A DNA stretch of 64,000 nt from Haplodiscus bocki (Eukaryota), in contig OZ296658.1 of assembly GCA_965655095.1 (NCBI GenBank), forward strand, positions 24,738,001 through 24,802,000, in the 5' to 3' direction. Below the pieces are notes generated by a model, which was not told the DNA's origin, made no database searches, and saw nothing but the letters and a program-made list of their open reading frames with translations. Numbering within the stretch: the first letter of the stretch is position 1; each line of letters begins with the position of its first letter. Both the position numbers and the translations under genes were made by a program. Positions 1 to 64,000 of the stretch are shown here, piece after piece.

Positions 1-700
1 TCGCTTCGCTCAAAGAAACTTACCCAGAGCTGGCAAGTAGAATTGAATATTTAAGTTTTTGATTCTCGGACATATGGGAATTAAAATTCCATCTCGGACT
101 CGTGGGAAGACAGACACCTACGGTTTAACACAAAATGTGAACGAGCTAAGTGGAAAAGACTACAGAAACTGCTTGTATCAAACCGAGTAATTCCCTAGGA
201 CATAAAACTGCTGTACTATAGTAGTGCTGGAAAGAGATCGTCTCTTAGCATACTGAGACGTTAATTAGCCAATAAAAATGTTATTTGTTCTCTATGTGAA
301 ATTTATTTTGTTGGCAATCAACAAACTTTTGATAGTTTTAGATTTTGGAAATTTTAGCCAGTTTCAGTAATATTATCCTGATTCCGCTACTGACATATTC
401 TGGTCGTGAAAATACCGAATACAAAATATCTGCATATTACTGCTTTGCTTCCATTAACCTTAATTTGAAACATTTATTTTGAAAAGCGTAATCAATTGTG
501 GGGAACCGTTTGAGCATGAATAATTTCTGAATGAACCATCTTGTAAACCGTGAATAATGGAAATGTTCAAATTGTCCAAAAATGGTATTTTCTACCATTG
601 ACCAACATCTATTGTTAACTAGACGACAGTTCAAGAAACTTTTGTTTCGTTACTAATTTAAAAAAAATAACCGAGTTTGTTTCAAAAAATTGATCTCTGA

Positions 701-979
<279 letters not shown>

Positions 980-1399
980 TAAAGTGACTGAAACCTGCAT
1001 TTTCGAATTTTTTTCATGTCATACTTTTTTATAAACTTGAAAAATTCAGCATCAAATGCTCGAATTTGTTCTTTTCTGCATAGTTTAAGCCAAGGAAAAT
1101 CAGTTCAAAAACAGGGTCAGAGGTCAAGATAAACAGTTTCGAAAATTGCAAACTTGCGGTAGAATCATAATTTTTTTTTCTTGGTAATTATGTGAGGAAA
1201 ACACTTCCATCATCCAGTATACCTCACAGGGCTTACATTTGGAGTCTTTCTGTCGTGTTCAGACCAAAAAAAATCGTTAAAAGCTAATGAAATCATGTAA
1301 AGTTTTGAATACCCGATATTGCGTTTTGCTAGCAAAAGCAATTTTTGTCGTTTTTCTTGAAAAATTGAGGAGAAACTCAGGATTGTCTCAGTTAACAAA

Positions 1400-4300
1400 G
1401 CTTAACGTGAGGCCAGTTGGTCTTGCTCGGTCATGATTTGATTGAGCTGATGACCGACTACAGATGATATAAGGTACTGAAGATAGCAGAACAAACATTT
1501 GGGGAAGAAGCATTTGTAGGTGTCCTTGTTAGCTAAACCCGAAGATCAAAACTTTGATGACCCTTCCGATCGCGTTATCGAATGCGACAACTGCCAGGGA
1601 CACTACTGTGCGAAATGCCTCGATATGACACCCTCCGGGTATGATAACATGACGAAACCCTCTATTATTTGTTCTGAGCCTTGCGCATCATTGGTGAGGA
1701 AGCTCATGAATGACAAAAAAGACCCAGTAAAGTCGCCGAACTAATGGAAAGTATGAGAAACCACCTTGACTGAACGATAAACTCAGTGAAGACGACTTCT
1801 ACTTGTTAAGAACGGTTAATCAAAAACTGAATCTGAGCGAAATCAAACGTGGTAACACTGAATTTAACGCATGGAAAACGGTACCACCTGTTGCAAAACC
1901 GTCGAAGGACATACTACTCGAAGCTGGAATTGAACAGGAAACAGAAGACAAGATGAGACGCAAAAAGAACCTGATCATCAACAAAGTTCCCGAAAGCAAG
2001 TCAATTGATACCTCAAAGACATTAGAGGACATAAGGGTTGTAGAGTTCTTTTCGAGGCAATCGGTTGTGACTCTCCAAAAATCAAGTACTGCACTAGGCT
2101 AAAGGAAAAAATTTGAACCGTGTGAAGGTGTACCTATAACCAAGTGGCGACCAATAATGATAACACTTGCCAACGAAAGAGAGAATGAGGAATTCATGAA
2201 AAACCTTAACAAACCGAAGGTGTTGGGTCCAAGCATCAAGGCATTTCATGTGGTACCCGACCGTAACTTGAAAAAAAAACGAGAATCAATTAGATCCCTT
2301 GTGAATCAGTTGAAAAACCTTAACTCCAAAATTCGTGCTCATAGTGCGAGTGAACCAAATCTTGAGGGTGAAAGGCGATTTACCCAGGTAAACCATTTAA
2401 AAGAAATTTTGAAATGTGGTGCACCAACGTAAGTACAATGGCAGTGGATGAATTGAATGAACAAGATGATGTGACCCAAAGCTCCCATCCTATACCAGAT
2501 GTGATACCTATAACATACGGTAAACCTAATGACTCAACGCTTTGCTGGATCTCATTATGGTATAAAATTGCTACAAGCTCCTCGGCAAACATGCAAGAAG
2601 GCATATGCTCTCTGCCCGCACCGACTGACATCACATCGAAGCTAAACCGAATTTCGACTACACGGAACTATTCCATCTCCAAGTCAAAATGTCAGATGAA
2701 CTTGTTGACTTTACCCTGGTCTATGGACGACTAATTTTTTGCCGAAAGCAACAGCAGGTTTACTTATTTCATCAAAAACTCCGCCGAGAACAACCAAAAA
2801 CTGATATTGTTTGGAGATTTTAACTATCCGGATATTGATTAGATCAATTACAGTACTGTGTATGACAAATCCGGTAAAGATTTTTTTCTTGAAAGTCAAA
2901 GATGCATCTCTCGATCAATACGTCCGTGATGCAACGCTGTCCACCAGCCGTCGCTCCCTGACTTGTTGACAAACCAAGCTATTATTTCCTAATCCGTGGA
3001 AGTCAAACCACCCTTTGCAAAAAGTAACCACGCTTTGATTGAGACAGCATTCGACTTCAGGTTGGAAGCCGGAGAGAAAAGGTTAAATTATCAGCAAGCT
3101 GAGTTTGAATCGATCGAGCTGTCATCCTTGAACGGTTAACTCAATTGACAGACGAATAGTGCGCTAGATGGCTGAGATAAATTGAGATTGGACCTGGATG
3201 CAGTTATGAATAGCACGTGCCGAAGATAACTATAAAGGTCGAGAAAAATATCGCCACTTTCCCCTGAAATGAGGATGGTCATCAAAGAGAAACGAAACTT
3301 TTGGATAAAGAACTTCCGATGTCGCTCTCTAGAAATTAGCCAACATTTCGGAAGAAGGTACGCAAGCTCACTAGATTGAAGGCCAAGAACTACGAAAGAG
3401 ATATTACCAGCCTATTAGAAAACAAACCTAAACTTTTCTGAACTATGGTAAAGAGAGCAAAGTCAGTGGAACCGATCCCATCACTGAAGTCAGTGGAAGT
3501 GACTGCAACCAAAGAACTGGAGAAATGTGAAGATCTATCGAAGTTTTTCAGCACTGTTTTCACCTGTGAGCCATCTTAATATAGGGAGATGGGAAACCCG
3601 GTAACTGTTCAAATTTCTTTGGAGCTATTTTTCACCGGAAAACAGTTCTATTGTATTTGAGTGAACTAAATGTCAACAAATCGATAGGACCAGACAATTT
3701 AAGTGCTCGTGTCTCTTTCGAACTGAGACATGAAATATCGAAACAACTCAACGTTCTTTTCCGGCTGTCTTGCTATACGGCTGAAATCCTTATTGACTAG
3801 AAAAAGGCCAATATATCAGCTATCTTCAAAAGGGATCCAGTTGTGACCCAGACAATTGCTGCCCCTTAAGTCTAAATGCGATCTGTTGCAAGATCATGGA
3901 GACAATCGTCCGAGAAAACTTGTAGAGGTTTCTGAATGTCCAAAATGTACTGAGCACAAAAGAGTGTGGATTTCTACCAAGTAGATCAACCACATTCCAG
4001 TTATTGAAATTGGTAGACGATTTGACACTTGCTGTGGATCGAGGAAGATAAGCTGACATAATCTACCTGGATTTCCAATAGCATTCGATAGCGTACCTCA
4101 TCGAAAATTGATACACCCCCTCAAACAATATGGCATTGTTGGCAAAACCGCCAATTGGTTAAAAAATATTTGACCCATCGAGAATAAAGGACTGTTTTGA
4201 AAGGTTTGCCTTCAGAATGGAAAGCTGTCATTAGTGGCCTACCGCAAAGTTCTGTCCTAGGTATAATCTTGTTTATCATATATGTCAATTCATTACCCCA

Positions 4301-5210
4301 GGCTGTTACATCCTCTGTATACCTCTTCGCGAACAATGCTAGTTTTTGCCGAATGCTTCACAGCAAACATTCTTTGAATGCCCTACAAAAGCACCTGATT
4401 AACTTAGCTGAATGGTCAGAAAAGCCCCCTGAAGGAAGCCGCAACTCACTGGAAGATCACCAGTTCACGTTATATGGTAGACCATTGAACAATGTGACAA
4501 CTGAAAAGGTATGGGAGTCGCTACTGACAAAAGGTTGATTTTCAACAAGCATATTACCGGCTCAATGAAGAAGGCAACTGCAATGCTCGCTCTAATCAAG
4601 ATGAGTTTCCGGTACCTTCACGTTGAAATATTCAAGACGCTCTACAGAGCCATAGTTCGCCCTCATCTGGAATTTACTAATCAAGTTTGGTACCCAACAC
4701 TGAAAAAAAACGGACTGCTATTGAAAATGTCCAGAGGCGCGGCCAGATTTTGCTAACGCTAATAGGAATGTCGTACTGCGAGAGACTGAAGATGTTAAGA
4801 ATACCGACACTTCAGTAAAGAAGACCAGGCAGACTGATTGAAGTACTCAAAGTTCTCAACAACTGGTAAGACTCAACTGCAAGCCAAAGATTTCTCGTCA
4901 AATTCAAGACACTAGGGAAAGCTCCCACTAGCTGATAGTTTAGAAAGCCGCAATGGAAGTCGGGAAACGATCATCGACGATAGCAGCTTTAAACGACTGG
5001 AACTCATGGCCTATCAATTTCGTAGGAAGCGCAACCCTTGAAGCCTTCAAGTTTAACCTTGACATATCTAGGCGGAGCAGAAAATTTGACATCAACATAG
5101 TGACCTGATGGAGATGGACAAACACGCGCGAGCTGGTCAACGAGGCACTTGCCTGAAACCTGAATACCTGACCTGACCTGACTTTCTAAATACGTCAAGT
5201 ACAAACTACC
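1400..5210 (+). mobile_element. Decayed near-full-length CR1/L2-group LINE in the copine intron
   Basis: ORF1 remnants: PHD-like IECDNCQGHYCAKC (~1575-1620) and RRKKNLIINKVPES (~1955-2000). ORF2 remnants: APE GDFNYPDID (~2812-2840); RT motifs KSIGPD, KKANISAIFK, YLDFQxAFDSVPH, SGLPQSSVLG, LFANN (from FADD), LYRAIVRPHLEF. 3' (ACCTG)n-like tail at ~5151-5183. Many stops and frameshifts. Confidence 0.9.
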
Positions 5211-5629
5211 TAGGCCACCACAGGACTCCCGATGGATTTCAACGGTACTATTCGCATAATCACAAAGGAACTGGAGATGGATTCAACGCCGAGGTGCCAA
5301 AATATACTGTTTTGAATACAGCAAAATCTTGGTAATAGTCGCAATGAAGTCTTATTATAAAAGTGACTATTTTTCTCGTTTTTCTGAATGACTGGAGAAA
5401 AAAAAGTCGGAACGTTTCTGATACCTCACAGAACTTGAAATCAGGTCCCTTTGTCTGGGTACGCATCGATAAAGTTGGTAACCAAAGAAAAAATCCTTTT
5501 AACACGTTTCAGTTGAATAATGTGTATTGAAACCGACTGAGGTTTAGTTTTGTACTCTGTTCGAAACTTGCGGTTTTGACGTCATTGGATTATCTAGTGG
5601 TGTAGTTCAAACGGTCAACAATGACCCTT

Positions 5630-6900
5630 TTCGAGACATTTGGCAGGTACTTCTCTGTATATGCGTTCTAAACTGCCAAGTTTCGTCAAACAACGGCGTC
5701 CGAAAAAGTTCGCGTTTGACTCATCATTTTTCGAAGAGACAGTGTTACAGGTACTAATTCCGTTTTGCCTTGTAACCATTGGGCTGTAAAGTGGCATAGC
5801 CTGAAAAAATATGACCGACAGATCAAAAGCTACAGTACGAGACACTGCTACAGCTACTTGTCTCTTCGAATTTTTCAAACAAACTTTTCATTGATGACTG
5901 TTTTAGTAATTCTAATATTGTCAATCACATCTCCTATCATACATTCAAATGTCTGTCAAGATCATTTATTTCTACTGTAAACATTTGATCTCAATTGGCC
6001 ATTTAGAATGTGATGCGAAGTTCCGCGTCGCCTTTGTGTTGAAAACTGCAAATACTTTCTCCCCCAAGCCAAGGTCACTATTTGTTCTTCGACTGCAAGT
6101 ACTCGTTGTGATTGATTGAAATATTCTCAAATTTGTCAATTTAATTCACATCTTATTTAACTTTCTTTACACATTCTAACTGAAAGGAAGAATGTGTATT
6201 AAAATCGGCTTGATGCTTAGTTTTTTATCTTGCCTAAAATTTGTATTTTTTGACGCCATTAGAGAGTGTAGTCATCTAAAGTAAATGGTCAAAAACGGCC
6301 TCTTTTTGGCAGGTACGTGTTCATTTTCGCGCTGTTTGCTGTGCAAACTGCTTTGACATTGGGCAGCAAAGTGGTGTCTCCTGAAAAGACATAACTGTAA
6401 TATCCATTTTTTGATTAGGACACAGTATGGCGGGTACTCATATTTATTTGCGTTTTTTTTCTTAACAAACTTCCTAAACATTGGGCGGAAAATGGTGTGA
6501 ACTGAAAAGACATGACTGACGCATCAATTTTCTGCTTGAAACTGTGGTAGGTACTCGTTCATTTTTGAGTTTTTACTGTGCAAAATTGTTAAACATTGAG
6601 CAGGAGAATGGCGCAACTTGAAAGACATGATTAACATATCAAATCTTCGAGTATGAGACCCTGTGACAGGTACTTTTCTCCATTTGACCTTTTTTGAACA
6701 AACTCTTGATTGACAGCTGGAAAAATTTTTGCTGAAAAAGCCAATCACCTCCCCGATCATGGTTTCAAATGTCTTTTGGTATCCTTGATCTCAACTGACA
6801 AGTCAGTATTGTTGCGAAGTTCCGCTTCGCTTCTGTGTTCAAATTTATTCTCAACCAATTTTTTGCAAAAATTCGCTCGTTTGCATTTTTTTCATTCTGA
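5630..6900. repeat. Diverged ~120-bp tandem repeat (intronic)
   Basis: Landmark GGCAGGTAC-like motif at 6308, 6429, 6546, 6665 (spacing 121/117/119), mostly followed by CATTGGGC..TGG..GAAAAGACAT-like sequence; weaker copies at ~5642 and ~5746. Confidence 0.65.
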
Positions 6901-7052
6901 GTTCTCAGCGCTCACTGACTAGCATCCTTGATGCCTATGTTTTTTTTTCAAATTGCACAAGAAGTCACTCCACTTGCTCCGAATGGTGAAAATTCGGTTC
7001 AAGAATAGAAAATTCAAGTATTTTGGAAACCGAAAAGAACGTATCATTTCAG

Positions 7053-7283
7053 TTTGTGGCTCTGCGAGATATCTTCGGCCACCATTTCGACCCGAATCAT
7101 CTTCATCAGTATCAGGATCAACTAGCTCGTCAAGTTTTGGCTGAAGTGCCTCGACAAGTGAAGGATCACCTGAAACCAAAAGGAGTGTACCCTTCCATCG
7201 TGAACAAACTCTTCCAACAAGCATTCCCTCCTTCGGCAGAACAGCAGGCAACTAGAACAAATGAGGGTGTTCCTGCTTTATAG
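7053..7283 (+). CDS. Copine, terminal coding exon
   Basis: Acceptor catttcag|TTTGTG; translates FVALRDIFG...QLARQVLAEVPRQVKDHL...PAL*, continuing RDIVQ|FV in phase 0 and containing the copine LAxxVLAEVPxQ motif; TAG at 7281-7283; AATAAA at 7365-7370. Confidence 0.9.
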   Translation, partial: FVALRDIFGHHFDPNHLHQYQDQLARQVLAEVPRQVKDHLKPKGVYPSIVNKLFQQAFPPSAEQQATRTNEGVPAL

Positions 7284-8027
7284 CACGCTTTGTAAATGTC
7301 AAGAAAAGCATGAATGTGGATGAAATGAATTGTCCGTTTTCGGCATTGGGCTATACGGAGACTGAATAAAATCTCTTTTTTTTCCCGATTTCTCGTGTAA
7401 CACGAGTCTGGAAAATAGTAATAGTAAATGTCTGAACCCGATGACGCACCTAAATTGCATCGAGTACAAAAAAATTAACCAGATACTTGCATCACTGCTT
7501 TTAGTGTAATGGAAATTACAATTCACGCCCATTTTTTTTAACACAAAAGCTTCTCAAAAGCTCAATCCCTAGCACCTTGGATGCCTGTTTCTCAAGGAAA
7601 ACGATTAATTGACTATAAAAACTTGCATGAATATTTATCGGTGAGATTATACATTACTGCGCTTTTCATATTCCACGCAGTGGCTTTTACGTCATTGTTG
7701 ATCAATCTGAAATGACCTAAATTTGTCATTTGAAATAAGTTACAATCTAATTGAAAAGCTATTTCTGATAATCAATTATGTCATGATAGCTATTACGTTT
7801 TTTTTCTAAATATAATGTTTGACCCTCGCTTGATTAGAGGTAAATATAGATTATTATTCTGGCTCAAACAAGCTCTAAATAATTTTGAATGATGAATTTA
7901 TGAAATTTTATGATCCTATGCATAAATTGTTATGATTGAATTTATTGTTGCGAAGAGATACGCTGTTTAGCGGCCTTTAAGAACTAAGCGAGATTGATCT
8001 AATCTGAATGTCTGAGAAAGAAAGTTG

Positions 8028-8525
8028 AAATTGCGGACAGTGGAAAGGAAACTTTGTTTCAGCCAACTTCTTTTTTTAACAAGGTACAAGATTTATGTGT
8101 TAGAGGCTCAACCAATAAGAGTGTTATAAGCTTTTTTTTCCATTCGATCGATCACTGATTGATTAAACGATATCGCGGATTTTTTCTGCTAATTCCCTCC
8201 ATAGTAGGAGCTTAAAATTTTACCCCCCCCCCTCCCCCCTCCACCACGCAGAAGCGAACTCGTCTCTGATTGGCTGAAATTCACTCGCGCATGAGTTGAA
8301 GCATTACGCCGCTTATTATTTCCAATATCCATTACGGTGTCTGTGTGTGTGTGTGTGTGGGGGGGGGGTTAACAGAAAAGATCCGATATCGTTACAGATA
8401 ATCGATTCGGTATGATTGTTGAGAAAAATCAAAAATACTTGTTTATCTGTTAATGGATCTTTATGCACAAAAATCATGTCCAAGAGCTTGCCTTAGGTCG
8501 AACATTTTCCGTCCACCAGCAATTG
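8028..8525. mobile_element. Diverged foldback/MITE-like element with long imperfect inverted arms
   Basis: AACGATATCGCGGATTTTTTCTGCTAATTCCC (~8166-8197) pairs with the reverse complement of GGGGTTAACAGAAAAGATCCGATATCGTT (~8365-8393); similarity continues outward to AATTGC..GTGGA (~8029-8045) versus TCCACCAGCAATT (~8512-8524). Confidence 0.55.
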
Positions 8526-8869
8526 AGGCCTGCTTCAACTGCTGGTCTCAGTATTTTTCAACAGAAATTGTGATTATTCTGTCGTAACCGGGGAGGATTT
8601 TTCGATTCGATTTTTTGAAAATTTGGGGGAACAATTCGCTAATGAGCGTCTTGTATTTCAGCAACCGAATGGCAATAGGAATGGTCGGTCACTTCATCGC
8701 TTATGTTAGAATGAGTGATTTTGTATTTCGGTTTTGTTTGACTTGCATACCCTTACCAACCAAGAGTAACTAAATGCTGGCACCTCCATCACAGATGTAT
8801 TGGGAATGAAAACAAGAGCCGAGGTCGCACTGCGATATTTTCATCAATGTGGTGCATAAGAAAACTGAG

Positions 8870-11150
8870 CGAACATTCAACAAATCACATTTAGAAAAGA
8901 ATCAATTTCGACAAAAGAACATGTCGATGGAGAATTCATGTCGGCGGAAGAATTCAAGCCGATAGCTTCCAAAATTTGAGTCGGAAAATCGACAAAAAAA
9001 TAATACTTGGACATTTTTGCGCGTTCAGCTTATCAATGTTCCAATAAAAAAAACAAAATCACTGATTATTTTTTCTGATAAACATTTGAAAACATATCAC
9101 CGTCAATTCAGACTTCGATAGAAAATTCAAAATATTTTTCGATTAGGACAAGTTGGAATCGAGATTCTCAATACCAAAAGCTTTTTGCCAATTTTGGTCA
9201 ATCTGGTTTCCAATTCTGATCAACAGGGCAATTTTGTTGATATTCGGCAACGAATAGTCCGACTCAAGTAAAAAGCTATCAATTGACACCTTGCCGGAAA
9301 AATGAGCAGTTGGGCTAAAAGAGTTTGAATAAAGGAGCATTTCAGGACTAAAAGCACTTTCTGGCATTTTTGGCCCTTCAGGATTCCACTGCATGGACCA
9401 AAATTAATGATTCTTGATCGCATATTCCAGCAAAAGTAGAAAACTTTGGGCTGAGACCTTCCAGAGAAAACAAGTTATTTTTGCAGAAAGATGATTTTGA
9501 AAACCGAGATGAGTCCAAATTATCAAAACTTCTGGATTCCGTGGCAGGAACGGTATTAATAGTTTTTTAAACGCCATACTCCCTAAAATGAAGAAGCATT
9601 TCCATTCCGCCCTTGGTCGAAATCAAGCCTGTAGTTATGGAGGAAGAAGTAAATTGTTGAGACCTCAAAATTGAGAGAATATTGGCATTCTCGGACTATC
9701 AAGATTCCGATGCGAAGAACAAACTCAATAATGTTTGAATCAAGTTGTCTGTTAAAGAGCGAGAGTTTCAGATTCAGACCTTGAATCAATTCAGCGGTTA
9801 TGGAGAATTTTGTGTTGGATTATCGGAATAAAGTCAAAATTGATAGCAGTTCGGTTTTGTCGAATAATCAAGTTTCCACCGCAAGTAGCGGAATCAATGT
9901 TTTAGAAACTAGAGCACTTCTGCAACTATTGGTTTGTCCATTGAGACCTTGATGAAAAAATTGCAGGTAGTTGCCGAAAAAAAATTCACCTCTTGATGAA
10001 CCAAAAGTAATAGCTCATTTTGGTATATTCGGATGGTCAGAATTCTAATTCAAGGAATCAGTAAACGACTTTCGAATTGAATTCTCCCGCAAAAGTAAAT
10101 AATGTTCGATTAAGGACTCGATAGAAAAAATCAAATTTGTAGTTACGGCGAAGTATGATTTGGAATATCGAAATGAGTCAAAAGTAAAAACACTTTCAAT
10201 TTTTGGGATTATCAGGGTTTGGAGGCAAAGAACAAATTGAATGTTGTTCTAACCAAACCTTATTCTCCAAGTGTAGAGTTTTTGACCTTGATGAAGGAAA
10301 GCAAGCCACTAGTTACCGAAAAAATTAGTATGAAGATCGAGAAATTAAAACTACTAGCATTTTTCGGATTTGTAGGACTATATGGATTTTGTTGCAAGAA
10401 TCAAAATCAACCATTTTCTCATCAATTGTTTCACAAGAGTCTAAAGCTTTCCACTGAGATCACGATGACAGAAATGAAACCCGTAGTTATGGAGAAACAT
10501 GAGTTCAATTATCGGGATGAAACCTCATTAGTAGTATTTTCCGTATTCTTATGATCTGATGCTAGCAACGAAAGCTATGACTTCTTAATCGAATGTTTTT
10601 CTACAAAAATAGGGCTTTCTATTGAAGTTTTGATGAAAAAAATTGAAACTGTAGTTCTGGGAAATTAAAGTTTGAAAATTGAGATGAATTGAACGCTTTT
10701 TTGGAAATTCTGGACGATCAGGAACTTGACACTTGGATGGAAACGAATTGTTTTCTAAAAAAAATCTTCCTGTAAAAGTATGAAGTTTTTTATTCAGGAC
10801 CTGATGGAAGAAATCAAACCAGTCGTTACTGAGAAAAAAGAGTTTTACCATCGAGATGTATCAAAAGTGATATCACTTGTCGGAAATTTCGGACTGTCAG
10901 GACTGTGGTGCAAAGCACAAAACCACTAATTTTTTCAATGGAGTACTCCGGTTTCTTTATATTTACAAAGATTCTGATTGAGACCAAAATGAAATAATTG
11001 AGTTTTGTATTTTTGAAGAAAAAAGTTGCAGCTTTAAAAAAGTTCAATATCATTGGCGTTTTTTGGTATTTCCTTAAATTGGGGATCACAGAACGACTTG
11101 TTTCTGAAGAAACATTTTCGAAGCAATTTCTTTGTAAGCCCGGAGTAACT
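8870..11150. repeat. Ancient diverged ~170-bp tandem repeat (~13 units)
   Basis: Landmark GTAGTTAYGG-like motif at 9631, 9794, 9967, 10139, 10309, 10483, 10651, 10822 (spacing 163-174), usually preceded by GACCTTGATGAA..AAAT-like sequence. Confidence 0.7.
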
Positions 11151-11456
11151 AGGTAACAAAAAATTGATGCCTAAAAACTGAAAAACAATTCAACTGTTTA
11201 CAACTTTTATTGATTTTTTAACTGATTCATAAATTTTAAACTTTTTTGGCTTTTTTGGAAAATCGAAATTTTCTTCGGAAATTTTTGAAAGTTATCGGGA
11301 AATGCCAATTTGCTTCAGTTACGTCAAAAAATAGATACTTTTCGAGAAAAATAGAGCCCACTTATCAAAAAACCTTAAATTTTGTCGACAAAACCCTGTT
11401 TTTTGGTATTAAAAACTAAGAATGCATTAACGAGTATCTAAAAATAAATAAAAAAT

Positions 11457-11548
11457 ATGGCCGACAGCGGGATTCGAAACTGCCACCTTGGTGACAGCAA
11501 CACATATGTAATATTCAAGGCAGTTACGGTTCTGCAATATGCGCGCGG
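11457..11548 (-). pseudogene. tRNA-derived fragment / SINE head
   Basis: Minus strand reads ...AAGGTGGCAGTTTCGAATCCCGCTGTCGGCCA, resembling a T-loop/B-box and acceptor 3' end; the 5' half is degenerate and no intact cloverleaf is visible. Confidence 0.4.
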
Positions 11549-12129
11549 AAAAGACTGCGCGTCATGGGCAGTTTCAGGAAAAGGAAGAAAACTCTGACTA
11601 CTGAATTGAATATTTTCCTTTCGAATTTTTTTTCGACGGAAAATAACTAACCTCAACTAGTCAGTTTTAGTCTCGCTTTAGTTTTTGTGAACAGGCCTTT
11701 TTTACACCCACTAAATTGTAACGCTGTCATAGTTGTACATAAATTTTACCTCAATCTGTCAAACAACCTTTTCAATCATAAAAATGGGATTGTTGTGCAC
11801 GTGAGCTTCAATTAGATAAGATTTCGATTGCATGTAAGCAAAATCAAATAGGTAGCTATTTGTTGGCATGTAGGCGTCAAAAAAATGTTTTTATTTTGGT
11901 CATGATCTACAGTTTTTGATAGCCGGTACTGATTTTTGAACTAATGCTGGAAAATGTTCGCTTTATTTGTACCCGAGTCTAGTTCATTGGTATTAAACAG
12001 AATTGATTACCCATCGAACTCAATCGATGCAAAATTGATTTGAAATCATTTTGTAAATATTTTCTCACAATTTTTCACGCTTACGGAAGCACTCACTGGA
12101 GTTTTTCGCTTGGGGAACAGTCTTTGATT

Positions 12130-13045
12130 TCTGTACATGTACCAGTCAATCTCACGATTTCAACTTCAGGTCCTTGTTGAAGCTCTGGCAACAGCAACAA
12201 TGTCATTTTCCTTGAACTAATTAGTCGCGGTTCGATTTCTAACCCTCATCTTATAAATGTGGGAGGACACTTCTGTTACGTAGAAATGGTGAAAAAGATT
12301 GTTTCAATCACTAAAGACTAAGTTCCTCACGGCCTGTTGGGAGTAAATTTTGCAAAAAGCTTTGCAGTGCAGGGTCTACGGATATTTTGAAAATCTTGAC
12401 CTGTTCAATTCTAAGCAGTTTGGTTTCAGGAAGCAACAGTACTATTGGCTGAATTTACTGATTGAATCAGACAATCGCTCTGGGCGCTCAGTAATTTTTC
12501 TCTGATTTGAAAGGGGCCTTGAGTACTCTGAGTTATCAGATACTTTTACGTCAACTGATGAGTTACGGCGTGAGAGTTGCTTTTGAATGATTTAGTTGTT
12601 TTTTTGATCAAATAATATGCAGTACTTTCAGGTAAAAATCATCGAGTCAACATCTGAAAGTCTAAACTGTAATGTCCTCAAAGATCAATTTTAGGCCCTT
12701 TACTATTCCTTATTTAGGTCTACGACCTACCCTTAGTGTGCAAAAGTACGAAACTGTTTTTCCCAGAATGACACTCCCATTAAAGCTATTGAGCGAAATC
12801 AATATGATGTTCAAAGTGACCTAACCTGGGTTAATTTTGGTTAGATGTAACAAATTGTCATTTAATGTCAAGGCAGCAGGTGAACCTTATTGGCTGAAAT
12901 GTTTGCAATTTTTCTATGAATGGATTACTTTTCAAACGAAACATGTTTGCCCTGTCCAAATATAAGGCACTGGGACGTCTGTGTAGGTTTTAACCTTTTC
13001 CAATAATCATTTTTAGGATGAAAATTGAACACAGTTGCAATTGGT
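12130..13045 (+). mobile_element. Decayed non-LTR retrotransposon RT fragment (CR1/L2-like)
   Basis: Translates to SKQFGFRK, DLKGA(F/L), ILLRQLMSYGVR, PQRSILGPLLFLIxVYDLP and KLSFNVK; heavily frameshifted. Confidence 0.75.
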
Positions 13046-13737
13046 TGACAGAATACTTGATTGACCCACTGTCGGGCGGGTAACCGGTTGCACTAAGACT
13101 AGACCTGCTCTTGGCTAAATGTGCGGCTGTTGACAGGAGGAAATTCCTTGGATTAGCTGAGTCAAGTCCTCTGGCTGGTTTGTTGTTGGGGCAACGTAAC
13201 TCCCTATTCTTTTGTTGACGTCCTCCTGAGTTTGGATACGTGCTCCGTTTTCGCTATAAATGTCATTTTCGAGAACGCTCATGGCGGGGTTTTTTCTGAA
13301 CTATTGCTTTCAGACATGTTGGTATTCATGGCGGTCTCGTACTACCTTCTATTCCTTTTTACTTGAATTGGGTCAAGATCTAGAATAGAAATTCCAAGAC
13401 TCGGACTGACTTTTGATGACAGAAAATTAGATGAAGTTTTAATGTGTAAAGCAGTGCGTTATACAGCAAAGTCATCGCTTACAAACGTGAAATTTCAAAA
13501 GCAACGTCAAGCTGGAGTGCGTGGTAAAAATTCGAGTTGCTTTGCAATTATCAAAGCAAACGATCGTAAAGGTATTTGCAACTCACCGGATTGCACTAAA
13601 TGTTTGTCGAATCTTGGTGGATTCGCGTGGTCACGTGACCAATGGTAAGAAGCAATTCATACCATCGGCGATATGTCATTGGCTCGCTAGTTGCCGTGCT
13701 GATTTACTAGTCAAAGTGGGAACTCAAGTCCACCACA
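13046..13737. mobile_element. Solo-LTR-like element
   Basis: TG...CA ends, abrupt compositional break from the preceding LINE fragment, and a terminal ~110 bp similar to the end of 18498-19176 (GTCACGTGACCAAT ... TCCACC..ACA). No clear TSD. Confidence 0.4.
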
Positions 13738-16700
13738 TCTGTGGTAGCCATAGTTATGCAGCATGATACTTATACAAATTTAGCGCTGTAAATTTGCACA
13801 AATTCAACATTGGGTAATAAATATAAAATACAGCTCGAATATCTGTTAAACAAATGCCTGAATTGAAATGCTATAAACCGTAATGTAATTTACTGCCTTC
13901 AAGTGGTTTGCTTTTGTACAGTCTTGATTCCAGGTGATTCAATTTTCATCAAATTTCAACCTTCTGCTCGATTATATTACACTAAGTTTCTACTCCGTTG
14001 TTAATTATTGGCTGTTTCTTGGGCTAGGTGAATCCCGATGTAATTTAAAAAAGATGCCACTCGGTGACATCAAAAGTTGGTGTAGTTCATCAATTGGGCA
14101 CTTCGAACATTTATTCACAATAAATTCGATGTGAAGAGATGGAGATGGTTGAAGAAAGGTGGATCACCTAAGCACTGGTAGTGGTTTCCAAACCTTGGAT
14201 GAAGCTTTAAAGTCTCAATTGGCTGGGGAAGGTCAATTAGTGTGGTTTTCAAACTTCCGATAAAAACCGATGAATTCCAATTTCAATGCAGTAGTCGGAC
14301 AGAACGTTTTCATCAGTTGGTTGAAAACCGATGAAATTTAAACTAATTGTTACAGCGGTGTGATTACATCGTTCGGATGTTAACCGATGAATTTCATATT
14401 GACCACTAACCTATTTTGTCATGGGTTATACACTCAGAAATTATCGCTTCTTGCAGTGGGGGTTAAGTTTAAGTCGGACGGAGTAGACTTATGGGGTTAG
14501 AACATCGAAAAGTTGTTCCCGATGAAAAAGTATCCGTCTTATTTATGGTTCTGTCTGTCGGGCCGCTACAGGGGGCAATTATGGTAGCGTTCAGTGTTCC
14601 ATTTGGAGCCTATTGGGGTCATTCATGTAACATATAGTACAATATGAGCCTTCCTTGGAAGACGTCAATTTGACGGGTTTGTTCTGGCACTCTGCTGTCC
14701 GATGGATGATGATAGTTTTTTCAGCTCAGCAAAAGTTTCTAGCTAATACATAAATTTGTTCAAAAATTACATAGTCTCCTTTATAATAGGTGGAAGAGAA
14801 GTAACAGTACATAGTTGCATTTGGACTTCTATGCACTTTGTGGCTACAGAAGTGGCATTAAGGTCCTAATATTAGTAGAGTCTTCATAAAATATTAACAA
14901 ACCATTAATATAGGGATTGGTTAGAAACTTATATTTCCCTCATGCATACATAACACCCAATGAGATTTGGGAGAAACTAAGAACAGAACTAATAATTCAA
15001 AAAATGCGTTATTACTAAAAATAATCCGGGGTTTTTTGCGATAAGAAAGGTGGGAAAGAAGTACGAAAGCACGCCAAACAAATCAACAAAGACGTAAATA
15101 GGGATTTGGATCCCCTAACTGTTAGCCACCGAACTACTGTGACACCACATCTTTTTTTGGTTTACTACAAATCAAACAGTTCCCAAATGAACTCTGAGTA
15201 CCATAAACTGTTCCGGAAGAGGATTAAACTTCTCTCATGAGTGACTTTTGTTGAACATAAAGTTCCGATAGAATGTAATGAAATACATTCTATGGAATAG
15301 ATCTACCTCTCCCTTCTCGCAGAAAACTATAAAATTTCCAGAAAGAAAAAAAGCACTTCAACAAAGAGCAGTCATTAAAACGAAACCGAAAGCTGAAGAT
15401 TTTACACAGGTACGACGTTGAAAAAATATTACAGGTAAAACGTTAATCTTTTCTCTTCAAAATGGAGAAATTTCAACTGGACACCTCTGCCTCACTCTAC
15501 TGTAACAACATCATTCGTGCTGGGAGTGTAAATACCCATTCCACAAGGGGGGATATATTAACTAATCGATGCAGTTTTGAAACCACTAGAATTTTTGAGG
15601 ATTGGTTTTTTCCTAAATTGATTTTTTACGAGGATGTATTTCGCTATTTTTTCAATTTTTCAGGAAACTTCGCTGTTTTGTTTCATAAATCATGTGTTTT
15701 TATAGATACACTGTACAAAATGCGGAACGTTGCATTTTGGAGATTTTTACGACTTTTTCATATGAAATTTTTTTTTGATTTTTAGGAGAGAAAAGATAGC
15801 TCATTTCTTGCATTCTCCGGAGACTTCTCACTATGCCTTCCATATCAACTTTCGAGTTTTATCCAATTTCCAAAATTTCATTGAAAATTGATGTTTTTAG
15901 TCCCTAATTTGATTTAAAACTCGCTAATTTTTTGAATACTTGGGATTTTTTGACCTTTCACATTTAGATCAATTTTCTTGCAACCAGACCGTTTGAAATT
16001 GACAAAAACTCATTTTTGTTGGAGGCAGTAAATTTTTTGAATCTCTGAAAGGTGAGATTTATTTGACTGATTTAAATTTGACCAAAAGTAGATTTTTTGA
16101 GTTTTTATCGGGAACTTCTGCTTTTTTTGATTTCCAAGTCAAGTTTTTTGCTCCAACTTCATTAGAAACGGTACTGGTGTAAGTTTTTCCAATTTTCTTG
16201 AATTTTAGCAACTTTTGAAGAATAGCTATTTGAGGAGCCTATTTAACCAGTCTTGTCGTCTTTTCTGGAAGCATGCTTTTTTTCAAAATCAGTTCTTTCC
16301 GCTTGAAATGCATCAAGTAGGTTAAAACGCGCATCCTACTGTTACCAATCTCCTTCTCATCAGTTGTTTCAAGCTTTCATATTGTTATAAGACCTTATGA
16401 AATCGAAAGTGAGTCTCTTTGCGCCACAGAATGCAAGTTTTTTTATTTAGTAGCCTCGAAATTTGATTTTTTTTCTTATGCTCCGATGTTCGAGGCCAGC
16501 CAGTAGCCCATTTTCTTGTCAACAGGAACTAAAATTCAGCCTCCATCTCCTGTCCCACATACGATCCTGTTGAGCCAAATCACTATTCAGCTTCTCGAAG
16601 TTTCACATTTTCAGCTGCTTCTGTGAAACTTTGGAAAAATTAATTAACCATAGCAATAACCGTGAGAAGTGGGGCTTGAGAAGTTTGGGGATTCTTTCTG

Positions 16701-17234
16701 CAAAAAAATCATACTTTCAGATGAAATCATGCTGCAGCTACATGCACTCACTATTACACCGTTGCAATATAAACACAATATACCGAAAATTCCGACAAAT
16801 AAGTCGGTCATTCTTGATAGCAATTTTATGCGAATTTTATTGCCACGACTCACTTTGAGGTGCAATTAATTTGTTTTTATCTCATGTAAAAACTTTGTCT
16901 AAAGTTATGATCAGCATTTTAAATGACATTAAAAATTAAAAATCGAAAATAAGCATCATCTACTAAAAATTCAAAAAAGGAATGCTCGAATTAAATACGA
17001 CAAAATTAGCAGCCCAACTGTCGAAAAACAAGGTGAAAGCTATATTCGAAATTAGTTTCGAAAGAGCAGTGATCATCTACATTTTCTACTGGATTACATA
17101 CCCAATCACTCGTTGCTTTAAGTAAAGTTCCTGTTTTTCCGTCACCTGTTTATCTTCCAGTCAAGCTTGCTTGCCGGAGTTTTACGGTATTAAATCAAAT
17201 TCGATTGAATGTTCTGGTTAGTTTAAAGACTTCT

Positions 17235-17977
17235 TCACTGAGTAAGTACAACAGCCAGCATATAGCCTGTGCAAATTGAAATGACTATAAAACTTGTGAT
17301 CAAAAGCAAACGATTGGCTGTTTCGCCAACCAACTCAATCTGCTCCGATGCTCCTTCTTTGCCACAACACTGTTCTCTTTTGGATGGAACGCTACGAATG
17401 TTATCCAACTGCAAGGTACCTTCTTCGGGTGCAGAGTTTGAAGAGTCCCTGGAAGGTGACTCTGTTGTTTCTGTGGCCAGTATTCTCCGCGACCAACCTG
17501 GGAAAATGATTGGAGAACACTTTTCAAGAATAAATTTCCAAGGTTGCGAGGAAATGATCGATTGCGGTCTTTTAGTTTGGGCCACAGTTGTCAGAAGGAT
17601 GTTCATGAAAACGATAGCAACAAAAAACAGGATAGACTCAAGGAGGTATTTCTGGAACACGGGAAGCTCCCTCCCACCCTCTGGAACATATTGCGAAATA
17701 CTCATCAAGTTAACAGTCTGAGCCAGAAAAACTGTAACACCAAATCCCGTCTTTTCGCCGCAATGACAAGGGATAAGGAAAGAACACCCGCCCAGGTAGT
17801 TGATTAGAATTGAAGGGACAAGGACATTCGCTACAAAATAAGCACTGTTTCGTTGAAAAGAGTAGCAAAACTCCACCGACGCGGCATTTTCTATGAGCTG
17901 ATTAGAAATCCGTTTAGAGCGGCTCGTCCACAGAGAATAATGCGTTTCAGCAGTCTCAGCGATGAGAGATCGGTTCG
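17235..17977 (-). CDS. Cys-loop ligand-gated ion channel (nAChR-like, non-alpha subunit), terminal exon encoding the end of the ligand-binding domain and TM1-TM4
   Basis: Open 743-nt exon after acceptor tttttgtttgcag (phase 1); contains RNSAYFVANVLVPSILI (pre-M1/M1), GEKTGFGVTVFLAQTV (M2), LPVFQKY..M3, a cytoplasmic loop, and ANRLLLITSFIVISICTGYML (M4) followed by a stop. Confidence 0.92.
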
Positions 17978-18215
17978 CTGCAAACAAAAACAGACCCAGT
18001 TACTTTTTCCGTTTCCCCCTATAATTCTTTAATTCTTTAGGCCAAGTTCTAATTGGAATTGATCTTTACACATGCTCAAGCAAGTGTTACTCCACGGTCT
18101 TCCTTTTCTTTTTTCCGATCCGCTTACAATTTGCATTTGTTCCTAAATTCTAAACTTCCTAGCTTTTATTCATGCGTTCTCGTTTTCTTGCAAAAAATTG
18201 TTCACGTGACGTAAT

Positions 18216-18415
18216 NNNNNNNNNNNNNNNNNNNNNNNNNNNNNNNNNNNNNNNNNNNNNNNNNNNNNNNNNNNNNNNNNNNNNNNNNNNNNNNNNNNNN
18301 NNNNNNNNNNNNNNNNNNNNNNNNNNNNNNNNNNNNNNNNNNNNNNNNNNNNNNNNNNNNNNNNNNNNNNNNNNNNNNNNNNNNNNNNNNNNNNNNNNNN
18401 NNNNNNNNNNNNNNN
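18216..18415. other. Assembly gap (200 N)
   Basis: Run of exactly 200 N. Confidence 1.
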
Positions 18416-18497
18416 TTTTGTAATTAGACATACATATAAGGCTGGATATATACCTTTTTATGTGCATATAAGAGTATGTATACATTATATCAACTCA

Positions 18498-19176
18498 TGT
18501 AATCCCGAATGAACTTGACTGAGCCTGAGAGGCTCTAGAGGTTCCCCCTTCATCACACGGTAGGTGCCGTGATAGTGTCAGCTGAGTTTCAGTACGCGCC
18601 GTCGGGGATTTACCTGCCAAGCTTTCTTGTATCATTTGGTTTAGCATTTGGGTCAATTTGGATATCGCACATTCAGTGGTTGTGGGTTGGCCCTGATATT
18701 TTCCTCAATTAGGTCGTGCGAGAAGACACCGGTGGATTCCGGTCCATTCTGGTTGTGGTTGTGCCGGAAGTAATTTCAGCCTTCACAATCTTTTTGGGAT
18801 TCGAGAACTTCCTGTAAATAATTCGGCTTCTTAGAATCCTCAGATTGAGAAAAGAGTTCTTAAAATTGTTAACTATTATACTGTAGTTGTATAGGCGCAA
18901 CCGGGGCAATCCAATATGATTTTACAAAGCTAATTTCCAGGCCGGTTTGAAGCGATGTGAACGTTCAGCACTGTTCTGTGTTCTCTCCCATTGACTGTGT
19001 TTTCTCTGGGTGTTAGGGGTACTTGTTGTATAATTGTTGTGTTCGGAGACGGAAAAGTGCTGTCACGTGACCAATTGTCAGGCTCAACTGTTACCGTCAA
19101 TGAGCTCCTTTTAGTTTTTCACTGCCTGGGCGTTAGTTGATCAATTAAGGTGTGAAATTAAAAATCCACCGCTACA
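18498..19176. mobile_element. Solo-LTR-like element
   Basis: TGTA...TACA termini, ~680 bp, terminal similarity to 13046-13737; minus-strand start TGTAGCGG resembles the inferred LTR start of the Gypsy element at 49959. No TSD seen. Confidence 0.45.
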
Positions 19177-21049
19177 GTGTCAAACGTCAGATATTTATGT
19201 CATTTATTGCCCAACTTTTGTGAATCGATAGCAAATGGCGAAGGTGTCCGTTTGGCCACTGAAATTAAGCAGTTTTTCAGAAATTTTTATGTGGTTTCAT
19301 TTTGGCACAATCAAAACAAGGTGTCCGTCAGTTTTCACGATGTACATTGAAAAATTTTCCTGTGTTTGATCAAAGACATTGATTGATTCAAGCAGGCATC
19401 GGAAAAAAGTCTGTACTCTGATATATCAGCTTTTTCGTGGTTGGGCTATAGTTTCTAATATCTATGCCGGTCTGGGATGTCGGACGTTGAGAAGGGTCTC
19501 ATGAGCTGATACCTTGGCTGTTCTCGTTTTGAACGTTTATCAGACATCAGAAACTGTCTGTGCTGGCAATATTTATTGTAACTACAGAAATCAGCATCGA
19601 TTAGTATTTGTTATACGTTACTAACTGAATCTTTTACTTAGACATCTGAGAAAGTCAGAATTTTTCTGGATAATCCGCCTTCCTGTCGAAACCCACGCGT
19701 TATATCTTGTTTACACACGTGTGTGTTTTATCCATCGGTATCTATCAGCAGACTAGTTCGCAGATATGTTACTCCCCTATCTCCATCCAGGACGGATGCA
19801 AACCGAGGTATTTTTCTGCTTTCTCGCAATCACATCTGTTTGTGTTCAAACTGTTTCTGATGTATATCCAATCCTCTTTTGAGAGTTTCTGTCTTTTTTG
19901 GCTAAAGAAAAGATTGTGAGAGTAAAAAGAACACCACTGATGTTTTGCGATGTGGCGCGCTTCATGTTCGATTTGAAGTGTTCATCAGTGGATTAACTGC
20001 ATCACAGCGGGCACTTGTAATGATGGGGGTTTCCGGCCGATGTTTACTTTGTGTCTGTTAGTTCCTAAAAAAAGTACTTTCAACCTTAAGCACCAGTCAG
20101 AAACTACCGCTAACATTTTTGATAGATTTTTCCGTACTGCTGGTTTTGATAAATAAAAAACTGCTATTTGAGAGTAAGGCTGAACAACACTTAGTTTTAG
20201 TTTATATACAAAATGTTTTGTACTAAACGATGGTTTTTTTTAAATCAGGGGTAGAGCAGAAGTAATGTGACGTAGCAGCTTCCAAAAAACTATTCATTTT
20301 CCGGCTACAGAGATGCCGTAAGGATCTAATGTACTATAGTAGCTTCATACAATTGTAACATTCACAAAGTTTTAGTGATATGTGGTTAATCCAGAGTTTC
20401 CTTCTTGCGGGCTTGACAATGGTCATCACATTTTGCTGTGGATATGCGTTCGTACCTTTAATGGTTAATTAGCTCAGTAAAGAACGAGACAGTTACTCGT
20501 TCGTTGATGATAGGAACTGCGCCCTTACATCAGTCATGTGATCACAAAGATCCACCCAGAGCCATCTCAAAATTAGCACCAAAACCCAATACCCTAAGTA
20601 TTGAAATATAAGATAAATATAACAGTTAAAAATTTGATTTTAGGTAATATTTTACCTTGTGTACCCACGAACAATCGTGCAACAAAAATATTACAAAAAA
20701 GTCAATAAAAACTGTTCAATTAGGCTCTAGTGTTTTCTTTTGTACAGGTGGGGCAGGGCATGAAGATATAGTTATTTGTTCCATTGAACGTTTTTGTTTT
20801 GAAAAGTAAATGGATAGTTTTCGTTTATTAGGTAATGACTTTCACGAAGCCCCATGTTAGGGGGAAAATGAAACTACTACCTAGAATCAAATTGTTAACT
20901 ACTTCCTTTTCTCTTTCAATATTTTACTCATTGTATTGGGTATTAAAAAAGGTGAACTTTGACACGATATAAATGTTAATTAAAAGTTCAGGCTACGAAA
21001 AAAATGACCTAGGTTTTAAAAATGGCCTTTACTTTACTTTAAAAATGGA

Positions 21050-24000
21050 AAAGCGAAAGAAAAAAAATTCTTAGTGAATGTTAGCGACGGCAAAATTTTA
21101 TGATGGTGATTTGTTTCGGAATGATTGAAGTCAAATCAAAATATAAAATTTGTGATCTATTCAAAAGCAACAGACATTTCACCAGAAATGCGTCGTACAG
21201 ACATATAAAATCAAATATACACTCCGCTAAGATGTTTGTAAAAACGTGTCAAAGAGTTTTTCTTCTGTAGTAATTGGTGGAGTGAGCATCGGCCACCACC
21301 ACAAAAAAAGTGATGTATGCACAACATTTTTAGAAGAAACATCGACAAACACTGAAAATATTTTACACATTTAACTGAAACAGGTGAACAAGTAATAAAT
21401 AGTTTTTTCAAAACTGTATACAAACCTGAAAATCATGCTGAGCAAAGACCATCTGACTGCGGCATTAGCAAGCAGAAAAAATTTGCAATGTGTCTACTAA
21501 GTCTACTGTAAGAGATAGAAAAAAACATGGTGTTACATGAAAACAAATTAACAATACCACTTAAAATCGAACAGTATCTAAATCTTTTCGTTTCGATGTT
21601 GCAAAAGTTCATGGTAGGTGTAATAATACCAACCATGAATCATCAAGATCACATCACAGGAAAAAAGCAAACCAAGATCGAATCCGAGAATTTTTTTTGG
21701 AATTCTTACAGTGTACGATCCACAAAAAATTTGAAAGACCAAAATGGAAAAAATCCAAATATTGTAGCCATGAAAGAGTATAAAAATTTTCATTATTATC
21801 TGCGTTGGAGCGAAAACGTTTGATAGAAAAGACAGACTTTTTGAAAACGATATCAATCCTTTAGAAAGAGCAATAAATACAAAGATCTCTAATTCAAATA
21901 AACAACCTAGTTTGGTAACGAAGTATGTTTTTGTGCTTTCCTTGACAAAAAACATTATGATACCGAAGAATGAAATAAAATTGATTTGGAAATGAAACAA
22001 CCAAAAACTAGTAACGAAAGCAATTGTTTGCATGGAAAGAAGTAGATGAAATAAATTTTCAATCAGCATTTATTTATTCAATCTGTTGAAAACATGGAAA
22101 AAGTTTGATCGGAATGGGTGAATCACCAAATTACTTGTATGAATATTGATCTTTAAAAAAAGTACATAAAGTGGGATTAGTTATGCTGTAAAAAATACTT
22201 CTGATAAAAAACCTATCAGTTTCGAATAACCAAACGCAAACGAAGAATATAAATACTGTAGAATTTTATACTCTGCTAAAAAGAATCCATGTAGGACCAA
22301 AATTTTTGAAAAATTTTTAGTACAGAAAGGTCAACAGGTAAAGTTCTAGAAACAACAAATGATATTAAAGACATCCCAAAACCAGAAAAGTGTATACAAA
22401 ATTAGTATAACATGTCTTCGAAACAGACAAAAACCGAACATGCCCAACAGTAAGTCTAATTTTGCATTGTACAAGGAAGGAACTAAAGTGATTAGAAAAG
22501 AGTAATACACTTAAAATTTTATGAAAGTCGTTTTTGCTCCAAAAAAATTACATAACTATGTAGGAAATTCACATTGTATTAATCTATGTAAAATACATAG
22601 AGGCGCTCAAACAACCGATAACGAAGCAAAAATTTATCAGTATTTTGTTGAGGGCATGACTTTTGTAATGTTAATTTTTACAACAGATATTCTTTATAAT
22701 TGTATTGAAGAATCTTAGAATTCCATTATACTTACTCGGATCTGTAGAGTTTGAATCTCTAAATGGAAAAGATGGCACTGTGATTGGAACAGGAACGAGA
22801 AAGCTATGCATAACTTGCCTATGCACGATCCACTTTGTCTTCACAAAGAACTGCGAAATCAAAATCAAAAGGATCTTTTTGTAAGTTTTGAAGTCTTCCC
22901 TAAAAATGATGGAGTTTTTGATTACCCAAATTTAAAGACAGGATCCTTTTCGGAATAGCTGAAGCACTCAATGAAGAAGTTTTGTTTCATATTAAAGAGT
23001 ATTTGGAGGTGGAAGGGAATCGGGTTTTGAGAATATAACTCATCTTTATTAATCTATCGAAAAATTTATTGGTTACTGAAAACCATAAACTGATCTGACA
23101 AAAAATGTTTTTTTTTCTCAAAAACAATAAGAAAGATATCAACTCTTAAAAATAGAACGAGAAAAAATAAAATTACAGAAGAAATCGAAAGTGCAACTGA
23201 AAACACCTGAAAAACCTCTTTGTATGAAGCATGTTGTTGTTTGTTAACAAATGCCTCACCGAACTTGGAAAAAGAATTTTTAAAACTTATAGTTTATAAC
23301 TTTTATATTACGTCTCCTCAACTGGATAAATTAATCAATTTTTTTTATGAAAATGACCAAGAAGTAAAATACATTCGTAATAACGCACTAATTTTTTTCA
23401 TTGGAAACAGAATACGAGGAGTAACAGGTGGTATGGGCCCGACCTATGCAAAAAGCAGAGGAGAAGAAATCTTGCATTATGATGTGGGTATTTTTCCTAG
23501 GCTATAAATGATGCAAGCTTTATAAAATGCAGCCGTTCTGTTTGATGAAATAACGATGGAACTTGTACCAACAACAGAAAATGGTGCTAGCTAGTTCGCG
23601 GTAAAAAATCAAAAACATCCACAAAAACAAAAACCAAAAATAAAAAGAAGTTCACTTTAGACAGAATCATGAAAAGTAAAAGTATCATCTTTTAGAAACT
23701 TCTCCAGAAAATGATTTCCCCGTACTTACAACCCTGTGGAAAAGTAATTTGTGGTTGAACAGACGAGAAAAATTACGTTTGTAATTGTAGCAATTCACTT
23801 GTTTTGTGAGTCACGGCATGAAAGGTACAGAGCTGAAATAAATTAGAACATTCTAACAAGATTCCTGGAAGAACATTTTTTTTAAAATCCAAAGTTCAGA
23901 GCAAAAACAAACACAGAAACCGGGAAATTTTTACCTGAAAACCTAATTACTATTTTTACAAAGAAGCAAATGGATGGTAAAAGAAGAAGAAAAACAAAAG

Positions 24001-24730
24001 GATTTCACAACTAAAAGTGACAAATGTGTACGAAAAAAGCTTTTGCGGAAGAGAAAGATATGACACTAGTGGCGATGATCCTTTTCCCAACCAACTACAA
24101 AAACAAGAAAAGTTCATTGGTAAACCTTTTTACATAGGTTTCACAGTTATAGAAATCTCAAAGTTACGTATATATAGAAACTATTACCATAAATTACAAC
24201 CGTATAGAGATGAAGTTGACATTACTTCATTTTTTTTGACACTGATTCTTTTACTTGAAACCTTCTTCTGAAAACAAGATCAGTGAGTGGAGATTTGACG
24301 CATACATAAGGTGAAATATTGATTTTGAAAATAAATTTACTTATCCTCAAAAAGCTTCTAAACGTCAGTAGAAGGTTTTTGCTAAGTTCAAATATAAATA
24401 ACCTGAAACATGAACAATTAATCAATTTTGCGCCTTAAATGCAAAACTGTTTGCTTTCAAAACAGAGGTGAAAGAGGAAGAAGTGCTCAAAGTTTTGACA
24501 AAAGGCGAACTTAAGAACATAGCATTTGAACCTAAAAACATAGGAACTGTTAAACATTTTGACTCTTGTTCAAAAAACTTACAGAAGAACAAAAATGATT
24601 CGTCTTATATGTTCTTAGAGATCCAAAAGAGGTATTGAACTCACAAAAATCAGTATGAAAACTGTATGTTTTTTCGACGTCAAAAAAATAAGGAAACGCA
24701 TATGACAGTGAGCCATGGAACTAGGACGAA
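21050..24730 (+). pseudogene. Protein-primed family B DNA polymerase (pPolB), decayed
   Basis: RIRG (from GIRGG, ~23409) followed by YAKS..ILHYDV (region A); KPFYIGFTVIEISKLRIY (~24121); FDTDSF catalytic motif at 24235-24252; FCALNAKLF; C-terminal FDxKK and SHG remnants. Confidence 0.88.
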
Positions 24731-25529
24731 AAGAGACAATGACAATTTTAGCTGACCAATTGGGAAAACTTATCTGTGTATGATTGAGTTTTGTGTTAAT
24801 CTTCACGAAAAAAATACACTGCCAAAAACAAACGATGTTTCCTTATCTTGATGATACCTGTAGTATGGATTGATTAAATTTAATCGAAAATGGTCCAAAA
24901 AATCACAAACTTTCATATACAAAATAAAACACTTGGATAGGGAGAACCATTGGATAAAAGAAACAGTGCAAACGACAAAGAACTTACCGGAAAGATTTAA
25001 TGCAAAAAAAATAAACCGAAACTGATACAGACAGATGATGGATAAGAATATGCGACCTAAGTTTTCGGTAAATCTGTAATATTTGAAAATATTGGAAAAT
25101 TTAGTCGTTATACCTCAAAAGAACAATTTTTGGTTAAAACTTTAACAAAACTTTTCAGAAAGTTTTTGAAAATACTAGTTAAAGAACAAATTAATGCTAT
25201 TTGGATAGTTGAAGTAAATACAACAACAACAAACGCAAAGTAACAGTAGATTTTTGAGTGGATCACCACCAAAACAAGCATCTTTAAAAGAAAAGAAATT
25301 TTGTACACATTAATTTGTAGGACAGAAGGAAGAGAACAAATCCAAAGATTAATTCAGGAATTCAGGTAGGACTGCAGACAAATAATTTTTTCTAAATATG
25401 ATATGCCAAAGTTGAATTATGAGCTACATACAAATGCAGACATGAATATGTTACGATACCTACTTATCATGTACACGAAATATCCGAGAGTTAGTGTGAA
25501 GCTTTGCTAAAGAATCGTAAATGCCGATG

Positions 25530-26850
25530 AAAGAAAATGAGACTGTGAAAAATTTATTTAGGTTTGCAAAGTATTTCAACTCTGTAGACAAGTTTGTCTT
25601 TCAGTTTAAATCAGGTCGAAATGCCTGTGTCAACCACTGCTTGATAACTTTTTTTATTTGTCAACACAATAGCATAACCAACAAAAATACCTGCTTCAAA
25701 ATCGAAAACGTAAACTTTGTTTTTATTGGTTTCGCCGACAAAAGTTTTTTGGTAACGTATACCAAAAACAGAAAAACTGCAACTATTCTCAGTTTTTCAT
25801 CACTTTGCGTTACACTCACGATTATATCATCGTTAATAAAAAGTCTGAACTGTGGTAATATTTTTTTAAGGCCACGAGAAAAATATTCATCAATATAATA
25901 TATAATTGTGGCAGTATCAGGGCATCTTTTTATGAAACAGTACATTGTGCATGTGAGGTTGACAGTCTGATTAACGCAATATTATTAAGTTCTCGTTTGA
26001 CTTTCCAATTCCTGTTTTGGAAACCAGTGATAAAATAAAGAAGAACAACAACCTCGCTGTCTAAATCTAATTGAAAATTCCAATTTTTTGCTCGTTCAAC
26101 TCTTTTACAAAAGCAGAGTTTTTGAAAATAACTAAATTCTGCTGCTGCTCTAGGCATGAGATACTCTGATAAATAAGTTCGTTCAATTATGTCAAGAGTT
26201 TGAATTGGTGCATACTAACTAAAAACTTTTATAGAACGTATTGCAAACTTTGTAGCTACAGCTTTCTTATTTACAATGAAAGCAGTATTTTTTTTCAAAA
26301 TTGCCTTGTGTCTTTAGCCATATGTGCCATTTTCTTGACTTTCGGGAAAACCGAAAACATCTTCTTACATCCAAAATGAAATATTCTTCTAATATTAGTA
26401 GGTTAGGAGATCTATCTGCTCAATTGCCTAATCTTCTACTGTGATTGCGCTGAAGCCCAATAGAGAAGTCAGTTTCTCCATTACTAGAAATCTGTAATTT
26501 GCAAAGCAAATGTACAACATGCGCCTGATCATTTTGTTCGAAATGTCTTCCGCCATTGGTTTTTGTGATAAAATCACCAAATAAAGCTATAGGGCCTTGA
26601 AAAACTAATGTTAATGTTACAACAGTACCAAATGCGTACTTTCCATCATTCTCACCACGCTCTATACTAAAATCCAACTCAGAACAAGAACCTTTCGGAG
26701 AAATTACTGTATCTTCTCTGGGTATTACAAATAACTTTTGCGAATTAGGAGTGTCTGCAGGTTCAATGATTGAGGTGTGTAAAGATTGTAAACATTTTTA
26801 ATGACGGATCATTCTACTTCGTTTTTTCACCAAACTTAATTGTTGCGTAT
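25530..26850 (-). pseudogene. Polinton/adintovirus-type major capsid protein (hexon-like), decayed
   Basis: Translates DTPNSQKLFVIPREDTVISPKGSCSELDF...GPIALFGDF..TNGGRHFE...KL..S....FSIG and later DVFGF and YFITGFQNR, recalled as the adintovirus-type capsid pattern; ~1.3 kb, convergent with pPolB. Confidence 0.7.
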
Positions 26851-26869
26851 ATTAATCTGAAAGTGATTG

Positions 26870-27690
26870 AAATCATGGTGTGTTGAGTGCTAGTAACGTA
26901 TTTAGGCTCTAATCTACTATCAAATATAGCAAAGATTTCTTCAAATAATCTGTTTCTGTCATTTCCAGTTTTTTCTTTTTGTACCTTTGAACGTACTCTA
27001 TTAAAAATTTTCTAGTGGATTTTGTGGAAGAAATATAACTGACCATCGTTTTGCGAGGCCCGAGGTGAATAATCGTCTTTTGATATAATGATGTTTTTTA
27101 ACATGTCCATCTCTTGTACTTTTGCTACCTAGTCCACAAGGATCAGTTATCATTTGTTTTGGAAAATTTTTGATAGTTTCTGCATCTGGTGAATTTGAAA
27201 CACTGAAATTACAATCACATAATTTTTTTAGGAGAGCATCTTCGATTGTAAAAATTTCTACCACTTTTATCAGAATGCCCCATTGATCATGTAATCAATC
27301 CGATCTGAATATTCAGTATCAATTTCTCATCGAAATTGCATTTCTTCTGAAAATATATTTTGAATACAATTCAATTAGCCCATTTTTTCGAAAAACTCCA
27401 TAACTTTTTTCTACACATTTGATTCACTTAGCTCTTCAATTGGTTTTGTTGTTTAACGGCTATCTTTCAGTAGTTTTTTCCCATCTTCAAAAGTTTTGGT
27501 GCTTGGTTCAAAGTGCTTACGCGCTTCTCAGTGGAAATTCTGGTTGAATCAAATTGTTTGTCAGCGTTTAAGTTTTTTTTTGTGATTGTAGCTCCCTTAG
27601 TTCTTTCGAACTTTCTGGCCCTTGTGTAATTTCAACTGATTTTTTTTTTGGCATCCACAGTGAAAAAAAACTTTGTGGTATGCATTCTAA
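26870..27690 (-). pseudogene. Conserved Polinton/adintovirus accessory protein, decayed
   Basis: N-terminal HFEPSTK and C-terminal IFLPQNPLE...QKEKTGND...EEIFAI match the recalled FLxxDPNELxxRL...AGN..EI motif of these elements. Confidence 0.5.
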
Positions 27691-27699
27691 GATTGCTTC

Positions 27700-28230
27700 C
27701 GGCTAGCTTTCATTATACAAGTTCAAACTTTCGGTGAATTACCTTCTCGTAACTGTCAGAATGCAGACAAAAAACTCGCAGTTTTTCCCTGCTTCTCCAC
27801 CAATAACTTTAAAATCATCATTTTTCATATCAAAACAGGCTATCTAAAATGTGCACAACTTTTGAGGATTTTTGAAATATATTTCTGATGATACTATAGT
27901 TTTTAGTTGCACTTTTCGGTAAATCAAATCAGGACGGGTATAAAAATTAGAGATCTTTTTGTCGTCTCACTCGAAAAAGGATCAGTTGCGTTTCAATTGG
28001 AATTTAACAAATCATGAAAAACTACATTACGTTCATGATAAGTTCGAATGTATGAAGTTTCTTCGGAGAATTTTTTTGACTTCTTTATACTGCTTCAGCG
28101 ATTGGGTATTTATGATTTCTCCTCTTCCGGTGTTTTTTGATTTTTTTGTCATTTCAGGATGGGTTTTACGTAAAGAGGATTTTAACTGGAATTAATGTTT
28201 TCTTGGTAATAGTTTCAATCAATTTTTTGG
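27700..28230 (-). pseudogene. A32/FtsK-like genome-packaging ATPase, decayed
   Basis: Degenerate Walker A (SSLRKT, ~28161-28185), Walker B NVVFHDLL (~28005-28030), and downstream FDLPK..T.N.S (~27900-27930), corresponding to the RGRH...SQSYFxLPKxxIRxNS region of this family. Confidence 0.7.
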
Positions 28231-30049
28231 TTTTTACATCTATGTTCTGTTAAACAAATTTCACGACTACATCTTTCACAAAAGTGACAATGATTTTTTT
28301 CTCTAAATGATCTTTGCACATATTTTTCCTTATTCGAAAATTTCACTTTCTAAATTCTTATCACTACACTGACGAAACTAAGTTATGATTTTCGTCGACA
28401 AAAAAATCTCCGTTTTCCGAAAACAATAGAAATTTTATCGGTAGACTTCCCAGTTGTCTATTTTAAAACAAACATACCTCTTTCAATAATAGCTCTAAAA
28501 ACAACAATTTAATTTTCCTTTTTTGAGGCTTCGAGCGGACGGAGGGAAGCGAAGGTAGCAATGAAGTCGCCTTTTGTTGCGATAACAATGGTTTTGCGTG
28601 TTTCTTGTTTTTATAACTTACTTCTCACGGTATCGTGACATCTTCAAGAACTCTTTTACTTTCACGCCTATATCTCCCAGCCTAAGTGCAGTATCAGTAC
28701 CTTTTTTACATAGACTTGGGTGCAAAACAAGGTCGGAAAAGTTGCCGAAGAAATTTCAGAAAACTGACCGATAGTTTCGTCCAAAATGATTTTTCATTGC
28801 AGAAACATCTTGAAATTTGGTAATCTGCCCCCTGCGCTGAAAAACTTTGTCGCCTTTTCACTAGTTACCTTTCCGTCGAATGAACTTTTGTCATGTTGAA
28901 GTAGTCGCTCATGGTTGAAGTTGACCATGCCAAAAAAATTCAGCTGCCGAAAGTTGGCGATAAAATTGAGAAAAATTGCTTTTCAGAGAGCAAATGGTCA
29001 AGCTTTTGTTTTTTTATAGTTCATATTGACTGAAGAGTTCACAATCTTATGTGATTGATATAACAACAATATTTAGTTCATTTGTAAGCTTCCAGCTGCG
29101 TTTCACCTGAGTCTTTGCGAAAGTTTTTTTCGGTTTCTTGCCAAATTTCGTCTCATCTTTGGACTAACTTTTCCAAACGCCTTTATCGCCGAGCCTAGAA
29201 GGGGTAACTGTACATTGCTTTCGCAGACAAAGGCGCAAGACAACGAAAGAAGTTTTAACCAAGATGGTTTTTCAGGCGGAAAATTTTGAAGTTCGTCCGT
29301 TTCACGTAATTATTTGGTAATTTTAGAACTATAAAAATTCTTCCCAGACCGTTATAGAGCCTGGTTGGCCAAGTAAAATTTCTGGATAAAAATTTCTGCA
29401 AAAAAGGTTGACCGAAACTTCCCAGAAAAACCTGATTTTTTGGCAGAAGCTTTTTGAAAGGTTGTCAACTACATATAAAATTGGGGCTCCTATAGACGAA
29501 TGCACTTTTTCAATAGCATGCACAGCCTGGTGAATCAAAAAAAGGTTGTTCAAGATCCTACATTTACCATTCTTTTACTTTTTGCGTCTAGTGGAACTTT
29601 TCCCCGCAGCAAAGTTTGGTCAAAAGTCTGAATTAAGTTGTTTTGTTTCCCAGATTTTTTAACATTTCCCCGAAAGTTTTCATGGCAGTCCTTAATCTCA
29701 GAGCGTCTTCAATCTCTTGATTCGTTTTCTTTTACAGACGGCTCAAGAATGCTTTTTGACAGGAATTAATTTTCCTCCAACATCATTTTTTCGGCAGAGA
29801 AAATTTGATTTTAGGTGTGCAGAATCCGAATATGATACTTTTGAGATGTGTCAAAATTTCCTCTACAACCTAACTTGCGTCCTTGGTTGCAAAACAAGAT
29901 AATGATGTCAAGATTTTCTTAAAAAGCTTTCTACAAAACGCTGAGTGTATTTCTCGAAGCCGTGCGCTAAGGTTCTTGGAGCCTATGTTTTTTTTGTGTA
30001 ATAAGGGTGACCGGAGGTCGACGTTCACTCCACAAAAGACAAATTTCCA

Positions 30050-30420
30050 TTACTCATTGGTTTTTTGTACAAGAAAAACATACCTTTCATACTGGTTTTT
30101 GTTAGTCGCTTTATCTTTTAAACATTGACTATAAGAATAATCAGAAGACGTAATTGTCTGTTGAACTGTTTCTTCATAATTTTCATGTTTACCATAATTT
30201 TGCAGGAATGATTCATAAGGTACTTCATTTTTATTTGGTAAACCACAATCTACTTCACTTGATATTTGTAATACTGTTAATACAAACCCCATCACCGATA
30301 ATGTAGAACAATCAGAAGTTTTAGGAAATAATACAGAAGTATCAACAGACTTTTTTGTAGAGAGCAAACTATATATTTTTTTCTGAATTAAGGTTTTCAT
30401 CTTTGAAGGAGGTAATCATT
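30050..30420 (-). pseudogene. Polinton-associated small hydrophobic/membrane protein
   Basis: ORF 30050-30400 contains KSVDTSV..TS..STLSVMGFVLTVLQISS...CGL followed by a K/Y-rich helical tail, a pattern recalled from adintovirus-like elements. Confidence 0.45.
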
Positions 30421-30974
30421 TCCTGCTTAGCTAAAAAAGTCAATGAACCTTTTTTTTTTCATTTTTTTATCTGTCCTCAGACTCAAGAACGTGTCTATTG
30501 GTGCAGATGGAGAGAAGTTGGCAGTACTCATTTGTTAAGCTGAAAAGTTCAGTCAAAGGAAGTTTTCCGAAACGATTCGTTGCCAATATGATAGCTTCCT
30601 CTAAAACAAGGAGAATAGATAAACTTGCCTTGGGCTTCTAGAGACAACTGCAATACCAAATATTGCTTTTTCCCGTGTTCTTGCAGGATTTTTCAATAGT
30701 TTTGTAGACAAATTCTGAGAGAATTTAGCGGAAGGTCTACTTTTCCTTTTGAGAAAATCACCCGATTAGTCAACTTTTTTACTAATTTCGGAGAAACTTT
30801 CTTTCGATTACTGTATTACAATCAACAACTTTACCAATTATGTTTTTCTTCAGTTTTAGTTTTATCAGCATCAGTGCTTACTGTACAGGACCAACGCATT
30901 AGGAAGTTGTTTTTAAAAGTTTGACCAGACTTTATTTGAACGAGAAAAAGGTTTTCAAAGATTAATATTATAAT

Positions 30975-31420
30975 TACAAAAATAACAAACGTCACATTTT
31001 AGCATTAAAATCAAGTATAATTCCATCAACAGCCTCTGCGTGAAATGCTAAACTATTCGAAACAGATTGATGTTTCTCTATGAAAATATTTGATTCTGGT
31101 TCAAATGGTTTTTTCCATGCAGTAGTTCCATTTGACAGTAAAACAAAAAAGTGGGTCTCAAACACCTTCATTTTTGATCCATGAATGCAGTTTCTTTTTA
31201 TATGGAGTTCACCTTTTATACTTATATTCATGTTTTCTTGAATAATGCTCAACCTTAGGTTTCTAATCCTAGTTTGGGTTAAGTCCTAGTTTTGTTTTGG
31301 AAAAATTGTACCATTACCAATAGCAACATTTTTTTATCGAAATGTTTAGAGATCTTCAAAATCACTGACTCCATAAATCCCGACTGGAGTACTTTGAAAT
31401 GTAAATTTTTGTTTTCAAAA
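30975..31420 (-). pseudogene. Minor capsid (penton-like) protein, decayed
   Basis: NISIKGELHIKRNCIHGS......FFVLL....KKPFEPESNIF....S..NSLAFHAE..DG..LDFN matches the penton C-terminal pattern (HxKCxCIxGS...EP...I.F...D....DFNxE). Confidence 0.65.
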
Positions 31421-33278
31421 ATCAGTTTGATATGTCGTTCTTTTTTCAAATAGAGCTTTCAAGGCTTCGGAGTTCAGACCTGTTTTAATCCTTGAATACA
31501 TTTTTACATTTTCAAACACCGAATCAAATAGTCTTCCGCTCTCTTACTTTCTCCGATTGGATCCATTTCTTCCTCTGTTAGCTGAAAAGTTTTCTCAACA
31601 GTTTCATTTTCTTTTGTTTTTGTTTTTAACACTTGGTCCTAATGTTAAATGCTTTATCTTTAAAAACCTTTGGGCTAGAATGATAATCAGCAAATTTTGT
31701 TTTCTGCAAGGACTACCACTTCTCTTCTTTTTAAACAATTTTGTGATCCGAACTTACTGTTTCCTCAGTTACAATGGAAACAGAAAAAAAATTGTTAACC
31801 AGCTTGTCGTAATTTACACTCACCTTCTTCTGATTCAAAAGTTTTTAACTGCGACTCAATCGCTTTTGTTATTTTTTTGCTCTGCTTTGTGGTTGTGCTT
31901 TGGTGCGGTGCTTTAGTGATCTAAAATAACAAACTTTCAGTTTTTTTTGGATATAGAGGTAGTTATTATGAATTTTTTCTCATCAAAAAAAATGTCATTA
32001 GATTTTGGCTTTTTTCAATATCTATAGACTGAACAGTGCAAACTCAGCAGTGAACTCTACGTTGTTTTCATCATCATCTTTAAAGAAAAGTTATCCTTTT
32101 CAAGTTAGTTTTGTCGTTCATTGAGTTCATTTTTAGATTTTTTTCTCTTTTTTTTCAGGCGGATTTAATATAGCAAAACTAATTTGAAGAGGTTGACTTG
32201 TTCCTTTTTCAGTACTTCCATCAATACATATAATCATATTGTAAACAAATTTTTTCAAATCCGATAAGTTTAACAGGTTTATCACGCGTATAACTTTTAA
32301 CTGTAATTCCTTTTTTGCAGAACCTATTACAGCATTTAAAAGAAAAGTCATTAAATAATTTTTAACGGCTAATTTTCAGTACCTTGTATTGTTTTCGTTG
32401 TAAAATCAGATGCTTTTTCTAAATTTTTGTGTTTTTTAGTCGAAGCAGGTTTTTGGATGGAAATAGGTTTTTGCAAGTGATAAAATCCAGCTGGTAACCA
32501 AACATCTGTAGCTTCAGTCTCGGAGAAATTTTTGCCTAACATTCAATTTTTTTCATTGAGTGTTATACTATTTCTGAAAACCTTGTCTTCAATAACGTAA
32601 TAATTTATTTTTTTCAAAAGCTCAAATTTTTGTTCCTCAATAAAAATTTTTCAACACTTCAAACGATATAACTTTGTCATCTAGTGTTTTTATCTCATCG
32701 CCTCTTTGTATTTCATCTACCTTTAATTTGTATTCAATCAACTTTCATTGGCTATTAATTGGTGTAACTTTTTGCCTCAGCATCCTGAAAACAACCAAAA
32801 GGGTAGTCTAAAGTTTAATTGTTTTGTTTTGTTATTTTGAAAGCTGATTTTTACTCTTCCAAATTTGTTGCACCTTCTACCGAAATTGTTAATTCTTGTT
32901 TTAATGGTGTATTTGTTGATGAATTTCCAATGACTTTGTTAAAGTGAAATCTGAAGCATCTTGGAGTTTTGTTTTCGTTTCTTCCTTGAGATTGTCAGTA
33001 TCTTCTTCAAATGTAGTAAGTTATCTCATGTCAACGATGTCGACGACTCACCAAGGAAATGTTTGTTTAATTTCCTAATTACTATTTATATTGGAAATCT
33101 ATGTTTAATTTTAATTCCAAATCCTTGAGGCGATAATTTTTGTGAAAAAGTACTTGAGCTCTCGTTTTTGGAAGAAAGAGATTAATACTATCTGGCACCT
33201 CCGTGTTTCTCTGAGTTAGTGACTTATCTTCTGGTATTTGGTTCACACTGTTATCAATCTTCATATTTCTGAGTGTCA

Positions 33279-33700
33279 TTATTTGTTATAATCTAAAGGT
33301 GTTACATGAGACCTAAAGTCTGCATAAATGAGCTCTGTTAGGTTTAAGATGAATAAACAAGAACCAGCAAAGTATTTGCTATTCGCCATGATTTTGTAAT
33401 CTGATAATCTAATTTTTCTACGTGTTCCTTGAAAATAATCTGTATTTGTTTTTGGAAGTTTGCATCCATATGAATCAAAGTATGTGTATATTTTGTAATT
33501 TCCCATTGTGTACCTTTCGTGGAGTGAAAATTGAAGTTTCCGTTGTGTAGCTTTAAAATACTACCACACGAACCCACAAGTGTATGGTAATGTATATAAC
33601 TATTTTAGTCATTACGTCTTCATTTCAAAATTTGATCTATCTTTGGTTTTCCTTTGATGTAATTAATTTTGTAATCTCCGAAAGTTTTTCGCGATTTTGA
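33279..33700 (-). pseudogene. Adenain-like cysteine maturation protease, decayed
   Basis: NFHSTKGTQW (from GTHW; ~33503-33532), YFDSYG (~33465-33482), then SDYKI....YFAGSCL (from the Q..C motif); catalytic His and Cys appear mutated; frameshifted. Confidence 0.75.
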
Positions 33701-36700
33701 AATATATGAACTATTTGCAGGTCTACGGTTCCTCCTTGACTTGTGTATAAAAAAATGTTTGTTACAGACTTTATCTGTATTGATATATTTATCAAAAAAA
33801 TTTTTCATATGAAATTTTTGTAGGGTAGGTTTTTAGAACTATCTGTGAGAATAATTTGTTCTTTTCACGAGTATTTTGAAGGCAAATCAAACTTTTTTCA
33901 AGTTTTTCAATAGGGACACGTAGCGAATGATTTGCTTCTCTCAAACGTTTAATCCGGTATACAACAGTTTTTCTCTCAATTCATCAAAATTGTTGTCTAT
34001 AAAATTTCTAATACTTCATTTTCCTTTAAAGGTTCTGTTTTTGTTATTACAGTACTTTTTTTTATCGGAGATTCCCATTTTATATTTTATTTTGTCCCGA
34101 TGCATTGTAAAAAAGCACTTCAACCAAAAATCTTATATCTTGTACAGTTCATTCCTTCAATTTTCGTATTTTTGCTAAATACATTTTTTTGAGAAGAAAA
34201 ATAGCTTTTACATCCCATATATAACTTTTAACGTTTCGTTCTATATTGTTCCTAAAATTTTAAGCTAATAGCCTACTCTGTTTGTGTGTGAGTTGTTCTG
34301 AGTTTTTACTTCTACATTATCTTCTCGCAGAATTTGAAATGTGTTCTAATGGCAGGCATTAATAATAAAAACTTTTAACCTGTTTTAGCTCAAGGTAATG
34401 ATTGAGATTTGGAGTTTTTTGGTATGTTATGGTGTCTTTGCTCTCTATTTCATTTTTTGATATCAAGTATAATGCTAAATCCTTTGTTCTTTAACGTTTT
34501 ACTTTTTATCGATAAAATATTCCAATCCGTTTTCAAGAAAGTCACTCCTTCGAGGCAAATTGGAACTTCCTCCGGCTTTTGTCTCTTTAATTGAGATTGT
34601 ATCTTTATGCGAATTTGCTCCACCTCTCATTTTAGCAGAGGTCTCAGAAAGACCCAAAGTTGTAATTCGAACAATTTTTTTTCTCAATTACTAATTACTT
34701 AATTACCTTACTTCCTAATCGCTTTATATTGTGGAATCTGAGCATCTAATTTGTTTCGTTAATACCATATGAGTTAGTTTGCAATATTTCACTGTTTTTC
34801 AAAAAAATTGACAAAAATTTTAAATTGGTTGACGTAGTATTACATTACCATCTTTGCTCGATTTTTTTATGGATTGTTTCTAAATAAGAATTGATCTTGT
34901 TCTTAACATTGAAACAATTCAAACAAATATATTAAACTACGTTTCCTTTCAGATACCAGCTCTATTTTCGTTTTTTTTTAAAAAAAATTTAAATGTATGC
35001 TTACTTTTCAATGAATCTCTCAAATAAGTTTGTTTAATAATGTTTAATGAAGAAAACAGTTTACAATTTTATTCCTGTTAAATTTTTTGATTTGATTCAA
35101 GTGAAAAACATCGTGTGAAAAAAACATCTTCAGGAAAGAAATTTAACATGTACTGGTTTTGTACGGGTTTATAAATTATGCATTGCACAATATTCCACAA
35201 GTAAACAATACAAGACAGTCGGCTACTTGCGGCATATTTTGCGCCTTCCCATTTTTGTAAAGAGGGCTTTTAAGAAGTTGAAAACGTTTTTCTTTAGAAA
35301 AAACTCTTTCTTCGTCAATTTTTTTTCCGACTTCCAAAATTTTCTGATTTTTGGCCAAAACTAGGGCAAAAATGACATTTTTACGAAACAATACCATTTG
35401 ATACGCATTCTACAGCAAAATTGCCACCTTTATCGATGTTGAAGAAATCAACTGTTTTTTTTTCAAAAAAACCAGCTATTTTTCCACAAAAAACAAATTT
35501 TTGAACATTTTGAGAAATCTTGTTATTCCACTCGCATTTTGCGGCAAATTTACTACGGTACGGTCAGAAAAAAAAATCAAATTCAGTGGCGTGAACAAAT
35601 TCGCCGAAAAGGCGTGAACGTAATTGGCAAACGTCAGGTACAGAAAAACGTCCGAAATAGCGCATTTGAGACGAAGATTTTCCTTCGATATCTCGATTTC
35701 TCGGCAAAGGCAAGAGTAATTAGGAAATTATTAGGTTTCAAAGCATTCATAATTATGCAATATAAAGTGACTGATTAAATTTGAATCAGAAACAACTGAA
35801 AAAGAGAGCCGTTTTAAGCTTTAATCATTCGTTTGATATAGGCGTAATACAATTTTGGGGTTTTTTGGCTGCTCAAGTTAATTAAAAGGGCTAGTCATCC
35901 TGATAGCCGTCTCACTAGCAGACAGTCAAGACTTATCAGCTGACATTCAGAAATGTATCCCACGGGGACGGGAAAAAGATGGTTTACCAGTGTGTTTTGA
36001 CAAGACCCAATTTTTAGTTGCTTCACCAGGACTCCCCAATAGAGTTGGCAAGTGAATCGTTATTCAGGTTATTAATCATACTTCCATCTTTTTAAAATTC
36101 TTGACCGAATTCTTGGACAATTTCATTTGAAACAAATTCTCTATCAACTTTTTTAAAGCATGTTCTGTAGTGGTAAATTTAAAAACCCAATGACACCGCT
36201 AAAAAACAGTTTTTTTTCCAGTTAAACTGTGGATGTCTAATTCAATCAATATATTCAATACTAATTTGTTTAACGGTAGGAATATTATCCTAACAAAATA
36301 TGTCGCGTTTCTTCGAATTTTTTACTAAAGCAGAAGCAGGTTCAAGGCTAGGCCATAAAAATAAGAATTTTGTATCATACCCTTCTTAGAAAATGAGTGA
36401 AGGGTTAGGCGAAATTATTCGACAGAGCAAAACACCATATAATGAAGAAATTAATATTTGAATTGACTTCTATGGATCAACTTTTGAGGTTCTGTCGGGT
36501 CGGCCAACAACACTCATCATTGAGGTACAAAATTTTTCCGTCTCATGTAGTTCATCAATATTAAGCTCCGCATATTTTCAGCTTTCATAATTTTAAACAC
36601 AGATTTTACCATTCGCTTTACCAACTGTATGCAATAAATGTCCGTTAGATTTTAAATGACTTCGGTGTTTTGCGTCGATCAGACGTAAATCATAAACATC

Positions 36701-36919
36701 ACTTTTTGATCTTATAATTCTACATATAAAGATCGAGGACGAGCTTCATTTTCAGCAGGCTCGTATACAGATTTCCAGGTTTTACAATTTAATTTTTCAC
36801 ATGTCCTGATAAAATGGGTTTTTGTCTTTCAGTTTTTTTCCATTTTCATCTTGTAAGGGTTTATTGCATACATCACATTTTCTAATAAATGTGGTTGATG
36901 ACGACGCCATCAGTTTTTG

Positions 36920-36923
<4 letters not shown>

Positions 36924-36965
<42 letters not shown>
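36924..36965. repeat. (TA)n microsatellite
   Basis: About 21 TA units. Confidence 0.95.
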
Positions 36966-36969
<4 letters not shown>

Positions 36970-38059
36970 TGTATAAATTGAAAAAAGTAAAAACAAAGTA
37001 GTGGCCACATTTTGGAACAAAAGAATTTTTTTCCCGCGAGCCTGACTTCCTAAATCTTTTTGATATAGTAATACTTTCACCATTTTACCCAGTACCCAAT
37101 TTAATAATATAATAGAAGGTAAAAAGATCAAATAAATTTTTGGTTTCAAGTGAAACTTGAAACTTTTCTTTGTATTGCCAAAAAATGGGGCATTTTGAAT
37201 CACAACATAATCAGCAAAAACTATCCATACTAGCAGTTTCATTTGTATATGTACTTGAAGTGCGTGGATTTATGTTTTTTCATTTTATCAAACTTTTGTG
37301 TGTTCGAAGTAACTGGATAATTTTCGTTGATTAAGTTTTGATTTTTGTAATGTCCGGGGTTATTGGGAAGCCAAATAGAAAATATTACCTAGAATAAAAT
37401 TTTTGAGCTTTTTTATTGACGTCTTGTTATAGTACTCAGAGGGTATTGGGTATAAAGTAAAGATAACTCGTGACTTTAATACTATATCAAAAAGTATTAG
37501 GGGATCAGGTTCCCAGAAAAGAAAATGATTTGTTTTCTTAAAATGGCCTTTATTTGGTCGATATTTCAAATTAAACTCATAAACACCGAGAACTCGACTT
37601 TTCTCTAAAATATGATGATACTGAAGGGAACGTTGAAAATTCCGTTTGAGAGTATGAGTTTGAGACAGTACTTAGATAATGTATCAATCCTTGTTTGATC
37701 TTGGTTGTAAACTCCAATGAATTGTTTGAATAAGATTCTAGAAATGAAGTACAAAATAGGTCTGAAGATTTTTTTGCATTTTAAGTCGTGCTTTGAAAAG
37801 AGAGCCGAACATTACAGTGATTAGTGTTTCTTTTCTTTAGACTCTCTTATCATTTTAAGTCGACCTTCTCTTCGGTAATTTTTTTCGTTCCTCGTTTTCC
37901 TGGCGACTGCCAAAAATTGCCAAACATTAATGGTTACCCCTACAAAGTATTTCAGCACTCTGAGACTAACTTTTCGAACCAAATTCTGACACACTTTGGT
38001 TGACCGAAAATTGTCAGTGGCCAAATTTTTTTCAAACCACGAAAAGGTCCCGTTAGGAC

Positions 38060-39146
38060 GTTTTTTTTGCCATATTGAGGCGAAAAATGATATCTCTTCT
38101 GTACAAGCTGAGGAATGCAGAGTTATCTCTCAATTCAAACAGAATCGACAAGACTCATGGATATTTACAGGTTTCTCTCATAACACCTCACTATGTTGTT
38201 CAGGGAGTCTGAATAAAATCCCCCACTATGGATATCCAATGGATTCCGTGAATATAAATTTCGGAAGAATCTTGCTTATCCTAAGGAAAAGTTTAATCAT
38301 TATAGAGCAAACTTTAATTAGTTCACCTCAAGATAATTATCTTTTCCCAAACATGGATACCCAGCCAATGAACAGTGAAAAGAAGGAGAAAATATTCGAA
38401 AAATTCGTTGAAAGAAAAGGTGAAGATATAACTCTCTTGTATCTGAAGGTGGATAAGCTTCATTTAGCAGATAGTTTTCAGAGTTTTCGTAGCAACGACT
38501 ACAAGAAACTATGGTGTCAGTCTTTTGCTTGCCTTCAGTTCACTGAGTAATACTGGGAAAAGATGTATCAATTGTATTGGTAAAAGTTTGGTTAATATCA
38601 AGCATAAACATTTGTTTTTATTGATAGAAAATGATATAGGAAGTGGAATCTCGAGGTCTAAGGGGGATGAATATATACTGAATACAGACGACGGTTTCAT
38701 ACGGATAGACAAAAAAGTTTTCGAAAGTTATGATAACAACAAAAATGATAGTTTTCTATTCCAAATAGTTAACCCACCCGATGGCAAAGTTCATGGATCT
38801 TTTATCGAATGTGATTAGTTCTAACTACATCATATCAAAGGAAAACCGGAGAAAATCCCTTTTTATCCGGCGAATACAGTAGCTCCTTCCGAGCTTCTTC
38901 CAGTAATTATATGAATCAGATTAGGCAAGACAACTATGAGCCAGACCCTAAGTTGAAATAGGATCAAATGAACAAGTTTGTACACATGCTACAACAAAAT
39001 GCCGGAGTTTTTTTTGCAAACTGGTTGGATAATATATGATAGTCAAAGGCTCTTACAATCTATAGTTTCAAACCATCACCTTAGTTTCAGAAATACATAA
39101 GTCATATAAAAGAGATGAGGAAAAACGCAAAAGCTGTTTTTGAAAG
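38060..39146 (+). pseudogene. Second pPolB fragment (Polinton-type)
   Basis: LYLKVDKLHLADSFQSF (Exo III, LYLKxDVLLLADxF), LLIENDIGSGISRSKGDEY (from IRGGIS), GSFIECD, and YSFKPSP.FQKYI..KEMRKNAKAVFER (start of region B); truncated there. Confidence 0.8.
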
Positions 39147-42100
39147 AAGCTTGTCATTGATGCGCGGTATCTCAATTCAGTGACCGATCTCATCAACCAC
39201 TCTTGGTCACTAAAACCAGGTCAATTGATTGTGACTAGAATAAATGGCAAAACCGACTTAGTTAGCGATTTGTCTTGGGCCTACCATCAAGTACCTCTGA
39301 GCCCGGAATATCAGAAACTAGCAAGTTTTGTCACTGGTGGACAATAATATACCTACACTCGAGGCCTTTATGAGCTGTGCAGACTTCCTAACTTCTTCAG
39401 CCGACAGATGACGATTCATTTTGACCCTCTTTTCAAGAAGAAGCAAGCCAGTACGCTTTTGACGATGCAAAAATGCAATCGAAAAAAAACGAGATGTTTA
39501 CTATCATAAAGGATAATCACAGTCTCCTTCGCAAGGCTCATCTCAAGGCCAACCCAGGCAAAACGTTCTTTTTCTTAAAGAAAATGAAACTCATTGGCTA
39601 TGTCATCTCTCCAGATCGAATACAGCCCATCGCAAAAACCAGTCAAGGCCTTGAAGAACTTGAAATCTCCCGAATGCAAACGAAATGTGATAAAAGCTGG
39701 GAAAGTCTTGGATTCTTATAGCTGTTATATCAAAAACCTTCATGTCGATAGTCAACCATTCAATGAACTAATTAAAGACTCAACGTCTTTCCACTGGACT
39801 AATGAACACGAAAGGCTTTTCAGTTGATAAAAGTACCATCGGAGACACCATACTTGCTGTCCGTTCCACACTTTATTCCTTCCACATTCTTGTTGACTCT
39901 TTTAAGATTGGTACTGGTTGTATCCTGAATCAAAGTTTTCCCGAAGGAAAACGATTTATCTCCTGCAACTCTCGGGTCTTCGAAGAAGCTAAACAAAACA
40001 TTTCTGCGATTCACTGAGATCTCTGTGGGATTGTGTCAGTAATACAGACCTACGAACACTTATTTTTAGTTCTCCGATTCTGATTTGTCTTCATTCAGGC
40101 CAAAAACTTATTCTGTATTCATCGGGATGCAAAAGACAACTCTTCAACCGGTTCTTCCGTTACCAAGGTGTTATCACGAAACTTTGGAACTTGAAGAAAA
40201 TCTAGACTCCTGGATCTAATCTTGCTTTCTCGATATCCTCAACAAAAATTAAATTTTGGAGGGATAACAGAAGTTTCAGTTACAACAAAAAATTTACCCC
40301 GAGACATTGAATTCTTCGACGAATATGGTAAACCAGTGATATACATCACTCAACACGAAGACAATCCGCATGATACTTGCAATGATTTCTACCCAATACA
40401 TCGCCAACAGGGGAACCATGATAAAACCCTTAGATTACAAACCGAAGGCGAGAGTTACACTTCAAACAAATTCACAAACGATTTTTCAAAATGGTCCATA
40501 CTTTCTGCCGCTGACTGTTCCAGATTGGGAAGAACGATTAATCAATTTCGTCTGCTGTGTCTGCCAATAGCAACAACTCCTATATCTGATGGTAACTCCG
40601 ACTCAATCTAACTCTCCATCAGCGCTTTGGAAGTAGAACACCTCTTCTGATGTGGTTGATTCAACGGAAGATGACGAAGAATATCAGATGTGCGAGATGA
40701 ACACTAGCGCTGCGCAGATCATTATTGGCTGTGCAAAGCAAAAACAGCTCACGACTATTTGTTGGGCAAAATTGATGCCCCTTTAGTCAAAAAAACCACT
40801 CACAGTTACAGACGTTCCTCATTTGGACACAAATGCACTGACAGCTAAACTGGACGAAGTTGCAAAAAATGTAGACCATGACGCTTCGACTATTCTAGCC
40901 GAGCAATTCAAGGACTTTGTTTCCGGCAGTGTACGCTTGTGGATACGCAAACGGATTTCAGCTGATGCAAAATCTCCTGAGATTCAACACTCAAAAAGCC
41001 TCTTGCAGTTTTGTCAAGAATTGGATAGAATCTTCCTGTAAACAGAAGGACCTTTATTCTGCCATAATGCACCCTCGGAGAAACTGGCAGAAAAAAACCT
41101 CAGACTTCTAAATCTTACGCCAATGATAAACGATTTTACTATTGGACTGGCATGTTTGACTGAATTTGCGCTCTCACAGCGGTTTGCATTACTTGTCAAA
41201 ATAACCAGTCCAAACCAAAACACAGAAAAGGAGTTACACTGGAAGAATGACAGAACAACACAATATTTTTCGCACAGTGTACATTGACCATAAAGGACTT
41301 CTCTACCGAGCAACCAATCGCAAACATCATTGCCTGTTAGTTATTGATATGTTTTTAGGTTTCTTATTGTCTACCCGGTAACTAAAACTACTGCCTGAGC
41401 AACGATAGCTGCAAGCAAAAACTGGATCCACTCCTTCGAGATTCTCCAGCCTATTATACACCATCGAGACACTACCGTCATCAATACAGACTTCAGCATC
41501 AGAATAAAACAACTCGGAATTACACTACGACCACGAACAGTTGTTTCCCCATTGACAAATCGCAAGTTAGAGACGCCAAACCAACACATCACTAGATATT
41601 GGCAAAAATTTGTGATTGATGCTGGAACTAACTGGTCTTTCTGGGCACCCAAGTTTGGTTTTGCGTTTAACACGAGTTCAAATTACACAACTGTGAAAAC
41701 GCCCAATGTCAATAAAACTTGGTTTTTACCGCAATAAACACAAACTCTGTTGTTCAAAGTTCTGCAAAGACTTACCTGCATACTCGCTTAGTTAAAATAT
41801 TACGAGAAATCAACTGTTAGACAACCTTCTCCGCCCACAATTTTCAGAAACGCTTTTGGAACGTGAACAAGACTTCAAGCGAAGGTATTCCACTACCTTT
41901 GAAAGACGCCACGAACAAACAGCACGATCACATGCATATCGCAACAGGTTCAAGTTGGGGCATAATTCTGAGATTGGCCAGAAAGTTCTGTATGAAAATA
42001 ATCGCCAGGATCTATCCAAAAGTCAAAAGCTTCAGTAACGACGACTGGGGCCCTTCACAGTAGCTAAACGAATCGCGAACATTACTCACCAACTTCGAGA

Positions 42101-42350
42101 CGATACAGCTTTTACCCTTCTCAAAACAGTACACTGGATTCATTTAGTTGGATAATATCCTAAAGAAGAATCTTTTCCACCAACGATTGAACAAAATGTC
42201 CCTCCAGACAAACACCCCGATGATTAATTTGAATGATTTATGGAACGACGTGTACAAAAAATTAATGACCCAGAAGAATCCACCACAAACGATGCTGTTC
42301 CTTTCCCTACTGCGCCGCTATCTTCAATCCCGACAGTTCTCCCAATAAAA
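39147..42350 (+). pseudogene. Gypsy pol (RT, RNase H, integrase), decayed
   Basis: LVIDARYLN, SDLSWAYHQVPL, FDD, LKANPGKTFF, FHWTNEHE, RNase H ILVDSFKIGTGCIL; integrase RVHID, LLVID, LGITLRPRT..SPLTNRKLE; GPF motif LGPFTV (~42046). Confidence 0.92.
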
Positions 42351-42699
42351 AGATTCAGTTATACTAGCCGGGATTCGGGTGTCAACTCACTGATAAACTC
42401 TTCTCTAACAACGCTATGAGATCCGATCAATCATTCACCTCAGAAAGTACCTTCAGTCCTTCAGCATCACCTAAAAAATTCATCCAATACCACTCAGTCA
42501 ACCACTCACTCCTCTTCAGCAGTTGATTTAGTCTCATTCGGTTCTACTTACTTCAAAACGCCAGGATTATGACCTTTGTCTTTTGATCTGTATTCAATTG
42601 GTTTCCCACCCGATATATTTAACTTGATCACCCTAGCGTTATCATTTTGTTGAGCCTAATCCAATATTATCTATTTTTAACACTTTTTTATTCTAGAAC

Positions 42700-44100
42700 C
42701 TAATACCTAATCGCAAAAATTTATCCTAAATGTATTTGGACTATCCCTCCTGAATGGCATGGTTTGAATTCCTATTGTGGACTGCTCACTTAAGTCTTTT
42801 CGAAATATGGCACTGATTTTGTCCGAATTTGTGTCACTCCGTTCTCACCTACAAAACTCAAACCCGAAATCATGTGCAAATTCAAAATCTAGATTCGCTG
42901 CAACTCCAAGGCTATGGGCAGTATTTTTGAACTTTTCTGCCATCACTCCGTCTTTTGTCCTAATCCTTTGCTCGACTAATTTCTCTCGTATCATCCTACA
43001 TTTTCCCCTTCGTATATGTTTGACTAATGTGTCTCTGAAAGTTCAGATGATGACTCCTATCATTCCGACTCCACGACTCCATTATATCTGCTTTTTACTC
43101 CGATGATTCCAAATTTTTCTAATAGCTTCTCAAAAATAAGGTTTGTGCATTTTCAATATGCCAATACCAAAACGTTGCACAACAACTAAAGCCATACATG
43201 GTGGTATGGGAAAACTCCACACCACAAGAAGACACTCTGGAGATTCACTCGAGCTCCACAAAGCCACCCACGCCGCCAACGCTTTTGTACCGTCTCTGGA
43301 CTCCTCTGTGAACCACACTCCGAAACGCCGAAGGAACTCTCGCCTCTCAAAGGCAGTCGATGTAGTAAACCCAGTAATAGCCGCTGTTATCTTCGCAACT
43401 ATCAACTTTCCCTCGGCCTTTGAAACCAATTGTTGATACCGAGCCCCATTAAAGGCTATTAAAGTCGTTGAAAAACGTTCTGAAACTTGAGACTCGGGCA
43501 TTTAGAAACCCGCTTGATCCGCCTTTCACGGACAAACGCTCGGCAGAGTTGTAGCAAATATGGATCCCTTCTGGTAAAGAGTATGTACGCGGGGTCTCCG
43601 GTATATCCGTCTTCATATCCAAAATCCGCCTCATCAATACAGGCTCGTCTTCCCCAACGGGTTCTTCATCAGCTAGAAGATCATCCGCGGACGGCGGTTC
43701 TACGTATTCTTTGTCGGACGACATTCTCAACTCGAAAGGAACTTCGATCCCCGCTCAAAGAACTTTGTTTTTATTTGCTGGGAAACCGAAGGACGAAATT
43801 GTTGGACTTTCCGGACTTTCACTCACTAGAGAAACAGTATTGCTGATGGACGGGCCAAGTTGATCCCAACAATTAGTTTTGGAAATGATGACTCCTTGGT
43901 CTAATCCATACTTCTTCGAAACATTTGCTTGCTCCAAACTTCCTATTCTCAACGCCTATGATCCCACAAGTGGACCCACCTGCACAGGCTGAATCTAACC
44001 CACCCTCTCTGCACCTTTCCTATCAACGCCTACCCCACCAACATGGCTCCTATTTTTATCCTTTTCCCCTCAGAATGCCCTGCTACGGCAAGCGTAGCGG
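42700..44100 (-). pseudogene. Antisense accessory ORF of unknown function inside the Gypsy element
   Basis: ORFs 43755-43952 and 43449-43730 share one frame (single stop between them); one frameshift leads into 43130-43501, and that frame continues with few stops to ~42700. Confidence 0.5.
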
Positions 44101-44469
44101 AACCTAATTAAGAAAAGGCTCTAAGAATAGACACCCGTGCAACGTTTTTCCATTTCATGTATTTGATTTCGAAAATTGAGTTTTCAACAAACTTTTAGAT
44201 ACTAATAGTTTTAGATAGTACATAGATAGAACCTGTCATCCCGGCAGTGAAAAAACTCGAGAATTTGATTCCCAGATTATCAAGGATTGGTTGTTGGTGA
44301 AAATCGACGGATTGTTGATATTACTAAAAAAGAGTCGACTTGAAGCCCAGTTCAACGACTATACTCCTACATACAGTGACAGAAATTGGAATTGGAGAAA
44401 TGTACAAGTGCCATTCTGATTCTCTCAAGTATTATCATCAATGTAGTTTGCTGTCCTCAGACATCTACA

Positions 44470-47400
44470 TCATGAGTAACATCACTTGTGGGAACAGAAA
44501 TTTCATCAAAAACTGACACTCGTTTTCCTCCATATCGACAATCAACTTCACTACATTGTGGGGCTGACGTTCATTACGGGAACGAAACATTTCATGGTGA
44601 CAACCCAATTCAGTTACTCCGATCAAATAAAGATCTTGATTTGCTCAGATGGATCAACTCATTACCCTTTCATTGCAACAATACTATAAACCCTCCACAC
44701 AATCACATCAAAATCCATGACAGAAAGTTTTAAATGACCTTTGTCAAAACATCACTATGACACCTTGGTGACAACAAAAGTGACACGAGTTAATCAAAAG
44801 TGCAAGTGGACACAAATTTCGTTAAAGGGAGAGCACACAATCACAACCATCTTTTGAATTCATGACGGAAACACTCTGCAACTCAGAATCCGGGTTGTTG
44901 AGATTCCACTCGATGTATTACCAATCCCCTTAACTATCCAAAAGAAGAGTTTGCAAACCTTTTTTTGATCCGCAAGGTCTCCAAATCATTGAACAATTGG
45001 GAAAACTTAAACTTGGATAATCTTTTCAATATTATGGACACTAATTTTTGGGCTGATATACGAGGTGTAACTGATCAACATCCCACACGCACCCGTTAAC
45101 TTTCGTGACGTTTGAGCTCATCATCAAGTGTATTTCGCAGCTTACCGCCGCAAACAACCACTTGGAGATCACTAAATTTGAGTAGTTTGACACGAACGAT
45201 CAAATTGTCATAAAGATTGATTGCTTGAGGCAAAGACAAACGGGAAGCTGGAACTTACCAGTTAAACAAATGAGTCAAAAGCCATCAGACCTCCTATCTT
45301 CCCCACGTTATTACACGGCGTCTCAATGTTTCAAAAAAAGTCACTCTCTAACCAAAAATTTCCTTGAGGAGCTTAATCGACATTGCCAACCATTGGCCTT
45401 TGACAGTCAGTGAATCAGTCCAAAACGAGTAAAGCTAGCTCCTAATTCAACTCAATGGTGGAGGTGAGATTTTTCTAAGTTGGCACTTTTCTTTGACGAC
45501 CGTTCATAAGCCGGCGTCCCTTCGAAAAATTGACGCCCTTTTAATAGTAGAGGGACAATGCTATCAAATTAGCTCCCACACTGTGTTAGTGCCTACAAAG
45601 CGCTAGATAAAAAAACAGCATTTTAAATAAACTCTACGCTGAAAAAAGAGAGGACTCCCGTTCCGAAATCCGGTGGAGGAGTTGGCTATTGTTCTTCAAC
45701 TGTTCTTTAAAAAAAAGAGAACAATTTTATTGGTGTATCCGGTGACGAATTTATCTGTTTTTCTTTCGATAGCTAGTCTTCCCGCGGAAATTCAGGAATG
45801 GAACTCCCGTTGAGAGCTCCAGCGATGAATTTGTTGCTTTTTCAAAACCTCGTGCAGGGGATACTTACAATGTAATTCCAGATGCAGACTAGGTTGAATC
45901 TGCCCTTAAAAATTTTTCAAAAGGATTGCAGTGTATTGACATAAAACTATCCTTATGCTATGAACCAAGTACGACCGTATCACATTACACCAAAGCAAAT
46001 AGAAAGCAGTAAAGCCAAAATTAAACTTGACACACTAAACACTTCCAGAAAGAACTATACGCAATCAAATGACAAACCCAGCATCAATGGGGGAAATGGC
46101 ATTTCGGACGTAACAACCAAAGTAGAATTGACCACACTATCCCCGCAAAAACCAGTGATTTAATCATTTCGCCTGAACAATGTCGAACTCTGGTAAACGG
46201 AGCCAACATTAATGTACAAAGTTATTCGGTTAGTGCTGACTGGTATAGCAAAACTCCAGTAGTTAAAGTCTCTGGTGACCTAACAAGCTCTAACAAGAAT
46301 CACTGTGTCACAAAGAGATGGCATTCCTGGGAGAATTTCGTCATCCACATGCGAAAAACAACTCTAAAAGTTACGATGGAAACCGGAAAAGTGTTATCCG
46401 ACACGGGACTAACTTTACCCTGTGCCTTAGAAGAACTTGGTTGTAAATCTACTTCACTTGACGTTTACGTTTACATTTGGGATTTCCCAGATTTTTGTGC
46501 AATCTCGGTTCTCCGGTTCTCCGAACTGAAGATTTTAAAATGATCAATCATCACAGCAAAAACAACGTCTTCAGCGGAATAGACTTTACGTCCAAATTTG
46601 TATTTGAAGTCAAAGATCATCCTCAAAAACATTGTCAGAAGCTTAGAGCTATTCATCCAAAAACTTACGAATCGCTCTTTATGGTTCGATTCAGCGAAGG
46701 CTTCGACATGAACTCGGGGAGAAACCTTGCAAGTGAAAACATGGTGCAACTAAAATCCTTCAGTAATTGGGGCCCCAGGAGAAAAACATGATTTTGGCCC
46801 GTTTCACGCACATAACCCCAAACTAATGTGACCGGGGTATTCGAACTTTAAAGAATTTAACAAATACTTGAACATGGACTACAGAATGCAGCTTGGAAAG
46901 AAATTGACTACCTGTTCTTCCAGAGTTCACCACTCCTTCAGGCAACTGAAATACAACTATTACAAAACCAATGCGAACAGGAACTTACACAGATTCTTAC
47001 TTAGTTAATGCTGGCTCTCACTAGCCCCTGCTTAGCATGCTAGATGCTCACAGGGAACCGATCAATGTTCCTGGAAACAGATGGCAGTCTAGCTTGGTTG
47101 AACCAATGCCCAAAGGTACACTCACTTCTTCACACGATGAACCAATGGTATGACCGAATAGCAATATGGTACCAGGGCGAGATCCAGTTTGTTGATACGG
47201 TTACATGACAAAATTATCCTGATGCCAATGCCAGGAAATGCTCTGATCAAATTAAAAGCCTCTTCCAGCTCGACATAGATTGGAAAGACTCGTGGTATGC
47301 ATTTACGGCTAGCATAGTGCATCATCATTACGCCGCCATTTACCCCAAAAGTGACGCCAGTGGATGGAAATTCACTCAAGAGATCTCAAGATGCAGGAAT

Positions 47401-47967
47401 GTACACCCAAAGTGAACTCCATGGCTTTTTGGGATAGCATCCACCTAAATGCAGCATCCAAGACAGCTCTAAATAATTTTCGGAGCACCTTTTTTTTCTG
47501 TCCCTGAAAAAAGATCTGATGGACTCCGTCATTATGCACCGCGGGCCGAGTTTTTTGTTGACAAAATGATATCCCCTGATCACTTCCAGAATAGCTTCAT
47601 GGACACATTTGGCCCTGTTGCTTACGTTGTTGAAGATCATGGGATTTCTTTTTCGGTTTTTCTATTCCTTAAAATTATCGTTGATCTTATAGAACTTGGA
47701 AATTAACAACATGACAGGTGCTTCACTCCGATTCGGTAAGACCGTCCAAAGCGCTTCGTACAATATATTTATGACGTCTGGTCCAACTTTGTTGTTTGAT
47801 CCTTGCGGGCCTCCCATAGCCGCTTTGAAAAAAAGAAGGTTGATCATTCTAAAGATGTAAAGCTCTACGAGATGAGAGAGGTTGCGAGGAAGAAGGGAGA
47901 GCACCTTTATGCAGCACTCAGCCAAGGAGTTTTGAACTCCAAAACTCTCCCCTTGTCACCTGTCTAA
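44470..47967 (+). pseudogene. Envelope glycoprotein, chuvirus G / herpes gB-like (class III fusogen), decayed
   Basis: Cys/Trp pattern LAFD(C)...ISPEQCR...NHC...LPCALEELGC.....YIWD.PD.C...HC....TYESLF...QCEQE..QIL...QCPKV....YDRI....FVD.VT....C....F.LD....WY; C-terminal TM (FSVFLFLKIIVDL, ~47650-47690) and tail ending SPV*. Confidence 0.75.
45413..45930. mobile_element. Unrelated ~520-bp insertion interrupting env
   Basis: env reading breaks after HCQPLAFD and resumes at ~45945; CAGTG flanks both sides (45408-45412 and 45929-45933), a possible TSD. Confidence 0.4.
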
Positions 47968-48602
47968 CGTTTTCATATATCTAAGTTCTATTTATTTTAG
48001 TCCATTGATATTCATTCTATTCCCCTCGTGGACAGCAGTGAAACTCCTTCTATTTCTGGAGACCCGACTTGGAGTTGCAACCATTCACCCTTCCTTCAAT
48101 TTTGGATCGGTGTACAACTCCGAGGCTGAATTTTCAGATCCTTTGAACCATGACGAACAATTAAACACTCTTACAGTGATGATAAGGGATTCACAATACG
48201 AGTTTTGTGCGCATGATATCCTTTTTAACAACTCGCCGCCATTTCTGCTAATCAACTTCGAATCAGAAGAAGAACGCAGACAGTCAACTCCTTCTTTTCC
48301 TGATACCAGCATAAGGGACTTTAGTTCACGCCTTTCCCGTTTCAAATATTCTAACTCAAGCCACCAAGCCGATAGATCAGCACTTTGTCGTCAACACCCC
48401 CGTTAACGCTTTGCGTCCCCAGCCCGAGTAGTCAAGAAACCTTGATTCAATTGTCTTTACGCAGCAAGTACAAACTTGCAATTTCCTCGTGGGCGATCAA
48501 TTTCAGGGATAGCAACCGACACAAATTTACCCTAGGAAGTGTTTTGTTATCCTCTCAGAGAATTGTGGGTCCATTGAAAGCAATCACAGCTCAATAGTAT
48601 TA

Positions 48603-49890
48603 ATGACAATGAACCCTTTGGCTCCTACCTTCTGCCACCAGGAACACCCGAAAGCGTAATCTAAAAATAGACCACACACTTCTGGGCAAATGTGTCTCTC
48701 CGACCCTAGTATCCCCTGCAACAGCAGCTGAACCTTCTTTTTCTCCGAAACTGCATATCTTTGGTTGAAAAAAGAAATACAATTGTTATGCGCCCGGATG
48801 AACAAGCTACGACTCTATTCGGAGTCTTCACTCCAACAAACTTATTCATTACTACGAAAGTTTCCTTTAGGTCACCTTAAACAATTGCAGTACCTTGACG
48901 CCGTACAGCTGACGGTAGCCCAAGTTCAGCAGGACCTTGAATCTGAAAGACTACAGCGACATGCTTCACAGCTTTTACACTTTGAACCTCAGAAAGACAC
49001 CTTCTTCCGACAGAATATCTTGGTGAAGCAGTCTGCCGGCCTCAAGTGGAAGCCACATTCTCTTCACCCACCGAGTAGAGGTGCTGCGACGAGCCCCTAA
49101 GTACTTGAATGCCTTCAATGTCCAAAAAAGCCTGCCTCTCGACGCTTCCTATTGGGCAATCCTGATGGTTGTACGTCATCTGCATCGCCATCGTTTTTTG
49201 CTAGCTTAAAGTTTTCTTCAAATCCAATGATATCCTCATCAAAATCGCCTACTGATATACAATGTAGAGTTGACGCGCTGGAAAAACTTCTCAATGATGA
49301 TACTTCACGTACCAGAGCCTTGGTTGCAAGCCTACCAGGCGATTATTCCTCTGTGTGACAAAATTCGCTTATTGGAACCTAGCAAATTCAAAAAAATTGC
49401 CTGCTGAAGACCTTCTGTCAAGTTTGTTTTCATTTTGACAATGTGAGCTCACCATTCCTCTAAACCTATAGATGACAAACCTTGGGGCTACTGGAATACC
49501 ATGTTTCGCACTGACTTTTCTGCTTTTGTCTTCATTACCCGGTTTTACTCTAATGGTCTCGATACTGCAACAGGACAGTCTAAGACGATCTACTTTGTAT
49601 TTTTTTTCGAAGACTTTGACGGTTTTTTTGCGTTGACCTTCTTCAAAAGTCTTTCATCTTGGACACCGAGACCAACAGGACTCATTGAACACGTGGATTC
49701 AAAGGGTACAGCCTACCCGAGAACCTCCCTCCAGACGACCAACGCCGTTACTCAAGGATGGAGCTTTCGCTGTCGTCTTTCACAAATTCATCTGCTATTC
49801 TGAGCTTTTTAATGAAACTGAAGGCTATGTTGTAAATGATGCGTGTTATTTGGAAATTTCTTTCTCTGGAACCCTCACAACAATAATCAC
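48603..49890 (+). pseudogene. TRAF-like protein (coiled coil + MATH/TRAF-C domain) carried by the Gypsy element
   Basis: Coiled-coil-like segments (LKKEIQLLCARMNKL; VAQVQQDLESERLQR; RVDALEKLL), then FRT....FITRFYSNGLDTATG..TI.FVFF.EDFDG.LR*PSSK..HLG.RDQ...RRPT...F..FI.YSELF....GYVVNDACYLEI, matching the TRAF MATH consensus GYxxxxRxYxNG.G...S.F......D.LLxWPF.......L.DQ...F.RP....G...F......YVxDD.xFI. Confidence 0.8.
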
Positions 49891-51124
49891 GCTTCTATGT
49901 TTCATCCTCTTCTTTAGAACCCCCAAATCATTTTTCCTGTCTTTTCAGTGGGCTCAGTTATCGCGGTACGACTACAACTTGAACCTTATTAAAAGTGACG
50001 AATCCTAAATTAAAATTAACGAAGAGTTAAAACTAACCTCATCATCGAAATTAGTCAAATCAATTTAGGACTTAGCTGTGAAAACTTCATCATCGAAAAT
50101 ATTCTAAGTTAAATCCTGACTTAGCTGCAAAAATTTTTTCCTTAAAACTAATCTCAATCAAATTTTGAATTAGCCGCAGAATCCTCATCATCGAATTCAT
50201 TCTCACTCAAATTATATGTCAGCTGCAAAAACTTCATCCGCGAAAATACTCAAGGTCAATTCTTAACTCAGCCGCAAAATCCTCTTCATCAAAACTATTG
50301 TAAATCAAACTATGACTTAGCCGAAGAGTTTTCATCATTGAATTTATTCTGAACCAAATTCTGACTCAGCCGCAAAAACTTCATTATCGAAATTCTTTAA
50401 AGCCAGATTATGACTCAGCCGAAAAAACCTCATCATCTGAGCTTAATCTAATTCAAATTCTGACATGGCCGCAAAATCCTCTTCATCAAAATTATTCCCA
50501 ATCAAATTATGACAGAGCCGTAGAACCCTCATCAACGACTTTTTTTCAATCAATGTATGACCCAGCTACAAACACAAAGTCGTCGAATCTATTCAAAATC
50601 AAATCCAAACACAGCCGCAAATTCCTCTTCATCAAAACTATTGTAAATCAAACTATGACTTAGCCGAAGAGTTTTCATCATTGAATTTATTCTCAGTCAA
50701 TTTATGACTCGGCTGCTGAAACTTCATTATCGAAAAAATTGTGAGTCAAATCTTGAGTTAGCCGCAGAATCCTCTTCATCAAAGCTATTCTAATTCAAAT
50801 TATGACTTAGCCACAGACTCTTCATCATCAAAATTAATCAAATCAATTTAGGACTTTGCTTTGAAAATGTCATCATCGAAATTATTCTAAGTTAAATCCT
50901 GTATTAGCCGCGAAATCTTTTTCATTGAAACTATTCTAAATCTAATCATGACTTGGCGGCAGAATCCTTATCATCGAATTTATTCTCTGCCAAATTTTTA
51001 CTCAGCCGCAACATCGTCAGCTCCCTAATTTTTCTATATCACAAAAGGCCTGAGTCGCAAAATCCTCAACATCCAAATTATGGGAAATTGAATTATGACT
51101 TAGCTGCAAAAACCTCATCATCTA

Positions 51125-52285
51125 CTACAATACTTCTGGTTATGTCTTCATTACCCGGTTTCACTCTAATGGTCTCGATACTGCAACAGGAGAGTCTAAG
51201 ACGATCTTCTTTGTATTTTTCTCTGAAGACTGTGACGGTTTTTTGCGTTGACCTTCTTCAAAAGTCATTCATCTTGGACACCGAGACCAACAGGACTCAC
51301 TGAACACGTGGATTCCAAGGGCACAGCCTACCCGAGAACCTCCCTCCAGACGACCAACGCCGTTACTCAAGAATGGAGCTTTCGCTGTCGTCTTTCACAA
51401 ATTCATCTGCTATTCTGAGCTTTTTAATGAAACTGAAGGCTATGTTGTAAATGATACGTGTTATTTGGAATTTTCTTTCTCTGGAACCCTCACAACAATC
51501 ATCACGCTTCTATGTTTCATCCTTTTCTTTAGAACCCCCAAATCGATTTTCCTGTCTTTTCAGTGGGCTCAGTTATTGCGGTACGACTACAGCTTGAGCC
51601 TTTTTAAAAGTGAAGAATCCTGAACTAATTTTAACGAAGAGTTAAAACTAACCTCGGGTGGATTTGGCGCGAAATAAAGAGGCCAAGAATTTACCAACCT
51701 TAGATAAACACTAAAACTAAACGGTGCAGTTTGTTTATTTGAAAATTAAACTGAATCTACGAGCTACTAAATGTTACGATGGAACTAAAGTTGACTCACC
51801 AAGCTGACGTTTTGAAAGCTTTTACGATAAATATTCGCAGATAAATGGAGAACTCTGGCAAACTAGGATGAAGCGAAGTTACAAAACCATGGATTTGGGA
51901 CTATTAGACGACAAAGTTGAATAAAATAATTGTGACTAAAATTGTTTTGGCCACTACGGCCACTTGATGACATTTGCGGATAACTCGATTGGAGTTGAAC
52001 AAATTGATGACGACTACCACTATAAAGAAAAGCTAATACTTCGATTTTGCCTACATTCTACCATCAGTTTTTCTGCTAGCAGGTCTGACTTGCCTGACTT
52101 GCATTGTTTTTCGTTTGGTTGAAAGAAAATCAAGCAAGATGCCATTTTAGAGTCATTTGGCACGGCTGAAGAAGTCATAAATTCTATCATTCGCTCTCAG
52201 TCAAAAGCTAGCTCCCTTTTTTCCGCTCCTCTCTTGTCTTCTTAACTTCTGGACTTACTCGTCCCATCTTGTTCTTTTCACTATT
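51125..52285 (+). mobile_element. Duplicated MATH-domain segment plus longer 3' LTR portion embedded in the satellite
   Basis: 51135-51655 is near-identical to 49520-50040; it continues into ~630 bp of non-satellite LTR-like sequence (TATAAAG at 52021); inferred LTR start ~51574. Confidence 0.85.
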
Positions 52286-55199
52286 CGAAATTAATCTAAG
52301 TGAGAACTTGCCTTAGCTGCAAAATCTTCATTTTCTAGTTTATTCTAAGTCAAAATATAATGAATTCGCCGCAGAATCCTCTCCCTTGAAATTGTTTGAC
52401 TTAGCTGCAAAAACTTCATCATCGAAATATTTCGACGTCACATCCTGACTCAGCCGCAAAACACTCTTCGTCGAAACTATTCTTAATGAAGTTATGACTT
52501 AGCCGCAAAAATATCATCATCGGAAATATTCAAAGTCAACTTATGACTTAACTGCAAAATCTTCATCCTCGAATAAATTGCCAGTCGAATCCTAACTTAG
52601 TTGCAAAAACATCATCCCTTAAATCATTCTTTATCAAATTATTACTGAGCCTCAAAATTGTCAGCAACCTAAACATTCCACGTCAAAATATGCCTCAGCC
52701 GCAAAATCCTCATCATCAAAATTTTTCCAAATCGAGTTATGACTTAGCTCCAAAAACCCCAACATCTAAATTATTCTAAGTCAAATCCTGACTTAGTCAC
52801 AAATTCCTTTTCATCAGAACTATTATAAATCGAAATATGACTCAGCCGCAGAATCCTCATCATTGAGTTTATTCACAGTCACTTCATGACTCAGCTGCAA
52901 GAACTTCATTATCGAATATATTCTAATTCAAGTCTTCACTTAGCCGCAAAATACTCTTCATCAAAAGTAGTCGAGATCAAAATTCGACTCAGGAGCAGAA
53001 AATTCATCTTCAAAATTATTGTAAGTCAAATTCTGACTTAGCCGCAAAACTTTCGTCTCAATCAATTTAAGGCAAATTCTGACTCAGTCCCAAAAGCCTC
53101 TTCATTGAAACTATTTTAAATTAAACTATGACTTAGCCGCAGAAAACTCATGATCGAATTTGTTCTCAGTAAAGTTTTGACGCGGCTGCTAAAACTTCAA
53201 TATCAAAAAAAATGTGACTCAAATCTTGACTTACCTGCAAAATTTTCTCCACCAAACCATTCCAAAACAAATTGTGACTTAGTCACTGAGTCCTCATCAT
53301 CGAAAGTATTCTAAATCAGACCAAGTCTCAGCCGCAAAAACTATATCATCTAAAATAATTCAAGTCAATTCCTAACTCAGCCGCAAAATCCTCTTCATCA
53401 AAACTCTTCTGAATCTAATCATAACTTGGTCGCAGAGTCCCCATCATCGGATTTATTCTCTGCCAAATTTTTACTCAGCCGCAACATCGTCAGCTTCCTA
53501 ATTTTTCTATATCACAATATGCCTGAGTCGCAAAATCCTCAACATCCAAATTTATGCAAATTGAATTATGACTTAGCTGCAAAAACCTCATCATCTAAAT
53601 TAATCTATGTCAAACACTGACTGAGCCACGAAATATAATCACCAAAACTAATCTAAATCAACATAAGACTTAGCCGCAGAAACTTCATCTTCGATTTTAT
53701 TCTCAGTCAACTTATGGTTCAGCTGCAAAAACTTCATCAACGAATACATTCTAAGTCAAATCTTCACCTAGCCGCTAAATCCTCTTGATCAAAATTATTC
53801 CAAATCAAATTTGACTTAGGAGCTGAATCATCATCTTCGAAAATGTTGTAAATCAAACTATGATTTAGCTGCAAAAGTTTCATCATCAGAATATTTCTAA
53901 GTCAAATCCTGACTTAGCCGCAAAATCCTCTTCATCTAAATTAATCTAAACCAAAGTCTGACTCAGCTGCAAAATCCTCATCATCAAAATTTTTCCAAAT
54001 CGAGTTATGACTTAGCTCCAAAAACCCAACATCTAATTTAATCTGAGTCAATTTTTTTTAGTCACAAACTCCTTTTCATCAGAACTATTCTAAATCATAT
54101 TATGACTCAGCCGCAGAATCTTCATCAACGAATTTATTCACAGTCACTTTATGACTCAGCTGCAAGAACTTCATAATCGAATATATTTTAATTCAAGTCT
54201 TCACTTAGCCGCAAAATACTCTTCATCAAAGTATTCGAGATCAAAATTTAACTTAGGAGCAGAATATTCATCTTCGAAATTTTTGTAAGTCAAACTGTGA
54301 CTTAGCTGCAAAAGTTTCATCATCAAAATTATTCTCAGTCAAATTCTGACTTAGCCGCAAAACATTCTTCATCTCAATTAACCTAAGTCAAATTCTGACT
54401 CAGCCTCAAAAACCTCTTCATCAAAACTATTGTAAATCAAACTATGACTTAGCCGCAGAAATCTCATCATCGAATTTTTTTCGCAGTAATTTTTTGATGC
54501 GGCTGCTAAAATTTCATTATCGAGAATATTGTGACTCAAATCTTCTCTTTTTCTCCACCAGAACCATTCCAAAACAAATTTTGACTTAGTCGCAGAGTCT
54601 TCATCATCGAAATTATTCTAAATCGAACCAAGTCTCAGCCGCAAAAATTATATCGTCCAAATTAATCTACGTCAAAACTTGACTTAGCCGCAAAATCTTC
54701 CTCATCAAAACTATTCTGAATCAAATTATGACTTAGCCGCAGATTCCTCATCATCGAAATTAGTCAAATCAATTTAGGACTTAGCTGTGAAAACTTCATC
54801 ATCGAAAATATTCTAAGTTAAATCCTGACTTAGCCGCAAATTTTTTTTTGCTTAAAACTAATCTCAATCAAATTTTGAATTAGCCGCAGAATCCTCATCA
54901 TCGAATTTATTCTCACTCAAATTTTAAGTCAGCTGCAAAATCTTCATCCGCGAAAATACTCAATGTCAATTCCTAACTCAGCCGCAAAATCCTCTTCATC
55001 AAAACTATTCTAAATCGAATCATGACTTGGCCGCAGAATCCTTATCGTCGAATTTATTCTCTACCAAATTTTTACTCAGCCGCAACATCGTCAGCTTCCT
55101 AATTTTTCTATATCACAAAAGGCCTGAGTCGCAAAATCCTCAACATCCAAATTATGGGAAATTGAATTATGACTTAGCTGCAAAAACCTCATCATCTAC

Positions 55200-55729
55200 T
55201 ACAATACTTCTGGTTATGTCTTCATTACCCGGTATTACTCTAATGGTCTCGATACTGCAACAGGACAGTCTAAGGCGATCTTCTTTGTATTTTTCTCTGA
55301 AGACTATCACGGTTTTTTGCGTTGACCTTCTTCAAAAGTCATTCATCTTGGACACCGAGACCAACAGGACTCACTGAACACGTGGATTCCAAGGGCACAG
55401 CCTACCCGAGAACCTCCCTCCAGACGACCAACGCCGTTACTCAAGAATGGAGCTTTCGCTGTCGTCTTTCACAAATTCATCTGCTATTCTGAGCTTTTTA
55501 ATGAAACTGAAGGCTATGTTGTAAATGATACGTGTTATTTGGAATTTTCTTTCTCTGGAACCCTCACAACAATCATCACGCTTCTATGTTTCATCCTTTT
55601 CTTTAGAACCCCCAAATCAATTCTCCTGTCTTTTCAGTGGGCTCAGTTATCGCGGTACGACTACAGCTTGAACCTTATTAAAAGTGAAGAAGCCTAAATT
55701 AAAATTAACGAAGAGTTAAAACTAACCTC
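55200..55729 (+). mobile_element. Third copy of the MATH-domain/LTR-start segment embedded in the satellite
   Basis: Near-identical to 51125-51655; shares its left junction with copy 2 and its right junction with copy 1. Confidence 0.9.
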
Positions 55730-58700
55730 ATCATCGAAATTAGTCAAATCAATTTAGGACTTAGCTGTGAAAACTTCATCATCGAACACATTCTAAGTCG
55801 AATCTTCACTTAGCCGCAAAATCCTCTTCCTCTAAAGTAATCTAAATAAAATCTAACCGAAATATGACATAGCCACAACATCCTCATCATCGAAATTATT
55901 ATAAATCATAATATGAACTAGCTGCAAAAACTTCTTCAACGAAATTTTTCTAAACCAAGTTATGACTTTGCCGCAGAATCCTCATTATCGACTTTGTTAT
56001 ATGTCAATTTATGACTCAGCTGCAACAACCTCATCATCGAAATTATTCGAAACTAAATCCCAACTCAGCCGCAAATCCTCTTCATCAAAACTATTCTAAA
56101 TCAAACTACGGCCTAAGTGCAGAATCCTCATCATCGAACCTAATCTCAGTCATTTCTTGACTCCACTGCAAAACCTTCATTATCGAATTTATCCTAAGTC
56201 AAACCTTGACTTGCCCGCAAAATTGTCTTCATCAAAACTATTGTAAATCAAATTATGACTTAGCTGCAGACTCCTCCTCATCGAAGTTAATCTCAGTCAA
56301 TTTATGACTCAGCTGCAAAATCTTCATCATTGAAATTAGTCTTAGTCAATTCGTAACTTTGCCGCAGAACCCTAATCATCGAAATTATTCCGAGTCAAAT
56401 AATGATTCAGCTGCAAAAACATTATCATCTACATAGTTCTCTGTCAAATCCTGACTTAGTTGCAAGACACTCTTCATCAAAACTATTCAATATCAATTTA
56501 TGAATTAGTCGCAGAACTCTCATCATCGAATTTGTTCTCAGTCAATTTATGAATCGGCTGCTAAAACTTCATTTTCGAAAATATTGTGAGTCAAATCTTG
56601 CCTTAGCTGCAAAATCTTCTCCACCAAAACTAATCGAAAACAAATTGTGACTTAGTCGCAGAGTCCTCATCATCGAAATTGTTTCAAATCAAACTATGTC
56701 TCAGCCGCAAAAACTATATCATCTAAATCAATATAAATCAAACCTTGACTTAGCCGCAAAAGTTTCATCATCAGAATTTTTCTAAGTCAAATCCTGACTA
56801 AGCCGCAAAAACTTCTTCATCAAAACAATTCTAAATCAAATTATGACTTAGCTGCAAACCCTCTTCATCAATGTTTTTCTTAATCAATTTATGACTTAGC
56901 CTCAGAATGCTCATCATCGAATGTCTTCTCACTCAATTTATGACTCAGCTGCAAAAACTTCATTATCGAAATTATCGTAATTCAAATCTCGACTTAGCCA
57001 CAAAATCCTATCCATCAAAGCTGTTCCAAAATAAATTGTGACTCAGCCGCAGAGTAATCAATATCGAAACAACTCTCAGTCAAACAATGACTCAGACGCT
57101 AAAACATTATCAACTAAATTAATCCAAATCAAACCTTTACTTAATCGCAAAATCTTCTGCATCAAACTCAATTCATATGACTGAGCCGCAGACTCCTCAG
57201 CATCGAATTTAATCTCAGTCAATTTAGTGCTCAGCTGCAAAATCTTCGTCATCGAATTTAGTCCCAGTCAAATCCCAACTGAGCCGCAAAATCCTCATCA
57301 TCGAATTTAGTCTTAACCACATCAAAAAATGAGTCAGCCGCAAAAACTTCATCATCAAAGTTTTATCTAATTCAAATTCTGATATGGCCAAAAATCCTCT
57401 TCATCAAAACTATTCCTCATCAAATTAGGACTTAGCCGCAGAATCCTCATCATGGAGTTTTTTCTCAGTCAAATATGACCCAGCCGCAGCTGCAAAAACA
57501 TCATCATCGAAGTTATTCGAAACCAAATCCCAACTCAGCTGCAAAATCCTCATCAACAAAACTATTCTAAATCCAATTACGGCTTAGTTGCATCCTCATC
57601 ATCGAACATAATCTCAGTCACTTTAGAAATCAACTGCAAAATCTTCATTACCGAATTTATTCTAAGTCAAATCCCAACTCAGCCGCAAAATCCTCATCAT
57701 TGAAGTTATTCAAAACCAAATTATGACTCAGCCCCAAAAATTTCATCATCTAGTTGACTTTATCATCTAGCCGATGTTTGACTTAGCTGCCGAATACTCA
57801 TCATCGAGTTTATTCTCAGTCAAAATATGACTCAGCTGCAAAATCCTCAACGTCCAAAATATTCCAGATGAAAGTTTTACTTAGCTGTAAAAACTTCATC
57901 ATCGAAATTACTCTAGATCACACTTTGATTCAGCTGCAAATTTTCATCATCGAACTTATTCTATGTCGAATCGTAACTTAGCCGCAAAATCCTCTTTTTC
58001 CAAATCGTTTTACATCAATATATGCCTCAGCCGCAAAAACATCAGCATCTAAAATTATATCTGTTAAGTCAGAACTCAGCTGCAAAATCCTAATCGTCGA
58101 ATTTATTCCAAATCAAATTCTGACTTAGCTGCAAAAACTTCATCATCGAAATTATTCAAAATCAATTTATGACTCAACCGCAAAATTCTAATCATCTAAA
58201 TGATTCTAGGTCAAACTCTGACTTAGCAGCAGAATCTTCTTCATCAAAATCATTCTAAATCACTTTGTGACTCAGACGCAAAATCGTCTTCATCTAAATT
58301 ATTCTACGTCAGATTAAGACTCCGCCGCAAAATCCTAATCAACGAATTTTTTCCAAATCAAATTATGATTTATCAGCAAAAACATTATCATCAAAAATAA
58401 TCTGAGTCAAATCCTGACTTGGCTGATAAATCGTCTTCATCTAAATTATTCTACGTCAGATTAAGACTCCGCCGCAAAATCCTAATCAACGAATTTTTTC
58501 CAAATCAAATTATGACTTATCAGCAAAAACATTATCATCAAAAATAATCTGAGTCAAATCCTGACTTGGCTGATAAATCGTCTTCATCTAAATTATTCTA
58601 CGTCAGATTAAGACTCCGCCGCAAAATCCTAATCAACGAATTTTTTCCAAATCAAATTATGATTTTTCAGCAAAAACATTATCATCTAAAATAATCTGAG

Positions 58701-61700
58701 TCAAATCCTGACTTGGCTGCAAAATCGTCTTCATCTAAGTTATTCTATGTCAAATTACGACTCAGCCGCAAAAACTGCATCAACGAAGTTTTATCTAATT
58801 CAATTTCTGATATGGCCGCAAAATCTTCTTCATCAAAACTATTCCACATCAACTTAGGACTTAGCCGCAGAATCCTCATCATCGAGTTTTTTCTCAGTCA
58901 AATATGACCCAGCTGCAGCTGCAAAAACATCATCATCGAAACTATTCGAAACCAAATCCCAACTCAGCTGCAAAATCATCTTCATCAAAACTCTTCTAAA
59001 TCAAATTACGTCTTAGTTGCAGCATCCTCATCATCGAACATAATCTCGGTCATATTATGACTCAACTGCAAAATCTTCAATATCGAATTTATTCTAAGTC
59101 AAGTCCAAACTTAGCCGAAAAATCTTCATCATTGAATTTATTCAAAGCCAAAAAATGACTCAGCCCCAAAAGTTTCATCATCTAGTTGACTTTATCATCT
59201 AGCCAATGTTTGACTTAGCTGCCGAATCCTCATCATCGAGTTTAGTCTCAGTCTAGTTATGACTCAACCGACAAATCCTCATCATCCAAATTATTCCAAA
59301 TGAAAATATTACATACCTGCAAAAACTTCATCATCGAAATTATTCTAAATCACACTTTGACTTTGCTGCAGATTTACATCATCGAACTTATTCTATGTCA
59401 AATCCTAACTTAGCCGCAAAATCCTCATTTTCCAAATCGTTTTACATCAATATATGCCTCAGCCGGAAAAACATCAGCATCTAAAATTATATCTGTTAAG
59501 TCAGAACTCAGCTGCAAAATCCCAATCGTCGAATATATTCCAAATCAAATTCTGACTTAGCTGCAAAAACTTCATCATCGAAACTATTCAAAATCAATTT
59601 ATGACTCAACCGCAAAATTCTAATCATCTAAATGAATCTAGGTCAAACTCTGACTTGGCAGCAGAATCTTCTTCATCAAAATCATTCTAAATCACTTTGT
59701 GACTCAGACGCAAAATCGTCTTCATCTAAATTATTCTACATCAGATTAAGACTCCGCCGCAAAATCCTAATCAACGAATTTTTTCAAATCAAATTATGAC
59801 TTATCAGCAAAAACATTATCATCAAAAATAATCTGAGTCAAATCCTGACTTGGCTGATAAATCGTCTTCATCTAAATTATTCTACGTCAGATTAAGACTC
59901 CGCCGCAAAATCCTAATCAACGAATTTTTTCCAAATCAAATTATGATTTTTCAAGCAAAAACATTATCATCTAAAATAATCTGAGTCAAATCCTGACTTG
60001 GCTGCAAAATCGTCTTCATCTAAGTTATTCTATGTCAAATTACGACTCAGCCGCAAAAACTGCATCAACAAAGTTTTATCTAATTCAATTTCTGATATGG
60101 CCGCAAAATCTTCTTCATCAAAACTATTCCACATCAAATTAGGACTTAGCCGCAGAATCCTCATCATCGAGTTTTTTCTCAGTCAAATATGACCCAGCTG
60201 CAGCTGCAAAAACATCATCATCGAAACTATTCGAAACCAAATCCCAACTCAGTTGCAAAATCATCTTCATCAAAACTCTTCTAAATCAAATTACGTCTTA
60301 GTTGCAGCATCCTCATCAACGAACATAATCTCGGTCATATTATGACTCAACTGCAAAATCTTCATTATCGAATTTATTCTAAGTCAAATCCCAACTTAGC
60401 CGCAAAATCCTCATCATCGAATTTAGTCTAAACCAAATCAAACTATTAGTCAGCCGCAAAAACATCATCATCGAAAATTTTCGGAGTCAAACATTACAGC
60501 AGCCGCAAAATCCTCTACATCAAAACTATTCTGAATCAAATTACGACATAGCCGCAGAATCCTCATCTTTCAAGTAATCCCAAGACAAAATATGACTTAG
60601 CTGCAAAAAACATCATCATCAAAAAATTTCTCAGTCAAATCCTGACTTAGTCGCAAAACAATCTCCATCAAAACTATTCTATATCAAATTATGAATTAGC
60701 CGCAGAATCCTCATAATCGATTTTATTCTCAGTCTAGTTATGACTCAACCGACAAATCCTCATCTTCCGAATTATTCCAAATGAAAATATTACATACCTG
60801 CAAAAACTTCATCATCGAAATTATTCTAAATCACACTTTGACTTTGCTGCAGATTTACATCATCGAACTTATTCTACGTCAAATCCTAACTCAGCTGCAA
60901 AATGCTAATCGTCGAATATATTCCAAATCAAATTCTGACTAAGCTGCAAAATCTTCATCATCGAAACTATTCAAAATCAATTTATGACTCAATCGCAAAA
61001 TTTTAATCATCTAAATGAATCTAGGTCAAACCCTGACTTGGCAGCAGAATCTTCTTCATCAAAATCATTCTAAATCACTTTGTGACTCAGACGCAAAATC
61101 GTCTTCGTCTAAATTATTCTACGTCAGATTAAGACTCCGCCGCAAAATCCTAATCAATGAATTTTTTCCATATCAAATTATGATTTATCAGCAAAAACAT
61201 TATCATCTAAAATAATCTGAGTCAAATCCTGACTTGGCTGCAAAATCGTCTTCATCTAAGTTATTCTATGTCAAATTACGACTCAGCCGCAAAAACTACA
61301 TCAACAAAGTTTTATCTAATTCAATTTCTGATATGGCCGCAAAATCTTCTTCATCAAAACTATTCCACATCAACTTAGGACTTAGCCGCAGAATCCTCAT
61401 CATCGAGTTTTTTCTCAGTCAAATATGACCCAGCTGCAGCTGCAAAAACATCATCATCGAAACTATTCGAAACCAAATCCCAACTCAGCTGCAAAATCCT
61501 CATCATTGAAATTATTCAAAACCAAAATATGACTCAGCCGCAAAAATTTCATCATCTAGCTGACTTCATCATCTAGCTAATGTTTCACTTAGCTGCCGAA
61601 TCCTCTTCATCGAGTTTATTCTCAGTCAAGTTATGACTCAACCGACAAATCCTCATCATCCAACTTATTCCAAATGAAAAAATTACATACCTGCAAAAAC

Positions 61701-64000
61701 TTCATCGTCGAAATTATTCTAAATAACACTTTGACTTTGCTGCAGATTTACATCGTCGAACTTATTCTATGTCAAATCCTAACTTAGCCGCAAAATCTTC
61801 ATTTTCCAAATCGTTTTACATCAATATATGCCTCAGCCGCAAAACATCAGCATCTAAAATTATATCTGTCAAGTCAGAACTCAGCTGCAAAATCCTCATA
61901 ATCGAATATATTCCGAATCAAATTCTGACTTAGCTGCAAAAACTTCGTCATCGAAGTTAATCTAAATCAATTTTTGACTCAACCACAAAATTCTAATCAT
62001 CTAAATGAATCTAGGTCAAATTCTGACTTGGCAGCAGAATCTTCTTCATCAAATTTAATCTAAATCAAATTGTGACTCAGCTGCAAAATCGTCTTCATCT
62101 AAGTTCTTCTATGTCAACTTACGACTCAGCCGAAAAATCCTCATCATGGAAATTATTCCGAATGAATATATGAGTTGGTTGCAAAAACATTGTCATCTAA
62201 ATTAATCTAAGTCAAATCCTGACTTATCTGCAAAATCCTCTTCAACAAAACTACTTTAAATCAAATTATGCCTCAGCCGCAAAAACGTCAGCATCTAAAT
62301 TATTCTCTGTCAAGTCAGGACTTAGCTGAAAATCCTCATAGTCGAATTTAACCCAAATCAAATTATGACTTATCTGCAAAAACTTCATCATCGAAATTAT
62401 TCTGAATCAAGTTATGACTGAGCGGAAAAATTCTCCTCATTTAAAAGAATATAGGTCAAATTCTGACATAGCAGCAGAAACTTCTCCATCAAAATCATTC
62501 CAAATCACATTGTGACTCAGACGCAAAATCGTCTTCATCTAAATTATTCTAGTCAGGTTAAGCCTCAGCCGCAAAAGCCTAATCAACGAATTTTTTCCAA
62601 ATCAAATTATGATTTATCAGCAAAAACATTATCATCTAAAAAAATCTGAGTCAAATCCAGACTTGGCTGCGAAATCCTCTTCATCAAAGGTTTTCTAAAT
62701 GAAATTTTGACTTAGCCGCAAATCTTCATCATCGAATTTAATCTCAGTCAGTTTATGACTCAGTTGTAAAATCTTCATTATCGAATTTATTCTCAGTCAA
62801 ATTCTAATTTAGCCGCAAAATCCTCTTCATCAAAGCTATTCCAAACCAAATTTTGACTTAGCCGCAGAATCTTCATCAACGAATTTATTCTTGGTCAAAT
62901 ATTGACTTAGCTGCAAAACCTTCTTCATCAAGACTATTCCAAATCAGAACACGACATAGCACCAGAAGCCTCACCTTCGAAATTATTCAAAGTCAGTTTA
63001 CGACTGAGCTGTAAAAACGTCATAATCAAAGAAACTCTCTGTCAAATCCTAACTTAGTCAAAAAACCTTTTTCGTCAAAACGTTTCAAAATCAAAACATG
63101 AATTGGCACCAGAATCCACATCTTCGAATTTATTCCAAGTCAAATTGTGACAAATCTGCAAAACACCATCATCAGAATAATTCTCAGTCAAATCCTGACT
63201 GATTCGCGAAACCTTCTACATCAAAACTATTCCATATCAAATTATGAATTAGCCGCAGAATCATCGTCAAAGACTTTATTCTCAGTCAAATTAAGACTTA
63301 GCTGGAAAATCCTCCACGTCCAAGTTGTTCCAAATGAAATTTTCACTTAGCTGTAAAAACTTCATCATCGAGATTACTCTAGATCACACTTTGAATTAGC
63401 TGCAAATTTTCAGCATCGAACTTATTCTATGTCGAATCCTAACTTAGCCGCAAAATCCTCATTTTCGAAATCCTTCTAAGACAAATAATACCTCAGCCGC
63501 AAAAACGTCAGCATCTAAATTATTCCCTGTCAAGACAGGACTCAGCTGCAAAATACTCGTCGTCGAATAAATTTAAATCAAATTATGACTCAGCTGCAAA
63601 AACTTGATCATCGAAATTAATTTGAATCAAGTTAAGACTGAGTTGAAAAATTCTCCTCATTTAAATGATTATAGGTCAAATTCTGACTTAGCAGCAGAAT
63701 CCTCTTCATCAAAATTATTCTAAATACCTTTGTGATTCAGACGCGAAATCGTCTTCATCTAATTTATTCTATATCAATTTACGAGGCAGCCGTGAATTTC
63801 TCATCATCGAATTTAATTTGAGTCAATTTCTTACTCAGCTGCAAAATCTTCATCATCGAATTTAGTCTAAGTCATTTCCTAACTTAGCCACAAAATACTC
63901 ATCATTGCATTTATTCTGAACCAAATTTTGACTCAGCCGCAAAAACTTCATCATCGAAACTCTTTAAAGCCAGATTATGACTCAGCCGATAAAACCTCAT

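Follow-up and report, generated by a model that had tools for sequence, protein, structure and literature searches.

A RING-less TRAF-like gene carried as selected cargo by env-bearing Gypsy elements of Haplodiscus bocki

The DNA analysed here (the window) is a stretch of 64,000 nucleotides from Haplodiscus bocki (contig OZ296658.1, positions 24,738,001 to 24,802,000 of the forward strand). In it lies a dead element of an env-bearing Gypsy lineage, truncated on its 5' side, with a broken gene for a TRAF-like protein just before the 3' LTR. The features recognised are the following, with positions counted from the first letter of the window:

39147..42582, + strand: pol remnant, broken (RT, RNase H, integrase); tblastn and blastn with open natural relatives
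43271..43865, - strand: antisense ORF, broken (210-240 aa in relatives; no known family); homology at E 5e-28
45863..47967, + strand: env, broken (Monjiviricetes_fusion family in relatives); homology with open relatives
47968..48000, + strand: predicted splice acceptor, a pyrimidine tract with terminal AG right behind the env stop; sequence pattern
48001..48603, + strand: ORF-X, broken (about 157-227 aa in relatives); homology at E 9e-17
48603..49917, + strand: TRAF-like gene, RING-less, broken, with PAM2-like start (decayed here), helical region, linker, coiled coil and MATH; homology with open relatives
49959..50036, + strand: 3' LTR start with the terminal motif of young relatives; motif and homology
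50037..64000, + strand: satellite, an expanded LTR-internal 49-bp repeat that extends past the window end; repeat comparison
51134..51655, + strand: copy 2, local duplicate of TRAF 3' end and LTR start; 94% identity, single frame with one stop
55208..56075, + strand: copy 3, local duplicate of TRAF 3' end and LTR start; homology

In tblastn and blastn searches with open relatives, homology to the element begins at 39147, and no gag, protease or 5' LTR was found. Homology to env stops at 47964, followed by the stop codon at 47965-47967, while the TRAF-like gene opens with an ATG at 48603 and the start motif of the 3' LTR lies at 49959. An earlier note, made from the letters of this DNA, had placed a TRAF-like gene between the env stop and the 3' LTR, and this placement was confirmed; the gene does lie downstream of env, with ORF-X standing between the two. 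The end of the gene, put at 49890, had to be moved, as the homologous gene extends to about 49917. By tblastn, residues 1-423 of an open natural relative align across three frames of 48603-49870, far above chance level (E 2e-50 to 3e-41). The window gene has at least six in-frame stops and at least two frameshifts, and the translations of the window alone (three frames, X at stops) gave only a weak Pfam MATH match (MATH_2, E 0.058).

The TRAF-derived parts of copies 2 and 3 (51138-51482 and 55212-55559) sit inside the 49-bp array and are local duplications, not separate elements. Copy 2 reads in one frame with a single stop, as first described, and the third copy is added here. Compared with copy 1, the two differ by six non-synonymous changes and one synonymous change over 234 bases, a ratio that looks as expected for neutral decay. 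The window env is only 71-74% identical in DNA to its nearest env relatives, which indicates that the window element is an old relic. In a 56-row tree, in which long branches were flagged, the window TRAF copy groups within family A (see below) with support of 100/99. No end motif of the window element's LTR was found, the satellite continuing past the window: a young LTR has 4.8 copies of the 49-bp repeat, which here has expanded from the 3' LTR of this element into a satellite of at least 33 kb that reaches at least G000:C11 24,820,700. Next to the truncation point of the element, at 37990-38818, are fragments of ORFs that match a tyrosine recombinase weakly (E 0.0095). Elsewhere in the window there is an exon of a neurotransmitter-gated ion channel (17235-17999, - strand; PF02932, E 3e-15) and, near 18.2-18.4 kb, an assembly gap of N; Rfam gave no match between 38 and 56 kb.

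Relatives of the window element are env-bearing Gypsy elements of 19-22 kb with the order gag, pol, antisense ORF, env, ORF-X, TRAF and 3' LTR, and were assigned to four families (A, B, D and E). For family A, a DNA search of the 1.5-Gb assembly returned at least 42 matches, and an open TRAF frame of 436-440 aa was present in 9 of the 27 loci examined outside the window. Family B was found with a protein 41% identical and provided 96 full-length matches (the best 96 of 4,696 candidates), 81 of them stop-free. The TRAF of family E has about 460 aa and that of family D about 250 aa, the latter consisting of coiled coil and MATH only. Distinct copies number at least 27 + 96 + 30, that is, more than 150. 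The complete layout was seen in 9 of 10 extended loci of a first set (one of the nine carries an internal deletion, and the tenth locus is decayed), in 6/6 of family B and in further loci of families A, D and E. No antisense ORF was detected in the extended loci of family D, and no pol or LTR within the 19 kb examined at loci L049 and L050.

The proteins of these elements are separate, with gag of about 460 aa, pol of about 1,850 aa and, after pol, env of 720-735 aa, for which PF24664 was matched at E 4e-36 and 5e-33 on two open relatives. In the Pol of an open relative, Pfam places protease at residues 37-127, RT at 665-787, RNase H at 850-981 and integrase at 1306-1471, the order of Ty3/gypsy. 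The Pol of one relative (L117:1265-6826) also has a macrodomain between protease and RT (PF01661, E 1e-4, barely above cut-off). Values of dN/dS were 0.10 for env, 0.17 for gag, 0.22 for the antisense ORF (8 family A copies) and 0.25 for ORF-X; neither of the last two matched a Pfam family or gave a usable ESM Atlas match. By eye, ORF-X resembles a transactivator, being acidic at its start and having a basic stretch.

The LTRs are 2-3.8 kb long, and within a pair they are 97.1-99.9% identical (longest match per pair). Both ends were located in 20 of 21 extended elements and a perfect 4-bp target duplication was found in 16 of 21, with a primer-binding site recognised in the set. Among the five without a perfect duplication, three have one of four letters alike, one has three of four, and one lacks a primer-site match; of the three with a single like letter, two look tandem or extended, and in one the 5' LTR end probably lies outside the stretch examined. 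No polypurine tract was found before the 3' LTR, the interval between TRAF stop and LTR being pyrimidine-rich, by eye, in the four families and at window 49918-49958. In families A and E, the LTRs start with TA, not TG.

To what extent the TRAF gene belongs to these elements was assessed by anchoring on env. With the window env DNA, 29/29 loci (the best 29 of 39 non-self matches) had ORF-X and TRAF downstream, and with the family D env, 30/30 (the best 30 of 143 matches), a count that covers the nearest env lineages. In 59/59 of these loci the TRAF gene lies 0.5-0.9 kb 3' of env, in line with the expectation that other copies of this Gypsy family carry the ORF. That it lies inside paired LTRs holds for the relatives in the genome, where it is found between env and the 3' LTR, and does not hold for the window element itself, which has no 5' LTR. 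That missing LTR, taken alone, might suggest that a host TRAF retrocopy landed by chance beside a Gypsy remnant. The fixed distance in all anchored loci refutes this, and the trees of RT and TRAF from 13 elements agree in the family order (D,(B,(E,A))), the support being weak in the RT tree; such an accident has practically no probability left.

The encoded protein has the C-terminal fold of a TRAF. Open copies match Pfam TRAF-mep_MATH at E about 1e-18 and TRAF4, 5, 1 and 2 of the PDB at E 1e-12 to 1e-10, which bears out the coiled coil and TRAF MATH domain read from the letters. Likewise as read before, Pfam scans of four long element proteins and of the family D protein gave no RING or zinc finger family. 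An AlphaFold model of the last 214 residues (coiled coil and MATH; pLDDT 88) has a helix of 42 residues and a MATH sandwich, and Foldseek returned TRAF5/2/1/4 as its top matches at E about 1e-12. The full-length model, built with 14 sequences, reached pLDDT 39.9 and was left out of the claims on fold. As for the receptor-peptide groove, whose canonical positions we take to be a serine triad and a Ser-Gly-Cys strand, alignment to Xenopus TRAF2 and an Acropora TRAF3-like protein showed that these residues are not kept in the element TRAFs, in which they differ between families, nor in the host RING-less TRAF genes.

Purifying selection, which had been anticipated, was found across copies: the pN/pS of MATH was 0.14 in family A (9 copies), 0.15 in B (29 copies) and 0.11 in D (25 open of 30 env-anchored copies), with upper 95% bounds of at most 0.23. 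This is close to the values for env and gag, and the linker has 0.36-0.49. These values are pairwise counts over natural open copies only, whereby nonsense changes are removed and the contrast between regions is unaffected. In the MATH of family B, changes shared between copies had a pN/pS of 0.08-0.10 and private changes 0.47-0.60; the far stronger constraint on shared changes implies that selection acts during multiplication of the element. Three outcomes had been named beforehand as speaking against the reading, namely lack of a MATH match, absence of the ORF from other copies and lack of purifying selection, and the opposite was observed for each. The TRAF gene is therefore a fixed, selected cargo in four families, all of them recently active.

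Another account of the same conservation is that the copies are kept for the benefit of the host, as a domesticated TRAF expansion, or that the frame is kept for RNA-level or overlapping-frame reasons. The frame is indeed open in 81 of the best 96 family B matches and in 25 of 30 env-anchored family D loci, and a frame of 226 codons overlaps MATH in some family A copies. However, open frames are expected in young insertions, whose LTRs are 97-99.9% alike, private changes are much nearer to neutral than shared ones, and the three copies of the window have diverged mostly at non-synonymous sites. The 226-codon frame was considered as a gene and rejected, its dN/dS of 2.0 being the shadow of the real frame. 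We regard this account as very unlikely, and retention as cargo of the element is preferred.

The origin of the cargo was sought among host genes. In searches with divergent homologues, the top loci were two apparently RING-less host TRAF genes at C5:50.4 Mb and C5:9.06 Mb, with no gag, pol, env or LTR within 25 kb and no RING exon found upstream in the stretches examined. Both carry a GT-AG intron late in MATH that the element TRAFs lack, and the capture likely proceeded through a spliced host mRNA. A RING-less protein of Convolutriloba macropyga (LOC142342694, XP_075250303.1) is 48-51% identical to these two genes, and the host has in addition a separate multi-exon TRAF with RING and zinc finger on C8. 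The 56-row tree (long branches flagged) separates element, RING-less host and virus-like TRAFs from 24 canonical TRAFs with support of 95/95. With 25 tree rows, joining the elements to the RING-bearing C8 gene was rejected (p-AU 0.001), a single capture was not (p-AU 0.31), and placements of the elements nested in or sister to the host clade were not distinguished (p-AU 0.39). An N-terminal helix common to families A and B and the two C5 genes (36-42% identity, E 3e-12 to 8e-9; no match to three canonical TRAFs) supports the link between element and host outside MATH. As the nearest host TRAFs are themselves RING-less, the RING was likely absent before capture, and the suggestion that the element had created a decoy by RING loss was not sustained.

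A departure from the host proteins is found at the N-terminus. The pattern XXLXXXAXXFXP, published for PAM2 motifs (as given in PMC6486636), occupies residues 1-12 in 54 of 71 long homologues and occurs in 0/119 canonical TRAFs and 0/18 host or other RING-less TRAFs. This start is present in families A, B and E and absent from family D (0/30). The pN/pS of codons 1-12 was 0.07 and 0.01, against 0.71 and 0.22 for codons 13-50. With Pfam PAM2 (PF07145), three of seven N-terminal peptides matched at 14-17.7 bits, below the cut-off of 20, and four gave no match; in a low-confidence model, residues 1-52 have no secondary structure. As a possible partner, the host genome has an MLLE-HECT gene of UBR5 type, of which half of one MLLE, next to HECT, was found in one exon (L263).

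Such a motif raises the possibility that the protein serves the RNA of the element. A trimer would then show three PAM2-like motifs and bring poly(A)-binding protein to the RNAs or particles of the element, or divert it from decay and stress-granule factors, with MATH as a trimer scaffold only. This is consistent with codons 1-12 being the most constrained stretch measured, with their exact fit to the published pattern and with the loss of the canonical groove residues. It accords poorly with family D, whose coiled coil and MATH are under selection without the motif, with the Pfam PAM2 score below cut-off and with purifying selection on the entire MATH domain within families. We judge a role in RNA service unlikely and favour the reading as a signalling protein.

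How the gene may be expressed is suggested by its surroundings. A pyrimidine tract with AG follows the env stop in 5/5 sequences inspected (one copy each of A, B, E and D, and the window), and ORF-X begins in phase behind that AG, its frame in families A, B and E having no start codon. In 9/9 open copies of family A and 29/29 of family B, the TRAF ATG shares bases with the stop of ORF-X; in 7/7 copies of family D, that stop lies two bases upstream of the ATG. Stop-start overlaps permit termination-reinitiation in some RNA viruses. From these signals we infer a subgenomic RNA spliced to the acceptor after env, from which TRAF would be translated by stop-start coupling behind ORF-X. Four sequencing runs of unspecified kind from one study had no GT-AG joint among the joints listed and are uninformative on expression. 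A TGA that recurs in family D matches was considered as a read-through codon and rejected; it is a normal stop.

TRAF as Gypsy cargo, which the earlier note did not know of as standard, has a precedent. The giant planarian LTR retrotransposons Burro/GYPSM1, which are gypsy-like (Jurka 2007 and Grohme 2018, both by way of PMC6431247), are likewise elements of Gypsy type, with env homology and MATH_TRAF_C, and in Dugesia tigrina TRAF is described as a separate accessory ORF (PMC6431247). For their cargo, interference with host apoptosis and ubiquitination has been put forward as a proposal (PMC6431247). By that description, however, Burro exceeds 30 kb and encodes a polyprotein of 4,900-5,100 aa; its env stands between gag and pol, there are BIR, BCL2-like, ankyrin and dUTPase domains, and TRAF is placed upstream of or within the polyprotein (PMC6431247), whereas the present elements have separate gag, pol and env, a Monjiviricetes-type env after pol and TRAF as the last gene; BIR, BCL2-like, ankyrin and dUTPase domains were not found in their proteins by Pfam. 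The present TRAF is also set apart by its grouping with acoel-type RING-less host genes and its PAM2-like start, a distinction drawn from the description of Burro, and the two captures were probably independent. The architecture is new here, and the mechanism is a proposal.

Association with host TRAFs was addressed by structure prediction. A mixed trimer of one element chain and two chains of P0287, a host-type protein of another species that is 74% identical to a gene in the present genome, scored 0.65 against 0.06 for the best control, on a scale whose mark 51 of 78 solved pairs reached, as did 2 of 108 mismatched ones. The runs share at least 93% of contacts, and the partner has a pLDDT of at least 80. 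A mixed trimer of element TRAF and host-type RING-less TRAF is accordingly what the modelling predicts, although the pass may reflect only likeness to solved TRAF trimers, and it does not tell apart which family member binds.

Taken together, the best explanation, to which we lean with modest confidence, is a selected RING-less TRAF cargo, likely derived from a spliced host mRNA and predicted to join host TRAF trimers, likely blunting or redirecting death and stress signalling through TNF receptors and TRAFs. A spliced mRNA of a RING-less host TRAF would have been captured by a Gypsy lineage and become fixed in it; the protein, read from the spliced subgenomic RNA, would enter mixed trimers with host RING-less TRAF; in families A, B and E, the PAM2-like motif would link the trimer to the MLLE domain of poly(A)-binding protein or of the UBR5 ligase; and the mixed trimers would blunt or redirect signalling in cells with element expression. 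The host genome contains a TNFR cysteine-rich exon (L202). The TLR/NF-kB pathway, named before as the target, was not upheld: judging by the Convolutriloba relative, the host is likely an acoel, a group that the main text of PMC12849515 reports as lacking TLR, MyD88 and NF-kB. Since NF-kB is reportedly missing, it is probably not the target pathway, and JNK or caspase signalling would be likelier. An RHD search of the genome had no match anywhere, controls included, and is uninformative on NF-kB.

The opposite effect must be weighed, namely that the protein activates signalling and thereby favours the death of cells, the release of particles or the multiplication of carrier stem cells. There is a viral precedent in ISKNV ORF111L, an iridoviral TRAF described as binding TRADD and inducing caspase-8 apoptosis, hence promoting rather than blocking death (PMC3352826). 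Like the present protein, it is a TRAF-like accessory protein from a host; it belongs to a large DNA virus and its activity was demonstrated (PMC3352826), whereas the present TRAF is known from sequence and models. Absence of a RING need not mean inhibition either, for the host relatives, which several species have kept, possess no RING themselves. On the other hand, a heritable element would presumably gain little from the death of its carrier cells, and suppression of death fits better both with Burro, where MATH is combined with BIR and BCL2-like domains (PMC6431247), and with an IAP near TRAFs on a virus-like contig. Activation is thus quite unlikely in our estimate, and blunting or redirection of signalling remains preferred.

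The contig in question (L189:9986-16590, JGI) is gene-dense and intronless, with three MATH genes, an IAP (BIR and RING), a protein kinase, Hsp70 and a MAM-domain gene, and it looks like part of a large DNA virus. One of its TRAFs, near the IAP gene, groups with the acoel-type RING-less clade. In a more speculative extension, which we consider improbable as a whole, PAM2 and the captured RING-less TRAF would form a new adaptor made of host parts that enters host TRAF trimers and hands them over to a protein with MLLE, either UBR5 ligase or poly(A)-binding protein, in the manner of a lentiviral accessory protein of Vif/Vpr type. The gene would then point to the hub of an acoel antiviral pathway that works independently of NF-kB, an idea based on the apparent capture of the same TRAF clade by a large DNA virus. 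Proteins that are probably similar element cargo in another species were also noted (P0295-P0298 of ENA; RING-less TRAF of 325 aa, 104-member cluster, best match in the present genome 42%); viral contigs had no relative of P0297.

Among other known systems, the env-carrying Ty3/gypsy errantiviruses, with env of HSV/gB type or chuvirus-like, have in common with the present elements gag, pol, env, paired LTRs, a primer-binding site and many near-identical young copies, as described in PMC13524379; the present elements differ by three extra selected ORFs, the Pol macrodomain and their LTR length. The main text of that survey mentions no TRAF, MATH, macro or acoel, and its supplements could list such elements (PMC13524379). 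Bdelloid LTR retrotransposons are alike in having captured non-env ORFs (ORF3) after pol, but their cargo is described as a GDSL esterase or DEDDy exonuclease and not a signalling adaptor (PMC5408684). The acoel host genes, such as C. macropyga LOC142342694, share coiled coil and MATH without RING and belong to the same clade; they have introns and lie outside elements, whereas the element proteins, 26-35% identical, are intronless and mostly have the PAM2-like start that host proteins lack. A literature search of incomplete coverage, with Repbase outside it, turned up no paper that treats this lineage or reports a fusion of PAM2 and TRAF.

The elements form a Gypsy lineage, in an invertebrate, that resembles a complex retrovirus in its build and has a captured signalling adaptor under selection in four old, recently active families. 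Seen next to planarian Burro and the viral TRAFs, it suggests that genetic parasites have captured TRAF repeatedly. In acoels, reportedly without Toll/NF-kB signalling and with undescribed defence, the gene points to the host RING-less TRAF pair as a candidate hub. TRAF counts in such genomes are inflated by element copies, here more than 150. Family D TRAF also occurs outside LTRs, in five tandem units of 2.8 kb (L141-L145, G000:C10:65.79-65.81 Mb), each composed of an env end, ORF-X and TRAF.
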